Below are positions 1 through 64,000 of a stretch of 64,000 nucleotides of DNA, piece by piece. The notes under the pieces were generated by a model, which searched no databases, was not told the origin of the DNA, and saw only the letters and a program-made list of their open reading frames with translations. The position numbers were made by a program, and so were the translations under genes. Numbering within the stretch: the first letter of the stretch is position 1; every line of letters starts with the position of its first letter. Location of the stretch: positions 193,199 through 257,198 of the forward strand of contig CAVPCZ010000012.1 in assembly GCA_963702445.1 (NCBI GenBank), in the 5' to 3' direction. Origin of the DNA: Ignavibacteriota bacterium. GTDB lineage: Bacteria; Bacteroidota; Ignavibacteria; UBA10030; UBA6906.

Positions 1-874
1 ATCCCGTCAGTCCGCCCACCTTCCACGAGGCCACCAGGTCATCCACGATGTCCGCATAATCGCTGGCGGTATAGACGCCGATGTGCTGTGCCACCCTGGA
101 GAAACGGGTGAACAGCAGATCGTCCTGACCGTCATACATGAGCACCGCAGGCATCGTGATCTTCTTTTTCATCATCGCCGCAAATGCGCGGACGGCGCCG
201 GCGGGGTCAAGGACGAACACCTGCTCCATGAAGAGCTTGTACGCCTTTTCATGCCGGGCTTCATCACCGGCAATGACACCGCAGATGGTATGCAGGGAGT
301 CCTCCCCCGCCTTCTTCGCCATCGTGGCCACATTCCGGTGTGAGATCTTTGTGGCCCGTTCCTGGAAGGAGGTGTACACAAAACCGAGATACGGATCGTT
401 TTCCGTCTGGGGATCGAATCCCCGGTTGAGGAGATGGTGGATTGTCGTTTCCACCGCGCGCATGTTCACCCTGCCGCTGAAGGTGAGGTAGCGGTTGAGG
501 AGATCTCCATGGCGGTTTTCTTCGGCGGTCCATCCCCTGCTCCACCGGGCCCAGGGATCATCGCTTGTGCCGGTCGGATCCGTGAGTCCCTGCAGCCGGT
601 TCAACCAGGTCTGGTAAGTCGGCAGGGCCTCTTCCGTAACCATGTCGCCGACGAGAACGGCCAGTAAATCCTCCGGCAGCGCACGCGCCCGTTCGCGCAG
701 TGCCGTCAGGCGTTCGATCCATCCATCCCCTTGCAGGTCGGGCAAAAAGTCCGACGGCTGCCAGCTCTCCGCAACCGGCTTCAGCAGCGTGCCGATGTGC
801 CCGCTGACAAACCCCCGCATGCTCTGAACCACTTCGATGTGTTTCTCGATCGACATCGGTGCACCCTCCTCCAT
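1..874 (-). CDS. Soluble diiron acyl-[acyl-carrier-protein] desaturase, N-terminal ~291 aa (C-terminus lies beyond the window edge)
   Basis: Absent from the supplied ORF track because it is open at the window edge. Minus-strand translation from ATG 874 (alternative ATG 856) gives [46 protein letters not shown]...[18 protein letters not shown]...[21 protein letters not shown]. KPVExxWQPxDFLP, EENRHGD and QERATxISH are hallmark motifs of the stearoyl-ACP desaturase (DesA) family. I checked the frame at two places in the DNA. Confidence 0.85.
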
Positions 875-916
875 GTCCGCACAATGTACAATATTCCCGC
901 CAATCCTCCAAGATTC

Positions 917-948
917 AAAAAAAAGCCCCGCTCGTGAGCGGGGCTTTT
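917..948 (-). terminator. Rho-independent terminator just downstream of the helicase gene (flanked by A8 and T4, so possibly bidirectional)
   Basis: aaaaaaaa-GCCCCGC-tcgtga-GCGGGGC-tttt. Read on the minus strand, a 7-bp GC stem is followed by T8 directly after the helicase stop at 952. Confidence 0.75.
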
Positions 949-951
949 CCC

Positions 952-2280
952 TCAGTAGTTGCGCCATCCGGAGGTCTTGTGGCCCGGGGAGGATGGGGAC
1001 CTCTTCCGGTCAGGTCTTTTTGTCTTTCCTGTACCATCGCGCTGCGGTTTCCGGCCCGAAGGGCGCGGCTGAGCATGCGTTCGCGCGGGAGCACTGCTGT
1101 GCGCATGGACGGATGCGTCGGGTCTTCCGCCATGTTCCGGCACAGGGGGAGTGAAGCCGGGATATTTCTGGACGGGAAACTTTTTTCCGACGAACTGTTC
1201 AATGCGCTTGAGGTGCAGCTGGTCCTCGCGGCCGACGAAGGTAATGGCGTCGCCGTTCGCACCGGCTCGTCCCGTCCGGCCGATCCGGTGAATGTAATCC
1301 TCCGCATAGTGGGGGATATCATAGTTGATGACGTGCGAGATACCGGTGACATCGATGCCGCGGGCGGCGATGTCCGTCGCCACGAGCACGCGGTATGTCC
1401 CCTGCTTGAATCCCTCCAGTGCGCGTTCGCGCTGCGCCTGCGTGCGGTTTGAATGGATGGCGACCGAGGTGATCTGCTTCCGTTCGAGACGCTTGCAGAT
1501 CTTGTCGGCCCCGTGCTTGGTGCGCGAGAAGATGAGCACAGACTGCATTTCCTCCCTGTCCAGGGCGTAGAAGAGCAGATCCATCTTCGCATCCTGGGAC
1601 GCGGAATAGAAATGCTGGACAATCGTTTCGACCGGATTGCGGCGTTCGCCCACTTCCACCGTTTGCGGATCCCGCAACACGAGCGCGGCCAGCGCGTTGA
1701 TTTCCCGGGAAAGCGTGGCGGAGAAGAGGAGCGTCTGCCGTTCGGCGGGCATCGCATCGATGATTTTCCGGACATCGCGGATGAACCCCATATCCAGCAT
1801 TCTGTCCGCTTCGTCCAGAACCAGGGTCTGGATGCGCGAGAGATCGATGCTGCGCCGCTGCATATGATCCAGGAGCCGCCCCGGGGTGGCAACGATGATA
1901 TCCGCGCCGCGGCGGAGGAGTGTGAGCTGCTTGTCCATGCTCACGCCCCCGTAGATGGAGACGGAGCGGAGCGTCAGAAAGCGTCCATAGGTGGCGACCG
2001 CGGTTTGCACCTGCTGCGCAAGTTCCCGCGTGGGAGTCAGCACCAGCGCCCGGGGATGACGTTCGCGCTTCCCGGCGACTTCTTGCTGCGAAAGACGCTG
2101 GAGCAATGGAAGCACAAAGGCGGCTGTTTTGCCTGTGCCGGTTTGCGCACAGCCGATAATGTCCTTGCCGGCAAGGGCCGGCTGGATGGCGAGCGTCTGG
2201 ATGGGAGTCGGCACGGTGTATCCCGCAGCGCGTACTCCTTGCATGATACGGTCGGAGAGACCGAGTTTGGTAAAGCCCAT
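952..2280 (-). CDS. rhlE: DEAD-box ATP-dependent RNA helicase (RhlE-like) with a basic C-terminal tail
   Basis: Q-motif region GYTVPTPIQ, motif [12 protein letters not shown], Ia [39 protein letters not shown]. The ATG at 2280 gives the conserved N-terminus MGFTKLGL. The ORF-track start at 2361 adds 27 non-conserved residues. Confidence 0.93.
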
Positions 2281-2555
2281 GAAACAACCCTTGAAATAAT
2301 GGAGAAAACCGTGAACCGCCGCGGCACGCAACATTGCGTGCAGGCGATCCTGCACAACCATACAGGTGATGGGAAGCGAAAGGAGGGCGGTGAAAAAACC
2401 TAGCGTTTCGTCATCGGAAAGCGACTTTCAAACGTCCGCTTCCGATACATGGAGACCGGTTGCGGAATGCCTGTCCGCCTTGCGGCGAACTGCTGGTTTG
2501 CAGTGCTCTACGGTACCGTTTTTTCCGGTCAATTCCTAATCCGGCCCGGGAGGCA

Positions 2556-3560
2556 TCAGCGCCAGGCGTCAAACACCGCTTGCACGTTTTCGCTTGAGTT
2601 GTCCTTCCCCCACTCGCACTGCGCAATCACACCGCCCTTTCCGTTGTCCAGCGCCGCGCGCACCCGCTGCACGGCGTTCTGCACATCACCCGTCGTGCCG
2701 TAGGGAAGAATCTGCTGCCTGTCGATCTCCCCCCAGAAGGTCACCTTGCCCCGGTATCTCCGTCCGAGTTCTTCAATGTTCATGCAGAAGAGCTGTGAGT
2801 TGAGGGCATCAACGCCGACTTCAATCAGATCGCCGTAGATGGCCTCGATATTCCCGTCCGAGTGGAAGAAGACAAATTTCCCGGCTGCGTGGATGATGTC
2901 GCAGTAGGCCTTGTAGAGAGGCTTGAATATGGCCCGCCACATATCCGGACTTATAAGGAGCGCGGTGTTGGAACCCCAGTCATCCATAAGGGCGACCGCG
3001 TCCACATTGCTGCGCGCCCACCGGGCCACATCTTCCAGATAATATTCGTGCACCATCGCGATGAGCGTCCGCACCTCGGCGGTGTCATAGGCAAGATCGA
3101 TGTAGAGATTCTCGGTGCCGCGGAGAAACTGCAGGCGTTCAAACGGCCGCGCACAGACACCCGACGTCATGAACTTCTCACTCGCTTCACACGCCCGGTT
3201 GATGTACTCCCAGTCACGTGAACGGAGAAATTCACGCGGCGGCCGGAAGTGCGGCAGATGTTCCCAGCTTTCCAGGACGGGGTGTTTGACCTCGCCGATA
3301 ACCCCCGGTTCGCCGACCTGCCAGACACTCCCCCATTCATCCGTATAGGTGCCGGGACGGGAAAGCTTCTGCAGATCCTGGTCGTCCGACCCGGGACTCA
3401 ATTCTGGACGTCCGAAGTCAATCGGGTAGCGGTCAAGCAGGGCGTCCAGCTCTGCTTTCCGGAAGAGGGAGACATACGGCAGAACCCACAGATCGCGCGC
3501 CGCACGGTCGGGTTGTGCAAAGGTGAGGGTCGAGCGGACCCGTTCGCGGGAAGTCATCAT
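2556..3560 (-). CDS. Uroporphyrinogen decarboxylase (URO-D/MtaA-like) family protein, specific function unknown
   Basis: The 334-aa ORF has the overall pattern of URO-D-fold proteins ([21 protein letters not shown]). Family-level recognition only. Confidence 0.6.
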
Positions 3561-3745
3561 TGGTCGGTCATCTCGCTTTCGCTACTTTGCGTCCATTGGC
3601 ACATACAAGATATACCGGATTCTCCCGAGTGTCAACAGCCTCCCCGATTTTGCATGCTGTGGAAAAATCCTGTACATTCATTCAGAAACCGGGTGTGCGG
3701 GTGCACCACCCTCCCCGGATCATACATCAACGAAGGAAAGCTTCC

Positions 3746-4492
3746 ATGAAAAAGGTCGTGCTCCTCCGCCACGGCGAAAGCACCTGGAACAAGGAAAACC
3801 GGTTTACAGGATGGACCGATGTGGGGCTCAGCGAAAAAGGTCTGCTTGAGGCACACGAGGCCGGCCGGACCCTGAAGAAGGAAGGATTCGTCTTCGACGT
3901 TGCATTCACATCGGTTCTCACGCGGGCCATTAAGACACTCTGGATATCGCTGGAGGAGCTGGACCAGATGTGGATTCCGGTCCTCCATCACTGGCGCCTT
4001 AACGAGCGTCACTACGGGGCACTCCAGGGCTTGAACAAGGCGGAAACCGCCGAAAAGCACGGAATGGACCAGGTAAAAATCTGGCGGCGGAGTTACGACA
4101 TCCCGCCTCCGGCACTGACCCCGGAGGATCCGCGCTATCCCGGCAAGGACCCACGCTACGCCGGGCTCACCGGCCGTGATCTCCCCCTGACCGAGTCGCT
4201 CAAAGACACCGTCGCCCGGTTTCTTCCGCACTGGCACGACACGATTGCGCCGGCCGTGACGAGCGGCAGGCGGGTGCTGATCGCGGCGCACGGGAACAGC
4301 CTGCGGGCGCTGGTGAAATACCTGGACAACGTCTCCGATCAGGATATCGTCGAGCTGAACATTCCTACGGGCATTCCGCTGGTCTACGAACTGGACGACA
4401 CCCTGAAGCCCCTCCGGCACTACTATCTCGGCGACCAGGCCGCGATTGCAGCCGCGGCAAAAGCCGTTGCGGACCAGACAAAGAAGAAGTGA
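3746..4492 (+). CDS. gpmA: 2,3-bisphosphoglycerate-dependent phosphoglycerate mutase
   Basis: [21 protein letters not shown] (RHGE catalytic His motif), [19 protein letters not shown]. The ATG at 3746 gives the canonical N-terminus [12 protein letters not shown]. The upstream part of the ORF-track frame is non-conserved. Confidence 0.95.
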
Positions 4493-4511
4493 CCCGGGTA
4501 ACCCGGCGTGA

Positions 4512-5750
4512 TCATCCGGCCCGGAGTGTTCTTCCGGGCCGGTCCTGTTCAGAGGCAAAGCCCAGTTTCCGTTCCGCAACAAGAAAGTACGGGATGGCAA
4601 ATCCCGCAAGCGCCGCGGCAGAACCGAAGGCAACCACAAATCCGTATTGTTCTATCAGCAGGCCGGTAACCATCGAGCCGCTCCCGATTCCCGTGTCAAA
4701 GGCCGAGAGGACGCTGCCGAATGCGGCGCCGCGCCGGTCTTCGGGCACGTGCTCGATCACATAGGCGGAGTAGGCCGGATAGGTGTTCCCCACACCCGCA
4801 CCATAGACAATCGCCGCGATGACCAGCATGCTCGCAGAGCTTCCCACGGCGAGCAGGAGCATCCCCAGGAAGATCAGTCCGAGGCAGGGAAGAATTATCC
4901 GCCGGTGTCCTATCCGGTCGGCCAGCACACCGGAAAAGGGGCGTGTCACGAGAATCACCACCGCCATAACGGTGAAGAACAAACCCGCCGGGTGAATACC
5001 CTGTGCCCGGGCATACACCGCCGCGAAACTCGTAATTCCGCCGTGTCCCACCGCGTAAAGAAAGAGCGCACCCGAAAGACCCAGCACGCGCCATTCGATG
5101 AGATCACGGAACCGGGGAAGAGCCGGCGGCGCGGAGGATTGCCGGACGGGTTCAGGAAGCAGGAATGCAACACAGGCCATCAGCACATTCAGCAGGGCGA
5201 TAGACGCGCAGACCCATCCCCACCCGAATTCGTATATCCAGAGACCCAGGGGTGGAGCGGCCGCAATAGCAAGAATGCTGGACATCCCCCAGTAGCCGAT
5301 GCCCTCCGCACGCCGGTGCGGCGGAATGATGTCACTGATATAGGCGGACGATGCGGAGAGCAGGCCGGACCAGAATATCCCGTGGAACACCACCAGCACG
5401 AGAGGGACTTCCACGTTCGTGCTCACTCCATATCCAGCGGCGAAGACAATCTGTGCCACACTGCAGATGAGAAGCATGCGCCGCCTTCCAAGACGATCCG
5501 CCAGACCGCCGGTCACGGGAGCCGACAGCGCCGAAGCATAGGTGAGAAATCCGAGAAAAAGACCGGCCGTGAACTTGGTGCCTCCCAGGTCCATCATCCG
5601 GAACGGCGCTGTCGGGAAGAGCTGGAAGGCCGAAAGGAAAACGGTGAATGTGAAAAGACACATCACGAAGAAGCGGGGAGTGAACAGCCGGTCATCCCGG
5701 GGAGAGGTCCCGGCACCGGGGGTTGCGCGTGAGGGCGATTCACCGCTCAT
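4512..5750 (-). CDS. MFS transporter
   Basis: About 12 hydrophobic segments. MFS loop 2-3 signature GGLADRLGRRRML and a second copy, GVLADRIGHRRI, in the C-terminal half. The start overlaps the upstream stop by ATGA (5747-5750). Confidence 0.85.
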   Translation of the reverse strand: MSGESPSRATPGAGTSPRDDRLFTPRFFVMCLFTFTVFLSAFQLFPTAPFRMMDLGGTKFTAGLFLGFLTYASALSAPVTGGLADRLGRRRMLLICSVAQIVFAAGYGVSTNVEVPLVLVVFHGIFWSGLLSASSAYISDIIPPHRRAEGIGYWGMSSILAIAAAPPLGLWIYEFGWGWVCASIALLNVLMACVAFLLPEPVRQSSAPPALPRFRDLIEWRVLGLSGALFLYAVGHGGITSFAAVYARAQGIHPAGLFFTVMAVVILVTRPFSGVLADRIGHRRIILPCLGLIFLGMLLLAVGSSASMLVIAAIVYGAGVGNTYPAYSAYVIEHVPEDRRGAAFGSVLSAFDTGIGSGSMVTGLLIEQYGFVVAFGSAAALAGFAIPYFLVAERKLGFASEQDRPGRTLRAG

Positions 5751-7249
5751 GGGGTATCGAGCGAAGAGCTCATCGGGGGCAACACGGGCACATTTCCGTG
5801 CCGGTACACCGCCGTCGACGCGAGGATCTTCTTCAGCATTCTGACAGCGGCCAGGACGTGCGGTCCTTTGTTAAGCATCACGCAGTCGGCTCTTCCGGCC
5901 TGGGCCGCATCCAGGACCTCCGCCCGCGAGGGAATCCCCTTCCTGGTCAGTTTTTCCAGAACCTGCGTGGCAATGAATACCGGCATGTGCGCGGCCCCGG
6001 CACACATGAGGATTTCTTCCTGGATGCGCGCCAGCTGTTCCCATCCGCATTCCACCGCGAGATCGCCGCGCGCGATGAGCAGCCCGGTTGCCGGACGCCG
6101 CATTGCCGCCATAACGATGGCAGTCAGACGGCGGTAGGCCTGCTGTGTCTCTATCTTCACTACGACGCCGAGGTGCCCGCCATGTATCCGTCGCAGTGCG
6201 GCGTGCAGGGCGTGAACGTCATCCGGGCCGTGGACAAATGAGAGGCTGACAATGTCGGCATGTTCGGCGACGAAATGCAGGTGACGCAGGTCAGCCCGGG
6301 TGAGCCCGGCGGGAAGGCGGCGGGTCATCGGAAGATTGATCCCTTTGTCCGCCCGCAGGTTTGCAGAAACACCTGCCGTGCGGAGGATTTTTACGTGCAT
6401 CGTTCCGGGAGAGACGCTCTGAACCACGCCCTCAATGATTCCGTCATCAAAGAAGATGGGATCACCGCTCCGCACACAGGAGAAGATCCCGGGAAAAGAG
6501 CACGAAATGTGGCCCGGCCGGAGACAGCGGCCGCGGCGGTCCTCCACCGCGCGTGCACCCGGAAGGGGTACGCGGTGGATCACCAGTTCGTCTCCGGGTT
6601 TGAGGGGGATTCTCTCCTGCCGCCGGCCGCCGGAGGTCTGGGCGATCGGCCCGGTGCGCACTTTGGGGCCGCCCAGATCCATCAGCACCCGGCACGGGCG
6701 TCCCGTCCGGCGGGACGCATTCCTCACCTGTGATATCAGCGGCTTCCATGTCTCCGGGCCACCCATCGCACAATTGATCCGCACCACGTTCATCCCCCCG
6801 GTCATCAGCGCCGCGATACGTCCCGGGTCTTCCAGGATGTCATCCGGGAGGGTCACCATGATGCGCGTTCCCTTCACGCGTCGCCCGCCGAAGAGATCCG
6901 CGGTATGCTGCGCGCGCAATGCGTTGGCCCGGCGGACCGAAAGATGGGCAGGGCCGGTTTCCGGTTTCACGCCGAGAGTGAGCTGCAGGAGGTGCCGGAT
7001 ATTCCGCACTGTGGCTTCCACGTGGGAAACGGCATTCCCGGGGGATGAAATACCCAGTTCTTCAAGGCGTTGCTGCATCTGCCGCATATCCTGCTCGCGC
7101 AGGGCGACGTACGCAAGGAGATTCCGTGCGCTTTCTGCATATGACGGATGCACACCCTTCAAAATCCGGGCGTGCCGGCGCTCGAGTTGTGCCGTCCTCT
7201 CCAGAATGCGTTCCAGGCGGCTGAGTATGGTTGTGGTTCCAGGCATCAT
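5747..7249 (-). CDS. Pyruvate-kinase-family protein with a ~125-aa N-terminal helical extension and no C-terminal regulatory domain
   Basis: PK barrel motifs are present: RIMVTLP, GMNVVRINCAMG, MDLGGPKVRTG, KGINLP, DIVSLSFV, VVKIETQQA, IARGDLAVECG, PVFIATQVLE, PSRAEVLD. The protein ends right after the barrel (MLNKGPH...). Confidence 0.7.
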   Translation of the reverse strand: MMPGTTTILSRLERILERTAQLERRHARILKGVHPSYAESARNLLAYVALREQDMRQMQQRLEELGISSPGNAVSHVEATVRNIRHLLQLTLGVKPETGPAHLSVRRANALRAQHTADLFGGRRVKGTRIMVTLPDDILEDPGRIAALMTGGMNVVRINCAMGGPETWKPLISQVRNASRRTGRPCRVLMDLGGPKVRTGPIAQTSGGRRQERIPLKPGDELVIHRVPLPGARAVEDRRGRCLRPGHISCSFPGIFSCVRSGDPIFFDDGIIEGVVQSVSPGTMHVKILRTAGVSANLRADKGINLPMTRRLPAGLTRADLRHLHFVAEHADIVSLSFVHGPDDVHALHAALRRIHGGHLGVVVKIETQQAYRRLTAIVMAAMRRPATGLLIARGDLAVECGWEQLARIQEEILMCAGAAHMPVFIATQVLEKLTRKGIPSRAEVLDAAQAGRADCVMLNKGPHVLAAVRMLKKILASTAVYRHGNVPVLPPMSSSLDTP

Positions 7250-7303
7250 GGGTGGAGATCCGGGTGAAGGTCGATGCGGAAAAAGAACGGCGGCAGGCGG
7301 GGA

Positions 7304-8707
7304 CTACACCGTCCGCGAGAAGACCGGTTTTGTTCCGGTCATCTTCTCAAGGTAGGCATCGAAGCACATGGCGATGTTGCGCAGCAGCAGCCGTCCCGAT
7401 CCGACGATGGAGATGCGTTCATCCGACAGCTCCACCAGCCCGTCGACCTGCAGGGGGCGGAGGGCGGCAAGGGAAGAGGCAAAGTACTCCTCGAAACGGA
7501 TGCCGAATTTCCGCTCAACGGAAGGGATATGCAGATCGAGATCGCACATCAATCGCATGATCACATGCTTGCGGATGTGGTCATCCTCCGTCATCCGGTA
7601 CCCGATGTGTGTGGCAAGCCGGCCCCCATCGAGTGCCCCGTAGTATTCGGGAAGCTGTTTGGCATTCTGTGCGTACACATCCCGGAAGTGGCTGATCGAC
7701 GACATGCCGAAGCCGTACAGATCCGCGCCGGAGCGGGTGGAATACCCCTGGAAATTCCTGTAGAGCGTCCGTTCCGCGCGTGCGACGGCCAGTTCGTCAT
7801 CCGGTTTCGCAAAGTGATCCATGCCGATGTACTCGTAGCCGCTGGACGTCAGCAGCTCAATGGCCATCTTCAGTATTTCCAGCTTCTGTTCCGGGGACGG
7901 GAGGTCATCCTGATTGACCAGTTTCTGGTGCGGCTTGAGCCAGGGAACATGTGCATAGTTGAACACCGCAATGCGGTCGGGATTGTACGAGATGACCGTC
8001 CGGATGGTCTTTTCAAATGATGCGACCGTCTGGTGCGGGAGGCCGTACATCAGATCGAGGTTGATGCCGTTGAATCCGAGCTCGCGCGCCCAGAGGTACA
8101 CCTGGCGTGACACCCATTCCGGCTGGATCCGGTTCACCGCCGTCTGTACCTGCAGTTCAAAATCCTGCACTCCCATGCTCATGCGGTTGAATCCCGCATC
8201 GCGGAGCGCCTCCATGTGGGTCCGGTCAAGTTCGCGGGGATCCACCTCGACGCTTGCCTCGGCATCCGGCGCAAAACGGAACGCCTCCCGGAAAGCCCCG
8301 GCGATATCGAGGATTTGCGCAGGCGACAGGTGGGTGGGCGTGCCGCCGCCCCAGTGCAACTGCGTGACCCGCCGCCCCGGGGCGATCAGCGGAGCGACAA
8401 GCGCGATTTCCTTTTTGAGGTATTCAAGGTATTCCTCGATCCGCCGGCGGTCGCGCGTGACCAGCATGGTGCAGCCGCAAAAATAGCAGAGCGTGTCACA
8501 AAAGGGAAAATGGACGTACAGGGAAATATCCGAAACCACACCGGGGGAATTTGTTGCAGCAATTTCGCTCTGGAAGTCACCGGCACCGAACGTGGGCTGG
8601 AAGACCGGAGCGGTCGGATAACTGGTATACCGCGGTCCCGGCCGGTCGTATTTTTGAAGAAGGCGGATATCAATGTTCGAGAACGGGCGTCCCATGTATT
8701 CCTCCAT
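7304..8707 (-). CDS. hemN: Oxygen-independent coproporphyrinogen III oxidase (radical SAM)
   Basis: N-terminal YDRPGPRYTSYPTAP and the radical-SAM cluster motif YVHFPFCDTLCYFCGC. The length and C-terminal HemN domain fit. Start taken at ATG 8707 (alternative 8695); the ORF-track start at 8827 adds non-conserved sequence. Confidence 0.9.
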   Translation of the reverse strand: MEEYMGRPFSNIDIRLLQKYDRPGPRYTSYPTAPVFQPTFGAGDFQSEIAATNSPGVVSDISLYVHFPFCDTLCYFCGCTMLVTRDRRRIEEYLEYLKKEIALVAPLIAPGRRVTQLHWGGGTPTHLSPAQILDIAGAFREAFRFAPDAEASVEVDPRELDRTHMEALRDAGFNRMSMGVQDFELQVQTAVNRIQPEWVSRQVYLWARELGFNGINLDLMYGLPHQTVASFEKTIRTVISYNPDRIAVFNYAHVPWLKPHQKLVNQDDLPSPEQKLEILKMAIELLTSSGYEYIGMDHFAKPDDELAVARAERTLYRNFQGYSTRSGADLYGFGMSSISHFRDVYAQNAKQLPEYYGALDGGRLATHIGYRMTEDDHIRKHVIMRLMCDLDLHIPSVERKFGIRFEEYFASSLAALRPLQVDGLVELSDERISIVGSGRLLLRNIAMCFDAYLEKMTGTKPVFSRTV

Positions 8708-8763
8708 CACATTGAATAACGTAGCGAGATTCGCGCGGAATTGCAACCCTCGCCCGTGTCGCG

Positions 8764-9228
8764 CTACTGCACCATGATGGTGGGACTCACCTCGACAATC
8801 GAGGCGATGGAATTCGCCACGAGGCAATGCTTCTCCGCCTCGCGCAGTATATCATGGACCTCCGATTCTGCGACCGAGCTGCAAACGGCGATGGTCGGGA
8901 AGATGACAATACGCGTGAACCGGTAGTCACCCTCGACATACTCCAGAACGCCGTTTGCATGACTGCGGTAACTCAGTATGGAGATGTTCCGCCTCTCTGC
9001 AAACGCCAGGAAGGTGTTCATGTGGCACATCTCCACCGACCCCACGAACATCTCTTCCGGTGTCCAGGCGTTTCGTTCGCCTTTGAACTCGGGCGGACTG
9101 GATATCCGGATGGTGGGTTTTCCTTCGGAGGAAAGTGTCCCGGACCGTCCTTCGATCCACACCGTGCTGGTCTTGTACGTGAAGGACTTGGTCCGGAGAG
9201 CTGTCTGTCGGGTTGTTTCCATGGTCAT
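8764..9228 (-). CDS. OsmC/Ohr-family peroxiredoxin-like protein
   Basis: The 154-aa size and pattern match the OsmC family (PEEMFVGSVEMCHMNTF ... EKHCLVANS, the two conserved Cys regions). ATGA overlap with the leuD-like stop. Confidence 0.7.
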   Translation of the reverse strand: MTMETTRQTALRTKSFTYKTSTVWIEGRSGTLSSEGKPTIRISSPPEFKGERNAWTPEEMFVGSVEMCHMNTFLAFAERRNISILSYRSHANGVLEYVEGDYRFTRIVIFPTIAVCSSVAESEVHDILREAEKHCLVANSIASIVEVSPTIMVQ

Positions 9229-9731
9229 GTCGTTGGGGCGTGCGCGCGCTGCAGAAGGCGTTTCCGGGTATACGCAATGAGGCCGCCGGCGTCGAGAATC
9301 GCCTGCCGGGCGGGGGGCAACGGCTCGATATGCGCCGAGGATCCCGTCGTGGTATTGATGATCCTGTCCTTTTCGACCACCAGATCATCCCCCTCGCCGG
9401 CCGTCAGATCGGGCGCCACAACCAGAGGCAGACCGAGGTTGATGGCGTTCTGGAGAAAGATCCGGGCGATGCTCTTCGCGACAATGGTGAGCCCGTGTCC
9501 CTTGAGCGTGGAGACGGCCTGTTCCCGGGATGAACCGCAGCCGAAGTTGCTGCCGGCGAGGATGATACTGCCCGGCGGGATCTGCTTCGCCTTCAACTTC
9601 CCGTTCAGGACGGCATCGTCTGCAAAGGCAAACTGCGGCGTTTCAGAAGGCAGGACTGTGGCCATATAACGGCCCGGATAGATGACGTCCGTGGAGATGT
9701 CATCGCCTATGCAATAGACAACCTGCGCCAT
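9225..9731 (-). CDS. Aconitase-superfamily dehydratase small subunit (LeuD/HacB type, short ~165-aa form)
   Basis: DISTDVIYPGRY and GSNFGCGSSREQA are the swivel-domain motifs of LeuD-like subunits. Confidence 0.85.
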   Translation of the reverse strand: MAQVVYCIGDDISTDVIYPGRYMATVLPSETPQFAFADDAVLNGKLKAKQIPPGSIILAGSNFGCGSSREQAVSTLKGHGLTIVAKSIARIFLQNAINLGLPLVVAPDLTAGEGDDLVVEKDRIINTTTGSSAHIEPLPPARQAILDAGGLIAYTRKRLLQRAHAPTT

Positions 9732-9733
9732 GA

Positions 9734-11026
9734 TTACGCGTCTCCTTTCCTCGGGTCGGTGATCATGCCCGTGAGTGCAGACGCCGCAGCGACCGCGGGT
9801 GAGCAGAGAAAGACTTCCGATTGGGGGTTTCCCATCCGGCCTTTGAAATTCCGGTTTGTGGTGGACAGCGCCACTTCTCCGTCGCCGAGCGCGCCTTCAT
9901 GGACACCGAGACAGGGGCCGCAGCCGGGATTCATCACCACGGCGCCCGCGCGCATGAGATCGGCGATATATCCCTGTTCGAGCGCACGCTGGTAGATCCG
10001 GCCCGAGGCGGGAAAAACCAGCATGCGTGTTTCCCGGGCGACCTTTTTCCCGCGCACAATATCCGCTGCGGTGGCAATATCGTCCAGCCTGCCGTTGGTA
10101 CACGATCCGATCACCACCTGGTTGACGCGTTTGCCGAGCACCTGGCCCACCGGCTTGACATTGTCCACCGTGTGCGGACAGGCCACCTGGGGCTCCAGGG
10201 TCGAGACATCGATCGGGATCACCTTTTCATACACGGCATCCGGATCCGGAAGCACCGGGTCGACCGGATCCTTCACTCCCGCTTCTTCGCGGAGATAGTG
10301 AAGTGTTTCCCGGTCGGCGGGAACGATGCCGGAGGTCGCGCCGGCTTCCACGGACATGTTGCAGATCACGAGACGCCCGGAGGTCGGCATCGCGTCGATT
10401 GTTTCCCCGTGAAACTCAATCACGCGGAAATTCGCGCCCTGTGCCGTAAGCAGACCGATCAGATGAAGAATCAAATCCTTGGGTCCGACCATGGGCCTGA
10501 ACGATCCGCGAACCTCAATCTTGATCGTGGCGGGCACTTCCACATTGACCGCGTGCCCCAGCGTCCAGACGCTGGCCATCTCTGTGGCGCCGATGCCGAA
10601 GGCAAAAGCCCCGAGAGCCCCATGGCTCGTGGTGTGGGAGTCCGTTCCGACAACCACCGCGCCGGGACGGACGTAGCCGCTTTCGGGCAGGATCTGGTGG
10701 CAGATTCCGCCGAGGTCTCCGCGGATGTCGTGAAACTTGCTTATCGTATGGCGCGCAACAAAATCGCGCACTTTCTTCTGGTTCGTGGCGGTTTTCGGCG
10801 ATTCCGCGGGCACCCGGTGGTCGAAAATGATGGCGACCCGCGAGGAATCCCACACCTTCGGCTCGAGCCCGGTGTCCCTGTAGATTTCGAGAAACTGATT
10901 GATCACCAGCGCGGCATTCTCATGCGACATCGCCAGATCCACCTTCGGCTCCAGCACGTCGCCGGCCCGGACAGAGTGCAGACCGCTTGCGCGGGCCAGG
11001 ATTTTTTCAACAACGGTCATGCCCAT
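9734..11026 (-). CDS. Aconitase-superfamily dehydratase large subunit (LeuC/HacA type)
   Basis: VGTDSHTTSHGALGAFAFGIG, GSCTNGRLDD and NRNFKGRMG are the Fe-S cluster Cys-containing motifs of isopropylmalate and homoaconitate dehydratases. Confidence 0.88.
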   Translation of the reverse strand: MGMTVVEKILARASGLHSVRAGDVLEPKVDLAMSHENAALVINQFLEIYRDTGLEPKVWDSSRVAIIFDHRVPAESPKTATNQKKVRDFVARHTISKFHDIRGDLGGICHQILPESGYVRPGAVVVGTDSHTTSHGALGAFAFGIGATEMASVWTLGHAVNVEVPATIKIEVRGSFRPMVGPKDLILHLIGLLTAQGANFRVIEFHGETIDAMPTSGRLVICNMSVEAGATSGIVPADRETLHYLREEAGVKDPVDPVLPDPDAVYEKVIPIDVSTLEPQVACPHTVDNVKPVGQVLGKRVNQVVIGSCTNGRLDDIATAADIVRGKKVARETRMLVFPASGRIYQRALEQGYIADLMRAGAVVMNPGCGPCLGVHEGALGDGEVALSTTNRNFKGRMGNPQSEVFLCSPAVAAASALTGMITDPRKGDA

Positions 11027-11044
11027 GGTGGTCCTTTGATGTTC

Positions 11045-12238
11045 CTAGACGATCTTCTGTTGTTTCAGTTCCGCCACCTGTTCAGGAGAATAGCCCAGCT
11101 TCCCGAGCACCTCCGCGGTGTGCTCTCCCAGTGCGGGCGGCGGGGTCGACACCACGCCCGGCGTCTTCTCGAATTTTGCGGTCAGATTGAAGAGCGGAAT
11201 GTCACCGATGCCGTCCGCATGCACCGTGGCGAAGGTCTCGCGGTGCGCCACCTGCGCCTGAACCATCGCCTGGTGGAGTGTGAGGATGGCGCCCGAAGGC
11301 ACATCGCGCCCGTTCAGCGCTGCCACCCAGTAGGCGGTCTCCTGCTCTTTGAGTTTCGCCTCCAGCAGCGGCGTGAGGGCCTTCCTGTTCTTCTTCCGTG
11401 TATCGCGCTCCTGAAACCGCGGGTCGGTCTTCAGTCCGGGAACGCCCAGGACGTCGGCCACCGCTTCCCATTGTTCCTGTTTGTTGGCAGCGATATTGAT
11501 GAACCCGTCTTTCGTGGTGAAGACACCGGAGGGTGCCGCGGTGAAGTTGTCGTTTCCCATCAGCACCGGTTGCTGGCCGCCGATCATCAGGTTGGCCACC
11601 ACCCATCCCATCAGCGGCATGATCGAATCGAGCAGCGCCACATCGATCGCCTGTCCTTCGCCGGACCGTTCACGCCAGTAGAGCGCGGCCATGATCGCAA
11701 AGGCGGCGTTGAGTCCCCCGACGGTGTCGCACACCGGAAATCCGGCGCGCAGGGGACTCAGCCGTTCATCGCCGTTGATCGCCATTTCGCCGCTCAGTCC
11801 CTGGATGATCTGGTCGTATGCGGGCTTGAGCGCATCGGGGCCCGTCTGTCCGAAGCCCGAAATTCCGCAGTACACGAGGCGGGGGTTGATGGCGCGAAGC
11901 ACGTTGTACCCCAACCCGAGCCGCCCCATCACATCGGGGCGGAAGTTCTCGACGACCACATCGGCGCTGCCGGCCAGTTTCTTGAAGATGTCTTTGCCTT
12001 CGGGGGCTTTCAGATTGAGCGTCAGCGACTTCTTGTTGGCGTTCTGCGCAAGAAAGCTGGTGCCCATGAGCATCCTGTTGTATTCCGGCACGCATCCGAG
12101 TTTCCGGGCGAGGTCGCCGTCGGTCGGATTTTCCACTTTGATCACCTCCGCGCCCAGGAGCGCGAGGTGCAGCGTCGCAAACGGGCCCGAAAGCACGTTC
12201 GTCAGGTCCAGCACGGTGATTCCCTGAAGGAGTTTCAT
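11045..12238 (-). CDS. Family III (CaiB/BaiF) CoA-transferase
   Basis: N-terminal LQGITVLDLTNVLSGPFATLHLALLGAEVIKVE, and a catalytic-Asp region typical of family III transferases (LSGEMAINGD...). Confidence 0.85.
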   Translation of the reverse strand: MKLLQGITVLDLTNVLSGPFATLHLALLGAEVIKVENPTDGDLARKLGCVPEYNRMLMGTSFLAQNANKKSLTLNLKAPEGKDIFKKLAGSADVVVENFRPDVMGRLGLGYNVLRAINPRLVYCGISGFGQTGPDALKPAYDQIIQGLSGEMAINGDERLSPLRAGFPVCDTVGGLNAAFAIMAALYWRERSGEGQAIDVALLDSIMPLMGWVVANLMIGGQQPVLMGNDNFTAAPSGVFTTKDGFINIAANKQEQWEAVADVLGVPGLKTDPRFQERDTRKKNRKALTPLLEAKLKEQETAYWVAALNGRDVPSGAILTLHQAMVQAQVAHRETFATVHADGIGDIPLFNLTAKFEKTPGVVSTPPPALGEHTAEVLGKLGYSPEQVAELKQQKIV

Positions 12239-13158
12239 GTATGGCGTCCGTGGGGGATCCCCCCCGTTTTGTATACCGTTCCCGGCATGTCACGCTGGAA
12301 CCATTCCGCGAAGCTGTGCGCCACATCGAGAAGTCCGTGCAGGTGCACGTCGTTCCTGATTCCCATGCGCTGCCACATATGCACGAGGTCCTCCGTGCAG
12401 ACGTTGCCTCCCGCGACTTTGGTGAACGGGCAGCCGCCGAGGCCGGCAATGGACGACTCAAATGTGCTCACCCCGGCCGACATCGCGGCGTGGCAATTCG
12501 CCAGGCCCATGCCGTAGGTGTTGTGGAAGTGGCAGGCCAGCTCGAGGCTGTCGTCGACAGCCAGCACGGATTCGTACATGCGTTTCACCCGGTCGGGTGA
12601 TGCATGGCCTGCGGTATCGGCAAGGCTGATCTGGCGGAGGCCCGCGCCGGCGTACCGCCGGACGATTTCGAGAACCCGGTCCTGCGGCACCGCCCCTTCG
12701 AACCCGCACCCGAAAGCGGACTGGACCGACACCTGCACCTGTTTCTTCTCCGCGATCGCCCGCTGTGCGGTGGCGATGATCCGTTCCGTCGCGTCGGCGA
12801 CGGACATACCGGTGTTTTTCATGCTGTGGGTTTCGCTGGCGGACACGCCGAGGCAGTACATCTGCACGCCGCAGGCAAGACCGCGCTCCAGTCCCTTCTC
12901 ATTCAGCACGAGTGCCGAGAGGATCACCCCCGGCGGGACGGCGTTCGGTGCCGAGAGGATCTGAAAGAGACGGTCGGTGTCCGCCATTTGCGGCACTTTG
13001 ACCGGGTGCACAAAGGAACCGACCTGGATGATATCGACCCCGGTGGCGGCGAGGGCGCGGATCCACTCCGTTTTCTGTTCCGTCGGAACGGTCTGCTTTT
13101 CCATCTGCAGCCCGTCCCGGAGTCCGACTTCATGCAGAATCCGTGTCCCCGTACTCAT
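12235..13158 (-). CDS. HMG-CoA-lyase-family (DRE-TIM) acyl-CoA lyase
   Basis: HEVGLRDGLQ, GSFVHPVKVPQMAD, HFHNTYGMG and GLGGCPFTKVAGGNVCTEDLV closely follow the HMG-CoA lyase pattern. The ATG at 13158 overlaps the upstream stop by ATGA; I reject the 124-aa N-terminal extension in the ORF track. Confidence 0.85.
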   Translation of the reverse strand: MSTGTRILHEVGLRDGLQMEKQTVPTEQKTEWIRALAATGVDIIQVGSFVHPVKVPQMADTDRLFQILSAPNAVPPGVILSALVLNEKGLERGLACGVQMYCLGVSASETHSMKNTGMSVADATERIIATAQRAIAEKKQVQVSVQSAFGCGFEGAVPQDRVLEIVRRYAGAGLRQISLADTAGHASPDRVKRMYESVLAVDDSLELACHFHNTYGMGLANCHAAMSAGVSTFESSIAGLGGCPFTKVAGGNVCTEDLVHMWQRMGIRNDVHLHGLLDVAHSFAEWFQRDMPGTVYKTGGIPHGRHT

Positions 13159-14273
13159 AGCCGGTCCGCGATGGCCTCCGCCATCTCCATGGTGCTGTTG
13201 CCGCCCCCCATGTCGTAGGTCCGGATCCGCCCTTCCTTGATCACCGCTGCCGTTGCCTGTTCGATTCGCGTCCCCTTCTCCGTCTCGCCGAGCCAGTCCA
13301 GCATCATCTTTGCGGCCAGAATTGTGGCGATGGGATTCACCTTGTACTGGCCCGCGTATTTGGGCGCGGAGCCGTGTGAGGGTTCGAAGACCGCAAGGCG
13401 GTGACCGATATTGCCCGAACACCCGAAGCCGAGTCCGCCGACCATCTGGGCCGCAAGATCCGAGATGATATCCCCATAGAGATTCGGCGCGACAAGCACG
13501 TCGTAGCTGAAAGGGTTCTTGAGGAGCCACATGCAGATGGCATCCACGTTGGCTTCGTCGAAATGGATTTCCGGGTATTCACGCGCGACTTTCTTCGCCT
13601 CGTCCAGGAACAGTCCGTCCGTTGCGCGGACGACATTGGCTTTGTGGACGATCGTCACCTTGCGGCGATGGAATTTTCTGGCGAACTCGAACGCCGCGCG
13701 CACGATGCGGTCGGATCCCCGTTTCGTGTTGATCTTGCAGGATACCGCGTACTGGTCACCCGCAAGATCCCGGAACGCCCCGAAGGGTTTCGAAAGCCTG
13801 ACAAGCACCTCGGAGAGTTCCCTGGGGACGGGGTTGAATTCCACCCCGGCGTACAGGTCTTCCGTATTCTCGCGGAACACGACGAGGTTGATGCCGTCTT
13901 TCAGGTTCAGCGGGTTGCCCCCGTACGCCTTGCAGGGCCGCAGGCAGATATACAGATCGAACATCTGCCGCATGCGGACGATCGGCGACCGGTAGATCAG
14001 TCCTTTCCCCTGGAGATCCGGCACCAGTTCGCTTTCCGCCGCCTTCACGGGCTTTGACGTGATTGCGCCGAACATGGCCGCGTTGACCCGGCGCAGGAGC
14101 TCAATGGTGCGCTGGGGAAACGCATCACCTTCCTTGCACCAGAACTCCCATCCGATGTCGCCGTGGATATATTCGGCATCCAGCTGAATCCTGTCGAGGA
14201 CGACACGTGTGGCGTCCATGACATCTTTCCCGATGCCGTCCCCCGGCAGCCAGGCGATCGTGTATTTGCTCAT
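13155..14273 (-). CDS. Isocitrate/isopropylmalate/homoisocitrate dehydrogenase-family beta-decarboxylating dehydrogenase (IDH-like loop)
   Basis: LPGDGIGKDV, YRSPIVRMRQMFDLYICLRPC (closer to the IDH xRSLNVALRQ/DLYxCLRP pattern than to LeuB), VFRENTEDLY, NLYGDIISDL. Confidence 0.85.
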   Translation of the reverse strand: MSKYTIAWLPGDGIGKDVMDATRVVLDRIQLDAEYIHGDIGWEFWCKEGDAFPQRTIELLRRVNAAMFGAITSKPVKAAESELVPDLQGKGLIYRSPIVRMRQMFDLYICLRPCKAYGGNPLNLKDGINLVVFRENTEDLYAGVEFNPVPRELSEVLVRLSKPFGAFRDLAGDQYAVSCKINTKRGSDRIVRAAFEFARKFHRRKVTIVHKANVVRATDGLFLDEAKKVAREYPEIHFDEANVDAICMWLLKNPFSYDVLVAPNLYGDIISDLAAQMVGGLGFGCSGNIGHRLAVFEPSHGSAPKYAGQYKVNPIATILAAKMMLDWLGETEKGTRIEQATAAVIKEGRIRTYDMGGGNSTMEMAEAIADRL

Positions 14274-14303
14274 CGTGGTCCGTTTGCTCCGTATTTGTTC
14301 CGG

Positions 14304-14555
14304 TCAGTCCGCCATTCCCGTCTCCAGGTCCCTCTGGAGCTGCAATTCGTCGAGTTCTTTCCGGAGGGTGTCGGCATGCCCCTGTTCCATGGCGGCCAGC
14401 CCGAGGAGCATGCGTTGTGTATGGGCATTTCCCGCATGGTCGGCGGCAAGCCGATAATACTCGCGCGCCTCCACCTCGTCGGCGATGGCCAGCTCGAGGA
14501 TGTCCTGCAGGGACATATCGTTCCAGTTAAGCTTGTCGTGCGGTGGGTGTGCCAT
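14304..14555 (-). CDS. Small ferritin-like/rubrerythrin-type two-helix protein
   Basis: The 83-aa ORF has ELAIADEVEAREYY and AAMEQGHADTL (E...E and ExxH spacing as in diiron four-helix-bundle halves). Weak, motif-level call. Confidence 0.4.
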   Translation of the reverse strand: MAHPPHDKLNWNDMSLQDILELAIADEVEAREYYRLAADHAGNAHTQRMLLGLAAMEQGHADTLRKELDELQLQRDLETGMAD

Positions 14556-14558
14556 GGG

Positions 14559-14807
14559 TCATGCGAAGCTGTCGTTGATTCGGTTTGTCACATTGAGCTT
14601 CACGAGAAGAATTTCGCGCTTCTCGCGCAGGAGCCGCAACCCTCTCTCCCTCTCGGCGATCAGGGTTTCGAGGAGCTCCTTCACATCGGGGTAGTCGCAC
14701 CGGGAGGCATACCCTCGGTACTCCTGAATCGTCTGTTCCTCCCGATGTTCGGCCACTTCCAGTGCGTTACAGAGCCCGTTGCACGAATGCACGCATTGGG
14801 AATCCAT
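14559..14807 (-). CDS. Small hypothetical protein, Cys-rich N-terminus plus a helical ExxH-like segment
   Basis: The 82-aa ORF sits 3 nt upstream of the previous small ORF. It contains CVHSCNGLCNALEVAEHREEQTIQEY. Its coding status is supported only by position in the operon and by its charged, non-shadow-like composition. Confidence 0.35.
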   Translation of the reverse strand: MDSQCVHSCNGLCNALEVAEHREEQTIQEYRGYASRCDYPDVKELLETLIAERERGLRLLREKREILLVKLNVTNRINDSFA

Positions 14808-14875
14808 ACGTTCTCCTCGCTCTTCTGTCTGTCTCTCTCCCTGCCGGCCACGTGTCCGGCCCGCGGCGCTTCCGC

Positions 14876-15427
14876 TCAGGCCATTGCCGGCGACCCGGCC
14901 AGCTCGATACCTCTCCGCAACGCCTGTTCATTGAGGGGAAGCAGGTGATGGTACCGTTCGGGGAGCACTTTGTGCATCGCCTTCATGATGGAGTCGATAT
15001 CCACCACGTGCGTACGTTCAATGAAGGCGCCCAGCACGATCATATTCAGGACTTTGGTATTCTTCATTTTCACCGCTTCTTCACCCGCGGCGATCGGGAC
15101 AATCCGTATGTCCGTACGGGTGGGCGGCGCGATGATGCTCGTGGAATCGTACAGCAGGACCCCGCCGGGCTTCACCGCTTTTTCGAACTTCTCCAGCGAG
15201 GGCTGGTTCAGCGCGATCACCGTGTCGAAGACCGTCACAATCGGCGAGCTGATGCGGGAGTCCGAAACAATGACGATGCAATTGGCCGTGCCCCCCCGCA
15301 TTTCTGGTCCGTACGACGGCATCCAGGTGACTTCCTTCTTCTCAATCATGCCGGCGTATCCCAGAGCCATCCCCATGGAGAGGACCCCCTGTCCGCCAAA
15401 CCCGGCGATCAAAAGTTCATGCGTCAT
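14876..15427 (-). CDS. 2-oxoacid:ferredoxin oxidoreductase, gamma subunit
   Basis: The N-terminus LLIAGFGGQGVLSMG and the ~180-aa size are typical of Kor/Por/Vor gamma subunits. Confidence 0.88.
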   Translation of the reverse strand: MTHELLIAGFGGQGVLSMGMALGYAGMIEKKEVTWMPSYGPEMRGGTANCIVIVSDSRISSPIVTVFDTVIALNQPSLEKFEKAVKPGGVLLYDSTSIIAPPTRTDIRIVPIAAGEEAVKMKNTKVLNMIVLGAFIERTHVVDIDSIMKAMHKVLPERYHHLLPLNEQALRRGIELAGSPAMA

Positions 15428-15471
15428 GATGTTGTCCTTGCCATTCGTCGTTCAGCGGTGATGATCCGTGC

Positions 15472-16257
15472 TTATTTTGGCGTGCGGAGATCACCGGTCG
15501 GGTAGAGCGGCAACATATTCTCGACGAGCCACTTGTTCGACTGTACCGGCGTCATTTTCCATCCGGAGGGGCAGTTGGACACCACCTCCACGAAACATGT
15601 TCCTTTGTGTTCTTTCTGGTACTGGAACGATTTCGTAATCGCCTTCTTCAGCTGGCGCACCGCGTTGGGCGTGTGGACCGTCTGGCGTGTCACGTAGGCC
15701 ACTCCCGGCAGCAGGGCGATCATGTCGGCGATCTTCAGGGGGAACCCCGCCGTTTCCACAGTGCGCCCTTCGGGTGACGTGGACGTCTTCATCCCCAGCA
15801 GGCTGGTGGGCGCCATCTGTCCGCCGGTCATGCCGTAGATGCCATTGTTGATGAACAGCATGAGGATGTTTTCCCCGCGATTGCAGGTGTGGATGGTTTC
15901 GGCGGTCCCTATCGCGGCGAGATCACCGTCACCCTGATAGGAAAAGACATACCGGTCCGGCAGGAGACGTTTCACGGCGGTGGCCACCGCGCTGGCGCGC
16001 CCGTGGGCGGCTTCCTGCATGTCAATGTTCATATAGTGATAGGCAAACACGGAGCAGCCGACAGGTGCGACACCGATGGTGCGCTCCGCGATCTGCAGTT
16101 CGTCGAGCACTTCCATAAGCACGCGGTGGACGACGCTGTGTCCGCACCCCGGACAGTAGTGAAAGCGCGCATCGGTCAGCGTGTCGGGTCTTTCGTACAC
16201 ACATTCCATCGCTTCCGTCTCACCTGCGGCCGGTTCCTGAACGAGTTCCTGTGCCAT
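15472..16257 (-). CDS. 2-oxoacid:ferredoxin oxidoreductase, beta (TPP-binding) subunit
   Basis: YCPGCGHS and the TPP motif SYQGDGDLAAIG...NNGIYGMTGGQ. The ATG at 16257 lies immediately after the alpha-subunit stop. Confidence 0.9.
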   Translation of the reverse strand: MAQELVQEPAAGETEAMECVYERPDTLTDARFHYCPGCGHSVVHRVLMEVLDELQIAERTIGVAPVGCSVFAYHYMNIDMQEAAHGRASAVATAVKRLLPDRYVFSYQGDGDLAAIGTAETIHTCNRGENILMLFINNGIYGMTGGQMAPTSLLGMKTSTSPEGRTVETAGFPLKIADMIALLPGVAYVTRQTVHTPNAVRQLKKAITKSFQYQKEHKGTCFVEVVSNCPSGWKMTPVQSNKWLVENMLPLYPTGDLRTPK

Positions 16258-16258
16258 G

Positions 16259-17353
16259 TCAGTTCGCCTCCACGGGGTGTTGCACACTGCGTATCGCCAG
16301 CCGGTCGAGGGCCGTCACCACTTCCTCGGGGGATGGGATGACGCCCCCCATACGGCCGGTAAAATGCACCGGAGCGCGTCCTTCAACGGCGAGACGGACA
16401 TCCTCCACCATCTGACCCGCATTCATTTCCACCACGAGCACACCGCGGAGCCGGCCGGCGAGTGCGCGCAGCACATCGGACGGATAGGGCCAGAGCGTGA
16501 TCGGACGAAGGAGGCCGACTTTCTTCCCCCCGGCGCGGGCCAGCTCCACAGCGCGGTGGGCAATGCGCGCGGCAAGCCCGAATGCGACGATCAGGTATTC
16601 CGCATCGTCGGCTTCAACGAGTTCATACCGCACCTCGCGTGCCGCGATCGTGCGGAATTTCTCCTGGAGCCTGAGGTTGACCTGTTCCATCTGTTCGGCC
16701 AGCATATGCAGCGAGGTGATAACATTCGGCGCGCGGTCCTTCGGTTTGCCGGTGGTCGCCCAGGGTTTGGGCGGAATATGGTCCGCCGGTGTGTAGTCGT
16801 GGTATTCGACCTTTTCCATCATCTGTCCCAGAGCGCCGTCGGAGAGTATCAGGACAGGCGTGCGATACCGGTCGGCCAGATCAAATCCATCAAAGACAAA
16901 ATCCGCCATTTCCTGCACACTGGAGGGCGCAAGCACCACGAGATTATAGTCACCGTGGCCGCCTCCCTTGACGGCCTGAAAATAATCGCCCTGCGAAGAC
17001 TGGATGGTGCCGAGTCCGGGTCCGCCGCGGCTCACGTTCACCAGCAGACAGGGCACCTCCGCGGCGGCGATGTAGGAGATCCCTTCCTGCATAAGGCTGA
17101 ACCCGGGACTGGAGGAAGAGGTCATCACGCGTGCACCGGCGCCGCCGGCGCCGTACACCATATTGATGGACGCCACTTCACTTTCCGCCTGCAGGACAAT
17201 CATCCCCCGCTTTCGTCCCTCGTCGGTGAGGTACTCGAGAATTTCGGATTGTGGCGTGATGGGATAGCCAAAATAGGCCTGGCAGCCGGCGCGGATTGCC
17301 GCTTCCGCCAGCGCCTCGTTGCCTTTCATGAGTCTGATGTCACCCACGGTCAT
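16259..17353 (-). CDS. 2-oxoacid:ferredoxin oxidoreductase, alpha subunit
   Basis: [30 protein letters not shown] is the conserved N-terminus of OFOR alpha subunits. Confidence 0.9.
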
Positions 17354-17652
17354 TTCCTTTCATCGGCAATGGTCACCGTAATGTTCTCAGTCACATTGGT
17401 GATACGCGCGACGGGCACCTTTTCCTTCTTCTTTGTTTCGCGGTACACGGTAATGACGGCATCCGGACACACCAGCGCACAGTTGGTGCACCCCGTGCAG
17501 TTATCCTGGATCAGGACCGCATAGTGGTAGCCCTGCGCGTTGATCTTCGGCGATAATTGCAGACTCCCCTGCGGGCACGCTTCGATGCAGAGCTCACAGC
17601 CTTTGCAGGTATCAACATCGAACTTCACTTTTCCTTTGGCCATCGACTCCAC
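17350..17652 (-). CDS. 2-oxoacid:ferredoxin oxidoreductase, delta subunit (2x[4Fe-4S] ferredoxin)
   Basis: Two CxxCxxCxxxCP motifs ([12 protein letters not shown] and [12 protein letters not shown]). ATGA overlap with the alpha subunit. Confidence 0.85.
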
Positions 17653-17697
17653 TCCTCGCTGTCTATGTCATGGGGACGGCACCGGCGGAGCCCGCCC

Positions 17698-19026
17698 TTA
17701 CCGGGTGCTGTCGAGTGAATGTTGAAGATCGGTGATGATGTCCTCCGGCTTCTCCAGTCCGATGGCAAGCCGCACACCGCCGGGATCCATGCCGTTGGCG
17801 ACCTGTTCTTCGGCGGGAATTGCCGAGTGGGTCATTGACCCGGGATGTTCAATCAGGGTGCGGATATTGCCGAGGCTCACCGCGAGGGTCACGCAATACG
17901 CTTCCTGCGCGATGTGATTGATGAAGCGTTCGGCCCGTTTGAGTGCATCCGGCGGGTTGGCGCCCTTCATCACAAAATAGATCATCGAACCGGGCGCAAA
18001 GTTGCCGTCGAAGTCCCGCATCTGCCGCCGGGCAAGTTCGGCCTGGGGGAACGACGGAAGACCCGGGTAGCAGACGGATTCGATTTCCGGACGCTGCTGC
18101 AGAAATTCCGCGACCACCTGTGCGGTCACCTGCATCTGGCGCATGCGGGTAGCAAGCGAGGGAAGACCCACCACGAGGACGGGCCATGCGCTCTTTGCCG
18201 ACAGCACGCCGCCAAAGTCCTTCCGGTACAGCATCAGCTGATCGTAGCTCCACCGCGGGCCGATCACCACCCCGCCGATATCCGTTCCGAAGCCGCCGAT
18301 GGCTTTGGTGAGTGAATGCACCACAAAGTCGATGCCCAGAGAAATCGGCCGCTGGCAGAAGGGCGTCGCGAAGGTGCTGTCGACCACCGTGTAGATGCGG
18401 TCTTCGGGAGCGCGCCCGGCATTCGCCTGTAGGGCGATATCCGCAATCCGCTTCAGATCGGTCAGGCCCATGGTGGGATTGACCGGCGATTCCATATAGA
18501 GAACGCGCGTGTTGCGGGTGATGGCTTTTGCCACCTCATCCGGCTTGAGAAAGTCGACGAACTTCACGCCGATTTTGAGGCGTGGATACCAGTTCATCAG
18601 CAGCGAATAGGTGCAACCGTACAGCGTGCGGTGCGCCACGATTTCACTTCCGGTCCCGGTAAGGGTTCCCAGTACACCGGAGATGGCGGCCATACCGCTG
18701 GCAAACGCCACGGCAATATCGCCCCCCTCGGCGTACGCCAGGTTCTCCTCGAGCATGTCCTTGTTCGGTTCCCCCAGACGGTCATAGATATAGATGGGGG
18801 CCTTCGTCTTGACATTCACCTCGTCGCTGCGATGCGCGAACTCCGTGAAACCCTGTGCCCCCCGCTGGGCGCTGTCAAGCCGGAATGTTGCCGAGGCGGA
18901 AATCGGCGGCAAGAGATGATGACTGTAATCCCAGAGAGGGTCGTCCATCCGGCCGTAGATCAGGTGGGCTTCCACCGAATGCCGGTGTGCTTCCTTCTTG
19001 GGCGGTGTGGTGTGTTCTGGCTTCAT
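17698..19026 (-). CDS. Cys/Met-metabolism PLP-dependent enzyme (methionine gamma-lyase, cystathionine or O-acylhomoserine sulfhydrylase family)
   Basis: Family pattern YxRxxNP-like segments and the PLP-lysine motif HSLTKAIGGFGTDIGG. Substrate not assignable from the sequence. Confidence 0.78.
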   Translation of the reverse strand: MKPEHTTPPKKEAHRHSVEAHLIYGRMDDPLWDYSHHLLPPISASATFRLDSAQRGAQGFTEFAHRSDEVNVKTKAPIYIYDRLGEPNKDMLEENLAYAEGGDIAVAFASGMAAISGVLGTLTGTGSEIVAHRTLYGCTYSLLMNWYPRLKIGVKFVDFLKPDEVAKAITRNTRVLYMESPVNPTMGLTDLKRIADIALQANAGRAPEDRIYTVVDSTFATPFCQRPISLGIDFVVHSLTKAIGGFGTDIGGVVIGPRWSYDQLMLYRKDFGGVLSAKSAWPVLVVGLPSLATRMRQMQVTAQVVAEFLQQRPEIESVCYPGLPSFPQAELARRQMRDFDGNFAPGSMIYFVMKGANPPDALKRAERFINHIAQEAYCVTLAVSLGNIRTLIEHPGSMTHSAIPAEEQVANGMDPGGVRLAIGLEKPEDIITDLQHSLDSTR

Positions 19027-20096
19027 CGGATATACTCTCCATGCTCCTGGCGCGGTAAGAGAAATTCATTGATGGGACGACGCGGAGTCGGCACCGGCTC
19101 CGCCAGTGAATACCCGATTCTCAGCAACAGTTGGGGCCAGACATGCAACCCGAGAAGTCTCTTGAGTTCAAGGCGCAGGGCGGGAACCTGCACAGGCATG
19201 TTGAAGTAGCTGTGCTGGATCCCTTCCGCGGTCAGCAGAAGGAGCATCCGTTCCAGGAATTCCCCCGCCGAAAGCCAGTGGGGAACGGTGTCCTCGCCGG
19301 CAATGGTGATCAGGCCGGGAGCATCAACGCAGAGGTTCTTGTCATGTGCGGCACGCAGTTTTCCCGGATCAATCATGCGGGTCGCCCGGGGCACGAACGG
19401 AGCCACGTTTTCATCAATACCCGCCACTTCTCCCCTCATGCCGTCGGGCTGAGCGCTGTCGCCGGACCGGAGCCACTCCGCCACATCGCGGCGGTACGCC
19501 GGATCCGCCAGAAGCAGGCGATCGGCCTGTGCCACCAGGCCGGCAACGGCATCGTTCAATTTTCCGTCGGTGGACGCAGACACGACGGTCTCCCCGGAGA
19601 CGGCCAGATCCTGCACCTGACGGATGACCGACGAGGGGACCCGGGAAACCAGAAAAGGTTTCCTGTTCGTACGCCTCCGGGTCAACTGGGGAAAGAGGGC
19701 GCTCAGTCCGGCACCGCCGTGGACCGATGCTTCGCCCGGCAGGAGGTTGACGAACGCCAGGGGTTCTTCGCTCGATCCGCTCTGGTTGTACACCACCTCG
19801 CATCCGAAGTCGAAAAAGGCGGCGGCAACCCGGAGATTCATGACCGCGGCGCCGATGCTCATCAGGAGCTCACGCCCGGCAGGATCGGCAACCGGCAGAC
19901 GGCGCGTATAATCCCCGTAGAGTTCCACACCCTCAACACTGACCCGGAAATGCCAGGGTTGTGTGTTGAAGGTGGACGGCGCAAGCACGGCGTAACGGAG
20001 CAGAAACAGAAACTGCTCCTCCACGCCCCCCTCCGCCGGAAACTGTCCCGCTGACGGCAACGTGTACGGTCTGCCCGTGGTAACCACCGGTTTCAC
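19023..20096 (-). CDS. Acg-type tandem nitroreductase-fold protein
   Basis: The 357-aa size, RYAVLAPSTFNTQPWHFRV and a second nitroreductase-like half match the Acg/putative NAD(P)H nitroreductase family. Confidence 0.6.
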   Translation of the reverse strand: MKPVVTTGRPYTLPSAGQFPAEGGVEEQFLFLLRYAVLAPSTFNTQPWHFRVSVEGVELYGDYTRRLPVADPAGRELLMSIGAAVMNLRVAAAFFDFGCEVVYNQSGSSEEPLAFVNLLPGEASVHGGAGLSALFPQLTRRRTNRKPFLVSRVPSSVIRQVQDLAVSGETVVSASTDGKLNDAVAGLVAQADRLLLADPAYRRDVAEWLRSGDSAQPDGMRGEVAGIDENVAPFVPRATRMIDPGKLRAAHDKNLCVDAPGLITIAGEDTVPHWLSAGEFLERMLLLLTAEGIQHSYFNMPVQVPALRLELKRLLGLHVWPQLLLRIGYSLAEPVPTPRRPINEFLLPRQEHGEYIR

Positions 20097-20350
20097 TTCA
20101 GAACCCGGACGAGATCAGGGTTATCCGTGGCTATGGCGTCCACCGGACAGTCTTCGGCCGCTTCACGCATGTACTCCTCTTCTTCCGCTGTTTGCGGCTG
20201 GCGGCTGACAAAGTACCTGTTCGACGATTTCTCAAAATCGAAATTGTCCGGCGCAATGGAGGCGCAGTAGGCGCATCCGTCGCACTCTTCGGTGGTAAAG
20301 AATTTGCCCGAGACGTTTTGCGGCAGCCGTCGTGTCGGTTCGGCGCTCAT
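20093..20350 (-). CDS. Small single-cluster ferredoxin
   Basis: CDGCAYCASIAP ... DCPVDAI pattern. The ATG at 20350 overlaps the haem-lyase stop by ATGA (the ORF-track start at 20365 is also possible). Confidence 0.6.
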   Translation of the reverse strand: MSAEPTRRLPQNVSGKFFTTEECDGCAYCASIAPDNFDFEKSSNRYFVSRQPQTAEEEEYMREAAEDCPVDAIATDNPDLVRVLK

Positions 20351-22581
20351 TGTTTCTCCCTCCATCGTTTCACTATTGCCAGGACAAAGCCCGTCATCAT
20401 CAACACCGTTCCACCCCAGAGGAGGTTGATAAACGGTTTCACACTCGCTTCCACCATCAATATCTCCGGGCTCGGGGTCCCGCCGCCGGCCTGCGTGAGG
20501 CCGAGCACGATGCTCGAGGACGTCGAACCCATGCCCGCGTTCACCCTGAGCAGTCGCACCTCCCCGCCCAGCAGCCGTGAGGGAAGTGCCTCCTGCGCCG
20601 GCGTTCCATCGGCCGCGTAGGTCATCAGCGGGGCCAGCTGTTCCCGTTCATTATCCTTCTGCACGTCGATCACCGCGGCGATGCGCATACCTCCCGCCCC
20701 CATTGCCGCACCCGGGGTCCCGTGGGAACCCATATCGAACCGGTTGAAGGTGATCTGTGCTCCGCCCGCTTCCGACGCGACGCCCTTCACCAGGTTGAGT
20801 TCGACCGTCCGGCCTCCCTCCCTGGGAGGCTCAAGAGACATCGGGGAGATATAGAAATCCCTGAAGGCAAAGGACGAGATGTCCGGATTCCTCATGATCC
20901 CCTGTGAGCCCGCCTCAAACATGACCGGGGACAGCGTGAAGACCTTCCCGTTTCCCTCCGCCCGGACACGGAACACATACTTGTCGTCCGCCGTGACCGA
21001 AAACCCTTCATACGTCAGCGTGTGTCCGAGAGCCGGCACGGGTTGTTCCCGGGGGAGCTGGAACTGCTCCGTCGAACTGTACTTCCCCGTGGAAACAACG
21101 CCGAGCAGAAAGAGTGCGAGACCCATATGGGCCACTTTGCCGCCGTGCAGCAGGATGCCGCCTTTGATGTTGGTGAGCACGATATCCACGTTGACGAACA
21201 GCGCAAACACGGCCGTGAAGACCAGTGCCGCAGTGGAACCCTCGCGCATCCCGGCGACATAGAGAATAAGGGTCACCGCAAACGCCGCGATGAGAGCCCG
21301 GAGGGATTGGCGCGAGGTGAGCCGGACATCCTGTTCTTCCCATTGCGTGTACAGGCTGATGCCGATGAGCAGCGCCATCATGATGACAAGGGGAAGATTG
21401 GTGGCGTCGTAGAATGCGGGTTCGACCCGGGTGGTGGAGAATATCGGCAGGCTGGTCCCGAAAAGGATGACAACCGCGCTGAGCAGGAGGGCAACCGCCC
21501 CGGCGGCAAGCGCAGTTTCGCGCGTGAGCCAGCCGCTTGTTGCACCGTCCGCCGCGAGGGATTTCCATCGGAAGGCCAGCAGGCCGAATCCGGAAAGTGC
21601 AATAAGAGAGAGAAATGCGAGCAGGAGCCAGTACACGGCGGAACCGGGATCGGTGAAGGCATGCACGGAGGCGTCGCCGAGTATGCCGCTGCGGGTCAGA
21701 AACGTGCTATAGATCACCAGGAAGAACGAGACAATGGCGAGTGTCACGTTTGTGCGCGGGTATCTGCCGGTACGGCGTTCCACAAGCATCGTGTGCACCA
21801 GCGCGATGCCTGTGAGCCAGGGAATGAGCGAGGAGTTTTCCACCGGATCCCAGCCCCAGTAACCGCCCCACCCCAGAACACCATACGCCCAGTATGCGCC
21901 GAGCATGATGCCCAGTCCGAGCACAGTCACCGCGAACAGGATCCAGGGCAGACCTTGCTGTGAAAGAAGTGTCCGGCGACCCGTCCAGAGGCCCGCCAGC
22001 GCCTGGCTGAAGGGCGCGGCCATTGCGGCAAATCCCAGAAAGAGGACCGGGGGATGAATCACCATCCAGAAATTCTGCAGGAGAGGATTCAGCCCGCGTC
22101 CGTCGGGGGGGATCTGTCCGGGAGGAATCTGCGGCCACATCTCCCACACCGGGCGGAAGGGGGACTTCGCAACGACAATGAGCAGAAGCATCGACTGGAC
22201 AAACAGAAACACGGTCATCACCCCGGATTCGCTGCCATGCTTCCGCCCGTACGAAGCGAGCAGGAGAGCAATCAGTGCCGAGCAGAGCGCCCAGAAGAGG
22301 AAGCTTCCCTCCTGGCCTGCATAAAAGCTGGACAGGAGGAAGTGCAGCGGCAGCGTGCTGTCGCTGTACCCGTAGACGTAGCCGTTGGTGAAGTCATTTC
22401 GCAAAAGGAGCGCCGTCAACAACGCCGATGCAAGCAGGATGAGAAGTGAACTGAGGTACAGGAGGGCTCGCGGTTGCGAAAGACGACCCCCTTTTGTGGA
22501 GGCAGCGCGAAGGTACCCGAGCGCTGAGAAGAGGGATGCAAAGAGCGCAAGGATGATGAACCAGTGTCCAAGAACAGTCAT
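20347..22581 (-). CDS. CcmF/NrfE-family cytochrome c haem lyase (744 aa, polytopic)
   Basis: WWD domain GAYWAYGVLGWGGYWGWDPVENSSLIPWL matches the CcmF/NrfE signature (WAYxELGWGGxWxWDPVEN). Many TM segments and a CcmF-like C-terminal domain. Confidence 0.85.
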   Translation of the reverse strand: MTVLGHWFIILALFASLFSALGYLRAASTKGGRLSQPRALLYLSSLLILLASALLTALLLRNDFTNGYVYGYSDSTLPLHFLLSSFYAGQEGSFLFWALCSALIALLLASYGRKHGSESGVMTVFLFVQSMLLLIVVAKSPFRPVWEMWPQIPPGQIPPDGRGLNPLLQNFWMVIHPPVLFLGFAAMAAPFSQALAGLWTGRRTLLSQQGLPWILFAVTVLGLGIMLGAYWAYGVLGWGGYWGWDPVENSSLIPWLTGIALVHTMLVERRTGRYPRTNVTLAIVSFFLVIYSTFLTRSGILGDASVHAFTDPGSAVYWLLLAFLSLIALSGFGLLAFRWKSLAADGATSGWLTRETALAAGAVALLLSAVVILFGTSLPIFSTTRVEPAFYDATNLPLVIMMALLIGISLYTQWEEQDVRLTSRQSLRALIAAFAVTLILYVAGMREGSTAALVFTAVFALFVNVDIVLTNIKGGILLHGGKVAHMGLALFLLGVVSTGKYSSTEQFQLPREQPVPALGHTLTYEGFSVTADDKYVFRVRAEGNGKVFTLSPVMFEAGSQGIMRNPDISSFAFRDFYISPMSLEPPREGGRTVELNLVKGVASEAGGAQITFNRFDMGSHGTPGAAMGAGGMRIAAVIDVQKDNEREQLAPLMTYAADGTPAQEALPSRLLGGEVRLLRVNAGMGSTSSSIVLGLTQAGGGTPSPEILMVEASVKPFINLLWGGTVLMMTGFVLAIVKRWREKQ

Positions 22582-22616
22582 TCAGTCTCCGAAAGTGTGT
22601 TGCGGCTAAATGAGGG

Positions 22617-22631
22617 TCAACATGCGTGCCA
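22617..22631 (-). promoter_or_regulatory. Sigma-54-type -24/-12 promoter candidate upstream of the haem-lyase gene
   Basis: The minus strand reads TGGCACGCATGTTGA. The -24 TGGCACG is perfect with correct N4 spacing, and the -12 is TTGA instead of TTGC. A GGAG sits 7 nt before the ATG at 22581. Confidence 0.5.
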
Positions 22632-22710
22632 TGGAAATCCCCTTGAAAACCACGAAAATCACGTTCTGGAAGCCGTTTTAAGGGTTTCCTATCGTGTAAG
22701 AACCAGGGTG

Positions 22711-22728
22711 TTTCCAATACCTGGGAAT
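22711..22728. promoter_or_regulatory. Inverted repeat TTTCC-N8-GGAAT, candidate enhancer (UAS) for the sigma-54 activator
   Basis: tttcc aatacctg ggaat, centred ~90 bp upstream of the -24 GG at 22629-22630. The same half-sites, spacing and distance occur at 35233-35250. Confidence 0.45.
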
Positions 22729-22743
22729 TGGTTTGCAGGAGTG

Positions 22744-22780
22744 CAAAAAAAGCTCCCGGCCCTTTTAGGGGGGGCCGGGA
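22744..22780 (-). terminator. Rho-independent terminator ending the cytochrome operon
   Basis: On the minus strand, CCCGGCCC-cccctaaaa-GGGCCGGG is followed by AGCTTTTTTTG. It lies 63 nt downstream of the lipoprotein cytochrome stop at 22843. Confidence 0.65.
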
Positions 22781-22842
22781 TTGCAGAAGGATGGCTTTTC
22801 TCCGTCTCAGCGGCGGTATGGTGAAGGTCTTCGATGACGGGG

Positions 22843-24246
22843 CTAGAAGCTCCGCTCGGTATTGAAGGCGTTTACTTTGCCGTTGATGTGTTTGGTCTTG
22901 TCGATGATATTGCCGGAGCCGTTGACGACTCCGGGGTGACAGTTGACGCAGCTGGTGAGCGTCGCGGATGTATGGCCGGCCGGAGGCAGGCCGTGACAGC
23001 TTCCGCATGCGCCGTCGGTGCTTCCGCCGTTCCAGGATGGTGCGAAGTTCGTCCCCGCCATCACGCTATCCGTGAAGGCGAACGAGAAGGAAGATGTGGC
23101 GCGCGAAAGACGCCAGGCCCCATGGCAGTATGTATTGCTGCACTTGAATGTTGTGGTGCCGTAGGCCGGAACCGGCAGGTAGTTCCCGCCGGTTCCGGTG
23201 GCAAGACGCGCCAGCGTATCCCGGAACACGACTTCGGCCGGCAATTGTGTGTCAACGTGCCCGGGGGGGAACGTCTGGGCGGGCACCAGATGGCATTCGG
23301 CACATTTCACGGATTTGCCCAGGTTTCCGGAGACAAGATGCTTCTGATGCGCCCCGATGGCGTGAACGACGGGCGGATTGTCCTGTGAATCCCCCAGGAC
23401 AGTCTTGGGCGGTGCGGCGGAGAGAGCATCGCCCGAGGCGGCGCGGAACTGACCGTGACACGTGTTACAGGCTTCAGGGGATTTCGGCGTGCCGCCGGCA
23501 TCGGCATGGCAGGGAACAGTGGAACAGCTCACATTCACCACCGGACCGCCGGTATACGATGCGCCGTGACAGGTTTTGCATTGCGCCAGGGGATACCCCT
23601 TACTCAGCAGATAGCCGGGATGTCCTGACGATGCCTGGAAGACGGTGTGCGGATAGGAAGCATGGCAGGTGAAGCATGATACACCGCTTGTTCCACCGGT
23701 ATAATTCTCACCATGGCACGCGGCGCATTCCGTCAGCTGCCAGTTCTTTCCTTTCAGGTAGCGGCCGTGAGACGCCGTTGATGCGGGATTGCCCCATCCG
23801 GTGCGGTGGGGATACGAAGCATGGCAGGTGTAGCAGGAAACACCGCTTGTGCCGCCCGAGAAATCCGCGCCGTGACAGGCGGCGCAATCGTCCAGCGTCC
23901 CCATGTCCAGGCGCAGGAACTTCCCATGGAACGTCGTCGCGGCTGTATCCACCCAGCCGGGTTTGTGCGGATAGGACGTGTGACAGCCGTAGCACGAAAC
24001 GCCGCTCGTGCCTCCCGAATAGGCCTTCGAATGGCACGACACGCAGTCCGTGTTCTCGTACTGCGGTCCCGACAGTACGGTGCCGTGAAAGGCCGGAGAG
24101 GCGGGATCATTCCAGCCGGTCTCATGAATGCCCTGCGGGGCCATGGGAGCGGGAAGATCTTGTTTCAGCTCGCTGCAGGCCCCGAGCAGCAATGCCGTCG
24201 TGAGCAGAGCGAACGTCGCCGGAAATCGATGAAAGTGTACGCGCAT
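22843..24246 (-). CDS. Multihaem c-type cytochrome lipoprotein, 13 haem motifs (11 CxxCH + 2 CxxxxCH)
   Basis: Lipobox ALLLGAC at residues 18-24. CxxCH x11, plus CSTVPCH (23506-23526) and CSNTYCH (23122-23142), both verified from the DNA. The C-terminal CxxxxCH...CxxCH pairing resembles the Geobacter-type C4xCH/C2xCH domain. Confidence 0.88.
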   Translation of the reverse strand: MRVHFHRFPATFALLTTALLLGACSELKQDLPAPMAPQGIHETGWNDPASPAFHGTVLSGPQYENTDCVSCHSKAYSGGTSGVSCYGCHTSYPHKPGWVDTAATTFHGKFLRLDMGTLDDCAACHGADFSGGTSGVSCYTCHASYPHRTGWGNPASTASHGRYLKGKNWQLTECAACHGENYTGGTSGVSCFTCHASYPHTVFQASSGHPGYLLSKGYPLAQCKTCHGASYTGGPVVNVSCSTVPCHADAGGTPKSPEACNTCHGQFRAASGDALSAAPPKTVLGDSQDNPPVVHAIGAHQKHLVSGNLGKSVKCAECHLVPAQTFPPGHVDTQLPAEVVFRDTLARLATGTGGNYLPVPAYGTTTFKCSNTYCHGAWRLSRATSSFSFAFTDSVMAGTNFAPSWNGGSTDGACGSCHGLPPAGHTSATLTSCVNCHPGVVNGSGNIIDKTKHINGKVNAFNTERSF

Positions 24247-24262
24247 GGGTCCTCCGCCCTCC

Positions 24263-25465
24263 TTAGCCGTGACAGTAACCGCAGAAGTTTCTTCCCTTCA
24301 CGCCATCGGGTCGGGCATTCAGGTCTGTGTGACAGTTGAAGCATGTGGCCCCGGCACTGGTATGCCAGGGTCCGTGCTCATCCTTCAAAAAAGAACCGGG
24401 ATGTGTGCGCGGGTCGGTTCCCCGTATGCCGTCGGCGTCAACATGACAGGTGACGCATACCGGATCGTTGCCCTGCGTGTCGTGGCAGCTCACACAGCTC
24501 TCGATATCGCGCCGCGCGAGGGTTGCATGGGTACCGCCGCCGCTGCCGACACCGATGGTGGCAAACCCCGCCCCCAGGTGCCAGGCCGGCGTGAACGCCT
24601 GCGAGGTGATGTTGTCGCCCGTCGCATGACATTCCGCGCAGAATTCCTGCTGCGAATGGCAGCCGTAGCAGTCGGCGCTCTTCGACTTCGCATCGATGCC
24701 ATGGGTGAACCGGTAGTTCATGTCGTGTGCGAGCTGCAGGCTCATCTGTTGCGAGCCGTTTCCCGGAAACGTCCGCGGGGTGGGATCGGCCATCAGGGCG
24801 CCCTGGCCGAACTGCGCCAGCGCGGCGGGGGCATGACACTCGGCACAGAACGTCTGTGTGTGGCAGGTGGAGCAGCTGGTTTCCAGTGCTCCGACCCGGG
24901 TCAGCTGCTTGTGCTCCTTTTTGAAGTTTCCCACCAGGTGGTCGGGTGGAACGAGCTGCACAAAGCTGGTATGACACGCCTCACACGCGTTGGTCACCTT
25001 CCGGTCGTTGTGGCAGGTGTTGCAGGTCGCCATCGAAGGCATGTGTTTCGGTGCAGCGTAATCGGCCTCTTCGAGTCCGGCATGGCAGGTCGTGCACTGG
25101 ACGTCTTTCTGTGAAACATGCCGTTCATGGGAGAAGAGCAGCTCGCGCACGGCGGGAGCGGCAGGCTGGATATTGTCGGGATCCAGATGGCAGTAGCTGC
25201 ACTGGTTGCCCAGCTGCTCCTCGTGGCAGGACTGACAGTTGTCGTGGCCCGCACGGAGATTGTCGGACGCCAGTTTGCTTGTGGCTGCCGGGTGGCAGTT
25301 TTCGCACGCCACGCCGGCGTCGGCGATATGCGTCTTGTGGGAGAACTTCAGCTGCTTGTTGTCGGCCCGGTCGGGCCACCCGTTCCGGAGGGCGGGTTTG
25401 TGGGCGACCGCGGTGATCAGCCCGGCGGCAACAATGAGCAGGAAAACCAGATAACGGCGGATCAT
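24263..25465 (-). CDS. Periplasmic 14-haem c-type cytochrome
   Basis: N-terminal signal or anchor (MIRRYLVFLLIVAAGLITAVA) and 14 CxxCH motifs in 400 aa. The start overlaps the beta-barrel stop by ATGA (25462-25465). Confidence 0.9.
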   Translation of the reverse strand: MIRRYLVFLLIVAAGLITAVAHKPALRNGWPDRADNKQLKFSHKTHIADAGVACENCHPAATSKLASDNLRAGHDNCQSCHEEQLGNQCSYCHLDPDNIQPAAPAVRELLFSHERHVSQKDVQCTTCHAGLEEADYAAPKHMPSMATCNTCHNDRKVTNACEACHTSFVQLVPPDHLVGNFKKEHKQLTRVGALETSCSTCHTQTFCAECHAPAALAQFGQGALMADPTPRTFPGNGSQQMSLQLAHDMNYRFTHGIDAKSKSADCYGCHSQQEFCAECHATGDNITSQAFTPAWHLGAGFATIGVGSGGGTHATLARRDIESCVSCHDTQGNDPVCVTCHVDADGIRGTDPRTHPGSFLKDEHGPWHTSAGATCFNCHTDLNARPDGVKGRNFCGYCHG

Positions 25466-26772
25466 TGTGCGCCCTCCCCTTTGAAGATGGACAGCCGTTG
25501 CGCGAACCAGTACATCAGCTTCACCTGCAGGCGCAGATCACGCTGGGAGATTTTGTTCGTCAACCATTGCCCCTGCACGTCGAAGGAGAACGCCTGTGTG
25601 GGGCGGACGATCGCGCCGAGCAGCACCGACAGGGCGTTATCGCGTGAGCTTTCTTTGCTCAGGCGGTAGGATGCATACGAAAGCCCGGCGGTCGGGATCA
25701 CGGTCCGGCCGAAGAACGGGTACGATCCCTGGAGGCTGACCGACTGCAATTCTCCTGCATAGCCGTCGCTGCCGGTATACGCGAGGCTGCCGTAGCCGTT
25801 GTTCACGCCCACGCTCCAGCGCGTGCTCTGCTCGTCGGTATAGCTGACGCTCGCCACCCGGGCGAAGGCGCGGAGGAGGGGGGTAAAACCGTACTCCACG
25901 CCTCCCTCGATTTCATTCACCGCATTGGCGACAAACGCCGAGAATATGGAGTTGTACGAGAGTCGCGGCGCGCGGTGAATGTAGTCCGCGGTCAGGGACA
26001 GCGCCTCGGTCACGTACACCCGCGCACCGCCCTGTGCCCGTGCGGTGCGGGATCCGGCGAAGTCATAATCGTACCTTCCGTACGCGGAGAAGCGGCCGGC
26101 ATATTCGTACCGTGCTTCCGCACTGGCCACTTCCTGGGCCGGCGAATCGTTTGCGATATAGTACGACACCGGGGCAAACGAGGTATCGCGCGCGCGGACG
26201 GTCCAGTACGGGTCTCGCTCCTCGTGCCGGTTCATGTAGCTCAGGCCGATGCGTGCGCCCGGCAGGAGTGTTGTCACCACCTGCCCGCCGAAGTGGTAGT
26301 TGTCGTGCAGGTTTTCCCGGACACCCGTGAAGTCCGGGCTGACCGTTGAGCCGGCAAAACCCGTCACCGTCACCTTCTGCTGGAGAAATCGTGCGCGGGC
26401 GAGAAATCCGTCTATCGTCCCGACTCCTGCGCCTGCATACACCGCCTGCCGTCCGACGTTCAGGTCAAGTACCTTGCCGATGTTGGCCCAGGTCAGGTAG
26501 AGGTTATAGAAGCGCACGCGCCCGACGTCGCCGAAGTCCCCGGCCAGATTGGCCGCCCCCTGGATGAAGGTGTTCACGGAAACGTCGCCCTGCGTCATGG
26601 AAAGCTGGATATTCTGGAAGGCGCGAATGCGCTGGTGGGACACGCCCACCGTATCGAACTGTTCCCAGCCGTAGAAGGATGTCGCCAGACGTCCCGTCAC
26701 CAGCTGCGCGGGCGCGCCGGCGACGCAGACCAGAATCAGCAGGGCGAGGGGGAGAGAGCGTGGTGTCTTCAT
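25462..26772 (-). CDS. Predicted outer-membrane beta-barrel (porin-like) protein of a porin-cytochrome module
   Basis: Signal peptide MKTPRSLPLALLILVCVAGAPAQ from ATG 26772. The remaining ~410 aa show alternating hydrophobic/polar strands rich in Y/G/S/T/R with no Cys and no haem motif, and an aromatic-rich C-terminal region (LMYWF). Barrel call by composition and pattern only. Confidence 0.65.
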   Translation of the reverse strand: MKTPRSLPLALLILVCVAGAPAQLVTGRLATSFYGWEQFDTVGVSHQRIRAFQNIQLSMTQGDVSVNTFIQGAANLAGDFGDVGRVRFYNLYLTWANIGKVLDLNVGRQAVYAGAGVGTIDGFLARARFLQQKVTVTGFAGSTVSPDFTGVRENLHDNYHFGGQVVTTLLPGARIGLSYMNRHEERDPYWTVRARDTSFAPVSYYIANDSPAQEVASAEARYEYAGRFSAYGRYDYDFAGSRTARAQGGARVYVTEALSLTADYIHRAPRLSYNSIFSAFVANAVNEIEGGVEYGFTPLLRAFARVASVSYTDEQSTRWSVGVNNGYGSLAYTGSDGYAGELQSVSLQGSYPFFGRTVIPTAGLSYASYRLSKESSRDNALSVLLGAIVRPTQAFSFDVQGQWLTNKISQRDLRLQVKLMYWFAQRLSIFKGEGAQ

Positions 26773-26816
26773 ACACAGTTCCCTTTTGTTGCCGCCTCTT
26801 CGAAAGGTGTACCCGT

Positions 26817-28316
26817 TCAGAGACCGGAATGGCATTCGACGCAGTTGGTCTCCTGCCATGCATCGCCGATATCCTCGGGGTGCTGGAACGGAAGTCCGGC
26901 CACGGTGAGCGTCTGCGGCACGGGATCCGTCCCCTGATACAGAATCGTATGACAGCTGTTACAGTCCTTGCTGATGCGCTTCCCGTCCGCGCTCACATGT
27001 TTCCCGTCATGGCAGCGAAAACAGCCGAGGTCTGTCATATGGCCGATATGGCTCGGGTAGGCGCTCCAGCGTACATTCATGAGGGGAAAGAAGTTCTTCC
27101 GGTATTGCGCAACAAGCTCCTGTCCGGCCGCGAGAATGCGCGCTCCTTCGGTGGCGGCCACCTGCGGATACTCGCGTTCATAGTAGGCGCGCAGCAGGTG
27201 CGGTATGCTGTCCGCCGCTTCCCCGGCTGTGGTATAGGGACGTTTCAGCAGATCCATTGCTGTTTCACGGACACGCGGCAGCGAGGGGCTTATCGTTCCG
27301 CGCGTCAGGCTCCGGTCCACGATGCGGGCGGGGGGAAGATAAATGTGGGATGGGCGGTTGTGGCAATCCATGCAATCCATGCGCGACCACTCCCCACTCC
27401 GCAGGCCGGCGGTGTCCGCCGGCATTTCTTCGGCGGCATACTCGGTGACCGTACCCGTGCGTTGATCTCTGACGCGAACCAGGGGGATCGACTGACGGAG
27501 GGAATCCACGGCAACGTACGTCACTTCATTGGCGGGGTTCACGTGCCAGTGGATGCCGTTGGCGGGTCCCCGTTCTTCATTCCCGCCGCCGATTTTCATC
27601 AGCAGCGCGAGAGTCCACCGGGTGTTCGCTTCATCGGACTTGAAATAGGTGTTGACGTATTTCTTTTCCCCGGCGAAATGGGACGGCCAGTGGCACTGCT
27701 CACAGGTTTCCCGGGCGGGGCGCAGGTTCTTGATGGGGGTAGGGATCGGCCGGGGGTACACGTTGGCAAGCACGGCGTACACCTGGTACGCCCCGGAAAG
27801 TTTGGACTTGACATACCATCCGGCACCCGAGCCGACGTGGCAGTCAACACACTTGACCCGTGCGTGCGGCGAGTTCAGGTAGGCCGTATACTCCGGTTCC
27901 ATAACATCATGACAGGTTGCGCCGCAGAAGGGCACCGATTCCGTCCACTCAAACGTCCGGTAACTCCCGTACGCCGTGAAGAGCAGGACAACGGCCGTCA
28001 CCCCGGCGAAGAGCGCAAGTGCGGACCGGTGATGCGGCACGCCGAGGTCGATCGTGAGGACCTTTTTACTCGCCGGCCGGCCGGCACGCAGACGCCGCCG
28101 CTCCCGTACCGCTCCCACAGGGATCATCAGCAGCCCCAGCAGCAACGGCACCGGCAGGGCGATATACGAGATGATCCCGATGTACGCCGGCGCGTTTTCC
28201 TGCACCATCTCCACCATGGTGAGAAACAGAATCGTCAGAAGGCACGCGCTCGCCAGGGCTGCCCCCACAATACTTATGGGGTTGTAGAAAATCTCCGGGA
28301 GCTTTCTTTTTTTCAT
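26817..28316 (-). CDS. Membrane-anchored heptahaem c-type cytochrome (NapC/NirT-like region; ImcH-like architecture)
   Basis: Three N-terminal hydrophobic segments are followed by FCGATCHDVM (CxxxCH, 27909-27926, checked in the DNA) and six CxxCH motifs. The 499-aa length and layout match the description of the Geobacter inner-membrane quinol oxidase ImcH. Confidence 0.75.
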   Translation of the reverse strand: MKKRKLPEIFYNPISIVGAALASACLLTILFLTMVEMVQENAPAYIGIISYIALPVPLLLGLLMIPVGAVRERRRLRAGRPASKKVLTIDLGVPHHRSALALFAGVTAVVLLFTAYGSYRTFEWTESVPFCGATCHDVMEPEYTAYLNSPHARVKCVDCHVGSGAGWYVKSKLSGAYQVYAVLANVYPRPIPTPIKNLRPARETCEQCHWPSHFAGEKKYVNTYFKSDEANTRWTLALLMKIGGGNEERGPANGIHWHVNPANEVTYVAVDSLRQSIPLVRVRDQRTGTVTEYAAEEMPADTAGLRSGEWSRMDCMDCHNRPSHIYLPPARIVDRSLTRGTISPSLPRVRETAMDLLKRPYTTAGEAADSIPHLLRAYYEREYPQVAATEGARILAAGQELVAQYRKNFFPLMNVRWSAYPSHIGHMTDLGCFRCHDGKHVSADGKRISKDCNSCHTILYQGTDPVPQTLTVAGLPFQHPEDIGDAWQETNCVECHSGL

Positions 28317-28443
28317 CGTATGGAAAGGTGGATGCGGGGCATCGGGCAGGAGACGGGACCGGCCGGTTCGGCGCGGTCCCGCGTACCCGTCGTCTGTTTC
28401 GGTTTACTTCTTGGGAAGCTTGTGCGCGATTTTCGCCCACCAC

Positions 28444-28944
28444 TCATCGTACTTGAAACCCTTTGAACGTCGGGCTTCCGGCGTTGTGGCAGGTTTCGCA
28501 CGTCTTCTTTGCCGCATCACCTGTCACGAGACCGGCCTCGACGGCCTTCGCCTTGTTTTCGGCCTTCGTATGCAGCGTCTTGAAGCCGGATGCCGCACCG
28601 TGGCACGCTTCGCAGGTGACACCTTCCTTCATGTCGAAGGTCTTCTCTACATTGGCGGCGGTTCCACCACCGGCCACATGGCATTTCAGGCACTCGGGGC
28701 TTTCGGCCGGCGGTTTGGCAAGACCCTTTTCCTTGCCGATCTTCTTGGCCGCTTCGCCCTCCAGGGTCTTGTACGCCCCGGCGTGCGCGGTTTTGGCCCA
28801 GATCGTGAACGCCTCTCCCTTGTCCTTCGCCTTGTGACACATGGCGCAGGTTTTGGTGCCCACGAATTTGTTCTCCGCCACCGCTGTGCCACCGCACAAC
28901 ATCAGCGCAACGGCGAACAGAAGGACCACACAGGCTGTTTTCAT
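28444..28944 (-). CDS. Small periplasmic tetrahaem cytochrome c
   Basis: Signal peptide MKTACVVLLFAVALMLCGGTAVA and four CxxCH motifs (CAMCH, CLKCH, CEACH, CETCH) in 166 aa. GGGAGGAAG precedes the ATG. Confidence 0.88.
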   Translation of the reverse strand: MKTACVVLLFAVALMLCGGTAVAENKFVGTKTCAMCHKAKDKGEAFTIWAKTAHAGAYKTLEGEAAKKIGKEKGLAKPPAESPECLKCHVAGGGTAANVEKTFDMKEGVTCEACHGAASGFKTLHTKAENKAKAVEAGLVTGDAAKKTCETCHNAGSPTFKGFQVR

Positions 28945-29008
28945 TTACGGCTTCCTCCCAGAAATGATGGATGATCAGAAATGTACACGAAAACAATACA
29001 AGATGCCA

Positions 29009-29863
29009 CTACTGGTATGCAAACACCATTGCATAGATGATCCATACGACGATGCTGAAGCCGGTACCCAGGGCCGTCCATGCGAACACCCGGATTGCCC
29101 TGATGACGATCGCCGGATAGGGTTCCGCCAGGCGCGACTCCAGTTCGCCGGATGCCGCCACCGATGCGTATTCGGCGGGTTTGTCCATCTTCAACTCCTC
29201 CACCGGCATCCGTCCGGTGAAGATGACCATATCCATCGGAAATTTTTCCGGGCGCAGGTGGGTGTTGAAAAAGTGGATGGTGAAGATGAACCCGGTGGCC
29301 AGCAATGCCTCGTCACTGTGTATGATCGTCGCCACGTTGATCATCCAGCCCGGGAACAGCTGCGTGAAGAATTCAGGGAACCAGAGAGTGAAGCCGGTCG
29401 ACCCGATCACCACCATCCCCCAGAAGACCGCGAAATAGTCGAACTTCTCCCAGTAGGTCCACCGGCCGAATTCCGGGCGGGGCCCCATACCCAGAAACCA
29501 TTTCACGGATGCAACGAACTGGTGCAGATCGGTTTTCGTCGGCAGCATGGTGTCGGGACCGAACAGGAGACCCTTCCAGCCGCCGATTCCCCGCCGCTTC
29601 CGCCGGAACAGGTCCACGATGTGGACCAGGAACACGCCCACCATGATGGTGGCCGCAAACCGGTGGAAATAACCGGCGGTCTCATACCCGCCGAAGAGGT
29701 GGGAGAGAAACGACGCCCAGCCGGTATAGGAAAACTTCAGAGTCATTCCCGTCAGTGCCAGGCTCAAAAAACTGACGATCATCAGGATATGCAGGATCCG
29801 GTTGAGCCGTGTAAACCGGACGTACTGGCGTTCGTTGCTGTTATCCACTGTGCTGTGCTCCAT
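29009..29863 (-). CDS. Cytochrome b subunit (HydC/FdnI-like, polytopic)
   Basis: YVRFTRLNRILHILMIVSFLSLALTGMTL aligns with YLRMTLGERIQHGTLLVSFITLVLTGFAL in the C-terminal domain of the 31858-33993 protein. It has conserved His in TM helices and 4-5 TM segments. Start uncertain: ATG 29863 or GTG 29929, both overlapping the upstream gene. Confidence 0.78.
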   Translation of the reverse strand: MEHSTVDNSNERQYVRFTRLNRILHILMIVSFLSLALTGMTLKFSYTGWASFLSHLFGGYETAGYFHRFAATIMVGVFLVHIVDLFRRKRRGIGGWKGLLFGPDTMLPTKTDLHQFVASVKWFLGMGPRPEFGRWTYWEKFDYFAVFWGMVVIGSTGFTLWFPEFFTQLFPGWMINVATIIHSDEALLATGFIFTIHFFNTHLRPEKFPMDMVIFTGRMPVEELKMDKPAEYASVAASGELESRLAEPYPAIVIRAIRVFAWTALGTGFSIVVWIIYAMVFAYQ

Positions 29864-31853
29864 CTTCCTGGGTTGTTCCTTCCGCCGGGCCCGGAGGCGG
29901 TGGTGTCTGCTCCGCACGTCTGCGTTCACGCTGCCAGCGCAGGGCCCTGGGCAGCCAGAGCAACGTGTGAATGCCGCTCACCACAAATGTGACGACCAGC
30001 AAACCGGTCATTCCCCAGAAGGTCCAGAAGAGCCAGGGATATTTTGCCGGATCATGATGCGTCGCATGGGTAAGGTAGCCCGCAAAGCGCCGGTTTGCCC
30101 CCGGATGGCACTGCTGGCATGTAGCGACAACATTCTCGCGGCTGAGATGTGACCGCGGGTCGGCGATGGGCAGGATGTCATGTGCGCCGTGACAGCTGTA
30201 GCATTGTGCCGTTTTGGTGTAGCCGAGTTGCGACACTTTTCCGTGATACGTGTCGAAGTACGTCTTCGCAATCGCCTCGTGGCATCGGCCGCACTGGTTC
30301 ATAATCGTGAGCTTGAACCCCTCCTCGTCGGCGCGGCGGATCGTATGGGCGCTGTGGCAGTCGTCGCACACCGGCAGCTGCTTCGTGGTCTTCCCGATCT
30401 GGGAAACGTGCACGCTGCGGGCAAATTGTTCCTCCACCCCGTGATGGCACCGTCCGCACGTGGAGGGGACATTGCGCGGATTGATGCTGGAGAGTGTATC
30501 GGCGCGCGGAAGAACCCTGTGCGCCGTGTGGCAACTCGTGCATGTCGCCGTCACCGTTAATCCACCGCGGGACAGCCCCTTGCCGTGGGTGCTTTCACGG
30601 TAATGCTCGACAATCTGATGTTGATCGCCTGTGTACCGCACGGCCGCTTTCTGGCCTTCACGATGGCAACGCGCACAGAGGGCCGGAATATTGGTGGGAA
30701 ACGTGGAGGAAGCGGGCTGGGTCTTGCCGAGAATGCCGTGCGTGCCGTGGCATTCCTTGCATGTCGGCGCATTGGGATCGTTCCGCACGAAGAGCTGTCC
30801 GTGCGTGCTCTGGAGGTATTCCCGGCCGACTTCCGCATGACAGGATGCGCAATCGACACGCTGGGTGATGGTCTGGCAGGGCCGCTCCTTCGCCGCATTC
30901 ACACCGGCATGGCACTGGCTGCAGGAGATCTTTGCGTGCCGTGAGCCCGCCAGATGTCCGGGTGTCACGGCCATGGACCGGCCGTCCCTGGCCGAAACAA
31001 GATCCGCCCTGGCGTGGCACCGCAGGCAATCCCGGTCGGCCATTCCCTGGTCGTAGAATACCTTTCGTACCTTGTGCGGCTGGTGACAATCCACGCATGC
31101 CGGCAGCATATGGGCCTCTTTTTCCCACAGCTCCCCCTTGATCACCTTTCTATGCACACTCTCGATCTGTGCGTGACATTTTGTGCATGTTGCCGCGATG
31201 TTCCTGCGGGCGATGGATGACGCCGGATCCGTGTGCGGAAGAATGGAGTGGGCGGTGTGGCAGGATGCGCAGGTTGCCGACACGATGAGACCTTTTTTCA
31301 GCAGGCCTTCGCCGTGGATGCTCTCGGAGAAATTCTCCAGGATATGATCCTGATGGATCGTCCGCTGCCGGGCGACGGGTGCGCCTTCCTGGTGGCATTT
31401 GCCGCAGAGGAACGGCACCTGCAGGGGCGACACCGGAGAACGCGCATCGGTGACTTTTGCGATGGCGTGGTTTCCGTGGCAATCGGCGCAACGGGGCGCG
31501 AGCGGATCCCCCCGCCCGGCGGCCTTCCCGTGCAGCGAACGGGTGTGCAGTGCGGACTCCGTGCCATGACAATCGGCGCACACCGCAGGTGCAAGGTCTT
31601 CTTCGTGCGGCAATTCCTTCCCCGCAAGATCGGCGTGACAAGCGACGCAGGGAACATCCGCATGGACCGACCCGGCGAATTTCTTCTGGTCCACGAACAT
31701 CGGCACCGTTTTTCCGCGCTTCGTCCCCGTCAGCGCCCTGTCCTCGTGGCAGGCGAGGCAATCGGTGGACTCCTGGGCCCTCGCCCTCCCCGCACAGATC
31801 AGTGCGGCAGCGGCGAGAATCAGGATCCTTGAAAACGCACGGCGGGCGGTCAT
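29841..31853 (-). CDS. 19-haem c-type cytochrome with signal peptide and one C-terminal TM anchor
   Basis: Signal peptide MTARRAFSRILILAAAALICAGRARAQ from ATG 31853, 19 CxxCH motifs, and a C-terminal helix YPWLFWTFWGMTGLLVVTFVVSGIHTLLWL followed by a basic tail. Confidence 0.88.
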   Translation of the reverse strand: MTARRAFSRILILAAAALICAGRARAQESTDCLACHEDRALTGTKRGKTVPMFVDQKKFAGSVHADVPCVACHADLAGKELPHEEDLAPAVCADCHGTESALHTRSLHGKAAGRGDPLAPRCADCHGNHAIAKVTDARSPVSPLQVPFLCGKCHQEGAPVARQRTIHQDHILENFSESIHGEGLLKKGLIVSATCASCHTAHSILPHTDPASSIARRNIAATCTKCHAQIESVHRKVIKGELWEKEAHMLPACVDCHQPHKVRKVFYDQGMADRDCLRCHARADLVSARDGRSMAVTPGHLAGSRHAKISCSQCHAGVNAAKERPCQTITQRVDCASCHAEVGREYLQSTHGQLFVRNDPNAPTCKECHGTHGILGKTQPASSTFPTNIPALCARCHREGQKAAVRYTGDQHQIVEHYRESTHGKGLSRGGLTVTATCTSCHTAHRVLPRADTLSSINPRNVPSTCGRCHHGVEEQFARSVHVSQIGKTTKQLPVCDDCHSAHTIRRADEEGFKLTIMNQCGRCHEAIAKTYFDTYHGKVSQLGYTKTAQCYSCHGAHDILPIADPRSHLSRENVVATCQQCHPGANRRFAGYLTHATHHDPAKYPWLFWTFWGMTGLLVVTFVVSGIHTLLWLPRALRWQRERRRAEQTPPPPGPAEGTTQEDGAQHSG

Positions 31854-31857
31854 GTGC

Positions 31858-33993
31858 TTACACCTTCTCCTCTTTGGGTTCTTCAGAATGCTGCCGGCGT
31901 CTGTACGTCTCCAGCTCAAGAGGATGTTCCTCCTCCATCTCTTCTTCCGTCAGCGTACCCTTCCAGAACGCCAGGTTGATCGGGTAGGTATCGGGGTTGA
32001 AGATCACAAAATAGAAATGCCAGACGATGATGGCGAGTGTGGCGAGCCAGGCTTCATAATAGTGCACCGTACGTGCAACATCCCACCAGAGTTTCGTGAG
32101 AAGGCCCAGGAAGATGTTGTCGAACCAGAGAATGACCCCCGTCAGACCCATAACACCCGTTCCCCAGACCAGCGCCCAGTACTCGCTCTTTTCTATGTAG
32201 CTGAAACGGCCGAATTTGGGTTTGTCCGGTGAGATGCCGAAGTTGTACTTCAGGACATTCAGCGCGTCAAACAGATCCTGCCGCCGGGGCAGAAGGTCCC
32301 GGAGCAGTTCTTTGCCGCGGGGGACAAAGAAGAGATACCAGAGGTGGTAGAGACTCGCGGCAACCATGGCCACGGCGGCGATACGGTGCAGGATGCCCCG
32401 CAGTTCAAACATCCACGGACTGACACTGCGTATCGGCGCCACCCACCAGGCATCCGGATACCGGAGGGCGAACCCCGTCAGGACGAGCGTGATAAAACTG
32501 ACGAGCAGTGTACCGTGCTGGATCCGTTCGCCGAGGGTCATGCGGAGATAGAGCCGGTGTGCGGTGTGTTTGCGGGGCAGTTCCCCCCGGCGGTACTGGA
32601 GCTGCCGCCGGGACTTCTTGACAAAGTCCAGCAGATTATGGACAAACATGCCGCCGATCAGCACCACAATCAATACGATATATCCGTTTGAAACGAAATA
32701 TAGCACGCCGTCATGTCCGGATGTGGCGATGACGTGCACCGAACCACGCGTGAAATTCGTGTTCGCGCCGGGATGGCAGGTCCCGCACGTCCTGGTCAGG
32801 TTGTCGGGGTGAATGCGCGAAGAGGGATCCGTTGACGGTTTGATATCATGCACGCCATGGCAGCTTGCACAGTTGGCGACCTCCACCGATCCTGCACGCT
32901 GGGCAAGACCGTGGAAGCTGTCCTCAAAACTCTGGAAGCGGTCACCCGCCAACCCGTACTTTTGCGTCAGCTTAACGGAGCCATGACAGGGAGAGCACAC
33001 CTGCGAGGAGACGTTTGCCGCCGCGACCGGTGAACGGGCGTCTTGCGGCGAAAGAATATTGTGTTCACCGTGACAGTCCGTGCAGGTGGGCGATGCCGTT
33101 ACGCCTCCGGCGAGCGCCTGGCCATGAATGCTTCCGGCGTATTGTGCGCGCGTTTCGCCGTGGCATTTCCCACAGGTACCGGCGATGTTCCTCTTGGCGA
33201 CGGAGGAGGTCGGGTTCGACCCCTTCTTCATGGTGTGGCTGCCGTGACAATCCGTGCAGGCGGCCGCGGAATCGTTGCCCGCCTTGACGGCCTGCCCGTG
33301 CACGCTCTTTTCGTAGCTGGAGACGAAGCCCGCGGAAGGACCGACCCGTTCGCGCACTTCGGGTTTGTCCAGGTGGCAGCTCAGGCACATTCTGGCCTGG
33401 TGTCCGTGGGCCGTGGTGGAACTGCTGTCCCGGGCGGACTGTACTGCATGCTCGCCGTGACAGTCGATGCAGCTGGGCGCACCTTTGACCCCCCGGACGA
33501 GCGCAAGACCGTGGTCAGACTGAAGGAACCGGACGTTGATATCTCCGTGGCATTTTGCACAAATGCCCTCGGCAAACGCAGCCCGGTGCACCGGCTCCTG
33601 GTCCGTCACCCTTTTGACGGAATGCGCCGTGTGACAATCCGCGCACGAGGCGGCGGGACGGTTTCCTTTGACGCTCCGCCCGTGCACGCTCTTTGCAAAA
33701 TCGCTGAACTGATCACCCTCGTGACAGTTCAGGCATTTCACCGGAGTGATCTTCGCCTTATGAGGAAGTTCGGAAGGTTTGAACCCTTCATGACATCCCA
33801 CGCAGCCCAGCGCACTGTGGGCTGAGGAGGCGAACCCTTTGCCTTCGACAAACAGGGAGATCGTCCTCCCCTTCTTCGTCATCGACAAGGAGGCGTCGCT
33901 GTGGCACATGAGGCAATCTTCATCAGATTGCGCCGGCACAAAGGGGGGAAACAGCAATCCCCCCAGTATCAGGGTCATGACGTGTTTCAGCAC
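31858..33993 (-). CDS. Fusion of a 13-haem periplasmic c-type cytochrome with a HydC/FdnI-like cytochrome b membrane domain (CbcL-like)
   Basis: 13 CxxCH motifs are followed by about five TM helices with conserved His. Start taken at GTG 33993 (GGAGAGAAGC upstream, signal peptide LKHVMTLILGGLLFPPFVPAQS); ATG 33978 is possible. ATG 34146 lies upstream of the predicted promoter, so I reject it. Confidence 0.85.
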   Translation of the reverse strand: MLKHVMTLILGGLLFPPFVPAQSDEDCLMCHSDASLSMTKKGRTISLFVEGKGFASSAHSALGCVGCHEGFKPSELPHKAKITPVKCLNCHEGDQFSDFAKSVHGRSVKGNRPAASCADCHTAHSVKRVTDQEPVHRAAFAEGICAKCHGDINVRFLQSDHGLALVRGVKGAPSCIDCHGEHAVQSARDSSSTTAHGHQARMCLSCHLDKPEVRERVGPSAGFVSSYEKSVHGQAVKAGNDSAAACTDCHGSHTMKKGSNPTSSVAKRNIAGTCGKCHGETRAQYAGSIHGQALAGGVTASPTCTDCHGEHNILSPQDARSPVAAANVSSQVCSPCHGSVKLTQKYGLAGDRFQSFEDSFHGLAQRAGSVEVANCASCHGVHDIKPSTDPSSRIHPDNLTRTCGTCHPGANTNFTRGSVHVIATSGHDGVLYFVSNGYIVLIVVLIGGMFVHNLLDFVKKSRRQLQYRRGELPRKHTAHRLYLRMTLGERIQHGTLLVSFITLVLTGFALRYPDAWWVAPIRSVSPWMFELRGILHRIAAVAMVAASLYHLWYLFFVPRGKELLRDLLPRRQDLFDALNVLKYNFGISPDKPKFGRFSYIEKSEYWALVWGTGVMGLTGVILWFDNIFLGLLTKLWWDVARTVHYYEAWLATLAIIVWHFYFVIFNPDTYPINLAFWKGTLTEEEMEEEHPLELETYRRRQHSEEPKEEKV

Positions 33994-34119
33994 GCTTCTC
34001 TCCGGAATCAGACTACCAATGGATATAAGGGGGTCAATCAACATGCCAAGGTTCGATCGTTGAAATTGTTGAAATTTGCCACATCTTCGATCGACACTCA
34101 CTGTCTTTTTTCCCAAAAA

Positions 34120-34136
34120 TGCGATATTGGTGCCGG
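34120..34136 (-). promoter_or_regulatory. Sigma-54-type -24/-12 promoter candidate upstream of the CbcL-like gene
   Basis: The minus strand reads CCGGCACCAATATCGCA, with GG-N10-GC spacing exact (GGCAC ... TCGCA against the consensus TGGCACG-N4-TTGCW). It lies 38 nt after the receiver-gene stop. Confidence 0.45.
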
Positions 34137-34173
34137 AGATTTGCACACCTGGGAAAAGGGTGTCGGGGTGGGA

Positions 34174-34656
34174 TTAGGAAAGGCCTGCGAGGAGATCTTC
34201 CACCCTTTTCGAGATTTGTGCGATCTCAAAGGGCTTATAAAAGACGGAATCTACATGCTCACGGATGGCCCGGTCGAGATTCACCTCCCTGGAATTATAG
34301 ACATACAGGAGGATAATCGGCAGTGTGTGGTTGGCCCCCCGCAACCCATCCAGCCGCTCGATGAGCTTCTCCGAGGGAACCGCATCCACCATGACAAGGT
34401 TTGCGGAATAGTCCGCCGCAAGGCGGTCGAGCATTCCCAGATTCGTTGTCGTGATGACATTATACCTGTCCTGAAACAGCATGGAGAGACTGAAGCAGAA
34501 GTTCAGGTCAGGGCTGTACAGCAGGATCGTCTTCTTGTTTTCACCGACATCCGTATCGGGTGCCCGTGCGTCCTTCCGGTGTTCGGCTTCGCCGTGGTGT
34601 GTTTTCACCGTATATCCTCGGTTCGTGTCACCGCAGATGGAGTTCCTTTTCGACAT
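34174..34656 (-). CDS. Single-domain receiver (CheY-like) protein with a degenerate acidic pocket
   Basis: KKTILLYSPD ... ANLVMVDA ... PIILLYVY ... YKPF follows the REC beta1/beta3/beta4/beta5 pattern, but SPD replaces DD and Tyr replaces the beta4 Ser/Thr. Alternative GTG start at 34608 (GAGGA 6 nt upstream) would remove the 29-nt overlap with uspA. Confidence 0.6.
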   Translation of the reverse strand: MSKRNSICGDTNRGYTVKTHHGEAEHRKDARAPDTDVGENKKTILLYSPDLNFCFSLSMLFQDRYNVITTTNLGMLDRLAADYSANLVMVDAVPSEKLIERLDGLRGANHTLPIILLYVYNSREVNLDRAIREHVDSVFYKPFEIAQISKRVEDLLAGLS

Positions 34657-35104
34657 CCTCTTTTTGAAGGATGTTTTCGCGGAACGGGTGCGGCTTGACG
34701 GTCAACACGGGGATTCCGGAAGATCGGACGATCCGTTCGGCGACGCTGCCCAGAAGCATGTGGCGCAACCCCGTCCGGCCATGCGTGGCAATCACAATCA
34801 GATCGATTCCCTCCTGCTCGGCGAACCGGCGGATCTCCTCCGCGGCTTCCCCTTTTTTCACGACCAGTGCAATACGTGTTTCCGCCGGCACATGGGCATG
34901 CGCGAATTCTTCGAGACTTCTTCTTGCCTCTTCCTCATTCCTCGGATGACCCTCTCTTCCGAGGAACCCTTCCCGGCCATCGACCACATGAAGCAGGAAC
35001 AGGCGGGATGTATACAGGGTGCCGAAGGACGTGGCGTACTCCACGGCTGCCAGCGAGAAGTCAGAAAGGTCGGTGGTGACGAGTATTTTCTTCAGGAAGA
35101 CCAT
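34628..35104 (-). CDS. Universal stress protein (UspA family)
   Basis: KKILVTTDLSDFS ... LFLLHVV ... IDLIVIATHGRTGLRHMLLGSVAERIVRSSGIPVLTV (ATP-binding G-2x-G-9x-G(S/T) type motif). Confidence 0.88.
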   Translation of the reverse strand: MVFLKKILVTTDLSDFSLAAVEYATSFGTLYTSRLFLLHVVDGREGFLGREGHPRNEEEARRSLEEFAHAHVPAETRIALVVKKGEAAEEIRRFAEQEGIDLIVIATHGRTGLRHMLLGSVAERIVRSSGIPVLTVKPHPFRENILQKEDVEKELHLR

Positions 35105-35137
35105 CGTTATGACTCCCGTTGTCCTTACGGGAGTTTT

Positions 35138-35152
35138 TCAAGAGTTGTGCCA
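35138..35152 (-). promoter_or_regulatory. Sigma-54-type -24/-12 promoter candidate upstream of uspA
   Basis: The minus strand reads TGGCACAACTCTTGA: TGGCAC, correct spacing, and a -12 of TTGA as at 22617-22631. It lies ~35 nt upstream of the uspA ATG, with GGGAG as a possible SD. Confidence 0.5.
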
Positions 35153-35232
35153 ACAACGTGGGGGGGGTGCCGGGGCGGAGAGGCCGAAAAATCCCCGTTT
35201 TTGGCTGAAGAAGGGTACTCCCGGCACCCGGG

Positions 35233-35250
35233 TTTCCGAATTGTGGGAAA
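35233..35250. promoter_or_regulatory. Inverted repeat TTTCC-N8-GGAAA, candidate enhancer (UAS) for the adjacent sigma-54 activator
   Basis: tttcc gaattgtg ggaaa, centred ~91 bp upstream of the -24 GG at 35150-35151 and 17 nt downstream of the activator gene stop. Matches the repeat at 22711-22728. Confidence 0.45.
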
Positions 35251-35266
35251 GCAGGCTATGAAATTC

Positions 35267-36631
35267 CTAACCCTGCGAAGGGATATTCAGCTCTTCGATC
35301 TTCCGGTAGAGGGATGAGAGGCTGATACGCAGGGCCTTGGCGGTCAACTCCTTGTTGTACTGGTTGGACCGGAGGACGTGACTGATATACTGCCGCTCGA
35401 ATTCATCCACCGCGTCTTTCATCGACCGGCGCGCATCGAATGCATAAACCGCATCGGTGCGCTGATCGAACAGCGTCGGCAGCTCTCTCTTGGTCAGGAT
35501 AGTCCCCTCCGAAAAGATCACCGCCCGTTCGATGACGTTTTCCAACTCCCGGATCTCACCCTTCCAGGTGTGCGCCATCAGGCATTTCATGACCTCGTTG
35601 TCCACGCCGCGGACATCCTTGTTCATTTCCTTGGCATGCTTTGCCACGAAATGATTCACGAGCATCGGAATATCATCGACACGTTCGGAGAGAGAGGGGA
35701 GCGTCAGCTCGACGATATTCAACCGGTAGAACAGATCCTCCCGGTAGCGGCCCTCTTCCACTTCCTTTGCGAGGTTCTTGTTTGTGGATGCGATAATCCG
35801 CACATCCACGGACATGGGCATTGAGGTGCCGACGGGGGTAATCTCTTTCAGTTCAATCGCCCTCAACAACTTCACCTGCAAGTGAAGGGGGATTTCGCTC
35901 ACCTCATCGAGGAAGAGACTCCCGCCGTCCGCGGCCTTGAAGAACCCCTCCTTGTCCATGGAGGCACCGGTGAAGGCACCGCGTTTATGCCCGAACAGTT
36001 CGCTCTCGAACAGATTTTCCACGATCGCGCCGCAGTTGATCGGGACAAACGCCCGGCCGGCACGATGGCTGCTGAAGTGGATCGCCCGGGCGACCAGTTC
36101 CTTCCCCGTCCCGCTTTTCCCGTTGATAAGCACTGTTCCGTCGGTGACCGCCACCTTTTTGATGGTATCGAACACCCGCTGCATGGCCGGACTCTGTCCG
36201 ACGATCTCGTCGAAGTTGTACTGCCGGTGCAGCTCACCCCGCAACAGCCGGTTTTCCAGACTCACGCGCCGGGTCGCCAGGAGGCGGTTCACCTTCACGA
36301 GCAGTTCATCGAACTCGACCGGTTTGAGGATGTAGTCGACGGCACCCTTGCGCAGTGCGGCGATTGCGGTGTCGATGGACCCGTATGCCGTGATGATCAT
36401 CACCAGCGTTTCGGGGCTAACGGCGGCGACCTGTTCCAGCAGCTCGATCCCTTTCATCTCGGGCATCTCGAGATCCGTGATCACCAGATCGAAGGACTGC
36501 TCCCGGATCAGGTCGAGGGCGAGCTTTCCGTTTGCCGCTTCGCGGACCGTGAAACCCTCTTTGGTCAGGACGAAGGAGAGGGATTCGCGAATGATCTCTT
36601 CATCATCCACGATCAGAATCGTATCAGCCAT
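35267..36631 (-). CDS. Sigma-54-dependent response regulator (NtrC family: REC + AAA+ + Fis-type HTH)
   Basis: REC: ILIVDDEE ... DLVITDLEMPEMKG. AAA+: INGKSGTGKE, ESELFGHKRGAFTGA (GAFTGA loop), and an RxDLYYRL-like EDLFYRLN. C-terminal HTH: NKELTAKALRISLSSLYRKI. The ATG at 36631 follows the kinase stop. Confidence 0.92.
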   Translation of the reverse strand: MADTILIVDDEEIIRESLSFVLTKEGFTVREAANGKLALDLIREQSFDLVITDLEMPEMKGIELLEQVAAVSPETLVMIITAYGSIDTAIAALRKGAVDYILKPVEFDELLVKVNRLLATRRVSLENRLLRGELHRQYNFDEIVGQSPAMQRVFDTIKKVAVTDGTVLINGKSGTGKELVARAIHFSSHRAGRAFVPINCGAIVENLFESELFGHKRGAFTGASMDKEGFFKAADGGSLFLDEVSEIPLHLQVKLLRAIELKEITPVGTSMPMSVDVRIIASTNKNLAKEVEEGRYREDLFYRLNIVELTLPSLSERVDDIPMLVNHFVAKHAKEMNKDVRGVDNEVMKCLMAHTWKGEIRELENVIERAVIFSEGTILTKRELPTLFDQRTDAVYAFDARRSMKDAVDEFERQYISHVLRSNQYNKELTAKALRISLSSLYRKIEELNIPSQG

Positions 36632-38048
36632 GCCGGTATTCCTTGGGATTGAGGGGGAGGGTGACGCAGAAGGAGGTTCCTTTCCCCCGCTCGCTGCGCA
36701 CGGTGATGTCACCGCGGAAACTCCGGACAATGCCGTAACTCACCCAGAGCCCCAGCCCGGTTCCCTCCCCGACGCGTTTTGTCGTGAAAAACGGCTCAAA
36801 CACTTTCGCCAGATGTTCGCTGGTGATGCCGCTGCCGTCATCGGTAATGCGGACCCGGATCCACTCATCATCACGTTCGAAGTCGGTCGTGATCGTTCCG
36901 CGCTTCCCCTGCAGCGCATCGACCGCATTCAGAAGAATGTTGATAAACACCTGGGCGATCTGATCGGGGACGAGGGAAAGGAGAGGAATCTGGTGCCGCA
37001 CGTGGGTATAGAAGGTCACCTCTTTCGCTTTCTTGCCCATCTTCACGATCTCGACGGAATCCGTCAGCAGTTTGACGATGTCCGTGGGCTGGATCTGGTA
37101 GTTGGAGGGCCGGGAAAAATCCACCAGATCACGGATGATCTTGGTGATCCTGTGCACCTGGGACTGGACCAGTCCGAGTTTGTCGCGCGCGAACTCGTCG
37201 TTGATCGTGCGTTGCAGCACCTGCACGATGGAAGAGATGGACGTAAGCGGGTTTCCCACTTCGTGGGCGATGCCCGCGGCGAGGGTCCCGATGCTCTCCA
37301 TCTTCTGGGAATGCATCAGCTGCTGTTCCAGGGCCTTTTGCTCGGTCACGTCGCGGTGTGAACCCAGATACCCCACCACCCGGCCGTCGCCTTCGATGAT
37401 CGGGGAGATGAGCAGCTGCGTATACAGGGGCTGGCCGTCCTTCCGGCGGTTTTCGATTTCGCCGTTCCAGACCTTCCCCGCGCTGATGGTGGACCAGACA
37501 CGCTCCCAGAACTCCTTCGCGTATTTCTTGCTGGATATGACGCTCGGATTGTTCCCGATCAGCTCTTCTTTCGCGTATCCGGTTGCGCGCTCGAACGCGG
37601 GATTGACATAAATCATCCGTCCCATCGCGTCGGTGATTTGAATCGGATTCACCGTGAAGTGCACCACGTTGGAAAACCGGAGGAGGTCCAGCTCTTTCTG
37701 TTTGGATTCAGAAATATCCCTTGCGGTGATGAACACCACCGTCCGGCCGTTTTCCTCGATCCGGCGGATGAACAGGAGTGCGTCCACCGGGTTTCCGGCG
37801 GACTGACGGAAACGCACTTCGCCTCCGGTGAAGCCGTTGCCGGAGGTGACGGATGAGAAGGCGGGGCGTGGGGAATCGGAGGTCAGCAGGGATGAAAACG
37901 GAATGGTCCCGTTAAGGACGACCGGAAGGCCGGTTACTTCCCGCGCCCTGCTGTTGCAGTCGATGAGCTTGAGGTCCTCGGACACTACGAAACACATGTC
38001 GGGGACCACATCCAACACCCGCTGGAGTATATTGAGAGGAACAGGCAT
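36624..38048 (-). CDS. Cytoplasmic PAS-domain sensor histidine kinase
   Basis: No TM segment and two PAS-like regions (one with the typical MIYVNPAFERATGYAKEELIG). H-box AAGIAHEVGNPL, N-box NILLNAVDA, G-boxes DDGSGI and GTGLGL. Confidence 0.9.
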   Translation of the reverse strand: MPVPLNILQRVLDVVPDMCFVVSEDLKLIDCNSRAREVTGLPVVLNGTIPFSSLLTSDSPRPAFSSVTSGNGFTGGEVRFRQSAGNPVDALLFIRRIEENGRTVVFITARDISESKQKELDLLRFSNVVHFTVNPIQITDAMGRMIYVNPAFERATGYAKEELIGNNPSVISSKKYAKEFWERVWSTISAGKVWNGEIENRRKDGQPLYTQLLISPIIEGDGRVVGYLGSHRDVTEQKALEQQLMHSQKMESIGTLAAGIAHEVGNPLTSISSIVQVLQRTINDEFARDKLGLVQSQVHRITKIIRDLVDFSRPSNYQIQPTDIVKLLTDSVEIVKMGKKAKEVTFYTHVRHQIPLLSLVPDQIAQVFINILLNAVDALQGKRGTITTDFERDDEWIRVRITDDGSGITSEHLAKVFEPFFTTKRVGEGTGLGLWVSYGIVRSFRGDITVRSERGKGTSFCVTLPLNPKEYRHG

Positions 38049-38156
38049 ACGGCAGAGTGATTCAATATACCAAATTGCCGGAGGATATTCAAAGACAGAG
38101 CCGCGGGAGAGAGCACGCTCCCCCCCGCGGCCCGGCGGGCGGCGGCAACTTCCGGA

Positions 38157-39437
38157 TCAGGTTCCGGCGCTGTAGTCCTCGTTGTATTTGACCTGCTCCG
38201 GCGTCAGGCGGTCGATCTTGATGCCGCTTGTCGCGAGTTTCACGCGTGCGATTTCCTGGTCCTGTTCGACCGAGATGTCGTGCACGGTGTTGTCGAGGCG
38301 GATCCCCTTTTTGTGAAGCTCCACCAGGCGGAGTTGTGACATAAACTGGTTGGCGAAGGACATATCCATCACTTCCGAAGGGTGTCCTTCGGCGGCCGCA
38401 AGGTTCACCAGGCGTCCCTGGGCCAGCAGATAGATCCGGCGTCCGTCTTTGGTGACGTATTCTTCATTGTTCTGCCGGATCTCCCGTTTGCCTTTTGTCA
38501 CGGCGGTCAGATCGGGAATATTGATCTCACAGTCGTAGTGTCCGGTGTTCGACACGATGGCGCCGTCCTTCATGACCTGGAAATGCCGCTTCACGATGAC
38601 GTCTTTCACCCCGGTAGCGGTGACGAAGATGTCGCCGACCTTCGCGGCATCGTCCATCTTCATGACGCGGAAGCCTTCCAGCGTGGCCTTCAGAGCGGCG
38701 GTGGGTTTCACTTCGGTGACGATCACATTGGCACCGAGTCCTTTTGCCCGCAAGGCCACGCCGCGGCCGCAGTGGCCGAACCCGGCCACGACGACGTTCT
38801 TCCCGGCGAAGAGCACGCTCGTCGCGCGCAGGATGCCGTCAAGCGTGGACTGACCGGTCCCGTACACATTGTCAAAATCCCACTTTGTTTCGGCGTCGTT
38901 GACCGCGATCACCGGGTAGCGCAGCGCGCCGTCCGCAGCCATGGAACGAAGACGGTGGACGCCGGTGGTGGTTTCTTCCGTGCCTCCCAGAACGTACTTC
39001 TGCGCGAACTCGGGATGGTTCTTGTGGATGGTGAAGATCAGATCCGCCCCGTCATCCAGCGTGAGGTTGGGATGGAAGCGGAGGGTTTGCTCGATGCACC
39101 AGTAGAATTCCTTCACGTTCATGCCGTGCCACGCGAAGATGGAAACCTTCTGCGCTGCAAGCGCGGCGGCGACCGCATCGTTGGTGGAGAGGGGGTTACA
39201 GCCGCTCCAGCTGACTTCGGCGCCCGCGGCGACGAAGGTCTTCACAAGCACGGCGGTTTCTTTGGTCACGTGCAGGCACCCCGCGATCCGGTACCCCTTG
39301 AACGGTTTGGTTTTGCGGTATTTTTCCTGCAGGGCCATCAACACGGGCATGCGGGATTCGGCCCACTCGACGAGTCGCGAGCCCTCCGCCGCCATCGACA
39401 GATCCCGCACTTTGAAAAAACCTGGTTTCTGATTCAT
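38157..39437 (-). CDS. ahcY: Adenosylhomocysteinase
   Basis: CLHVTKETAVL, SCNPLSTND, the NAD-binding VAGFGHCGRGVA, and GHYDCEI are all AhcY hallmarks. Confidence 0.95.
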   Translation of the reverse strand: MNQKPGFFKVRDLSMAAEGSRLVEWAESRMPVLMALQEKYRKTKPFKGYRIAGCLHVTKETAVLVKTFVAAGAEVSWSGCNPLSTNDAVAAALAAQKVSIFAWHGMNVKEFYWCIEQTLRFHPNLTLDDGADLIFTIHKNHPEFAQKYVLGGTEETTTGVHRLRSMAADGALRYPVIAVNDAETKWDFDNVYGTGQSTLDGILRATSVLFAGKNVVVAGFGHCGRGVALRAKGLGANVIVTEVKPTAALKATLEGFRVMKMDDAAKVGDIFVTATGVKDVIVKRHFQVMKDGAIVSNTGHYDCEINIPDLTAVTKGKREIRQNNEEYVTKDGRRIYLLAQGRLVNLAAAEGHPSEVMDMSFANQFMSQLRLVELHKKGIRLDNTVHDISVEQDQEIARVKLATSGIKIDRLTPEQVKYNEDYSAGT

Positions 39438-39479
39438 AGTATCCTTCGGGTGAATGTGTGAGGTACGTGCAATGTCCGG

Positions 39480-40622
39480 TTATTTGATCGCCTTCAGAAG
39501 GGTGTCCACGATGTCCAGCTTCTCCCAGGTGAAGTCCTTGTCGTTCCGTCCGAAGTGGCCGTAGGCCGCGGTTTTTCTGTAGATCGGGCGGAGCAGATTG
39601 AGGCGTTTGATGATCCCCCGCGGGGTCATGTCGATTTCCTTCATGACCACCTTCGCCAGTTCCATGTCCGGGATGCGGCCGGTGCCGTAGGTGTTCACGT
39701 GGATCGAGACCGGATCGGCCACCCCGATGGCATAGGCGACCTGGATCAGGCATTCGTCGGCCAGCCCGGAGGCCACCAGGTTTTTGGCCAGATGCCGTGT
39801 GGCGTATGCGGCGCTGCGGTCCACCTTGGAGGGATCCTTCCCGGAGAACGCCCCGCCGCCGTGGGGTGCGCGGCCGCCATAGGTGTCCACGATAATCTTC
39901 CGCCCGGTGAGGCCGGTGTCGCCGTGCGGCCCGCCGATTTCAAACCGGCCGGTCGGATTGACATGAATGACGGTGTTCTTGTCCAGCATCCCGGCGGGGA
40001 TGATCTTCCGGATCACGTGCTGGATCACATCCTCGCGGATTTTCTTCTGGGTGGCATCCGGATCATGCTGTGTGGAGATCACCACCGTGTGCACCCGGAC
40101 CGGCTGCCGGCCATGGTACTCGATCGTCACCTGCGACTTTGCGTCGGGACGCAGGTACGGCATCAGTTTTGGTTCCTTCTTGCGGATGTCCGCCAGGCGT
40201 TTCACCAGCTTGTGCGCAAACATGATGGGCATGGGCATATATTCGGGCGTCTCGTTTGACGCATACCCGAACATCATCCCCTGATCCCCGGCACCACCCG
40301 TATCCACGCCCCGCGCAATGTCCGGGGACTGGGAGTGGATGGCGGAGATCACGGAACAGGATTCGGAGTCGAACCGGTAATCGGCCTTGGTGTACCCGAT
40401 CTCCCGGATGACGCGCCGCACCACATCCTGGACTTCGATGTATGCTTTGGTGGTGATTTCGCCTCCCACAAATGCCAGACCGGTGGTCACGAAGCTTTCG
40501 CAGGCAACGCGGGAAAGTTTGTCCTGCTCCAGAATGGCATCCAGAACAGCGTCCGAAATCTGATCGCACACCTTGTCGGGGTGCCCCTCAGAGACGGATT
40601 CGGAGGTAAACAGATAGGACAT
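39480..40622 (-). CDS. metK: S-adenosylmethionine synthase
   Basis: [56 protein letters not shown]. Confidence 0.97.
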
Positions 40623-40660
40623 GATGAACCTCGGTTGTGATCGGAATTGGTGAACGATGG

Positions 40661-41638
40661 TCAGAACATTTCAATTTCGGATGAATCCCCGACGTTAAAG
40701 CGTTTGTAGCTGCCCCTGACGACGGCAGCATTGCCGATGATCGAGTTTTCGAGCAGGACGCGGCTGACGCGCGCATGGGAGCCGATAATGGTGTTTCGCA
40801 GCACCGACTCACTGATTTCCGCCGCGTCGCCCACCGTGGTGTTCGGCCCGATAACGCAGTTGGAGAGCACGGCATTCGGCGCAATGTAGACCGGTTCGGT
40901 AATGACCACCCCGTCGATCGGCCGGAACGTGGAGTGTTTCTGAAGCAGCGCGCGATTTGTTGAGAGCAACGTCTCCGGTTTGCCGCAGTCGTACCAGCCC
41001 TCCACGTGAAAGGTCTCCATGGTTTCGCCGCGGTCGATCATCATCTGGAGCACATCGGTGAGCTGATACTCGCCTTTCGTGCGGATGTCGTTCGACACCA
41101 CCTCGTCAAGGCAGACCCGCAACAACGGGGTGTTGTGAATGTGGTACAGCCCGACCACGGCCAGGTTGCTCGTCGGCTTTTCGGGTTTCTCCACAAGGCG
41201 TGTGATGAACCCGCTGGACGTTTCCGCGACACCGAACCGGCGGGGATCCTCCACCGTCTTCACCCCCAGGGCCGTCACGGGCCGCTTCAGCACGGGGCGG
41301 AGATCCACGTCAAAAATCGTGTCACCGAGGATAATGAGAACCGGATCCTTGCCGAGTGCGTGACGCGCGGTATAGATGGCGTGGCCCAGACCGAGCGGCA
41401 TTTCCTGCTCGGCAAAAGTGACAGGGAAATGCGGGTACGCCGCGCGGACATACTCCATGATCTTGTCGCCCATGTGCCCCACGACGATGGTCGCGTCGGT
41501 CACTCCTTCGGCGATAATCTTGTCCAGGATATGACCGAGAATCGGTTTCCCCGCAACGTTCAGAAGAACCTTCGGGTGGGTAAACGTGTGCGGGCGGAGC
41601 CTGGTTCCTATTCCCGCAACTGGTATGATGGCATGCAT
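40661..41638 (-). CDS. Sugar-phosphate nucleotidyltransferase with a C-terminal left-handed beta-helix
   Basis: [18 protein letters not shown] (GxGTRLxP) from ATG 41638. The C-terminal hexapeptide-like repeats include [11 protein letters not shown] and IIGSHARV. Sugar specificity not assignable. Confidence 0.75.
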
Positions 41639-41830
41639 AGGTTCGCTTTCGGGTTCAGAAAAACATTGAAACGTACGGAACTCCCGTACGAGAAGCAACA
41701 CGGGCGGGTCTTTGTGTGATGCCCGTCACAGCACCCCGGAGCCGCCGCACGCATCCTCGCCGTTTGATATTCTGCGGGCAAATCGTTATCATTTCGGCAA
41801 GCGAACCCGTCTCATTCTCCACCAACCTTC

Positions 41831-42889
41831 ATGCCCAGAGAAGTCCCTCCGCGCGCAACGAGCGCCAGGAAAGCGCAGCACGTCGATCTGGTGATCCGGA
41901 AAGACGTCGCTTTCCGCACGAAGCGAACCGGCCTCGCGCGGTGGGAATTCGTGCACAATGCTCTTCCTGAACTGGACTTCGCGGAGATCGATCCTTCGAC
42001 CCGCTTTCTGGGCCGCCCGCTTGCGCTCCCCCTGATGATCTCCTGCATGACCGGCGGCTATCCGGGCGCCCTGCAGATCAACCGGGATCTTGCGGCCGTG
42101 TGCCAGGAGTTCGGCATCGCCATGGGCGTCGGCAGCCAGAGGCAGGCCCTGGAGGATTCGACGTATCATAGAACATTCTCCATCGTGCGGAAGACCGCCC
42201 CCACGATTCCCGTCGTAGGGAACATCGGCGCTCCGGAGGTGGCCGCACTGAAGGATGCCGGCCCTGTGCTCAGGCTCGCCGAGTTGATTGAAGCCGACGC
42301 CTTCGCTGTCCATCTTAACCCCCTTCAGGAACTCCTGCAGGTGGAGGGCAGCCCGCGTTTTCGGGGGGTACTGGCCGGCATCGCTCTGCTGGTCCGTCAA
42401 CTGCCCGTACCGGTGATCGTGAAAGAAATCGGCGCCGGTCTCTCGGCGGACGTCATCCGCCGCCTGCTCGACGCCGGGGTGCGGTACGTCGATGTTGCCG
42501 GGGCCGGCGGAACCAGCTGGGCGGGAGTGGAAATACTCCGTCGGACAAAGCACCCGTCCGCGGGATTATTCTGGGACTGGGGCTTCCCGACTGCGGAGGC
42601 GGTGCGTGACGCGGCGGCAGTACGCCGGCACGGCACTCCGTTCACGTTGATTGCTTCCGGCGGGATGACCTCCGGCCTCGACGCGGCGAAGTGCCTGGCG
42701 CTCGGCGCGGATCTCGTTGCTTCCGCGCGGCCGATGCTCAAGGCTCTCATGACCGGCAGGAAGCCGGCCCTCCGCCGCCTGATGGAGGCATGGTCTTGGG
42801 AACTGCGCAGCACCATGTTTCTTACGGGATGCCGCACGATCGCGGATCTCGGAAACGCATCCATGCACGAGCGCCCGGAGGGCGTATGA
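41831..42889 (+). CDS. fni: Type 2 (FMN-dependent) isopentenyl-diphosphate delta-isomerase
   Basis: PLMISCMTGG, MGVGSQR, VIVKEIGAGLS and VDVAGAGGTSWA are IDI-2 motifs. Confidence 0.85.
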   Translation: MPREVPPRATSARKAQHVDLVIRKDVAFRTKRTGLARWEFVHNALPELDFAEIDPSTRFLGRPLALPLMISCMTGGYPGALQINRDLAAVCQEFGIAMGVGSQRQALEDSTYHRTFSIVRKTAPTIPVVGNIGAPEVAALKDAGPVLRLAELIEADAFAVHLNPLQELLQVEGSPRFRGVLAGIALLVRQLPVPVIVKEIGAGLSADVIRRLLDAGVRYVDVAGAGGTSWAGVEILRRTKHPSAGLFWDWGFPTAEAVRDAAAVRRHGTPFTLIASGGMTSGLDAAKCLALGADLVASARPMLKALMTGRKPALRRLMEAWSWELRSTMFLTGCRTIADLGNASMHERPEGV

Positions 42890-43899
42890 ACCGGCACTTC
42901 GACAGACGGTACGACCGGTTGCGGCAGAGGGTGGACCGGCGACTCGCGACGATGGCCCTGCACGGGGCACCGGACGAGCTGCATCGGGCCTGCCGGTACG
43001 TTCTCACGGGCGGAGGCAAGCGCCTGCGTGCGATCCTTGTGCTTCTCTCCGCCGAGGCGGTCGGCGGGAGAGCGCATCGGGCACTGGATGCGGCGGCGGC
43101 GGTCGAGATCATGCACAATTTTACGCTGGTCCATGATGACGTGATGGATCACGCCCGGACGCGGCGGGGCCGTCCCACGGTCCACGTGCGATGGAATCTC
43201 AACACGGCCCTGCTGACGGGCGATACGCTTCTTGCGGTCGCCTACAAGAGCCTGTTGCACACGCCGCATGTTGCCGGCTGCGGAATTGTCCGCCTCTTCA
43301 CGCAGGGCGTGATCGATGTCTGCGAAGGACAGGCGCTGGACATGGAGTATGAGAAACGGGACAACGTTTCCGTTCGCGAGTACTTCACGATGATCGAAAA
43401 GAAGACGGGCCGCCTCATTTCAACGGCCACGGAACTCGGCGCCCTCATCGGCGGCGGCACAGCGGGACAGGCACGGGCACTGCACAGGTTCGGCCATTAC
43501 CTGGGCAGAGCCTTCCAGCTCCAGGATGACCTGCTGGATGTGTTCGGCAGCGAGGAGGAGCTGGGCAAGACCATTGGCGGGGACATTATCGAAGGGAAAC
43601 GGACATTCCTTCTGCTCACCGCCCTGGAGCGGGCCCGGGGAAGTGACCGGCGGTTGCTGCAGAGGGTGGCGCGGCGGAGCACGGGGCGGGCAGGAACACC
43701 CTCCACCGCCAGGGCGCGCCGGGCCTTCGTCGCCCGTGTGCGCGATCTCTACGCCGCGTACGGTGTGATCGACGAAACCCGGCGCCTGGTGGGCCGGAAC
43801 ACGCACCGTGCGCTCGCCCTTCTTTCCACGCTGCCGGCCTCTCCCGCACGGGACATGCTGGCCTGGCTCTCCGACAAGCTGATCCACCGTGCTTCCTGA
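42886..43899 (+). CDS. Polyprenyl diphosphate synthase (trans-IPPS; chain length not assignable)
   Basis: GGKRLRA, first DDxxD in MHNFTLVHDDVMDHARTRRG, second in FQLQDDLLD. The ATG at 42886 overlaps the fni stop by ATGA. Confidence 0.85.
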   Translation: MNRHFDRRYDRLRQRVDRRLATMALHGAPDELHRACRYVLTGGGKRLRAILVLLSAEAVGGRAHRALDAAAAVEIMHNFTLVHDDVMDHARTRRGRPTVHVRWNLNTALLTGDTLLAVAYKSLLHTPHVAGCGIVRLFTQGVIDVCEGQALDMEYEKRDNVSVREYFTMIEKKTGRLISTATELGALIGGGTAGQARALHRFGHYLGRAFQLQDDLLDVFGSEEELGKTIGGDIIEGKRTFLLLTALERARGSDRRLLQRVARRSTGRAGTPSTARARRAFVARVRDLYAAYGVIDETRRLVGRNTHRALALLSTLPASPARDMLAWLSDKLIHRAS

Positions 43900-43907
43900 G
43901 CACCCTC

Positions 43908-44174
43908 ATGATTGAGTGCACGGTCACCATCGTGAACACCCGCGGCCTCCACACACGGCCGGCCGCCGCCCTGGTGAAAACAGCGGCGAAGTTCCGTGCC
44001 GAATTCTTTATCCTGAAGAACAGCTTCGAAATCAACGGCAAGAGCATTATCGGCGTCATGACCCTCGCCGCCGAGCAGGGGTCGACCCTCACGCTCAAGT
44101 TCAACGGCCCCGACGAAGAACAGGCCGCCGCCGCGGTGGTGGATCTCTTCGAACGGGGATTTGATGAGAACTGA
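43908..44174 (+). CDS. ptsH: Phosphocarrier protein HPr
   Basis: The 88-aa protein has the active-site region NTRGLHTRPAA (His15 context) and the GKSIIGVMTL Ser46 region. Confidence 0.9.
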   Translation: MIECTVTIVNTRGLHTRPAAALVKTAAKFRAEFFILKNSFEINGKSIIGVMTLAAEQGSTLTLKFNGPDEEQAAAAVVDLFERGFDEN

Positions 44175-44175
44175 C

Positions 44176-45939
44176 ATGACAGAAACCCAGCGACCGACGG
44201 AAGAACAGATCCTGAAGGGCATCGCCGCCGCCCCGGGCATTGCCATCGGTGCGGCGTACCTGTACACCAAACACATCCCCCGCGTGCAGGCAAGGACCAT
44301 TGCACCGGAAGAAGTCCCGGCGGAAATCGAGCGCCTGCACACGGCAAACGCACGCTCCGAGAAGGAACTCCGGAAAATTCTCGCGTTCGCCGAACAGAAG
44401 CTCGGATCGGAGAGCGCGACCATCTTTGAAGCCCAGATCATGATCCTCTCGGATGCGATTCTGATGGGCACCATCGAAGCGCGCATCAGGGGCGAACTGA
44501 CCAATGCCGAAGCCGTGGTCTCCGACGAGATCAGCAAATACAAGCATCTGATGCTCGCCGCGCAGGACGATTACATGCACGAACGGGCGCACGACGTGGA
44601 CGACGTGATGAACCGGATCATCCGGAACATCCAGGATCAGAGACTGTACTCGCGTCTCGACGGGGCCTCCATTATCATCTCCGAAACCCTGGCCCCGGCA
44701 GACACGGTCGTCTTCAGCCGGAACCAGGTTCTCGGTTATGCCACGGACCTCGGCGGGGTGACATCGCACGCCGCGCTGCTCTCCCGCTCTCTCAAGATTC
44801 CCGCCGTCGTCGGCCTGCGGAGTGCGACGAAACAGATCCAGACGGGCGACCTGATTGCGATCGACGGCTATGCGGGCACGGTGATCTTCAACCCGTCGCC
44901 CGAAACCCTGCGAGTCCTGGAGGAAAAGGCGGAGAGGTTCCGTCAGTTTGAGCTGCGTCTGACGGGGATCGCGGGCCTGCCCGCCGAGACGCTCGACCAT
45001 AAACGGATCGAACTCTCTTCGAACATCGAATTCGAGGAGGAGATTGAATTTGCGAAGGAAAGGGGGTCGGAGGGCATCGGCCTCTTTCGCACGGAGGGCC
45101 AGCTGATCGGCCGGCCGGACTATCCGAGCGAGGAAGAACAGGCCGCGCTCTACACGCACATCGCCGACACCGTGTTCCCGCATCCGGTGATCTTCCGGAC
45201 GTTCGACGTCGGCGGTGACAAGCTCACTCCGGACGCCCACCATGAGGAAAATCCGTTCCTGGGATGGCGGGGGATCCGCGTCCTGCTCGATCGCCCGGAG
45301 ATTTTCCTCAATCAGCTCCGTGCCGTCCTCCGGGCGAGCACGCGGCGTAATGTGCGCATCATGTTCCCCATGGTCGCCACGCTGAGCGAGGTACAGAAGG
45401 CCCGGACGTTTTTCCGCCAGGCCCAGGAGGAGTTGCGCCGGCTCGGCATACCGTTTGACCAGAAAATGAAGATCGGGGTCATGATCGAAGTCCCCGCCGC
45501 CGCACTGGTCGCCGAACAGATCGCGGCAGAAGTGGATTTCCTGAGCATCGGGACCAATGATCTCATCCAGTACCTGATGGCGGTCGACCGCGGCAACGAT
45601 TCGGTCGCACCGCTCTTTCAGCCGTTCAACCCGGCCGTACTCCGCACCATCAAACACATCATTGATGCGGCGCACAAACGGGGCATCCAGGCGGGGATGT
45701 GCGGCGAGATGGCCGGCGATCCGCTCGCCACGGTGCTGCTTGTGGGCATGGGGCTGGATGAATTCAGCGTCGTGCCGCCCGTCCTGCCCGAAATCAAAAA
45801 GATCATCCGCTCCATCAAGGCCAAGGATGCCCGGCGGGTCGCCGACAAAGTGCTGGGGATGCACTATGAGGCCGAGATCCGGGAGTACCTCTCCACGATC
45901 ACAAAAGACAAAGTGCCCGAGATACCCTTCGAAGACTGA
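44176..45939 (+). CDS. ptsI: Phosphoenolpyruvate-protein phosphotransferase (PTS enzyme I)
   Basis: GIAAAPGIAIG, phospho-His region GGVTSHAALLSRSLKIPAVVG, and C-terminal FLSIGTNDLIQY. ATG 44176 follows the HPr stop; ATG 44161 is an overlapping alternative. Confidence 0.9.
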   Translation: MTETQRPTEEQILKGIAAAPGIAIGAAYLYTKHIPRVQARTIAPEEVPAEIERLHTANARSEKELRKILAFAEQKLGSESATIFEAQIMILSDAILMGTIEARIRGELTNAEAVVSDEISKYKHLMLAAQDDYMHERAHDVDDVMNRIIRNIQDQRLYSRLDGASIIISETLAPADTVVFSRNQVLGYATDLGGVTSHAALLSRSLKIPAVVGLRSATKQIQTGDLIAIDGYAGTVIFNPSPETLRVLEEKAERFRQFELRLTGIAGLPAETLDHKRIELSSNIEFEEEIEFAKERGSEGIGLFRTEGQLIGRPDYPSEEEQAALYTHIADTVFPHPVIFRTFDVGGDKLTPDAHHEENPFLGWRGIRVLLDRPEIFLNQLRAVLRASTRRNVRIMFPMVATLSEVQKARTFFRQAQEELRRLGIPFDQKMKIGVMIEVPAAALVAEQIAAEVDFLSIGTNDLIQYLMAVDRGNDSVAPLFQPFNPAVLRTIKHIIDAAHKRGIQAGMCGEMAGDPLATVLLVGMGLDEFSVVPPVLPEIKKIIRSIKAKDARRVADKVLGMHYEAEIREYLSTITKDKVPEIPFED

Positions 45940-45962
45940 CCGCCACATCACCAGGACAAGGA

Positions 45963-47018
45963 ATGCCCATGACGCCCGAAGACATCAGCCGCATCGACCG
46001 TTCCAACATGTTCTCCCTCCTCCGGGATTTTCCCGCACAGGCGCGTGAGGCGCTGATCATCGGCACCAACGCCGACATCCGGCTGCGCACAGCGGGAATC
46101 CGTCATATCGTGGTGTGCGGCCTTGGCGGCTCGGCGATCGGCGGCGATCTGCTGCGCAGCTATCTCGCAACGGACCTGCGCATCCCCTTTTCCGTCAACC
46201 GCATGTATACGCTGCCGAAGTATGTGGGCCCGGACACGCTTGTGATCATCTCCAGCTACTCCGGAAACACGGAAGAAACCAATGCGGCCCACCGGGAAGC
46301 GCTGAAGCGCAAGGCGAAGATCCTGTGCATCTCTTCCAACGGCGCAACGGAAAAACTCGCCTCACGCGCACATTCACCGTTCATCAAGATCCCGGGGGGC
46401 CTCCCGCCGCGCGCCGCCCTTGCGTACTCCTTCTTCCCGCTTCTGCTCACCCTGACGCGGCTCGGGTTCATCAAGAACAAGCAGAAAGAGATCAAAGAGA
46501 CCCTTGCCCTTCTCGACGCAAAGGCAGGCCTGTACACTTCGTCCGATCAAACAGCCAACCCCGCATACCTTCTGGCCGAACGCCTGAAGCACCGGATCAT
46601 TATCTGCTATTCCTCCACCGAACGTTTTGACACCGTCAACACCCGCTGGCGCGGGCAGATCGCGGAAAACGGCAAGAGCCTCGCCTTCGGGCATGTACTC
46701 CCCGAGATGAATCATAACGAACTCGTGGGATGGAAGGTCCTGGAACGGGAAATGCGCGAGATGCAGGTGATCTTCCTGCGCGACAGGGAGGATCATCCGC
46801 GCGTGCAGATGCGCATGGGGATCACCGGCGAAGTGCTCGCCCGATATACCGACCGCGTGACGGAGGTGTGGAGCGAAGGGGACGGACTTCTTGCACGCCT
46901 GTTCTCGCTGATCTACCTCGGCGACTGGGTGAGTTACTACCTCGCCATTCTTCACGGCGAAGACCCGACGCCCGTGGCGGTCATTGACTATCTGAAAACC
47001 TCCCTGGCACGGCAATGA
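45963..47018 (+). CDS. Bifunctional phosphoglucose/phosphomannose isomerase (SIS-domain PGI/PMI)
   Basis: IVVCGLGGSAIGGDLL, ISSYSGNTEET and the C-terminal EMNHNELVGW pattern are typical of the archaeal/bacterial PGI/PMI family. Confidence 0.78.
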   Translation: MPMTPEDISRIDRSNMFSLLRDFPAQAREALIIGTNADIRLRTAGIRHIVVCGLGGSAIGGDLLRSYLATDLRIPFSVNRMYTLPKYVGPDTLVIISSYSGNTEETNAAHREALKRKAKILCISSNGATEKLASRAHSPFIKIPGGLPPRAALAYSFFPLLLTLTRLGFIKNKQKEIKETLALLDAKAGLYTSSDQTANPAYLLAERLKHRIIICYSSTERFDTVNTRWRGQIAENGKSLAFGHVLPEMNHNELVGWKVLEREMREMQVIFLRDREDHPRVQMRMGITGEVLARYTDRVTEVWSEGDGLLARLFSLIYLGDWVSYYLAILHGEDPTPVAVIDYLKTSLARQ

Positions 47019-47139
47019 TGCGCGAAAAGAAAATCGCCGTTGCGGTCGCCCTCGTCACCCTCGCCCTCATTCTTGCCGTCACGGTGTTCAGGAACGGGAC
47101 TTCCTGGTAAGTAGTCTCCAATAGCCTCCGCTTGATGGG

Positions 47140-49978
47140 ATGGTGATGACGGGTCGCGCGGTCCGAATCCTCGTAGTCCTCGGTGCACTCCTGGCGTGTT
47201 CCGCCACGGTCCATGCCCAGTTTTTCTCCTTTGGCCGCAACAAGGTCCAGTACACGGCATTCGAGTGGCATGTCCTCAAAACCGAGCACTTCGATATCTA
47301 TTATTACACGGAGATGAAGGACCTGGCCGAACGCGGCGCGTTCTTCGCCGAAGAGGCCTACCGTCATCTCGAAACACGATTCAACCATTCGCTCAACACC
47401 CGCGTTCCGCTGATTCTCTACAGCTCCCCGCTGCACTTTCAACAGACCAATACGATCGGCGGGTTCATCCCCGAGGGCGTGGGGGGGTTCTTCGAATTCC
47501 TCAAAGGACGCGTCGTCATCCCTTCCGACGGTTCCACCGCGCAATTCCGCCACGTGATCCGGCACGAGCTGGTCCATGTGTTCATGCACAGCAAGGTCAG
47601 CCGTGTGCTCGGGGACCACAGGAAAACGCAGGACCGGTACCCCCCGCTCTGGTTTGTGGAAGGACTCGCCGAATTCTGGTCCACGGAGTGGGATGCCCAG
47701 GCCGAGATGGTCATGCGCGATGCCGTGATGAATGATATCGTCGTCGGTCTCGAAGACATGGGGCGTATCTACGGCTCGTTCCTCATGTACAAGGAAGGTC
47801 AGAACGTCCTCCAGCATATCGCCCGCCGGTACGGTGAAGAAAAAATCCTCCTGTTGCTCGAAAACTTCTGGAAGGAAGCCTCCTTCAGCGACGTTCTCAA
47901 GATCACCATCGGGAAGAACTTCAAGGAATTCGACGAGGAATGGCTTTACGCGCTGAAAAAGGAATACTATCCCCTCCTTTCCCGCGCAGACGCGCCAAGC
48001 CAGGCCGCCCGCATGATCACCATGGAAGGATTCAACATGAAACCGGTGGTGTTTGAGCACGACACCACTTCCGACGTGTATTTCATAGGCAACCGCACGG
48101 GGTACACCGGTGTATACCGGAAATCGCTCAGGGAAAGAGACCCGGAGGCGCCCGCCACGAACATCATCCAGGGCGAACGGACTGACGAATTCGAAGCGTT
48201 CCACCCGTTCCGGACCCGGATAGATATCTCCCGACTCGGGATCCTCGCCCTCTCCACCAAGAGCGGTGAGCACGATGCGTTGCACCTCTACGATATTGTG
48301 GAGAACGAGGTGGTGGAAACCTTCCGCTTTTCCCAGCTGGTGAGCATCGGCTCCACGAGCTGGGCTCCGGACGGCAAACGACTCGCCTTTTCTGCAATCG
48401 ACAAGGCGGGGAACAACGATCTGTACCTGCTCGACACCGAAACCCGGGAACTGAACCGGCTCACCAACGACTCCTATGACGACCGCGATCCTGCATGGTC
48501 GCCCGCAGGTGACCGGATCGCCTTCAGCTCCGATCGGACCCCGTACGGAAAAGACGGGATCTACAATCTGTTTCTGTACGATATCCCCTCGGGGAGGATT
48601 GAGTATCTGACCTTCGGCAAAGAGAACGCCGGATCACCCGCCTGGTCGCGCGACGGCAGGTTTCTCGCCTTTACTTCGGACGCCGGAGGCACGAATGATA
48701 TCTGGATCATGGAGACAGGAACGAAACACCCCGGAGGGATGCGGACGATGACGCGCGTGACCAGTTTTGTCACCTCGGCGTTCGATCCGGCGTGGACATC
48801 CTCCGGTGATCTCGTGTTCACGGCCTTTGAGAAGTTCAGCTTCCGGCTCCAGGTCATCCCCAACGTGCTGGCCGTACGGGACACATCAACGGACATCCGG
48901 GTTGTGGATCTGTACGCAAAAGAGAAACCATGGGAACCGAAGAGCCTCGGAGGGATATCCGAACTCCAGAGGCTCCGCTACCGGGGAGAGTACAGCCTGG
49001 ATGTCGCACAGAGCGCAATCTCGACCGACCCGGTATTCGGGACATCCGGAGGAGCCTTCGTGGCGCTCAGTGACCTGCTGGGGGATGAGCAGTACTACTT
49101 CCTTCTCTATAATACCGCCCAGTCACAGGACGAGCTTCTGTCCAGCTTCAACATCGCCATTTCCCGGATTTCACTCGCCCGGCGGACAAGCTACGCATAC
49201 GGCATTTACCGGTTTACGGGACGGCAGTATGACCTGACATCGCGGGAAGAGTATTACTACGAAAGGGTGTTCGGGGGCTATTTTGCCCTCAGTTATCCCC
49301 TCACCAAGTTCCAGCGGATTGAAACCGGCATGAGCCTGAGCAATTCCAACCGGGAAGTTGACGGGACAATCGAAGAACGCAGGGCCCTCCTCCTGTCGAA
49401 CTCGGTCGCCTTCACACACGACAATTCGCTCTGGGGGCCGAGCGGCCCCCTGGACGGCCGCCGGTTCAGTCTCACGCTTGCCTACACATCTGACATCCAG
49501 TATTCCAACGTCAATTATTTTTCCATCATCGGCGACTACCGGAACTACCTCCGGCTCGGCCGGCGCAGCACATTCGCCTCCCGTTTCTGGGTTTTCTACA
49601 ATGACGGCAAGGAATCCCGGCGGTTTGTCATGGGCGGAAGCTGGGACCTCCGCGGGATTCGACCGGTGGAGCATCCGTGGCGAAAAACTCTGGCTGATGA
49701 GTCACGAACTGCGGTTTCCGTTCATCGACGAGCTGACCGTTCGCTTCCCGTTTATAGGATTGAGCTTTTTCGCGTTTCGCGGCGCGCTGTTCTTTGACGC
49801 CGGATCTGCATGGGATGATGCCTACCGGGAAACTCTGGGCAGCGTCGGCGGCGGGCTGCGGCTGAACCTGGGAGGCTATCTGGTCCTCCGGTACGATGTC
49901 GGCAAGCGGATTGAAAACAATTTCAACCGCTTCCAGAGCGGCATTTTCCACCAGTTCTTCTTCGGATGGGACTTTTGA
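47140..49978 (+). pseudogene. HExxH peptidase-like + PD40/TolB-like propeller + Omp85-type beta-barrel outer-membrane protein, interrupted by an apparent 1-nt frameshift near 49654-49657
   Basis: Signal peptide MVMTGRAVRILVVLGALLACSATVHAQ, the HELVH motif, and PD40-like repeats (WAPDGKRLAFSA, AWSPAGDRIAFSS, AWSRDGRFLAFTS). Frame 1 reads sensibly up to GGSWDLRG, then degenerates and stops at 49797. Frame 2 picks up FDRWSIRGEKLWLMSHELRFPF... and ends in the canonical Omp85 terminus FFFGWDF at 49978. Confidence 0.75.
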
Positions 49979-51129
49979 GAACCCGGACGTGCATAACCGC
50001 AATTCTTCTCGTCGCAACGGCGATCACCGGATGCGGCGGCCTCCGCCTTTCTACGCCGCTGCGCGTCCGCGAGGGAGACTTCTTCATGTACGGCCGATCC
50101 CGGGAGCGTATGAATCGTCTCCCTGGCCTGATCGCCCCGCCCCTCACGCTGGAATGGACGCAGGACCTGACCGCCGGCATCGGGGACGGATCCCCGGTCC
50201 TCGTGGACAGCGTTCTTTTCGTCGGAAATCTGCGTGGTGAGCTCTACGCCCTCAACGCCCGCACGGGCACACGGATGGGGTGGATCTCACTCGGGAACGC
50301 CATCCAGGGAACCCCGCTCATCGACGGCAACCTGGCTATCGTGGCCCTTTCCGGACCGCGTGAAGCGCTGGTGGCCTATGATCTCCTCGAGGGAAGAGTG
50401 CGTTGGAAGCAAATACTGGGAGACATGCAGGTGTCGCCGCTGTTGATTGACACACGGGTGTACACGGCAAACACCTCCGGAACCTTCTTCTGCGTCGAAC
50501 GCGCGACCGGTGAGGTACGATGGACGTTTGACCTCCCCGGCAACACGACGCTGAAAGGCATCCGGTCCACACCGGCAGGAACCGACAGCGGCGTCGTGTT
50601 CGGCGCGGATGATGGAGCCGTGTATCATCTGGATGCGGTGACAGGAAAGCTCCGATGGCGGATCGCGGGCAATGCGGCGATCCAGGCACCGGTCGTGATT
50701 TCCCGGAACACCGCCTTCGTGACCACACTCCGCGGCACCATCATGGCCATGGATATCACCTCCGGCACAGTCCGCTGGACAGGCGAAACCGGCCATCCGG
50801 TTTTCGGACCGCTTGTCGTCGATTCCATCCGTGCAGTGGTGGGCACCACGGGGGGACGGGTACTTGCGTTCAACAGCAGCTCGGGCGCGCTGCTCTGGTC
50901 GTGCGACCTCCAATCGCCGGTCAACTCCGGGCTGCTGGGAAGCGATTCCGTGTTGTACGTCGGCACGCTCAAGAAGGAACTGGTGGCCCTGCGTGCCGTT
51001 GACGGGATGGTGCTCTGGCGGGATGCAGTCCCGGGCAGGATCAAGACCACACCTGTCAGCGGAATCCGCCGGATCTTCGTGGCTACGGATGAGCGTTTGA
51101 TACTCTCCTACCGGGAGAGCGGACAATGA
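49966..51129 (+). CDS. PQQ-like beta-propeller repeat lipoprotein (BamB-like)
   Basis: Lipobox AITGCGG, with repeated motifs of the type G.LYALNARTG ... W seen in PQQ/BamB propellers (VYHLDAVTGKLRW, IMAMDITSGTVRW, VLAFNSSSGALLW, LVALRAVDGMVLW). Confidence 0.65.
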   Translation: MGLLRTRTCITAILLVATAITGCGGLRLSTPLRVREGDFFMYGRSRERMNRLPGLIAPPLTLEWTQDLTAGIGDGSPVLVDSVLFVGNLRGELYALNARTGTRMGWISLGNAIQGTPLIDGNLAIVALSGPREALVAYDLLEGRVRWKQILGDMQVSPLLIDTRVYTANTSGTFFCVERATGEVRWTFDLPGNTTLKGIRSTPAGTDSGVVFGADDGAVYHLDAVTGKLRWRIAGNAAIQAPVVISRNTAFVTTLRGTIMAMDITSGTVRWTGETGHPVFGPLVVDSIRAVVGTTGGRVLAFNSSSGALLWSCDLQSPVNSGLLGSDSVLYVGTLKKELVALRAVDGMVLWRDAVPGRIKTTPVSGIRRIFVATDERLILSYRESGQ

Positions 51130-51902
51130 CCGTGAGGGCGATCATCGTGGCGCTGCTGTTTGCGGCGGGCGCGGGTCATGCCCGGCAGGACGTTGCAGCC
51201 GGCAGGCTGGAAATCCGCTCCGACGTGGACAGTGCGCTCGTCGTGATTGACGGCACGTTCGTCGGCCGGACGCCTTATGTGACGGATTCACTCCCGCCGG
51301 GCGTGTACCGGATACGCGTGCTTCATCCGGACATCACCGGCTGGCTGGCCGCGGTCGTCACAGACACTGTCCGGATCTCCGCCGGGGAATCACGAACGCT
51401 CCTGTTCCCTCTCCGGCCCCACCTGCAGGTCTACTCCTCACCCGGGGAAGCGGGTGTGTACACCAACGGTGCTCTGGCCGGTCTCACGCCGTTGCTCATG
51501 AGCCCGGAACGTCTGTCGGATGACTCCCTGCTGATATTGAAAAAAGCAGGATATGCGGATGCGCAGGTGGACCCGCGGGACGCGGTTGAGGGCATACTCA
51601 GGGTCCCGCTCATCCCCGACAGGAACGCACTCCCTGCAGGAATCTCGCCGTTTTTGCCGGAAACGGGCGGTCTTGACTCGCGGGCGACCCGGCTCTACAT
51701 GAGCGCGGCCGCAACGATCGTCTCGGGCGTTTTTGCCGCCTATTTCAAAACCCTCGCAGACGACCGGCAGCTGCAATACCTGAAGACGGGTGATGCGTCG
51801 ATGCTGGTCCAGCGCCACCGGTATGACATCTCCGCGGCGATCGCGCTCCTGACAGCCCAGGCCACCTTCGTTCTTTTCTCTTACCTGCTCCTCGGGGACT
51901 GA
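51126..51902 (+). CDS. PEGA-domain protein with a C-terminal TM helix
   Basis: Signal peptide; two PEGA-like modules (ALVVIDGTFVGRTPYV..LPPGVYRIRV and AGVYTNGALAGLTPLL); ATGA overlap with the upstream gene. Confidence 0.6.
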   Translation: MTVRAIIVALLFAAGAGHARQDVAAGRLEIRSDVDSALVVIDGTFVGRTPYVTDSLPPGVYRIRVLHPDITGWLAAVVTDTVRISAGESRTLLFPLRPHLQVYSSPGEAGVYTNGALAGLTPLLMSPERLSDDSLLILKKAGYADAQVDPRDAVEGILRVPLIPDRNALPAGISPFLPETGGLDSRATRLYMSAAATIVSGVFAAYFKTLADDRQLQYLKTGDASMLVQRHRYDISAAIALLTAQATFVLFSYLLLGD

Positions 51903-52031
51903 TCCGGTTCGTGCGGCGCCCGGATGTGCCGTACATTCCCGCACCTTGACTTTCATGCCGGGGGAGTCTATATTTCTGTATTACGAGCTATTGTCTCGCC
52001 ATAACGGTAAACACACAATGCGGCCTTGTCG

Positions 52032-52715
52032 ATGAAGGACGACCTGGAATTCCTGAAGAACGTCCCGATCCTCAGCGATCTTGAGCCGATGGATCTTGAA
52101 ACCATCGCGAAAGTCGGGGTTCGCAAGAAATACAAAAAGGGGAGCATTATTCTGCTGGAGGAAGAGGCGGGAGCGGCCCTTTTTGTGATCGTCACGGGCA
52201 AGGTGAAAATTGTGCGGATGGATGACGACGGACGGGAAGTGATTCTCTCCATCCTCGGGGAAAGCGATTTCTTCGGAGAGATGGCGATACTGGATGGGCT
52301 CGCGCGTTCGGCCAGTGTTGTCGCCACCACCAAATCCGAACTCTTCATGATTCACCGGCGGGACTTTCTGAAGCTTCTGCACGATTTCCCCTCGGTGGCC
52401 ATCGCCCTCCTCAAAGAACTCACCCTGCGCCTGCGTAAGGCGGACGCCATGATCAAGAGCCTCTCGCTGAAAGATGCGGCGGGGCGTGTCTCGAACGTTG
52501 TCCTGCAGCTTGCAGACGATATCGGCAAGATCCGCAAGGGGCGTGTGGAAATCGATGAGCTCCCCCTGCAGCAGGACCTTGCCAATATGGCGGGGACATC
52601 GCGCGAGACGATTTCACGGATGATTCACTCGTTTATTCGCGAAGGACATATCGAAATTGAGAGGGGGAAGTTGATCATTAACGATTATGAGAAGTTCAAA
52701 AGCAGGTACCTGTAA
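52032..52715 (+). CDS. Crp/Fnr-family transcriptional regulator
   Basis: cNMP-binding fold (ALFVIVTGKVKI ... GESDFFGEMAILDG..RSASV) and a C-terminal HTH (QDLANMAGTSRETISRMI). ATG 52032; the ORF-track TTG at 52026 is 2 codons upstream. Confidence 0.88.
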   Translation: MKDDLEFLKNVPILSDLEPMDLETIAKVGVRKKYKKGSIILLEEEAGAALFVIVTGKVKIVRMDDDGREVILSILGESDFFGEMAILDGLARSASVVATTKSELFMIHRRDFLKLLHDFPSVAIALLKELTLRLRKADAMIKSLSLKDAAGRVSNVVLQLADDIGKIRKGRVEIDELPLQQDLANMAGTSRETISRMIHSFIREGHIEIERGKLIINDYEKFKSRYL

Positions 52716-52750
52716 GCCTTTCTCCGTTCTTTTACCTCCCGACGCGGTGT

Positions 52751-53578
52751 ATGGATGAGCGGGCTGATCTGCACATCCACACCACCTACTCCGACGGCGC
52801 GTTTTCTGCCGGGGCGGTTGTCGCTCGCGCGCGACAGGCAGGTTTAACCTGCATCGCCATTACCGACCACGATCATGTCGGTGCGATCGGCGAAGCCAGG
52901 GCAGCAGGCACGCAGCTGGGCATTGAAGTGATTGCGGGGGTCGAACTCAGCACAACCCTTGCACAGCACGATGTGCACCTCCTCGGGTATTTCCTCGACC
53001 CGGCCTACCCGCCCCTGCAGGAGTATCTTGCATCCATGCGCGCTGAACGAATGCGACGTGCGAAGCGGATGGTGGAGAAGCTGAACGGGATGTCTGTGCC
53101 GCTGACCATGCACGCTGTTCTGCACCAGGCGGGTGGTGCCGCGGTGGGGCGTCCCCATATCGCCACCGCGCTCGCCGCAGCCGGACTGACGGAATCGTAC
53201 CACGAGGCGTTTTCCCGGTACATCGGCTTTGGCCGGCCGGCCTACGAAGAGAAACTGACGATGGCGCCACGGGAGGCAATCCGGCTGATCGCCGAGTCGG
53301 GCGGGGTTTCCTGCATCGCCCATCCCGGCGCCACGGTGCCGGATACACTGTTGCGCGAGTTGATTCATGCCGGCGTGGACGGCATCGAGATCGTCCATCC
53401 ATCACACACGCCCGGGCAGACCGCATATTACCGGGCCATCGCCGAAGCGTACTTCCTCCTGACATGCGGCGGATCGGACTTTCACGGCGGCGGCAGGAGC
53501 GATGAGGAAGCCCTGGGGAGGTACGCGATTCCCCTGGATGATGTGAGAACCATAGAACGGCGGGCAAAGCAACGCTGA
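52751..53578 (+). CDS. PHP-domain metal-dependent phosphoesterase (TrpH/YciV-like)
   Basis: ADLHIHTTYSDG, ITDHD, and C-terminal GGSDFHG. Confidence 0.82.
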   Translation: MDERADLHIHTTYSDGAFSAGAVVARARQAGLTCIAITDHDHVGAIGEARAAGTQLGIEVIAGVELSTTLAQHDVHLLGYFLDPAYPPLQEYLASMRAERMRRAKRMVEKLNGMSVPLTMHAVLHQAGGAAVGRPHIATALAAAGLTESYHEAFSRYIGFGRPAYEEKLTMAPREAIRLIAESGGVSCIAHPGATVPDTLLRELIHAGVDGIEIVHPSHTPGQTAYYRAIAEAYFLLTCGGSDFHGGGRSDEEALGRYAIPLDDVRTIERRAKQR

Positions 53579-53680
53579 ACCGCCACAAATCGCCGCAGGC
53601 AACCGGCCCGGCACGCCGCCGGAGCACACCGGTGCTCGGAAACGGTAGTGCCGGGACGGCTCACAGAAGGAGCTCCACGC

Positions 53681-54151
53681 ATGAAGACTGTTCAGGGAAC
53701 CCTGAGCGCGGCCGGGCGCACGTTCGGCATTGTTGTCAGCCGGTTTAACAGCCTCGCCACCACTCAGCTGCTCGATGGCGCCGTGGACTGTCTGTTGCGT
53801 CACGGCGGAACGGATGACGCTCTCACCGTTGTCTATGTGCCGGGTGCATTTGAACTCCCCCAGGCCGCACTGCAGCTGGCACATGCCGGCCGTGTCGATG
53901 CAATCATCTGCCTGGGCTGCGTGATCCGCGGTGCCACACCGCACTTCGACTACATCGCCGGCGAAGTAACGCGCGGTGTCGGTGCGGTTGCCCTTCAGAC
54001 AGGTGTTCCCATGACCTTCGGTGTCCTTACCACCGACAGCCTGGAGCAGGCCCTCGAACGGGCCGGCGCAAAGGGGGGCAACAAAGGATGGGATGCCGCC
54101 ATGAGCGCCATGGAACTTCTCCACGTCTGCACACAACTTAAAACCAGGTAG
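53681..54151 (+). CDS. ribH: 6,7-dimethyl-8-ribityllumazine synthase
   Basis: FGIVVSRFN, VPGAFELP and GCVIRGATPHFDYI. The ATG at 53681 is preceded by GAAGGAG. Confidence 0.92.
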   Translation: MKTVQGTLSAAGRTFGIVVSRFNSLATTQLLDGAVDCLLRHGGTDDALTVVYVPGAFELPQAALQLAHAGRVDAIICLGCVIRGATPHFDYIAGEVTRGVGAVALQTGVPMTFGVLTTDSLEQALERAGAKGGNKGWDAAMSAMELLHVCTQLKTR

Positions 54152-54178
54152 GAAGAAGAAGCGAGGGCGGAGAAGAGG

Positions 54179-56449
54179 ATGATGAAGCGCGGTTGGCAGG
54201 CCTGTGCTGTGCTGCTCCTGGCGCCGTGGTGTGCGCTTGCGGCCACCGGGACGTGGAAGAATTTCACCTCCATGAAGGACGTTCGCGGGGTGGTCCGCGA
54301 CGGGTCCTCCTTCTGGGCGGCAAGTTCCGGAGGCCTTTTCCGCTGGAACACACAGGCGGACGATTTCCTCCTGCTCACCAACGCCGAGGGGCTCCGCAAC
54401 ATCGACCTGACCGCGGTCTACATCGACGGTGCGGGCGACGTCTGGAGCGGCAGCACCAACGGCGTCCTCCATGTCTACACCCCCTCCACCGGCGCGATCC
54501 GCCCCATCCTCGACATCGCCACCGCAAACCAGACGAACAAGAGAATCAATGCCATTATCGTCCAGGGAGATACCGCCCTGATATGCACGGAGTTCGGCTT
54601 GAGCGTGTTCAGGATTGCCCGCTTTGAATTTGGCGACACCTACTCCCGCTTCGGGTCCGTACCCGCCGCCACGCGTACATCGGTGCTCTCGGCGGTGATG
54701 CACAATGGCAGGCTCTACGCGTGTATCTCCGACGGGCAGACGGTCAACAACGTGGCCGTCGCCAATCTTAGCAACCCGAACCTCCTTCCACCGGAGTCGT
54801 GGACGCTCCAGACCGTCGGGCAACCGGGATTTGTCCCCCGCACATTGACGGTCTTCAATGGCAGACTGTATGCAGGTACCACGGGGGGCCTCTACTACGA
54901 AGACGGGGGCACCTGGATTCCCGTGGCCGGACTCTCCGGCAAGTCCATTCTCGCCTCCACGGGGACGGCAACAGCCCTGTATCTGACCACCGTCGCGCGT
55001 GAGGTCTATGCGGTCTCCGCACAGAATACTGCAACACCCTTCGGCACAACGCTCCCCTATGCACCCAATTCAATCACGACGGATGCGCAGGGACTCCCCG
55101 TCGTGGGTTCGACAAACGGCGGGCTCCTGACCGGCGGCAGCCCCTGGATTTCCCACGTGCCCAATGGACCCGATGCCAACCAGTTCCTGAGCCTGGTCGT
55201 GGATCCCGACGGCGTACTCTGGTGCGGTTCCGGCGATGTCTCCGGCCGCGGCCTGTACCGGTACGACGGGTCGACCTGGACAACGTTTACCACCGTTAAC
55301 AGCACCCTTCCGACGAACGATGTCCACCGGATGTCGGTGGCGTGTGATGGAGCGGTGTGGGCCAGCACATACGGCCGGGGCACCGTGGAGCTGCTTCCGG
55401 GCAGCACGCGGATCGATTCGTCGCGCATCTTCGGCCGCAACGTCGGCATGATGGGCATTTCCAATGACACGAACTACGTGGTGGTGAGCAACGTGGTGTG
55501 CGACGGCCGGGGCAATGCCTGGATGAGCGTCGTGCTTGCGGCGGACAAAAACCTGCTCGTCACGCGCCGCGCTGACGGAACATGGAAAACCATCCCCGTG
55601 TCGATCAGCGGCATCAAGTTGACCAACCTGATGGACCGCCCCGTGGACCGGTGCCTCGCGGTCGACGCCTTTGACAACCTCTGGGCGACCGTGCGCGATG
55701 GGGCATTCCGGGGTCTCATAAGCCTGGGGAATGCCGGCGCGCTTGACAGCACCGCGGCGTTTCATATCACGACCGCGAACGGGCTGCCCAGCAACGAGGT
55801 GAAGACGATCGTGGTGGATCGGGACAACGATATCTGGGTCGGAACAGACCGCGGCATCTCGATCATTCTCGATCCTTCGAATCCGACCCGCAAGGACGCC
55901 ATCGCCCTTTATAAACCCCTGAATGGATTGGTGATCAACACCATTGCGGTGGATCCGCTGAATCAGAAATGGGTCGGCACCACGGAGGGGGTTTTCCTGC
56001 TGTCCCCGGACGGTACGCAAACACTCGCATCGTACACCGTGGAAAACACGCAGGGGAAGGTCATCGACAACGATGTGAAGACCATCGGGGTCGATAAGAA
56101 AACAGGGACCGTATACTTCGGGACAACGTACGGCATGGCAAGCCTGACAACGGCCGCAGCGGCGCCAAAGGCCTCGTTCGACGTCCTCACCCTGTATCCC
56201 AACCCGTTTTTGGTCCCCACCGGCACGCCGCTGACCGTCAGCGGACTCGTGGAGAACGCGAGTTTGAAGATTGTCGCCATTGACGGCCGGGTGGTGCGGG
56301 ACATCAAGTCACCGGGAGGCCTCGTCGGATTCTGGGACGGCAAGGATAGCGGGGGAACATTCGTCCCGTCCGGCGTGTATCTCGTCATTGCTTCGGCCGA
56401 AGACGGAAGCACCGTGGCCATTGGAAAGATTGCAGTCATCAAGCAGTAG
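54179..56449 (+). CDS. Secreted beta-propeller repeat protein (two-component-regulator-propeller type) with a T9SS C-terminal sorting domain
   Basis: Signal peptide MMKRGWQACAVLLLAPWCALA and many repeats of the type G.W.GT..GL. The C-terminal ~80 aa (LTLYPNPF ... SGVYLV ... KIAVIK) match type A Por/T9SS sorting domains. Confidence 0.72.
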   Translation: MMKRGWQACAVLLLAPWCALAATGTWKNFTSMKDVRGVVRDGSSFWAASSGGLFRWNTQADDFLLLTNAEGLRNIDLTAVYIDGAGDVWSGSTNGVLHVYTPSTGAIRPILDIATANQTNKRINAIIVQGDTALICTEFGLSVFRIARFEFGDTYSRFGSVPAATRTSVLSAVMHNGRLYACISDGQTVNNVAVANLSNPNLLPPESWTLQTVGQPGFVPRTLTVFNGRLYAGTTGGLYYEDGGTWIPVAGLSGKSILASTGTATALYLTTVAREVYAVSAQNTATPFGTTLPYAPNSITTDAQGLPVVGSTNGGLLTGGSPWISHVPNGPDANQFLSLVVDPDGVLWCGSGDVSGRGLYRYDGSTWTTFTTVNSTLPTNDVHRMSVACDGAVWASTYGRGTVELLPGSTRIDSSRIFGRNVGMMGISNDTNYVVVSNVVCDGRGNAWMSVVLAADKNLLVTRRADGTWKTIPVSISGIKLTNLMDRPVDRCLAVDAFDNLWATVRDGAFRGLISLGNAGALDSTAAFHITTANGLPSNEVKTIVVDRDNDIWVGTDRGISIILDPSNPTRKDAIALYKPLNGLVINTIAVDPLNQKWVGTTEGVFLLSPDGTQTLASYTVENTQGKVIDNDVKTIGVDKKTGTVYFGTTYGMASLTTAAAAPKASFDVLTLYPNPFLVPTGTPLTVSGLVENASLKIVAIDGRVVRDIKSPGGLVGFWDGKDSGGTFVPSGVYLVIASAEDGSTVAIGKIAVIKQ

Positions 56450-56518
56450 CAGCGCACGCGCCGCCCCAGGGGGGCGGGCGGAACGGTATACTCACCATTC
56501 CCCTACAAGGAGGAGACT

Positions 56519-56785
56519 TTGGAGAACGACGGCTACAAGGATGAAATCTTTACAAAACGCGTGAGGGCGGGAAAACGGACCTATTTCTTTGATGTCAAGT
56601 CGACGAAGTCGGAGAAGGACTTCTACATTACCATCACCGAGAGCAAGCGCGTGGGTGATGACGAATACGAGAAGCACAAGATTTTCCTCTACAAAGAGGA
56701 TTTCGAGAAATTCCGGGAAGCGCTCGCCGAGACGGTTGAACACGTTCAGACACAGCTGCTGGAACACGCCGAAGTGGTCCACTAG
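56519..56785 (+). CDS. DUF3276 (Pur-alpha-like nucleic-acid-binding) protein
   Basis: IFTKRVRAGKRTYFFDVKSTKSEKDFYITITESKR is the PUR-repeat-like pattern of this FCB-typical family. TTG start with AAGGAGG 5 nt upstream. Confidence 0.6.
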   Translation: MENDGYKDEIFTKRVRAGKRTYFFDVKSTKSEKDFYITITESKRVGDDEYEKHKIFLYKEDFEKFREALAETVEHVQTQLLEHAEVVH

Positions 56786-56883
56786 GCCCCGTTTCAGGAC
56801 CGACCCGGAGATTTCCTACGGGCACCCCCCCGGTGCCGTTGCGCAGTGGTTTCCACCCCCGGAACCGGAGCAGGCTGCAGGCC

Positions 56884-56912
56884 TTGACTCTGAGGGAATT
56901 TCTGGGTATACT
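56884..56912 (+). promoter_or_regulatory. Sigma-70-type promoter candidate for the yceD-rpmF-plsX-fab operon
   Basis: TTGACT (56884-56889), a 17-nt spacer, then TATACT (56907-56912), ~70 nt upstream of the yceD ATG. Caveat: FCB-group housekeeping promoters can differ from the E. coli consensus. Confidence 0.45.
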
Positions 56913-56980
56913 GTCATACTTTTTGAGTTCGGTTTGACAATGGGGCCCTGAAGCCCCATTTGAGCGTCTGGTGGAGGAAG

Positions 56981-57487
56981 ATGAAGATACAGATCGGGGG
57001 GCTCTCCGAGGGGCTTCACCGGTATCAGTTTCAAGAGCAGGCCGCGACCCTGGCTCTCGGTGACCAGTTTTCGGACATGGTCGATATTGACGCGGCTTTG
57101 CAGAGAAACGGACGGCAGCTCTACCTGAACGCGTCCGTCCGCGCGACGGGATCATTTCTCTGTGACCGCTGTGCGGCGCCCTTCACGCTTCCCCTGCGCA
57201 CGACGTACCAGATGTACTACGTGCAGGACGAAACTGACGCCGGGGACATCGACCCTGCTGAAGTGCAGGTCATTCCTCCGGGTCTGTCGAGTATCGATCT
57301 TGCCGAAGATGTCCGGCAAATGGTCCTGCTTGCCGTACCGCTCAAGCTGCTCTGCCGCGACGACTGCAGGGGTCTGTGCACGTCATGCGGGGCGGACCTG
57401 AACACGGGGCAATGCACATGCCTGCAGGAGCCCGCGGACACCCGCTGGGAAGCGTTGCGCGGCTTCACCGACGAAACAAGCAACTGA
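56981..57487 (+). CDS. yceD: YceD/DUF177-family protein (large ribosomal subunit accumulation protein)
   Basis: It sits directly upstream of rpmF. It has the C-terminal CRDDCRGLCTSCGADLN Cys cluster and an internal CDRC, both typical of DUF177. ATG 56981 preferred over the GTG at 56960. Confidence 0.78.
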   Translation: MKIQIGGLSEGLHRYQFQEQAATLALGDQFSDMVDIDAALQRNGRQLYLNASVRATGSFLCDRCAAPFTLPLRTTYQMYYVQDETDAGDIDPAEVQVIPPGLSSIDLAEDVRQMVLLAVPLKLLCRDDCRGLCTSCGADLNTGQCTCLQEPADTRWEALRGFTDETSN

Positions 57488-57520
57488 GCGAGACTATCAG
57501 AAGGTAAGGAGTACACGACC

Positions 57521-57703
57521 ATGCCGAATCCGAAACGCCGCCATTCGAAGACCCGCGGGCGCAAGCGCCGGACCCATTACAAAGCGACCGCGCCGGCTTC
57601 CGCCGAATGCCCGAATTGCCACACACACAAACTGCCCCACCGGGCATGTCCGAATTGCGGGTACTACAACGGCCGATCCATCGTTGTGCCCAAAGCTTCC
57701 TAA
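57521..57703 (+). CDS. rpmF: 50S ribosomal protein L32
   Basis: [21 protein letters not shown] and the zinc-ribbon CPNC...CPNCG. Confidence 0.96.
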
Positions 57704-57742
57704 CGTAACCGCCGTCACGCTACACGCACGTCCGGCTGTCTC

Positions 57743-58786
57743 TTGAACTCCCGGCATACGTATATCACCGTTGCGGTGGACGCAATGGGCGGGGATTTTG
57801 CTCCCGCGCATGTCATTGCAGGCGCCCGCGGGGCTCTCCAGGAGTCCGGAGAACGGTTACGCCTCGTCTTCGTCGGCCCGGAGGACATTCTTCGCGCCGC
57901 GATCCGTGACCAGGGCCGCGCAAAGGGAGGAAACGCACTCCCCGAACATCTGTACTCCATCGTGCACGCTCCCGAGGTCATCGACATGCACGACCTCCCG
58001 ACCGCCGCGCTGAAGACCAAACGTCTTTCTTCTATCGCCGTCGCCCTCCAGTTGCACCGGGACGGGAAAGCGGACGCATTTATCAGCGCGGGCAACACCG
58101 GCGCCGTGCTCTCCGCCGGCACACTGATTCTCGGACGCATCAAGGGCGTCGGCCGTCCCACGATCGGGGCACTCGTGCCCACCGCCAGCGCCCCGTGCCT
58201 GCTGGTTGACGCCGGCGCCAACGTCGATTGCCGTCCGCAGCACCTGCTGGAATTCGGTGTAATGGGTTCGATCTACGTCTCCGCCATGCGCGGAATACCC
58301 TCCCCGCGTGTGGGTCTGCTCAGCATCGGCGAAGAAGACTCCAAAGGCAATGAAGTGAGCCTTGCGGCGCTGAAACTCCTCCGCGCAAGCCCTCTGCATT
58401 TTGTCGGGAACGTCGAGGGACGTGACGTGCTGAGCGGAGATCTCGACGTTGTCGTCTGCGACGGCTTCGTGGGGAACATCCTCCTCAAGTTCGGAGAGAG
58501 CGTTCCCGGCTTTCTCAAAGCGAAATTCAAGGCCCTCGCGGCGGGCTCCCCGTGGAATTCGATGATCGGCCTGCTCGCCCGCAGCGCGCTCAGGCGCGTC
58601 ATGAAACCGCTCGACTACCAGGAAACCGGGGGGGTGCCGCTCCTCGGCGTCAACGGCGTTGTCATTATCGGCCACGGCAAGTCGTCCCCCCTGGCTTTCA
58701 CCAATATGATCCATAAGGCTGAAGAAACGGTGCGGAAGGGCGTCAACATGCATATTCAGAAATCACTCGCGAAGATCGATGCCTAA
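57743..58786 (+). CDS. plsX: Phosphate acyltransferase PlsX
   Basis: ITVAVDAMGGDFAP and the family-wide pattern (DAGANVD, GDLDVVVCDGFVGN). TTG start; no in-frame ATG precedes the conserved N-terminus. Confidence 0.9.
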   Translation: MNSRHTYITVAVDAMGGDFAPAHVIAGARGALQESGERLRLVFVGPEDILRAAIRDQGRAKGGNALPEHLYSIVHAPEVIDMHDLPTAALKTKRLSSIAVALQLHRDGKADAFISAGNTGAVLSAGTLILGRIKGVGRPTIGALVPTASAPCLLVDAGANVDCRPQHLLEFGVMGSIYVSAMRGIPSPRVGLLSIGEEDSKGNEVSLAALKLLRASPLHFVGNVEGRDVLSGDLDVVVCDGFVGNILLKFGESVPGFLKAKFKALAAGSPWNSMIGLLARSALRRVMKPLDYQETGGVPLLGVNGVVIIGHGKSSPLAFTNMIHKAEETVRKGVNMHIQKSLAKIDA

Positions 58787-59783
58787 GCGGACAGCAACTA
58801 TCACAGCGGTCGGTCACTACGTCCCGGAAAAAATCCTCTCCAACCGCGACCTCGAGACCATGGTCGACACCACGGATGAATGGATTCGCACGCGCACGGG
58901 TATCAGCGAACGGCGGATTCTCGAAAAGGGGGCCACGTCGGACATGGGTGCCCGGGCGGTACAGGATCTGCTGAACAAGCGCGGTATTGCCGCCGATGCG
59001 ATCGATCTGATCATCACGGCAACCGTGACACCCGACATGTTTTTCCCGGCGACATCCTGCCTGATTCAGGAAAAAGTCCAGGCAAAGCGGGCCTGGGGCT
59101 TCGATCTCTCGGCGGCCTGCTCGGGCTTCCTGTTCGCGCTCGTCACCGGGGCCCAGTTCATCGAAAGCGGCGCGCATAAGCGCGTCGTGGTCGTCGGGGC
59201 GGACAAGATGAGTTCGATCACCGACTACACGGACCGGAACAACTGCATCCTCTTTGGCGACGCCGCAGCTGCAGTTTTGCTCGAGCCATGCGAAGACGGT
59301 TCGGCGGGCATCCTCGACCAGATCCTCCGGTGCGACGGCTCCGGCGAACCTGCGCTCCACATGCGCGGGAGCGGCAGTCTGAATCCCCCAACCCACGAGA
59401 CGGTCGACAAGAAACTCCACTTCCTGTATCAGGATGGCAAGGCGGTCTTTAAAGTGGCCGTGGTCGGAATGGCGGATGTCTCGGTGGAAATCCTTGAGCG
59501 CAACAACCTGACCGGCAAGGACATCGACTGGCTGGTTCCTCACCAGGCGAATCTCCGGATTATCGATGCCACCGCCGCACGCATGGGGCTCGACAAATCC
59601 AGGGTCATGATCAACATCGACCGGTACGGCAACACCACCGCCGCAACGATCCCTCTGTGCCTTTCGGAGTGGTGGCAGAAGGGAAAGCTCCGCAAAGGCC
59701 AGCAGATCGTCCTTGCGGCGTTCGGAGCCGGATACACGTGGGGCTCCGTGCTGATCCGCTGGTCCGCGGAAAACATCTCCTGA
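58779..59783 (+). CDS. fabH: 3-oxoacyl-ACP synthase III
   Basis: Active-site AACSGF, VPHQANLRII and GNTTAATIPL. Confidence 0.93.
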   Translation: MPKRTATITAVGHYVPEKILSNRDLETMVDTTDEWIRTRTGISERRILEKGATSDMGARAVQDLLNKRGIAADAIDLIITATVTPDMFFPATSCLIQEKVQAKRAWGFDLSAACSGFLFALVTGAQFIESGAHKRVVVVGADKMSSITDYTDRNNCILFGDAAAAVLLEPCEDGSAGILDQILRCDGSGEPALHMRGSGSLNPPTHETVDKKLHFLYQDGKAVFKVAVVGMADVSVEILERNNLTGKDIDWLVPHQANLRIIDATAARMGLDKSRVMINIDRYGNTTAATIPLCLSEWWQKGKLRKGQQIVLAAFGAGYTWGSVLIRWSAENIS

Positions 59784-59791
59784 CATCCACC

Positions 59792-60715
59792 ATGCCGACA
59801 ATCGCTTTCATCTTTCCGGGTCAGGGTGCCCAGTACGTGGGCATGGCCCGCGACTTTTTCGAGCAGGATGCCCGTGCCCGCACAATGATGGAGAGTGCTG
59901 ACCGGATTATCGGCGCACCGCTCAGCAGGATATGTTTTGAAGGCCCCGAGGAAGAATTGCGCCAGACGCGGAATACCCAGCCCGCGATCTTCCTGCACAG
60001 CATGGTCGCCGCCAGCCTGCTCACCCACGCGACCCCGGCGATGGTGGCCGGACACTCCCTGGGGGAATACTCCGCACTGGTGGTTTCAGGCGCGCTTGCC
60101 TTCGAAGACGGTCTCCGTCTTGTCCGGCTGCGCGGTGAACTGATGCAGCAGGCAGGCGAACAGCAACCCGGGACAATGGCCGCCCTTGTCGGGCTCAGCC
60201 CGGAGGTCACCGAAGAGCTCTGCCGCGAGGCATCCGCTGCGGGTATCGTGCAACCGGCGAATTTCAACTCGCCGGGACAGATCGTCATTTCCGGTTCGGT
60301 CGAAGGAGTCCGGAAGGCCATGGAACTGGCCCGAACCAGAGGTGCAAAAATGGCAAAGGAACTCGTGGTGAGTGGCGCGTTCCATTCCCCGCTTATGGAA
60401 AGTGCCCGCCGGGGGCTCAAGGAGGTGCTGGACCGGACGACAATCCGGGACGCCCGGATCCCGGTCTACGCGAACGTCACCGCCGAACCCGTCACGGAGG
60501 CTGCCGTCATAAGAGACCTCCTCTACCGGCAGCTCACGAGCCCCGTGCGCTGGGAGCAGACGGTCCACAATATGCTTCGCGATGGTGCCACGGATTTCGT
60601 CGAAATCGGACCGGGAAAGGTCCTCCAGGGATTGGTGAAGCGAACGGATGCATCGGTTCGGACAGCCGGCTTTGACAAGTTTGCCGACATTCTCAAGGCG
60701 AGGGACGCACAGTGA
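59792..60715 (+). CDS. fabD: Malonyl-CoA:ACP transacylase
   Basis: IAFIFPGQGAQYVGM, NTQPAIF and GHSLGEYSAL. ATG 59792; the ORF-track extension overlaps fabH and is non-conserved. Confidence 0.93.
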   Translation: MPTIAFIFPGQGAQYVGMARDFFEQDARARTMMESADRIIGAPLSRICFEGPEEELRQTRNTQPAIFLHSMVAASLLTHATPAMVAGHSLGEYSALVVSGALAFEDGLRLVRLRGELMQQAGEQQPGTMAALVGLSPEVTEELCREASAAGIVQPANFNSPGQIVISGSVEGVRKAMELARTRGAKMAKELVVSGAFHSPLMESARRGLKEVLDRTTIRDARIPVYANVTAEPVTEAAVIRDLLYRQLTSPVRWEQTVHNMLRDGATDFVEIGPGKVLQGLVKRTDASVRTAGFDKFADILKARDAQ

Positions 60716-61320
60716 GCGGGAATTCTGCATTGCGGGTGAATCAGTACACCTTTTCGGATGAACTGTTCTCAGAGGGATTCCCGGAAGGCGGCGGACCCTG
60801 TAAATGCACATCCGTCTGCTGCGAAGGGGGCGTGTACGCCGATATTGCCGAACGGGACCGGATTCTGAAGTTCCAGGACTTCATCAGGGAGCAGATGGAT
60901 GCCACGCAACCCCGGGATCCTGCTCACTGGTTCGAGCCTTCGGACCATGAGGACGCGGATTTTGCGTCGGGACGATGCATCGGAACCGAAGAATACAACG
61001 GCAAGTGCGCATTCCTGGACAGCAAAGGGAGATGCTCCATTCAGGTCGCCGCCACGGCACAGGGGCTGGACCGCTGGGCCTGGAAACCCCTCTTTTGCAT
61101 CCTCTTTCCCATCGAGGTTTCCGGGAATATCGTGAATTATGATCCCATGCTCCGGGGCGAGCAACCCTGCTGCACGATCCAGCCCGACTTTGCGATCCCG
61201 CTCTTCCGTGCATGCCGGGATGAACTTGTTCACCTCCTCGGCAAGGAAGGGTATGACAGGCTTGAGGAGCATTATCGAAGCCGCGGACTTGCAAAAGAGG
61301 GAAGTTCTCGCAATATTTAG
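60712..61320 (+). CDS. DUF3109-like Cys-rich protein (YkgJ/CxxCxxCC-type putative Fe-S/Zn protein)
   Basis: CKCTSVCCEGG, GKCAFLDSKGRCSIQ and WKPLFCILFP. GTG start overlapping the fabD stop (GTGA). Confidence 0.5.
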   Translation: MSGNSALRVNQYTFSDELFSEGFPEGGGPCKCTSVCCEGGVYADIAERDRILKFQDFIREQMDATQPRDPAHWFEPSDHEDADFASGRCIGTEEYNGKCAFLDSKGRCSIQVAATAQGLDRWAWKPLFCILFPIEVSGNIVNYDPMLRGEQPCCTIQPDFAIPLFRACRDELVHLLGKEGYDRLEEHYRSRGLAKEGSSRNI

Positions 61321-61360
61321 GGTCGATACTCGCCCAACCAGACTCAGGAAATCCGAACGC

Positions 61361-62107
61361 ATGAATCTCCTTCAGGACCAGGTTGCACTTATTACCGGTG
61401 GCGCGCGCGGGATCGGCAGGGCCATTGCAAGGGAGTTTGTCGAAGAAGGCGCCCATGTGGCGATATTCGACAGGGCCTTCCCGGACGATTTTCCGGAGTT
61501 TGTGGCGTCGCTGCGGAAGAGCGGGCGGACGGTGATGGAGATATCGGTGGATATCACCAACGGCGCCGCGACAGAAAAGGCCTGTGACGAAGTGACCGCC
61601 GAGCTCGGCCGAATCGACATACTGGTGAACAATGCAGGCATCACGCGCGACAAGCTTCTGGTCAGGATGACCGACGATGAATGGGATGCCGTTCTGAACG
61701 TCAACCTCAAGGGCTCCTTCATCACCACCAGGGCCGTCGGCCGCATCATGATGCGCCAGAAGAAGGGAAAGATCATCAACGTCAGCTCCGTTGTCGGACT
61801 GATGGGCAATGTGGGGCAGGGCAACTATGCCTCTTCCAAAGCCGGCCTGATCGGACTCACGAAATCGGCGGCCAAGGAGTTCGCCCCCCGGAACATCACG
61901 GTCAATGCGATCGCCCCCGGGTTTGTGGAAACGGATATGACGGCGGTGCTGAGCGCGGAACACCGCGCGGCGTTCCTGAACGTGATCCCGCTGAAACGCG
62001 GCTGCAAGCCGGAAGAAGTGGCAGGCGTGGTGGTGTTCCTGGCGTCGCCCCGGGCCGACTACATCACCGGCCAGGTCCTCGCCATCGACGGGGGAATGAC
62101 GATGTAA
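61361..62107 (+). CDS. fabG: 3-oxoacyl-ACP reductase
   Basis: [23 protein letters not shown], the catalytic YASSKAG and the C-terminal [15 protein letters not shown] 61361. Confidence 0.93.
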
Positions 62108-62165
62108 GCAGGGTTGTGTCTTCATTGTTTTTCATGTTTTCCATCATCATACAGGAGGCTACGTC

Positions 62166-62402
62166 ATGGCAGACGTTGCGGCAAAGGTGAAAGAGATCAT
62201 CATGAACAAGCTCGGTGTTGACGACGGGCAGGTTACACCCGAAGCATCGTTTACGAACGATCTCGGTGCGGATTCCCTGGACACCGTTGAGCTGGTCATG
62301 GAATTCGAGAAGGCCTTCAACCTCCAGATTCCGGATGAAGACGCCGAAAAGATCGCATCGGTCGGCGATGCCATCAAGTATATCCAGTCGAAATCTGCCT
62401 GA
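62166..62402 (+). CDS. acpP: Acyl carrier protein
   Basis: The 78-aa protein has the phosphopantetheine site [16 protein letters not shown]. Confidence 0.97.
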
Positions 62403-62467
62403 CTCCACCCCTGCAATCCACCCCATTGCGGCCGGGAATTGACGAATCAACAGGATCAGAGGGGACG

Positions 62468-63718
62468 ATGATGAACGGGAAGCGCAGGGTTGTTGTCACC
62501 GGACTGGGCGCGCTCACGCCGATCGGTTTGAATGTCGACGACTTCTGGAAGAGTCTGATGAACGGCACCTCCGGTGCCGCCCCCATCACGTACTTCGACA
62601 CGGCGTTGTATGACACGCGTTTCGGGTGCGAGCTGAAGGGGTTCAAAGCGTCCGACTTCCTCGACCGGAAGACGGCGCAGCGTATGGATCCCTTTTCCCA
62701 GTACGCGGCGATTGCTTCCCACATGGCCGTCAGCGACGCCGCTCTGTCCGCGAAGGATGTCGATCCTGACCGCATTGGTGTGGTCTACGGCTCGGGGATT
62801 GGCGGAATGACGACGTACGACACCCAGTTTACGAACTACATGCAGGGTGGCCCGCGGCGCATCAGCCCGTTCTTTATCCCGATGCTTATCCCTGACATTG
62901 CCGCGGGAAACATTTCGATCAGATACGGGTTCAAGGGTCCGAATTACGCCACCGTCTCGGCATGTGCCACCGCATCACACGCGATCGGGGACGCATTCCG
63001 CATCATCCAGTATGGCGATGCCGACGCCATGGTGTGCGGCGGATCGGAAGCGCCCATCACCCCGATGGGACTGGGCGGGTTCAACAACCTCAAGGCGCTC
63101 TCCGGACGGAACGACGCGCCGGAACACGCCAGCCGGCCGTTTGACGCACAGCGTGACGGATTCGTTATGGGTGAAGGCGCGGGGGCGTTGGTTCTCGAAG
63201 AACTCGAGTTTGCCCTGAAACGCGGCGTGAAGATCTATGCGGAGATCGTCGGTCTCGGCTTCACCGGAGACGCACACCATATCACCGCCCCCCCCGAAGG
63301 CGGGGAGGGTGCCGTACGCTCCATGCGCAGGGCGGTGAAGGATTCCGGCATTTCACCCGGAGAGGTGGACTACATCAATGCCCACGGCACCTCCACACAA
63401 CTCAACGACACCAGCGAAACCCAGGCAATAAAGACCGTCTTCGGCGACCACGCCTACAGGATGCACATCAGCTCCACCAAGTCCATGACCGGCCACCTCC
63501 TCGGCGCCGCGGGGGCTGTCGAAGCCATTGCGGCAATCCTTGCCTGCAAGACGGACACCATACCTCCGACCATCAACTACGAATTCCCCGACCCCACCTG
63601 CGATCTGAACTACACACCGAACACCCCGGTGAAAGGGACCGTTCGCTACGCGTTGAGCAACACCTTCGGGTTCGGCGGGCACAACGCAACACTGATGTTC
63701 AAGAAATACCCCATGTGA
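62468..63718 (+). CDS. fabF: 3-oxoacyl-ACP synthase II
   Basis: [15 protein letters not shown], active-site [18 protein letters not shown] and [16 protein letters not shown] 62468. Confidence 0.95.
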
Positions 63719-63725
63719 GCCGGTT

Positions 63726-64000
63726 ATGCTGCGGGTAGGCAGCTTTTTTCAGACGATGTTCATCCGTTCCCGCGGCGTCACGCGGGATGAGAGTGACGCC
63801 CTCCCCGCGAATCTTGACCGCACCACCATCCGGAAGCTCGAACAGGTAATCGGATATCACATCCGCTGCCGTGACCTCTTTGCGCAGGCTCTCCTGCACC
63901 GTTCCTTTCCCCAGAAAAACGGTGGGGGCGGCATTTCCAACGAACGCCTCGAATTCCTCGGCGATTCCATTCTGAACCTGATCGTTGCGGAATATCTCTA
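63726..64000 (+). CDS. rnc: Ribonuclease III, N-terminal fragment (continues beyond the window)
   Basis: Not in the ORF track. Translation from ATG 63726 gives ...FAQALLHRSF....SNERLEFLGDSILNLIVAEYL, the RNase III signature, in the usual position after fabF. Confidence 0.85.
   Translation, partial: MLRVGSFFQTMFIRSRGVTRDESDALPANLDRTTIRKLEQVIGYHIRCRDLFAQALLHRSFPQKNGGGGISNERLEFLGDSILNLIVAEYL

Follow-up and report, generated by a model that had tools for sequence, protein, structure and literature searches.

A five-gene operon at positions 9225-14273 of the window, by which we mean the whole 64,000-nucleotide stretch of DNA analysed, may encode a reversible, thioester-conserving (R)-citramalate route linking 2-oxobutyrate with pyruvate and acetyl-CoA, a reading to which we would give a probability of roughly 40%. 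The operon would be a self-contained system for C2 elongation or shortening of a 2-oxoacid whose side chain carries no charge, in which a CoA-ester lyase and a CoA-transferase stand in for the hydrolysing synthase CimA or LeuA and the thioester is thereby kept. (R)-citramalate and 2-oxobutyrate would be the most likely substrates. Substrates, CoA donor and direction are what we infer: in the favoured direction the dehydrogenase would convert 2-oxobutyrate, CO2 and NADPH to (2R,3S)-3-methylmalate, the LeuCD-type Fe-S dehydratase would take this via citraconate to (R)-citramalate, the family III CoA-transferase would form (R)-citramalyl-CoA at the expense of succinyl- or acetyl-CoA, and the HMG-CoA-lyase-type enzyme would split the latter into pyruvate and acetyl-CoA. 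As the route is estimated to be nearly isoenergetic with the thioester conserved, formation of 2-oxobutyrate from pyruvate and acetyl-CoA is equally allowed chemically.

All eleven ORFs of the initial annotation are present at their coordinates on the minus strand, and every family it named was matched in Pfam and NCBIfam. The core comprises a beta-decarboxylating dehydrogenase of the Iso_dh family (13155..14273, 372 aa; PF00180, E 6e-86), an HMG-CoA-lyase-family lyase (12235..13158, 307 aa, ATG at 13158; PF00682), a family III (CaiB/Frc-type) CoA-transferase (11045..12238, 397 aa; PF02515, E 3e-118) and the two subunits of an aconitase-family dehydratase, the large one LeuC-like, of the archaeal LeuC/HacA type (9734..11026, 430 aa), and the small one LeuD-like, of the archaeal LeuD type (9225..9731, 168 aa). 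The four motifs quoted previously, EVGLRDGLQ, SFVHPVKVPQMAD, GLGGCPF and YRSPIVRMRQMFDLYICLRPC, occur in the translations. The ATGA overlaps at 12235-12238 and 13155-13158, which flank the lyase gene on both sides, can be read directly in the sequence, and a third at 9225-9228 couples LeuD to a downstream OsmC-family gene (8764..9228, minus strand; PF02566 in orthologous loci) that is kept after LeuD in about 18 loci.

With the lyase as query, 80 loci were retrieved from GTDB species genomes, 58 of them with enough flank to judge. The lyase and CoA-transferase genes are an adjacent pair in all 80, and the full colinear core, IsoDH-HMGL-CoAT-LeuC-LeuD, is found in 50 of the 58 judgeable loci, at 60-98% amino-acid identity. 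The loci come from MAGs labelled Ignavibacteriota, Bacteroidota, Acidobacteriota, Calditrichaeota and Verrucomicrobiota; uncultured members of at least four phyla thus have the core in nearly the same form, with its gene order conserved across phyla, short gaps and flanking sequence that differs between loci. A divergent copy, with a lyase only 51% identical, retains the five genes and every motif. The core is therefore not a chance neighbourhood. Judged by the alignments, all five proteins carry family-specific invariant residues that differ from those of the canonical families, and none of the proteins reaches the NCBIfam equivalog cut-offs of LeuB, LeuC, LeuD, IDH or homoaconitase. Gene content, conserved synteny, these invariant residues and the distinctness from canonical LeuB, LeuCD, IDH and HMG-CoA lyase are established. 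No description of this operon arrangement was found in the literature searched.

The central idea of the initial annotation was that an HMG-CoA-lyase-type enzyme and a CaiB-type CoA-transferase replace a LeuA/CimA-type synthase beside a LeuCD-type isomerase and a beta-decarboxylating dehydrogenase. It is upheld by genes that travel together, by their invariant residues and by the lack of any leuA-like gene in the inspected locus maps, and for these reasons unrelated neighbours are unlikely. Under that explanation, a usual leuB/leuCD set for leucine or isoleucine biosynthesis would merely lie beside a usual HMG-CoA lyase and CoA-transferase for leucine or HMG catabolism. Under the NCBI subfamily models the proteins would indeed be called HMG-CoA lyase and members of the LeuC/LeuD family, and JGI already labels the lyase orthologues hydroxymethylglutaryl-CoA lyase. 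The synteny weakens this explanation, as order and ATGA overlaps are fixed in at least four phyla and the lyase and CoA-transferase genes sit between those of the dehydrogenase and LeuCD. A canonical HMG-CoA lyase, P0131, is found in a carboxylase/enoyl-CoA hydratase/CoA_trans cluster for leucine catabolism; unlike there, genes for methylcrotonyl-CoA carboxylase and enoyl-CoA hydratase are absent here. With the DRE-triad Glu lost from the lyase, and the specificity residues of the dehydrogenase and LeuD non-canonical yet invariant and their equivalog cut-offs failed, we regard ordinary neighbours as very improbable.

The lyase is predicted to be an (R)-citramalyl-CoA (2-alkylmalyl-CoA) lyase. 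It passes NF004283 (276 bits, cut-off 246), is 37-45% identical to canonical HMG-CoA lyases and retains R41, D42, H233, H235, C266 and N275 (human numbering); E72 is replaced by Q, Y167 by S and S169 by Q, each in at least 97% of the 86 sequences aligned, among which no new invariant Arg or Lys has been gained. In a search of 1.84 billion representatives the clade is represented by P0121 (447 bits) and P0122 (318 bits), after which scores fall to canonical HMG-CoA lyases at no more than 45% identity; by this measure the clade is distinct. HMG-CoA and (R)-citramalyl-CoA would have the C3 methyl group and the spatial arrangement in common, which would allow the methyl pocket to stay as it is. 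The CoA-transferase, a predicted acyl-CoA:(R)-citramalate (2-alkylmalate) CoA-transferase, has human succinate-hydroxymethylglutarate CoA-transferase (9br6, 254 bits) as its best solved relative and succinate-glutarate CoA-transferase as its top NCBIfam match, and reaches no NCBIfam equivalog cut-off.

The dehydrogenase is predicted to be an NADP-dependent 3-alkylmalate (3-methylmalate) dehydrogenase or reductive carboxylase. It scores below every NCBIfam equivalog cut-off (AksF2 336 against 540, IDH 295 against 510, LeuB 269 against 393). Alignment with E. coli IDH shows the catalytic Arg/Tyr/Lys/Asp set retained, with S113 and V116 kept and N115 replaced by Ile; Asn115 is present in every IDH compared, and Ile in all module orthologues aligned across that region. 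The sequence YRSPIVRMRQ is found in all orthologues whose called ORF spans it, apart from one with F and L substitutions. The earlier description of the dehydrogenase loop as IDH-like holds in part: like E. coli IDH, the enzyme contains DLYICLRP, has one insertion of the IDH type, retains Ser113 and carries the NADP-type APKYAGQ.KVNP, but its specificity positions resemble those of alkylmalate enzymes. The retained Ser113 and several of the E. coli-IDH-like features count against the citramalate reading. In the solved HICDH variant 3ah3, which we take to have been evolved towards isopropylmalate, the changes are R85M, Y86A and S72I. APKY, the Y391 equivalent and a Lys at R292 are NADP-type by the cofactor determinants of E. 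coli IDH and fit a role in reductive carboxylation, for which, with 2-oxobutyrate and such an enzyme, we know of no precedent.

LeuC passes the subfamily models NF001614 (546 bits) and TIGR02086 (516 bits), fails the HacA and LEU2 equivalogs, and has as its best PDB match the large subunit of the M. jannaschii isopropylmalate/citramalate isomerase (4nqy, 389 bits). Its GSCTNGR and CGPCLG motifs, taken to carry the Fe-S cluster cysteines, are invariant in the aligned orthologues. LeuD passes the LeuD/DmdB subfamily TIGR02087 (122.6 against 109), fails the equivalogs and best matches the small subunit of the same M. jannaschii enzyme (3vba). Across 60 sequences the specificity loop PGR[YF]MATV hardly varies, PGR being followed by Y or F, and by Cys in one sequence; the alignment shows no Arg in it for a distal carboxylate. 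This absence is not absolute proof, because the P. horikoshii loop YNLT likewise lacks Arg and that enzyme may serve lysine biosynthesis. Together, the Ile/Val of the dehydrogenase, the YMAT loop of LeuD and a lyase that gained no Arg or Lys make the substrate side chain appear uncharged. No residue-level rule seems to separate methyl from isopropyl or larger alkyl side chains, and the loop Ala and Thr, smaller than the M. jannaschii Val and Tyr, could equally mean a larger substituent.

These residues bear on two readings with an additional carboxylate. The initial annotation had proposed an ATP-independent citrate cleavage. In such a branch the 2-oxoacid:ferredoxin oxidoreductase (OFOR) would be a 2-oxoglutarate synthase, the dehydrogenase an NADP isocitrate dehydrogenase and LeuCD an aconitase, while the CoA-transferase would form citryl-CoA and the lyase cleave it to oxaloacetate and acetyl-CoA. 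The TCA cycle would then dispense with ATP-citrate lyase and run either reductively or in an oxidative form that conserves energy. The IDH features listed above favour this reading, as do the nearness of the CoA-transferase to succinate-hydroxymethylglutarate and glutarate enzymes, the chemistry (a carboxylate in place of the HMG-CoA methyl gives citryl-CoA) and an OFOR alpha subunit nearer to 2-oxoglutarate than to pyruvate enzymes among solved structures. It is disfavoured, and in our view improbable, given the change of Asn115 to Ile, the lack of Arg at the homoaconitase Arg26 position of the LeuD loop (and presumably at that of aconitase Arg580), the lyase without a new invariant cationic residue, failure of all IDH and aconitase equivalog models, the VorB character of OFOR alpha and the lack of an OFOR in over half of the loci with wide flanks. 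A homocitrate version, interconverting 2-oxoadipate with 2-oxoglutarate and acetyl-CoA, would either bypass glutaryl-CoA dehydrogenase in a lysine-related route or open the aminoadipate pathway in a thioester-saving way. It agrees with the top NCBIfam matches, which are methanogen homoisocitrate dehydrogenase AksF2 (336 bits) for the dehydrogenase and HacB2 (120 bits) for LeuD, and with that of the CoA-transferase, as well as with the Ile at the HICDH Ile84 position and the Thr at that of HacB Thr27. But the specificity-defining arginines, T. thermophilus HICDH Arg85 and HacB Arg26, are invariantly Val and Ala here, the AksF2/HacB2-type cut-offs are missed by wide margins and the inspected locus maps show no genes of the lysine pathway, which makes it the least probable of the readings weighed.

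The four-subunit OFOR (14876..17652; gamma 14876..15427, beta 15472..16257, alpha 16259..17353, delta 17350..17652) has the Pfam domains POR_N/PFOR_II, TPP_enzyme_C, POR and Fer4. Its earlier designation as kor-type is correct at the superfamily level only: alpha passes the VorB subfamily model NF005507 (530 bits, cut-off 399) and fails those for KorA/OorA (318 and 225 bits). The VorB name does not fix the substrate range. The OFOR adjoins the core in 19 of 42 wide-flank loci, where it lies either before the core in the same orientation or behind it and convergent with it, and is module-associated but outside the invariant core. Both tiny ORFs noted earlier exist; one proves to be a rubrerythrin/ferritin-like half domain (14304..14555, 83 aa; PF02915, E 1.5e-9), present in about 19 related loci, and the other (14559..14807, 82 aa), without a Pfam or NCBIfam match, is conserved and follows OFOR gamma in both arrangements of the locus. 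A small single-cluster ferredoxin (20093..20365, minus strand; PF13370 Fer4_13, E 7e-16), kept upstream in about 17 loci, might serve the OFOR as redox partner.

A PLP enzyme (17698..19026, minus strand, 442 aa) is nearest to methionine gamma-lyases: its top 19 PDB matches are all of this class (274 bits; next class 212), and it scores 319 bits on TIGR01328, under the cut-off of 550. Methionine gamma-lyases make 2-oxobutyrate, and the enzyme is a predicted source of it. Its gene precedes the OFOR in 13 of the 42 wide-flank loci; as it adjoins the OFOR rather than the core, and only in these, it may relate to the OFOR alone. An acetyl-CoA hydrolase/transferase-family gene lies between the two in nine loci. 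These three neighbours point to 2-oxobutyrate, a node at which, in the lineage of the window, the VorB-type OFOR would provide a link to propionyl-CoA and the PLP enzyme one to methionine and homocysteine.

The main rival to the citramalate route, though itself unlikely, keeps the architecture and changes the substrate pair to 2-isopropylmalate and 2-oxoisocaproate. Used biosynthetically, as a leucine branch that conserves the thioester, it would make 2-oxoisocaproate from acetyl-CoA and 2-oxoisovalerate, the latter supplied from isobutyryl-CoA by the VorB-type OFOR; used for leucine catabolism, it would convert 2-oxoisocaproate to acetyl-CoA and 2-oxoisovalerate, and this to isobutyryl-CoA. 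The hydrophobic specificity residues suit it, the model passed by OFOR alpha is named for 3-methyl-2-oxobutanoate (2-oxoisovalerate) dehydrogenase, the best LeuCD relatives take isopropylmalate as well as citramalate, and the transferase adjoining the OFOR in nine loci is of acyl-CoA:acetate type. Salvage from isobutyrate or valine would also be useful in a lineage whose cultured relative, Ignavibacterium album, has only the aminotransferases among the genes for Val/Leu/Ile biosynthesis (PMC3362086). Against it, none of the equivalog models for LeuB, LeuC and LeuD is passed, and the lyase would require a larger alkyl pocket than HMG-CoA lyase. We know of no precedent for a 2-isopropylmalyl-CoA lyase. 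The cofactor site of the dehydrogenase is NADP-type, which is unusual in isopropylmalate dehydrogenases, and the module is also found in Acidobacteriota and Verrucomicrobiota, which usually have canonical leuABCD.

Compared with known systems, the module lyase has Gln for the Glu of the DRE triad of canonical HMG-CoA lyase, and its LeuD loop reads YMAT where homoaconitase has YLRT and the M. jannaschii isomerase YLVY. The two CoA-dependent steps of the proposed citramalate route would have a counterpart in Chloroflexus, whose lyase is reported by Friedmann et al. in 2007 to be a member of the HMG-CoA lyase family, encoded next to a class III transferase. Both activities, (R)-citramalyl-CoA lyase (EC 4.1.3.46) and succinyl-CoA:(R)-citramalate CoA-transferase (EC 2.8.3.20), exist, and a review lists the pair among possible, indirect ways of reaching (R)-citramalate (PMC8307300).

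The core of the module, five genes at 9225-14273 on the minus strand, lies within a longer array of co-directional genes. Read 5' to 3', the array begins with a methionine-gamma-lyase-like PLP enzyme (17698-19026), followed by the delta, alpha, beta and gamma subunits, in that order, of a four-subunit 2-oxoacid:ferredoxin oxidoreductase (OFOR; 17652-14876), an 82-aa ORF without a family (14559-14807) and, between OFOR gamma and the dehydrogenase, a rubrerythrin/ferritin-like half domain of 83 aa (14304-14555). The core encodes an Iso_dh-family dehydrogenase (13155-14273), an HMGL-family lyase (12235-13158), a family III CoA-transferase (11045-12238) and archaeal-type LeuC (9734-11026) and LeuD (9225-9731). 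An OsmC-family protein (8764-9228) and, directly after it, the oxygen-independent coproporphyrinogen oxidase HemN (7304-8827) complete the array, all on the minus strand. Pfam and NCBIfam upheld every family named in the initial annotation, and the ATGA start/stop overlaps it reported at 13155-13158 and 12235-12238 are both present in the sequence. A third ATGA, at 9225-9228, overlaps the stop codon of LeuD with the start of OsmC. A promoter and terminator scan found sites only at background level and did not define the operon boundaries.

On the plus strand an 898-aa ORF (9821-12517) lies opposite LeuC, the CoA-transferase and part of the lyase and looks like a high-GC artefact. Conservation of the sense genes is enough to make such antisense ORFs reappear at related loci, and a naive ORF caller would choose this one over the real genes. 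The remainder of the window carries cytochromes, SAM-cycle and housekeeping genes, and no canonical leu, ilv or TCA gene was found among the approximately 30 larger window ORFs scanned.

The five-gene neighbourhood is more than chance. A scan of GTDB species genomes with the lyase as query gave 465 relatives, of which the best 80 loci were examined, with at most 10 kb of flank on either side. The lyase and CoA-transferase genes are paired in 80/80, and the dehydrogenase, lyase, CoA-transferase, LeuC and LeuD genes follow in the same order and strand in 50 of the 58 loci with enough flank (tblastn with the window proteins), at 60–98% identity and with median gaps of tens of bases. The eight exceptions, several of them from Acidobacteriota or Aminicenantes MAGs, have the lyase–transferase pair alone within 10 kb. 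All of the best 80 loci come from MAGs, labelled Ignavibacteriota/Ignavibacteria, Bacteroidota, Acidobacteriota (Vicinamibacteria, Aminicenantes and Thermoanaerobaculia), Calditrichaeota and Verrucomicrobiota; the hosts are uncultured bacteria of soil, sediment and wastewater. The nearest relative of the window, an ‘uncultured Bacteroidetes’ MAG (L007), has the entire 20-kb array in common at 84–98% identity. The genes flanking the core vary among lineages, and the five genes therefore behave as a mobile, self-contained unit. Full-text searching of the literature found no description of this operon.

Unrelated insertions occur within the module at L054:1055-2320, L006:10971-12740, L089:6395-9175 and L089:11403-11873, leaving the order of the core genes intact. 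The inserted genes encode a protein without a family, a GlcNAc 2-epimerase-like protein that carries a Por_Secre_tail (T9SS) domain, another protein with Por_Secre_tail, and a response regulator. A 500-aa pyruvate-kinase-like protein at 5747-7249 on the minus strand, matching NF011314 (long form) in two stretches with 530 bits, below the 642 cut-off, is conserved only in L007, and an MFS transporter comes next.

The lyase clade is a distinct family rather than a set of ordinary paralogues. At E ≤ 1e-40 a protein search with the lyase scored 7,624 proteins, and identity is 67% or higher in each of the best 120. When 1.84 billion representatives were searched exhaustively, the clade came down to one full-length representative (66% identity, 447 bits), followed by one divergent member (51%, 318 bits), beyond which scores drop to 243 bits or less and identity to 45% or less. 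The locus of the divergent member has the dehydrogenase, the lyase–transferase pair, LeuC and LeuD in the same sequence, with every motif retained. The next relative looked up (P0131, a canonical HMG-CoA lyase relative, 44% identical) sits in a classic leucine-catabolism cluster beside a carboxyltransferase, an enoyl-CoA hydratase and class I CoA-transferase subunits. Neither the window nor any of the locus maps inspected shows the leucine/ketone-body context (methylcrotonyl-CoA carboxylase, methylglutaconyl-CoA hydratase).

The lyase passes NF004283 (276 bits against a cut-off of 246) and PF00682 (E 3e-42), and its closest solved structures are the HMG-CoA lyases 6nds, 1ydo, 2ftp and 2cw6. 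Against these it keeps R41, D42, H233, H235, C266 and N275 (human numbering). In place of E72, the glutamate of the D-R-E triad, at least 97% of the 86 orthologues aligned have Gln, as does the divergent L089 copy, and Y167→S and S169→Q are likewise fixed. The motifs RDGLQME, (I/L)Q.GSFV, SVQSAFGCG, LADTAG and GLGGCPFT are conserved; throughout the module families, motif conservation is at least 97% or absolute over 60–86 aligned sequences. Residue alignment showed no invariant Arg or Lys gained by the lyase that could hold an extra carboxylate. In the CoA-transferase, PF02515 spans residues 4–374 (E 3e-118), no substrate-level equivalog is passed and the closest solved structure is 9br6 (254 bits). 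CDTVGG is invariant among its orthologues and, as we take it, would hold the catalytic Asp.

None of the five core proteins reaches an NCBIfam equivalog cut-off, be it for LeuB, LeuC, LeuD, IDH, homoisocitrate dehydrogenase, homoaconitase or the named CoA-transferases. The LeuC- and LeuD-like proteins pass only subfamily-level models, missing both the LeuC/LeuD equivalogs (TIGR02083 441/611, TIGR00170 238/560, TIGR02084 110/246, TIGR00171 40/116) and those of HacA/HacB; their best solved relatives are the subunits of the Methanocaldococcus jannaschii isopropylmalate/citramalate isomerase. GSCTNGR and CGPCLG, which presumably hold the Fe-S cluster cysteines, and GCGSSREQA, with the catalytic GSSRE, are conserved, as is YPGR[YF]MATVLP in LeuD. 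The specificity loop of LeuD is the uncharged YMAT, where M. jannaschii has YLRT in its homoaconitase and YLVY in the isopropylmalate/citramalate isomerase, and the Arg of the homoaconitase small-subunit pair Arg26/Thr27 is invariantly replaced by Ala.

The dehydrogenase misses all the IDH cut-offs and those of LeuB (TIGR00169 192/353, NF002898 269/393). Aligned with E. coli IDH, E. coli LeuB and an NAD-IDH, it has the catalytic Arg/Tyr/Lys/Asp set intact and keeps Ser113. Asn115 of E. coli IDH, Asn in all IDHs compared, is Ile in all orthologues aligned across the region, and the next residue is Val, at the position of the carboxylate-binding Arg85 in the Thermus thermophilus homoisocitrate dehydrogenase. 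Ser113 and Asn115 (E. coli numbering) bind the gamma-carboxylate in isocitrate dehydrogenase. A solved variant of homoisocitrate dehydrogenase, 3ah3, which we take to have been evolved towards isopropylmalate, carries R85M, Y86A and S72I, and these changes illustrate that a hydrophobic residue at the Arg85 position goes with alkylmalate use. We considered the invariant Arg117 (E. coli IDH numbering) as a possible ligand for a distal carboxylate; this is unlikely, as helical periodicity would point it away from 115 and 119.

The initial annotation had described a loop of this dehydrogenase as more IDH-like than LeuB-like. DLYICLRP, one insertion of the E. coli IDH type and an NADP-type APKY bear this out, but the substitution of Ile for Asn115 does not. 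The conserved motifs are YRSPIVRMRQ and HGSAPKYAGQ.KVNP, the latter containing SAPKYAG where LeuB has SAPDIAG with the NAD-type Asp. The residues corresponding to K344, Y345, V351 and Y391, which mark an NADP-type cofactor site, are matched, APKYAGQYKVNP and ..TYD.. aligning with E. coli IDH. We read the IDH-like traits as probable signs of NADP(H) dependence, not of isocitrate specificity.

Three independent proteins, the dehydrogenase, LeuD and the lyase, point to a substrate with an uncharged side chain, an argument resting on alignments and on published mutational work. The OFOR gives weaker support: its alpha subunit passes the VorB subfamily model NF005507 (about 530 bits against a cut-off of 399) and fails the KorA/OorA equivalogs (NF006412 about 319/411, NF007206 225/579). 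Against this, it is nearer to 2-oxoglutarate than to pyruvate enzymes among solved structures. A citrate/2-oxoglutarate version of the module, one of the readings proposed initially, would fit the IDH-like traits of the dehydrogenase, which stand; the Ile at Asn115, the YMAT loop, the lack of a new invariant cationic residue in the lyase and the VorB-type OFOR argue against it. The specificity residues likewise appear to argue against a homocitrate/2-oxoadipate version.

Among uncharged side chains, we favour (R)-citramalate and 2-oxobutyrate as substrates, with isopropylmalate a serious rival; sequence alone cannot decide between them. Friedmann et al. (2007) reportedly assigned (R)-citramalyl-CoA lyase to the HMG-CoA lyase family. 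(R)-citramalate is favoured firstly because the only biochemical precedent for the lyase and transferase logic acts on it, and secondly because the C3 methyl of (R)-citramalyl-CoA would sit as in (S)-HMG-CoA, so that the carboxylate arm alone would need re-fitting. The latter agrees with changes that would lie near the metal site (E72Q, S169Q) rather than with an enlarged alkyl pocket. Thirdly, the upstream PLP enzyme, adjacent in 13 of 42 wide-flank loci, has as its clearly closest relatives the methionine gamma-lyases, enzymes that release 2-oxobutyrate. Lastly, in nine related loci (L006, L013, L040, L052, L053, L059, L067, L079 and L084; e.g. L079:2388-3725) an acetyl-CoA hydrolase/transferase-family protein of 445 aa, without a counterpart in the window, is encoded between OFOR delta and the gene for the methionine-gamma-lyase-like enzyme. 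This protein is similar to butyryl- and 4-hydroxybutyrate-CoA-transferases, and its presence fits a propionyl-CoA/2-oxobutyrate node. A review, which contains the one related idea met in the literature searched, lists EC 4.1.3.46 with EC 2.8.3.20 as a possible indirect, theoretical (R)-citramalate route (PMC8307300). For isopropylmalate speak the name VorB, which denotes 2-oxoisovalerate, the small Ala/Thr of the LeuD loop, which could mean a larger substituent, and the absence of Val/Leu/Ile biosynthesis genes from Ignavibacterium album (PMC3362086), which would make isobutyrate salvage useful in the lineage. Among the ORF clusters and neighbours examined in 86 loci there were no ilv, leuA, cimA, prp, mcm, gltA or lysine-pathway genes.

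With (R)-citramalate as intermediate, the overall conversion would be 2-oxobutyrate + CO2 + NADPH + acyl-CoA ↔ pyruvate + acetyl-CoA + NADP+ + acid. Because the thioester is kept, this is by estimate near isoenergetic, and concentrations would set its direction. We favour shortening, from 2-oxobutyrate to pyruvate and acetyl-CoA, because a CoA-transferase with a lyase is the usual catabolic signature, because the dehydrogenase looks NADP(H)-dependent and because, at the concentrations found in cells, joining acetyl-CoA to a ketone is unfavourable unless hydrolysis accompanies it. Operation in the opposite direction, which would supply 2-oxobutyrate for isoleucine more cheaply, is possible.

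The OFOR adjoins the core in 19 of the 42 wide-flank loci, in some upstream on the same strand and in others downstream in convergent orientation. Were it to run reductively, propionyl-CoA + CO2 + reduced ferredoxin would give 2-oxobutyrate, and the module would take this, with CO2 and NADPH, through 3-methylmalate, (R)-citramalate and (R)-citramalyl-CoA to pyruvate and acetyl-CoA. We regard such a B12-independent funnel that also assimilates CO2 as improbable. If it were true, it would be an unrecognised route in anaerobes from propionate, methionine and threonine carbon plus two CO2 to central metabolites. Given regeneration of propionyl-CoA from pyruvate, it would form the core of a new cycle of carbon fixation, cheap in ATP and analogous to the reductive TCA cycle.

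Clustering of all ORFs from the 86 loci gave as other recurring neighbours only regulators (Rrf2, a sigma-54 activator and a histidine kinase) and genes for a methyltransferase, a polyferredoxin and the acetyl-CoA hydrolase/transferase-family protein. Rrf2-family regulators, sometimes in two copies, stand beside the module in loci with a convergent OFOR (L038, L045, L048, L054, L058, L061, L064 and L077), and a sigma-54 activator and histidine kinase lie beyond the OFOR in such loci, which hints at dedicated regulation. A GltD/NfnB-like protein (Fer4_20, Pyr_redox_2 and extra Fer4 domains) near the module at L038:2404-4410, with the same ORF cluster in L032, could be an NADPH:ferredoxin oxidoreductase coupling the ferredoxin- and NADP-dependent steps. 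Even in loci with an OFOR convergent to the module, OFOR gamma is followed by the 82-aa ORF, which may therefore be an accessory subunit or protector of the OFOR. This ORF and the adjoining half domain (together 14304-14807) have similarly placed Glu-rich stretches, their alignment being weak (approximately 29% over 45 residues) and not significant. OsmC and HemN are kept downstream of LeuD in approximately 18–22 related loci, all of which also have the upstream OFOR.

On the upstream side of the PLP gene (19023-24246, minus strand) are an Acg-family FMN nitroreductase-like protein, a small Fer4_13 ferredoxin, a CcmF/NrfE-type haem lyase and a CxxCH-rich cytochrome, the ferredoxin–CcmF–cytochrome block being syntenic in approximately 13–17 related loci. 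Further on, at 29009-34146 (minus strand), are two DmsE-like cytochromes, both large and multihaem, of which one carries a fused b-type domain resembling formate dehydrogenase gamma. These genes suggest that the organism has the means for electron transfer outside the cell or in the periplasm. The genes for adenosylhomocysteinase (ahcY) and methionine adenosyltransferase (metK), at 38157-40622 on the minus strand and approximately 20 kb from the methionine-gamma-lyase-like gene, are possibly tied to it through homocysteine/methionine turnover.

To our knowledge, 2-oxoacid chain elongation (leucine, isoleucine, lysine, coenzyme B) has always been described with a hydrolysing synthase, making the first step irreversible. 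A lyase and CoA-transferase in its place would give a reversible sequence and save one thioester, approximately one ATP equivalent, per turn. Reversibility would permit 2-oxoacid shortening, and hence new anaerobic routes for 2-oxobutyrate/propionate or leucine carbon; alternatively, cheaper amino-acid synthesis would follow. The lyase is currently annotated as ‘HMG-CoA lyase’ (so JGI for its orthologues), and NCBI subfamily models would label its neighbours LeuC/LeuD-family and isocitrate/isopropylmalate dehydrogenase-family, so that at this step the reconstructed metabolism of these lineages is probably in error. As all five enzymes are soluble and the substrates obtainable commercially or enzymatically, the hypothesis is directly testable.

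Several known systems share parts of this logic. The module resembles the pair EC 2.8.3.20 and EC 4.1.3.46 of Chloroflexus aurantiacus in coupling a family III CoA-transferase to a lyase, a likeness drawn from the described chemistry; NCBIfam has no models for Ccl/Sct. Like that predicted for the module, the Chloroflexus lyase interconverts a 2-hydroxy-2-methyl-dicarboxyl-CoA with acetyl-CoA and a 2-oxoacid. We know of no operon in which the Chloroflexus pair is joined by a LeuCD-type dehydratase or decarboxylating dehydrogenase. SUGCT with HMGCL follows the same logic, CoA transfer activating a 3-hydroxy-dicarboxylate from which acetyl-CoA is then cleaved, but the module lyase differs from HMGCL in E72Q, Y167S and S169Q and is 37–45% identical to canonical lyases. 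On chemical grounds HMG cannot serve an aconitase-type dehydratase as substrate, and it therefore fails to explain the conserved LeuCD and dehydrogenase.

The citramalate (pyruvate) pathway to 2-oxobutyrate of methanogens, Geobacter and Leptospira, CimA–LeuCD–LeuB, has the same carbon-skeleton chemistry as that predicted for the module. The module, however, is without a CimA/LeuA-type synthase, its lyase and CoA-transferase keeping the thioester, and its dehydrogenase has NADP-type residues and one IDH-type insertion; its route is reversible by estimate, whereas the CimA route is driven by hydrolysis. The citrate cleavage systems, namely those of the reductive TCA cycle (ATP-citrate lyase; citryl-CoA synthetase with citryl-CoA lyase) and CitDEF, also activate a 2-hydroxy-polycarboxylate as a CoA ester for retro-Claisen cleavage beside a ferredoxin-dependent 2-oxoacid oxidoreductase and a decarboxylating dehydrogenase, but they belong to unrelated protein families and the specificity residues of the module argue against tricarboxylates. 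The elongation pathway to coenzyme B in methanogens (AksA, AksD/E, AksF) uses archaeal-type LeuC/LeuD-like and Iso_dh-family enzymes, as does the module, and AksF2 and HacB2 are among the top NCBIfam matches of the module proteins. These nevertheless miss all Aks equivalog cut-offs and are without the carboxylate-binding arginines, and the methanogen condensing enzyme is a hydrolysing synthase. None of the enzyme families is new, nor is the citramalate pathway, the lyase and transferase pair of Chloroflexus or the pairing of SUGCT with HMGCL. What is new is the fixed combination of these enzymes in one widespread operon with conserved specificity residues of its own.

Follow-up and report, generated by a model that had tools for sequence, protein, structure and literature searches.

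The gene ccmF2, on the minus strand at 20347..22581 of the window (the whole 64,000-nucleotide stretch of DNA analysed here), encodes a genuine, intact extra CcmF with its catalytic residues in place, and is a lineage-specific paralogue of the ccmF1 present elsewhere in the genome. Across an entire family of uncultured Ignavibacteria-type bacteria the gene accompanies an outer-membrane electron-export cluster, with which it seems to be induced. On balance we favour the view that its product serves the electron-export cytochromes encoded upstream of it as a second synthase regulated along with them, and the best reading, by analogy, is that CcmF2 adds a case to the known pattern of an extra lyase paralogue encoded beside its clients. 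The genes of the locus that bear on this are the following.

14876-17652, minus strand: four-subunit 2-oxoacid:ferredoxin oxidoreductase (OFOR), downstream of ccmF2
17698-19026, minus strand: Cys/Met PLP enzyme, downstream of ccmF2
19023-20096, minus strand: Acg-family FMN protein, in the same direction as ccmF2 and downstream of it
20093..20365, minus strand: small single-cluster [4Fe-4S] ferredoxin (Pfam Fer4_13, 7e-16)
20347..22581, minus strand: ccmF2, a 744-aa CcmF-family haem lyase paralogue of clade F2 (from Pfam, residues, model and tree)
22843-24246, minus strand: lipoprotein cytochrome (lipoMHC) with 11 CXXCH and 2 CX4CH sites, upstream, putative client
24263-25465, minus strand: 14-haem cytochrome, upstream, putative client
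25462-26859, minus strand: beta-barrel, upstream, in the cytochrome cluster
26817-28316, minus strand: ImcH/NrfH-like protein with 6 CXXCH and 1 CX3CH sites, upstream, putative client
34628-35104, minus strand: uspA, at the head of the cytochrome cluster
35267-36730, minus strand: NtrC-type sigma-54 activator (Pfam), at the cluster head
36624-38048, minus strand: PAS histidine kinase (Pfam), at the cluster head

An intact extra CcmF

The first-pass annotation had described a CcmF/NrfE-type protein of 744 aa with a WWD signature, and the open reading frame, domains, histidines and fold all agree with that description. Pfam assigns PF01578 (Cytochrom_C_asm, 2.7e-30) and PF16327 (CcmF_C, 7.3e-22), and the WWD motif, WGGYWGWDPVEN, occupies residues 238-249. 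CcmF proteins carry four histidines, two of them periplasmic (P-His1/2) and two serving as transmembrane b-haem ligands. The corresponding residues of CcmF2, H176, H263, H307 and H485, align with E. coli H173, H261, H303 and H491, and all four haem-ligand histidines are 100% conserved across the three CcmF clades (F1, F2 and F3) described below. W231, D245 and E248, which are invariant among 47 F2 sequences, correspond to W229, D243 and E246 of E. coli CcmF, each critical for function (PMC10746174). The protein has about 15 hydrophobic segments, which fits the polytopic CcmF fold (~13-15 TM helices), and its AlphaFold model (pLDDT 83) has a single significant PDB match in Foldseek, the Thermus thermophilus CcmF structure 6ZMQ (E 2.6e-19, TM-score 0.74 on target; sequence match, E 2.7e-48). 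Fold, histidine ligands and WWD domain are common to the two proteins, whereas the periplasmic all-beta region of CcmF2 (residues 503-716) is ~100 residues longer. This long form is not peculiar to CcmF2, as many homologues of 720-800 aa have it, and an internal duplication as its source was rejected after BLASTP between the two halves gave no match. Against the NCBIfam CcmF/NrfE models CcmF2 scores 260-265 bits, far under the cut-offs of 569 and 927, and it is therefore a divergent member of the family rather than an NrfE equivalog. Judged by its sequence, CcmF2 would be a functional holocytochrome c synthase of the CcmF type that contains b-haem and attaches CcmE-delivered haem to apocytochromes at the periplasmic face.

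Housekeeping maturation genes and the CcmF clades

A tblastn search with CcmA, B, C and E gave no match within the window, in keeping with the earlier statement that it holds no other ccm genes. These are found on another contig, C16, where ccmA, B, C, D, E and F1 lie together as the genome's single ccm cluster (ccmD being a CcmD-like small ORF). The second, housekeeping ccmF that had been proposed as a check thus exists, and the idea that the window gene might be the sole CcmF, and hence the general lyase, fails. The CcmE is of the Cys type, with CXXXY instead of HXXXY (...HATEVLTKCPSKY in this genome and in the same-genus genome G001) and a C-terminal end reading ...LTKCPSKY. A PF03918 search of the genome (89% complete; E<=0.01) found no CcmH while its controls were positive, and the CcmH/NrfF family search likewise found no NrfF-family protein there. 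By both features the genome's general system is System I*, the variant defined by a CXXXY CcmE and the lack of CcmH (Allen et al. 2006; PMC3601427, PMC9084895). The host shares with System I* of Desulfovibrio desulfuricans and archaea the CXXXY CcmE, the absence of CcmH and a CcmF working without it, and differs in having two full-length CcmF paralogues that are differently regulated; the archaeal "CcmF1/CcmF2" are no paralogues but a single enzyme split in two. System II was ruled out as the general pathway because the genome lacks ResB (a PF05140 search of it for ResB/CcsB gave no match), and a third PF01578 protein, on contig C8, was dismissed as a System II component, being a HemX-like gene adjoining hemA.

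On C16, ccmB, C, E and F1 are each frame-broken by single-base indels (~12) relative to G001. One could read this as a decaying ccm cluster that leaves CcmF2 as the only working lyase, which we consider highly improbable: ccmC and ccmE are single-copy and also needed by CcmF2, so that their loss would abolish cytochromes with 205 CXXCH sites; the same kind of split affects the flanking xseA and a DUF gene, as well as hemA on C8; the G001 copies are intact; and the relatives are long-read MAGs. Indels introduced by local assembly explain the breaks more simply. We therefore rejected pseudogenisation in favour of local assembly error as the most likely cause, noting that an ORF-coverage metric of local assembly quality does not discriminate at 60% GC. 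Since ccmF2 is accompanied by no haem-delivery genes of its own, its product would have to draw on the same holo-CcmE pool as CcmF1.

Comparison of the CcmF proteins of ~30 related genomes resolved three clades. F1 (23 tree rows; monophyletic, support 100) always lies within a ccmABCDEF cluster. F2 (20 tree rows; monophyletic, 99% SH-aLRT) consists throughout of stand-alone genes, the window gene among them, which usually have a porin-cytochrome cluster on one side and a ferredoxin gene on the other; F3 stands alone as well, adjoining other multihaem clusters. Placing the window copy relative to CcmF and NrfE, another proposed check, thus assigns it to a separate monophyletic paralogue clade, and the NrfE and CcmF of E. 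coli group together, outside F1, F2 and F3.

This bears on the comparison with known lyase paralogues. NrfE of E. coli (NrfEFG) serves the CxxCK haem of NrfA, and SirEFG of Shewanella oneidensis the CX15CH haem of SirA (PMC6976685, PMC3601427). Like NrfE and SirE, CcmF2 is an extra CcmF paralogue encoded by particular multihaem cytochromes and would rely on haem delivery by CcmABCDE. It is not, however, an orthologue of NrfE, which is ruled out by the subfamily models (TIGR03145, 265.6 bits against a cut-off of 927.3; PRK10369, 193.8 against 394) together with the tree. Moreover, NrfF/NrfG partners (CcmH/CcmI-like) are absent beside ccmF2, whose neighbours are the ferredoxin and lipoprotein cytochrome genes. 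With no NrfF/NrfG nearby, no CcmH in the genome and NrfE outside the local clades, the parallel with NrfE that had been drawn is reduced to an analogy. Wolinella succinogenes CcsA1 and NrfI are System II lyase isoenzymes (cited in PMC3601427); what they have in common with CcmF2 is the concept of lyase isoenzymes encoded beside client cytochromes, but they belong to another maturation system (II), and the host genome is without ResB/CcsB. Our literature search found no publication on an ignavibacterial CcmF paralogue: a multi-omics paper on Melioribacter names just one CcmF, CcmF does not come up in the Pcc survey, and Gallionellaceae "NrfE" matches turned out to be the abbreviation NRFeOB.

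Promoter conservation and gene neighbourhood

Upstream of ccmF2 we recognised the following signals, listed with the uspA promoter with which they are compared.

22617..22631, minus strand: sigma-54-type -24/-12 promoter TGGCACGCATGTTGA, 35 nt upstream of the ccmF2 ATG
22673-22679, minus strand: AAAACGG, enhancer-like motif common to the uspA promoter
22712-22727, minus strand: TTCC-N8-GGAA palindrome, enhancer-like, common to the uspA promoter
22745..22779, minus strand: terminator-like hairpin CCCGGCCC-N9-GGGCCGGG followed by T7, just 3' of the lipoprotein cytochrome gene
35138-35152, minus strand: uspA sigma-54 promoter, at the cluster head

The resemblance to the promoter and enhancer layout of uspA, which the first-pass annotation had pointed out, holds in detail, with the same motifs at matching distances: counted from TGGCAC, GGAAAC lies at -84 for ccmF2 and -85 for uspA, and AAAACGG at -48 and -49. 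The promoter 15-mer recurs with at most two changes at -50..-54 in all 12 of 12 orthologous loci, the flanks of which have diverged, and a TTGGAA motif ~85 nt upstream of the promoter recurs in orthologous loci too. One genome (G024) has an identical TGGCACATAGATTGC on both strands, divergently serving the barrel operon and ccmF2; in two others (G029, G021) the gap between lipoMHC and ccmF2 is only 37-66 nt and no separate ccmF2 promoter was found. ccmF2 had been placed immediately after the cytochrome operon. It does lie downstream of the cytochromes, but a 261-nt spacer intervenes that contains both its own promoter and the hairpin at 22745-22779, which was read directly from the sequence (a consensus scan missed it, the loop being of 9) and may act as a terminator.

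We predict that ccmF2 is transcribed from this sigma-54 promoter. Its putative upstream activator site equals that of the uspA/extracellular-electron-transfer cluster in sequence and spacing, and a PAS kinase and an NtrC-type activator are encoded at that cluster; given the matching sites, ccmF2 is most likely induced alongside the cytochromes. The co-induced set would comprise multihaem cytochromes with ~70 haem sites as well as the ferredoxin/2-oxoacid oxidoreductase branch, and CcmF2 would most likely be the cluster's own maturation enzyme, providing extra capacity and perhaps preferring large or lipoprotein cytochromes.

The adjacency of lipoMHC and ccmF2 (porin-cytochrome synteny) is found in 17/21 F2-bearing genomes, from four families. 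Four genomes (G011, G006, G003, G005) have ccmF2 beside ferredoxin genes with no porin-cytochrome cluster upstream, an observation that goes against the co-regulated synthase, as does the arrangement in the window, where the hairpin stands between the cytochrome genes and ccmF2, whose reading frame is coupled with the ferredoxin's rather than with a cytochrome's. Indeed, the ferredoxin start overlaps the ccmF2 stop, 4-nt overlaps join the Acg and PLP enzyme genes that follow, and this downstream gene order is kept in most members of the family; the ferredoxin gene comes after ccmF2 in 16 of 19 assessable genomes, even where the porin-cytochrome cluster sits elsewhere. One could thus suppose that ccmF2 belongs functionally with its downstream genes rather than with the cytochromes, heading a sigma-54 operon ccmF2-fdx-acg-PLP-OFOR, and that the translationally coupled ferredoxin reduces the b-haem of CcmF2 or the haem substrate, or that CcmF2 takes part in a redox or nitrosative-stress response. 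The combination of USP, Acg-type protein and ferredoxin resembles a hypoxia/NO regulon, namely the DosR regulon of mycobacteria, and in G023 the equivalent position, preceded by a sigma-54 promoter, is taken by genes for an Rrf2 regulator and a hemerythrin. We nevertheless find such a role quite unlikely, as the ferredoxin is cytoplasmic and the CcmF active site periplasmic, with no second membrane-bridging cofactor evident. Furthermore, three genomes (G016, G013, G025) keep the cluster and ccmF2 without the ferredoxin (G013 and G025 also lack Acg, which in G016 lies at a distance of 67 kb), and in G028 the ferredoxin gene directly follows the lipoprotein cytochrome, without ccmF2, which ties the ferredoxin itself to the cytochrome cluster.

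Two CcmF copies and the range of clients

The CcmF proteins occur among the lineages as F1 only (G010, G023), as F3 only (G019, G026, G027, whose ccm cluster lacks F and consists of ccmABCE), as F1+F2 and as F1+F3. Such lineages constitute a natural experiment on the substrate range of CcmF paralogues, and they show that a single CcmF, F1 or F3, can suffice. This, together with the identical catalytic residues, would be expected if CcmF2 were an equivalent duplicate, interchangeable with F1 and without client preference, kept by drift or regulatory convenience. Just four alignment columns discriminate F1 from F2, and two of them correspond to the WWD positions Y232 and E233 of E. coli CcmF, which tolerate alanine (PMC10746174); no specificity determinant was identified from these columns. 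Between the same pairs of genomes, F2 is 49-61% identical compared with 60-68% for F1, so F2 diverges faster. Against an equivalent duplicate, which we regard as rather unlikely, nearly all of the family's 18 genera, and three further families, retain both copies, the promoter and neighbourhood of F2 are conserved, and F2 and F3 separately show a CcmF that stands alone next to multihaem clusters under sigma-54 control, which argues for selection on this arrangement.

One could even speculate, at a similarly low probability, that Ignavibacteriota evolved "on-demand" synthases at least twice (F2 and F3), each a stand-alone CcmF placed under sigma-54/enhancer control within an extracellular-electron-transfer regulon. 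If so, such a CcmF could select very large or lipid-anchored multihaem clients, or be fed by the coupled ferredoxin, and extracellular respiration would be controlled through regulation of haem attachment as well as of apoprotein synthesis. Multihaem cytochrome conduits underlie microbial metal respiration and electro-active biofilms, and their heterologous production is often limited by haem attachment; ccmF2 offers a specific candidate gene for a maturation factor adapted to porin-cytochrome clients.

The unusual haem sites of these clients had suggested a different role. One CxxxCH and two CxxxxCH sites had been reported upstream of ccmF2, and all three are there, CGATCH in the ImcH/NrfH-like protein and CSTVPCH and CSNTYCH in the lipoprotein cytochrome; the neighbouring genes of the cluster contain neither CxxCK nor CX15CH. 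From these sites the first-pass annotation proposed a lyase dedicated to Cx3CH and Cx4CH motifs that, as NrfE does for CxxCK, would handle what CcmF1 cannot. Beyond the position of the sites in the neighbours of ccmF2, it is consistent with this proposal that F2 is a distinct, faster evolving clade, that PF09698 (the Cx4CH-domain family) occurs about once per genome and adjoins ccmF2 in most F2-bearing genomes, and that G010 lacks ccmF2, PF09698 and the ImcH-like protein alike, although this co-loss could reflect one deletion of adjoining genes. The proposal is weakened by the comparative data, which argue against an obligatory motif-specific role of the NrfE/SirE kind, and we now consider it unlikely. 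The atypical sites are not confined to genomes with F2, as G019, G026 and G027, with F3 only, retain them; two more atypical-site cytochromes of the window's own genome are encoded far from ccmF2; and NrfF/G-like partners are missing. In addition, the general Ccm system of E. coli reportedly matures CX3CH and CX4CH variants. Desulfovibrio cytochrome c3, too, is matured by E. coli Ccm. An atypical motif beside an extra lyase is thus no proof of motif-specific maturation, and CcmF2, as the cluster's co-regulated synthase, would not be strictly required for the Cx3CH and Cx4CH sites. G023 (100% complete) makes the same cytochrome set with F1 alone, an observation that also goes against the co-regulated synthase and means that the extra lyase is dispensable in at least one lineage. 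Its trio of barrel, 14-haem cytochrome and lipoprotein cytochrome includes two Cx4CH sites (CMSSGCH and CSNVYCH, in the lipoprotein cytochrome), and its ImcH-like protein has the Cx3CH site CGEMCH.

A second CcmF and the housekeeping maturation system

The gene under study, ccmF2, encodes a CcmF-type haem lyase:

20347-22581, minus strand: ccmF2, CcmF-family ORF of 744 aa (Pfam Cytochrom_C_asm, 2.7e-30; CcmF_C, 7.3e-22)

The WWD signature reported by the first-pass annotation is present (WGGYWGWDPVEN, residues 238-249), together with both Pfam domains. Aligned with 47 relatives and with CcmF and NrfE of E. coli, the protein has four invariant histidines, H176, H263, H307 and H485; these match E. 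coli H173, H261, H303 and H491, the two periplasmic histidines and two b-haem ligands. W231, D245 and E248 are invariant across 47 sequences of its clade (F2), and mutating their E. coli counterparts (W229, D243 and E246) leaves the synthase inactive or severely impaired (PMC10746174). About 15 membrane segments are predicted from hydropathy, and the AlphaFold model (mean pLDDT 83) has one significant PDB match, Thermus CcmF 6ZMQ, with a sequence match of 2.7e-48. Since the scores against the NCBIfam CcmF/NrfE models (260-265 bits) fall well under the trusted cut-offs of 569 and 927, the protein is a divergent family member, not an NrfE equivalog. Judged from sequence, CcmF2 has every feature of the CcmF family that can be assessed in this way. 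It is closest in concept to the known dedicated lyase paralogues NrfE, SirE and CcsA1/NrfI (PMC3601427, PMC6976685), although it lies outside the NrfE subfamily; our literature search found no paper on an ignavibacterial CcmF2 paralogue.

Before its last helix CcmF2 carries a cysteine-free, periplasmic all-beta region of about 215 residues (503-716), some 100 residues longer than its counterpart in E. coli or Thermus CcmF. The long form is common to many CcmF homologues of 720-800 aa, and part of it is lost in the housekeeping F1 copies of the own genus (654 aa) and of G018 (697 aa). Conceivably it takes the place of the absent CcmH.

As the first-pass annotation had stated, no homologue of ccmA, B, C or E lies within the window. 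The window spans C12:193199-257198 in a genome of 5.18 Mb (28 contigs, 89% complete). The first-pass proposal of a specialised lyase would have fallen if ccmF2 were the only CcmF gene in this genome, which it is not: PF01578 matches occur at four places, namely ccmF2, a second CcmF and CcmC on contig C16, and a HemX-like gene adjoining hemA on C8. The C16 locus has the order ccmA-B-C-(D)-E-F, and its CcmE ends in LTKCPSKY, the Cys-type CXXXY motif that is a feature of "System I*" (PMC3601427, PMC9084895). Neither CcmH nor ResB was found in this 89% complete genome. Between ccmC and ccmE lies a conserved CcmD-like ORF of 45 aa. At 8865-9020 in locus L038, and at equivalent positions in L040, L043 and L045, this conserved single-helix ORF has 45-50 aa (FLSQN.LY.VL.I, then W.G.Y.YL.R); it is easily missed by gene callers and probably CcmD.

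On C16 (317300-322000, L006), single-base indels interrupt each of ccmB, C, E, F1, xseA and a DUF gene; the ccm genes have about a dozen of them relative to the intact copies of the same-genus genome G001. If the cluster had decayed, CcmF2 would be the sole working lyase, a reading we consider highly improbable. Because the neighbouring xseA and DUF gene, and hemA on C8 (64086-65407, L007), are split alike, the breaks are read as probable local long-read assembly errors; automatic annotation would call all these genes pseudogenes. In a 694-aa ORF elsewhere on that contig (C8:68229-70310, L007), a unit of about 24 residues (PPAVVPPAAAQRADISKPKESVSI) is repeated in tandem about six times.

CcmF paralogue clades

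Most members of the family have two CcmFs per genome. A maximum-likelihood tree built from 48 ignavibacterial CcmFs and rooted on CcmF and NrfE of E. coli has three groups. F1 (23 rows, support 100) lies entirely within ccmABCDEF clusters; F2 (20 rows from four families, including the window gene; support 99) is entirely stand-alone; and F3 (5 rows, support 90) is stand-alone, next to other multihaem clusters. F1 and F2 group as sisters (support 98), the rooting being less secure than the clades owing to the "quick" search and long outgroup branches. NrfE pairs with E. coli CcmF, which identifies F2 as a lineage-specific duplicate and not NrfE.

Across the same genome pairs identity is 49-61% for F2 vs 60-68% for F1; F2 thus evolves faster. 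Only four columns discriminate the two (F96, G234, V235 and L410); at the E. coli counterparts of G234 and V235, namely Y232 and E233, alanine is tolerated (PMC10746174). That CcmF2 is simply an equivalent duplicate of F1 has, in our estimation, a small chance of being right.

Two or three sister families have a ccmA-B-C-E cluster that lacks ccmF (G019, L076; G027, L077; G026, L078; also L046, L047 and L065). Their sole CcmF belongs to F3 and is encoded, behind a sigma-54-like promoter, within a few kb of CbcL-like multihaem genes. In these families the general lyase is thus of the stand-alone type.

Neighbourhood and probable sigma-54 control

Mapping of window proteins by tblastn onto about 60 fetched contexts gave a conserved order: quinol-dehydrogenase-type cytochromes, c554-like, ImcH-like, barrel, 14-haem and lipoprotein cytochrome, then ccmF2, a small ferredoxin, an Acg-family FMN protein, a PLP enzyme and a 2-oxoacid:ferredoxin oxidoreductase (OFOR). 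The lipoprotein cytochrome adjoins ccmF2 in 17 of 21 F2 genomes (with a gap of 37-66 nt in family f4; G029, G021), and ccmF2 adjoins the ferredoxin in 16 of the 19 assessable, their reading frames overlapping in the window. The cluster and ccmF2 occur without the ferredoxin in G016, G013 and G025; G011 and G006 have ccmF2 and the ferredoxin without the porin-cytochrome cluster, and the same is probably true of G003 and G005, whose contigs end 1.6-1.9 kb upstream of ccmF2. In G028 (L088, C6, 6616-7617) a gap of 28 nt, with no ccmF2 in it, separates the lipoprotein cytochrome from the ferredoxin homologue directly after it, which ties the ferredoxin itself to the cluster. As each pair is found without the third partner, the three behave as one regulatory block, and ccmF2 belongs exclusively to neither side.

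In G023 (L092, C16, 3051-7040), which lacks ccmF2, the lipoprotein cytochrome gene is followed by a sigma-54 promoter that drives genes for an Rrf2-family regulator, a hemerythrin-like protein and a membrane protein, with an NtrC-type activator encoded nearby; this content hints that the ccmF2 slot is a place for redox- or NO-stress genes. That CcmF2 itself has a role linked to the ferredoxin or to stress is decidedly unlikely.

The control elements in the window are:

22745-22779: GC hairpin with T-run, after the lipoprotein cytochrome gene
22617-22631: sigma-54-type promoter TGGCACGCATGTTGA, 35 nt upstream of the ccmF2 ATG
35138-35152: uspA sigma-54 promoter

Loose matches to the canonical consensus (TGGCAC-N5-TTGCW, at most 2 mismatches) are no rarer than chance in this one window (23 observed vs 29 expected). 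The ccmF2 15-mer is kept at -50 to -54 in all 12 orthologous loci, its flanks diverged, and the whole genome has only 34 TGGCAC-N5-TTG[AC] sites, several followed by flagellar, chaperone, Hsp20 or cytochrome genes. The promoter and enhancer layout that the first-pass annotation saw as common to ccmF2 and uspA is borne out: both have GGAAAC at -84/-85, AAAACGG at -48/-49 and a TTCC-N8-GGAA palindrome. Genes for an NtrC-type activator and a PAS histidine kinase lie directly upstream of uspA. In G024 the barrel operon and ccmF2 are divergent and driven by identical promoter sequences, and F3 genes have TGGCAT-N5-TTGA at -45 to -62. These features suggest that ccmF2 is co-regulated with the uspA/cytochrome cluster.

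Atypical haem sites and the proposed role

The atypical sites noted at first pass were confirmed: the ImcH/NrfH-like protein has CGATCH, and the lipoprotein cytochrome has CSTVPCH and CSNTYCH. It had been proposed that CcmF2 is a specialised lyase for such Cx3CH and Cx4CH sites. PF09698, the Cx4CH...CxxCH domain, is found roughly once in each genome, usually beside ccmF2. G010, with F1 only, has neither PF09698 nor the ImcH-like protein nor Acg, a joint loss that one deletion could explain since these genes are adjacent. Comparison across genomes speaks against the proposal: G023 (100% complete, F1 only) keeps barrel, 14-haem and lipoprotein cytochrome, the last with CMSSGCH and CSNVYCH, and has CGEMCH in its ImcH-like protein, and Cx3CH/Cx4CH sites are likewise kept in G019, G026 and G027, where F3 is the sole CcmF. 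The sites are thus orthologous features that persist regardless of CcmF complement. A strict need for F2 is unlikely, and so is the reading of CcmF2 as a motif-specific lyase; F2 may have a kinetic preference for them.

We lean towards CcmF2 being a functional second synthase in a System I* host, expressed with, and maturing, extracellular-electron-transfer cytochromes. Its haem would come from the single CcmABCDE/holo-CcmE supply; one sigma-54 two-component switch would express it with these cytochromes and the ferredoxin/OFOR branch, and it would mature a co-expressed burst of about 70 haem sites. Some lineages have F1 only, some F3 only, others F1+F2 or F1+F3, so that the client specificity of CcmF is open to direct testing.

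The own genome has 27 ORFs with at least two CXXCH (205 sites in total); four of these ORFs carry atypical sites, two of them far from ccmF2. The latter are cytochromes outside the window, at C3:439865-441352 and C16:214215-215804; one has CGSACH, the other CVQSGCH and CGSASCH. TGGCACTTTCTTTGC lies 64 nt upstream of the start of the C3 gene.

What the first reader, a model, noticed from the sequence alone, without database searches (positions are those of the whole stretch)
22617..22728. The same promoter and enhancer geometry recurs in front of the haem-lyase gene, 12.5 kb away
The minus strand reads TGGCACGCATGTTGA (22631-22617): a perfect -24 TGGCACG, correct spacing, and again a -12 of TTGA. 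The inverted repeat TTTCC-aatacctg-GGAAT (22711-22728) is centred ~90 bp upstream of the -24 GG.

Two sites therefore share three things: identical half-sites (TTTCC/GGAA), an identical 8-nt spacer length, and essentially identical distance (90 versus 91 bp) to a TGGCAC-N5-TTGA element. That is unlikely to be coincidence. It argues that haem-lyase expression is co-regulated with the cytochrome cluster by one activator.

The element sits between the operon terminator (22744-22780) and the lyase gene, so the lyase is a separate but co-controlled unit.
Basis: seen in the sequence. Interest (0 to 1): 0.6.

Follow-up and report, generated by a model that had tools for sequence, protein, structure and literature searches.

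The report
Shared sigma-54 enhancer controls cytochromes and lyase
Two promoters 12.5 kb apart carry the same activator-binding site at the same distance. One drives a respiratory cytochrome cluster and the other a dedicated haem-attachment enzyme. The pairing is conserved across a whole family of uncultured Ignavibacteria-type bacteria, so one two-component regulator very probably switches both on together.

Summary
On the minus strand, TGGCACGCATGTTGA (22631-22617) lies 50 nt before the CcmF/NrfE-like gene. TTCCCAGGTATTGGAA (22727-22712) is centred 88 bp upstream of it. The second site (35152-35138 and 35249-34) has the same geometry, directly after an NtrC-type activator gene.

- **Specificity in this genome:** in the 5.18 Mb genome only these two promoter-like sites have the repeat upstream.
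- **Specificity across relatives:** in 41 related genomes the composite pattern occurs 32 times against 0 for a reversed control, and never more than twice per genome. In the family, 27 of 29 hits map to one of these two positions, and the other two sit at contig ends.
- **Helical phasing:** the spacer sequence drifts, but its length stays at 87-91 or 76-79 bp.
- **Co-variation:** where the activator's recognition helix changes (SLSSLYRK to SLPTLYRR), the half-site changes from GGAA to AGAA at both promoters.
- **Machinery:** rpoN and a GAFTGA activator are present.
- **The -12 TTGA:** it is typical of the lineage, not a defect.

This is a well-supported two-promoter regulon of a known kind. 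There is no direct binding or transcript-start evidence.

The parts
22617..22631 (-). Sigma-54-type promoter A, TGGCACGCATGTTGA (-24 TGGCAC, -12 TTGA). The predicted transcript start is near 22605. The ATG of the lyase gene is 50 nt from the T of TGG.
   Evidence: It is conserved at -47 to -51 from the ATG in about 22 orthologous loci. The core TGGCACGCATGTTGA is almost invariant.
22712..22727 (-). Proximal upstream activator site A, TTCCCAGGTATTGGAA, centred 88 bp upstream of TGG.
   Evidence: 26.9 bits. TTC[CT]CA-N6-GGAA is conserved at 87-90 or 77-78 bp in 18 genera.
22732..22747 (-). Conserved distal block TTTGCACTCCTGCAAA (TTTTCACTCCTGCAAA in most relatives), starting 20 bp upstream of site A. 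Its role is unknown. It may be a very degenerate second site.
   Evidence: It is conserved at a fixed offset in 12 or more genera. It scores -15 bits with the site matrix, so it is not a recognisable copy.
22745..22780 (-). Intrinsic terminator of the cytochrome operon: 9-bp G+C stem, 9-nt loop, U7.
   Evidence: -22.8 kcal/mol, z = -2.35. A comparable hairpin followed by a T-run is visible by eye in the three closest relatives. The simple scan missed it because the loop is 9 nt and the tail starts 3 nt after the stem.
20347..22581 (-). Divergent CcmF/NrfE-family haem lyase paralogue (744 aa), with the WWD motif WGGYWGWDPVEN.
   Evidence: Pfam PF01578 and PF16327. NCBIfam CcmF/NrfE models match but score below their cut-offs. 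WWD motif found. Orthologues are syntenic with the activator gene.
19023..20365 (-). Ferredoxin gene (20093-20365, overlapping the end of the lyase gene) and Acg-family FMN oxidoreductase gene (19023-20096). These are the probable remainder of the promoter-A unit.
   Evidence: The order lyase-ferredoxin(-Acg) is conserved in 17-22 loci.
35138..35152 (-). Sigma-54-type promoter B, TGGCACAACTCTTGA, 48 nt before the usp ATG (35104). The predicted transcript start is near 35126.
   Evidence: It is conserved after the activator gene in 16 family genomes.
35234..35249 (-). Proximal upstream activator site B, TTCCCACAATTCGGAA, centred 89 bp upstream of TGG.
   Evidence: 27.7 bits. It is conserved at 88-91 or 76-79 bp.
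35264..35279 (-). Weaker distal copy of the site, TTCGCAGGGTTAGGAA, starting 30 bp upstream of site B. It overlaps the stop codon of the activator gene.
   Evidence: It scores 9.6 bits (about 1.5e-5 per position by chance). TTYGCAG-N5-RGAAT sits at a fixed -30 offset in 15 of 16 genera, even where the encoded C-terminal residues differ.
35267..36631 (-). NtrC-type enhancer-binding protein (REC, AAA+ with GAFTGA, HTH_8), 454 aa from the ATG at 36631.
   Evidence: Orthologues at 58-96% identity occur in about 30 of 40 relatives.
36624..38048 (-). Soluble PAS-PAS histidine kinase, the presumed partner of the activator. Its stop overlaps the activator's start by 8 nt.
22843..35104 (-). Promoter-B operon, in order:
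- Usp
- receiver-like 160-aa protein
- CbcL-like cytochrome c/b fusion
- 19-haem cytochrome
- cytochrome b
- c554-like cytochrome
- NapC/NirT (ImcH-like) cytochrome
- 465-aa protein without a Pfam hit
- two multihaem cytochromes; the last has two CX4CH sites

Best explanation
Both sites are genuine sigma-54 (-24/-12) promoters. Each is served by an upstream activator site, TTC[CT]CA-N6-GGAA, about 8.5 helical turns upstream.

**Proposed mechanism**
- The NtrC-type response regulator at 35267-36631 is phosphorylated by the adjacent PAS histidine kinase.
- It binds these sites and oligomerises. At promoter B this is helped by a weaker second copy 30 bp further upstream.
- It contacts the sigma-54 holoenzyme by DNA looping across a moderately A/T-rich spacer.
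- It uses ATP hydrolysis (GAFTGA loop) to open the promoters.

**Consequence**
- Promoter B drives the usp-to-cytochrome electron-transfer operon.
- Promoter A lies just past that operon's terminator. It drives a dedicated CcmF/NrfE-type haem lyase, a ferredoxin and usually an Acg-family oxidoreductase.
- The maturation enzyme is therefore induced together with the cytochromes.

**Shown here:** sequence, conservation, phasing, genome-wide specificity, co-variation, and presence of rpoN and the activator.

**Inferred:** actual binding, sigma-54 dependence, transcript starts and the inducing signal. The signal is probably redox-related, by analogy with BccR.
For: 1. **Specificity in this genome.** Only these two of 171 promoter-like sites have the repeat upstream. 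Matrix scores are 27.7 and 26.9 bits against 20.9 for the next hit.
2. **Specificity across genomes.** The strict composite pattern gives 32 hits and 0 control hits in 41 genomes, with at most 2 per genome. Of the 29 family hits, 27 map by coordinates either directly after the activator gene or directly before the lyase gene. The other 2 lie at contig ends.
3. **Footprint.** The promoter core and the 16-mer are conserved while the spacer sequence is not.
4. **Phasing.** Distances fall only at 87-91 or 76-79 bp, and none of the 34 sites lies at 80-86. Different genomes have the short class at A and at B, so several independent indels of about 11 bp occurred.
5. **Co-variation.** Activators with the recognition helix ISLSSLYRK go with xxGGAA at both sites. 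G013 and G016, with ISLPTLYRR, have TGAGAA at both sites.
6. **Machinery.** rpoN is present. The activator has REC, Walker A, GAFTGA and HTH_8.
7. **Gene linkage.** The lyase orthologue lies 5-26 kb downstream of the activator on the same contig in 10 or more genera. In G025 and G033 it lies between two activator paralogues. G010, G023, G026, G032 and G040 lack both orthologues.
8. **Negative control.** Of 46 housekeeping-type CcmF paralogues, 2 have a promoter-like match and none has the site. Of 34 closer orthologues, 16 have the promoter and 14 have the site.
9. **Promoter-to-gene geometry.** The promoter-to-ATG distance is 50 nt at A and 48 nt at B. A GGAG lies 5 nt before the lyase ATG.
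Against: - There is no experimental evidence of binding, sigma-54 dependence or transcript starts.
- The -12 element is TTGA, not the canonical TTGC.
- Metatranscriptome contigs of a related strain (run X17) run 48 nt or more upstream of the -24 element of promoter A. Another contig runs through the terminator to 22720. RNA, or residual DNA, therefore spans the promoter, and the start cannot be resolved.
- The co-variation rests on few independent lineages.
- Some family genomes have TTCTCA rather than TTCCCA at site A while keeping the SLSSLYRK helix.
- All genomes are metagenome-assembled.
Confidence: 0.8

Rival explanations
1. The lyase is mainly transcribed by read-through from the cytochrome operon. 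Promoter A then only supplements it, so the lyase is not a separate unit.
For: RNA-derived contigs in run X17 extend 48 nt or more upstream of the -24 element and through the terminator to 22720, leaving a gap of only about 37 nt. The genes are co-directional and 260 nt apart.
Against: A strong terminator hairpin with U7 lies between the genes. The promoter and site are conserved in about 18 genera, which would not be maintained if they were unused. In G016 the lyase lies 70 kb from the activator gene yet keeps the promoter. Contigs cannot distinguish RNA from residual DNA.
Confidence: 0.1
2. The 16-mer is bound by a regulator other than the adjacent NtrC-type protein. This could be another of the genome's many enhancer-binding proteins, or a repressor or architectural protein.
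For: The genome encodes many paralogous sigma-54 activators at 40-46% identity. No binding data exist. The conserved distal block at site A is not a recognisable copy of the motif.
Against: Site B sits 18 nt after this activator's stop codon in 16 genera. The half-site co-varies with this protein's recognition helix at both promoters. The orthologue's presence and absence track the lyase orthologue. Helical phasing relative to the -24 element is typical of an activator, not a repressor.
Confidence: 0.07
3. The match is a chance resemblance or a neutral leftover of a duplicated intergenic region, with no regulatory role.
For: Within the window, each element alone is not significant. About 1.7 co-occurrences within 250 bp are expected genome-wide from the element densities (my calculation).
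Against: There are 32 composite hits against 0 in the control across 41 genomes. Position, distance and motif are conserved at protein identities down to about 50% while the spacer diverges. The spacers of A and B are not alike, so this is not a recent duplication.
Confidence: 0.01

Closest known systems
BccR (GSU0598) and the sigma-54-dependent cbcBA operon of Geobacter sulfurreducens (Joshi, Chan & Bond, bioRxiv 10.1101/2021.04.15.440034)
   Same: - A response-regulator-type sigma-54 activator (REC, AAA+, HTH) sits next to an operon.
- That operon starts with small proteins, including a receiver-like one, and encodes b- and c-type respiratory cytochromes behind a -24/-12 promoter.
- The paper notes BccR-like regulators next to cbcBA homologues in Bacteroidetes-related genera.
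   Different: - bccR is divergently transcribed, whereas here kinase, activator and operon are co-directional.
- In that paper, searches for 'binding site', 'upstream activat', 'enhancer', 'heme lyase' and 'CcmF' found no activator site, no second target promoter and no haem lyase target.
- Orthology of the two activators was not tested here.
NtrC at glnAp2 and related group I enhancer-binding proteins (established knowledge)
   Same: - Dyad-symmetric sites lie about 80-140 bp upstream of a -24/-12 promoter.
- There is more than one site per promoter.
- Activation depends on the face of the helix, and the spacer favours looping.
- The activator has a phosphorylated receiver domain and a GAFTGA ATPase.
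   Different: - The site sequence differs: TTCCCA-N6-GGAA against TGCACC-N5-GGTGCA.
- The -12 element is TTGA.
- The targets are respiratory cytochromes and a haem lyase, not nitrogen assimilation genes.
NrfE/NrfF/NrfG of E. coli and the dedicated CcsBA-type lyases NrfI and CcsA1 of Wolinella succinogenes (established knowledge)
   Same: A second, specialised haem lyase paralogue is encoded with the cytochrome cluster whose unusual haem-binding motifs it serves. In the known cases these motifs are CXXCK or CX15CH. Here the candidates are CX4CH and CX3CH.
   Different: - In E. coli the nrf lyase genes lie within the nrf operon. Here the lyase has its own sigma-54 promoter and enhancer.
- The protein scores below the NrfE and CcmF model cut-offs.
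- No nrfF/nrfG-like genes are adjacent; a ferredoxin follows instead.
- Substrate specificity is untested.
Ignavibacterium album porin-cytochrome (Pcc) cluster
   Same: The operon behind promoter B is the same kind of Ignavibacteria-type conduit: outer-membrane barrel, periplasmic cytochrome and lipoprotein cytochrome.
   Different: I did not read that paper. A full-text search found no paper that combines Ignavibacteria with sigma-54.

Membership tests
Sigma-54 (-24/-12) promoter | GG at -24/-25 within TGGCAC, exactly 10 nt before the -12 dinucleotide | tested here: met
   TGGCAC-N5-TTGA at both sites. The spacing is invariant in more than 30 orthologous promoters.
Sigma-54 (-24/-12) promoter | GC at -13/-12 (TTGCW) | tested here: inconclusive
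   The -12 base is A, not C. The A is conserved at both promoters throughout the family, while more distant families have TTGC at the same promoters.

In this genome TGGCAC-N5-TTGA is as enriched at the N5 spacing as TTGC: 17 each, against about 6-8 at other spacings. In 25 family genomes TTGA gives 304 hits against 82 control hits, and TTGC gives 244 against 235 (summed by hand, and the controls are imperfect).
Sigma-54 (-24/-12) promoter | The genome encodes sigma-54 | tested here: met
   PF04552 match at C20:131352-131825, 188.7 bits, above the cut-off.
Sigma-54 (-24/-12) promoter | Transcript start about 12 nt downstream of the -12 element; activator- and rpoN-dependent | tested here: inconclusive
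   Only metatranscriptome contigs were available. They cover the promoter region and do not resolve a start.
Bacterial enhancer (upstream activator site) of an NtrC-type activator | Dyad-symmetric site about 70-150 bp upstream of the -24 element | tested here: met
   TTCCCA-N6-GGAA centred 88 and 89 bp upstream.
Bacterial enhancer (upstream activator site) of an NtrC-type activator | Face-of-helix dependence | tested here: met
   Distances lie only at 87-91 or 76-79 bp in 34 family sites. Distant relatives have 67, 98, 107 and 127 bp. This is comparative evidence, not functional evidence.
Bacterial enhancer (upstream activator site) of an NtrC-type activator | Two or more sites per promoter to nucleate the oligomer | tested here: inconclusive
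   Promoter B has a second copy at -30 bp that scores 9.6 bits and is conserved. Promoter A has a conserved block at -20 bp that is not a recognisable copy.
Bacterial enhancer (upstream activator site) of an NtrC-type activator | Specific binding by the activator | not testable with these tools
   Indirect support only: adjacency and co-variation between helix and half-site.
Group I bacterial enhancer-binding protein (NtrC/AtoC/ZraR type) | REC, AAA+ sigma-54 interaction domain with GAFTGA and Walker A/B, and a C-terminal HTH_8 | tested here: met
   PF00072, PF00158, PF25601 and PF02954. GAFTGA at residue 218, GKSGTGK at 171, DEV at 242. It scores below the equivalog cut-offs for AtoC, NtrC and ZraR, so it is none of those named regulators.
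CcmF/NrfE haem lyase family | Cytochrome c assembly (WWD) domain plus the CcmF C-terminal domain | tested here: met
   PF01578 at 2.7e-30 and PF16327 at 7.3e-22. WGGYWGWDPVEN at residue 238.
CcmF/NrfE haem lyase family | Score above the NCBIfam family cut-off (TIGR00353 or TIGR03145) | tested here: not met
   260 bits against a cut-off of 569, and 266 against 927. It is a divergent paralogue. A second CcmF-like gene and a weak CcmE match lie at C16:318-319.5 kb, and there is no ResB.
BccR-cbcBA type regulation (Geobacter) | Response-regulator activator next to a bc-cytochrome operon with a sigma-54 promoter | tested here: met
BccR-cbcBA type regulation (Geobacter) | Orthology to BccR, divergent gene order, and induction at low redox potential | not tested
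   The gene order here is co-directional. Orthology and induction could not be examined.

The most novel reading that the evidence does not exclude
A divergent System-I-type haem lyase paralogue with a ferredoxin partner is the dedicated maturation factor for the CX4CH and CX3CH haem sites of this extracellular-electron-transfer conduit. A PAS kinase and NtrC-type activator induce it in lock-step with its substrates. They do so through a lineage-specific sigma-54 promoter grammar in which -12 TTGA, not TTGC, is the preferred form.
Probability: 0.3. Interest if true: 0.6.

Novelty: new member of a known kind. Interest (0 to 1): 0.45.

Why it matters
- **A concrete regulon.** It gives a testable, two-promoter regulon for the switch that controls an extracellular-electron-transfer pathway in an uncultured but widespread sediment and freshwater lineage.
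- **Biogenesis tied to respiration.** It links cytochrome maturation (a dedicated CcmF/NrfE paralogue plus ferredoxin) to the same switch. This points to which cytochromes need the special lyase.
- **A defined site for experiments.** The 16-mer, its phasing rule and the helix/half-site co-variation allow direct heterologous tests.
- **A comparison point for Geobacter.** In the BccR paper I searched, I found no activator site described.
- **Annotation.** The lineage-wide use of TTGA at -12 matters for anyone predicting sigma-54 promoters outside the Proteobacteria.

Tried and rejected
- **Transcript start mapping.** Only three metatranscriptome runs hold related sequence, and only as contigs. 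They span the promoter and cannot give a start or prove separate units.
- **A third regulon member at C18:59411-59456.** Two tandem TTCCCA-N6-GGAA sites and TGGCATGATTTGTGA lie before a kinase-activator pair. They are absent from all 24 relatives searched, including the same genus, so I did not count them.
- **A third sigma-54-like element at 34136-34120**, noted earlier in this scan. It is not conserved even in the same-genus genome and is probably chance.
- **Site A distal block as a second copy of the motif.** The matrix rejects it at -15 bits.
- **My ORF-based 'intergenic' filter.** It was too strict for this 59% G+C genome and excluded even the two real sites. I used spacing and reversed-pattern controls instead.
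- **The simple terminator scan.** It missed the real terminator because of its loop and tail limits. Folding recovered it.
- **A cultured relative for experiments.** All 80 best loci are metagenome-assembled genomes.
- **Literature.** No paper in the searched library links Ignavibacteria, sigma-54 and cytochromes. A 2025 cross-phylum sigma-54 regulon survey mentions neither TTGA nor cytochromes.

Full report
**1. The observation**

On the minus strand, TGGCACGCATGTTGA lies at 22631-22617, 50 nt before the ATG of a 744-aa gene (22581). A GGAG lies 5 nt before that ATG.

The repeat at 22711-22728, read on the transcribed strand, is TTCCCAGGTATTGGAAAC. The site 12.5 kb away reads TTCCCACAATTCGGAAAC (35249-35232), followed by TGGCACAACTCTTGA (35152-35138). 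That promoter is 48 nt before the ATG of a usp gene.

The repeat centre lies 88 and 89 bp from the T of TGG.

**2. Gene context**

All genes are on the minus strand, in this order:
- a soluble PAS-PAS histidine kinase (36624-38048)
- an NtrC-type activator with REC, AAA+ (GAFTGA) and HTH_8 domains (35267-36631)
- site B
- Usp, then a receiver-like 160-aa protein
- a 13-haem cytochrome c/b fusion, a 19-haem cytochrome and a cytochrome b
- a c554-like cytochrome, then a NapC/NirT-like cytochrome with one CX3CH site
- a 465-aa protein with no Pfam hit
- a 14-haem cytochrome
- a cytochrome with 11 CXXCH and two CX4CH sites (22843-24246)
- a strong terminator
- site A
- the CcmF/NrfE-like gene, an overlapping ferredoxin gene and an Acg-family FMN oxidoreductase gene

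Earlier notes of this scan describe the cluster as an Ignavibacteria-type quinol-to-surface electron conduit. I did not re-test that description.

**3. More than chance?**

Inside the window, each element alone is unremarkable. The combination is not:
- In the whole 5.18 Mb genome there are 171 sites matching TGG[CT]A-N6-TTG[CA]. Only these two have TTCC-N8-GGAA within 250 bp upstream, at 88 and 89 bp.
- A weight matrix from 34 orthologous sites scores them 27.7 and 26.9 bits. The next hit scores 20.9.
- The strict composite TTCCCA-N6-GGAA-N60-90-TGGCAY-N5-TTGM occurs 32 times in 41 related genomes. The reversed control occurs 0 times, and no genome has more than two hits.
- Comparing coordinates, 27 of the 29 family hits lie either directly after the activator gene or directly before the lyase gene. 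The other two are at contig ends and carry the site-B type sequence.

That test fails.

**4. Footprint and phasing**

Upstream of the lyase orthologues (protein identity down to about 50%), the promoter sits at -47 to -51 from the ATG. Its core TGGCACGCATGTTGA is almost invariant. The 16-mer TTC[CT]CA-N6-GGAA is kept, while the 70-80 nt between them is not conserved.

The same holds downstream of the activator orthologues.

Among 34 family sites, the centre-to-TGG distance is 87-91 bp in 26 and 76-79 bp in 8. None falls at 80-86. More distant relatives have 67, 98, 107 and 127 bp.

The short class occurs in different genomes at A (G002, G004, G005) and at B (G006, G007, G011, G014, G024). Indels of about 11 bp were therefore accepted repeatedly, and other lengths were not. 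This is the signature of an activator that must sit on one face of the helix.

The spacer has a modest A/T-rich patch: 0.54-0.59 A+T against about 0.41 overall. This is compatible with bending, but no bending protein was examined.

**5. Who binds?**

- Site B begins 18 nt after the activator's stop codon in 16 genera. A weaker copy (TTCGCAGGGTTAGGAA, 9.6 bits) overlaps that stop codon at a fixed 30-bp offset. The offset holds even where the encoded C-terminal residues differ.
- Activators of the main group have the recognition helix ISLSSLYRK and xxGGAA right half-sites at both promoters.
- G013 and G016 have ISLPTLYRR and TGAGAA at both promoters. G031, with SLSSLYRK, has TGGGAA at both.
- The lyase orthologue follows the activator on the same contig in 10 or more genera. 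In G025 and G033 it lies between two activator paralogues. G010, G023, G026, G032 and G040 lack both orthologues.
- rpoN is present.

Together this makes the adjacent activator the likely binder. It remains an inference.

**6. The -12 TTGA**

The A at -12 is conserved at both promoters throughout the family. Other families of the order have TTGC at the same promoters.

In this genome, TGGCAC-N5-TTGA and TGGCAC-N5-TTGC are equally enriched at the N5 spacing: 17 each, against about 6-8 at other spacings.

Summed by hand over 25 family genomes, TTGA gives 304 hits against 82 for the reversed control. TTGC gives 244 against 235. The controls differ in composition, so this is indicative only.

TTGA therefore looks like a normal -12 form in this lineage, not a weakness of these two sites.

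**7. The lyase and its unit**

The protein has the cytochrome c assembly and CcmF_C domains and the WWD motif. It scores well below the NrfE and CcmF model cut-offs.

The genome also has a second CcmF-like gene next to a weak CcmE match, and no ResB. The window gene is therefore an extra, divergent System-I-type paralogue.

Lyase-ferredoxin adjacency is conserved in about 20 loci, usually followed by the Acg-family gene.

Of 46 housekeeping-type paralogues (under 44% identity) in public genomes, 2 have a promoter-like match and none has the 16-mer. Of 34 closer orthologues, 16 have the promoter and 14 have the 16-mer.

The CX4CH and CX3CH sites in the operon's cytochromes are obvious candidate substrates. 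This is untested.

**8. RNA evidence**

Three metatranscriptome runs hold related sequence, but only as contigs.

In run X17, a contig of a related strain covers the lyase 5' end and continues 48 nt past the -24 element. Another contig runs from the last cytochrome through the terminator to 22720.

This neither supports nor excludes a start near 22605. It leaves read-through possible.

**9. Comparison and novelty**

The mechanism is the classical NtrC-type enhancer plus sigma-54 promoter.

The nearest functional precedent is BccR, which activates the sigma-54-dependent cbcBA operon in Geobacter sulfurreducens. In that paper, searches for 'binding site', 'upstream activat', 'enhancer', 'heme lyase' and 'CcmF' found no activator site and no lyase target.

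Dedicated lyase paralogues encoded with their substrates are known (NrfEFG, NrfI, CcsA1; from my own knowledge). I know of none with its own copy of the cluster's enhancer.

I found no paper on sigma-54 control in Ignavibacteria.

This is a new, well-defined member of a known kind of system. Two points deserve attention: the lineage-typical TTGA and the co-induced lyase-ferredoxin unit.

**10. Caveats**

- All genomes are metagenome-assembled, and no cultured relative was found.
- Related genomes are not independent samples.
- The co-variation rests on few lineages.
- Binding, sigma-54 dependence, transcript starts and the signal are all inferred.

Noticed in passing
Whole genome and 40 relatives; for example window 22617-22620 and 35138-35141: TTGA seems to be a regular -12 element of sigma-54 promoters in this family.
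- TGGCAC-N5-TTGA is enriched about 3-fold over other spacings in this genome.
- In 25 family genomes it gives 304 hits against 82 for the reversed control, whereas TTGC gives 244 against 235.
- Promoter predictors trained on TTGCW would miss about half the sites.
   Followed up: partly
window 35264-35279 (-): A weaker second copy of the activator site (TTCGCAGGGTTAGGAA) overlaps the stop codon of the activator gene. Its DNA is conserved at a fixed 30-bp offset even where the C-terminal amino acids differ, so the gene's end doubles as a regulatory site.
   Followed up: yes
window 22732-22747 (-): The block TTT(T/G)CACTCCTGCAAA, 20 bp upstream of site A, is conserved in 12 or more genera. It is not a recognisable copy of the 16-mer. 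Its function is unknown: a second factor, or a very degenerate site.
   Followed up: partly
window 20093-20365 and 19023-20096 (-): A ferredoxin gene overlaps the end of the lyase gene and is kept next to it in about 20 loci, usually followed by an Acg-family FMN oxidoreductase gene. A cytoplasmic ferredoxin partnered with a CcmF-type lyase is unusual and may supply reductant.
   Followed up: partly
window 22843-24246 and 26817-28316 (-): The last cytochrome of the operon has two CX4CH sites (residues 241 and 369) besides 11 CXXCH. The NapC/NirT-like cytochrome has one CX3CH (residue 131). These are candidate substrates for the extra lyase.
   Followed up: no
genome contig C18:59411-59510: Two tandem TTCCCA-N6-GGAA sites 30 bp apart, and a weak -24/-12-like TGGCATGATTTGTGA, precede another kinase-activator gene pair. 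They are absent from all 24 relatives searched, so they are probably not part of the regulon.
   Followed up: yes
window 34120-34136 (-): The sigma-54-like CGGCACCAATATCGCA before the CbcL-like gene, noted earlier in this scan, is not conserved even in the same-genus genome. It is likely chance.
   Followed up: yes
loci of G025 and G033 (contigs C11 and C18): In two genomes of another family of the order, the lyase orthologue lies directly between two paralogous copies of the activator gene. This is a tighter version of the same linkage.
   Followed up: no
genome contig C16:318348-319532: A second CcmF-like gene lies next to a weak CcmE match, and ResB is absent. The organism probably uses System I for general cytochrome c maturation, and the window gene is an extra paralogue.
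   Followed up: partly
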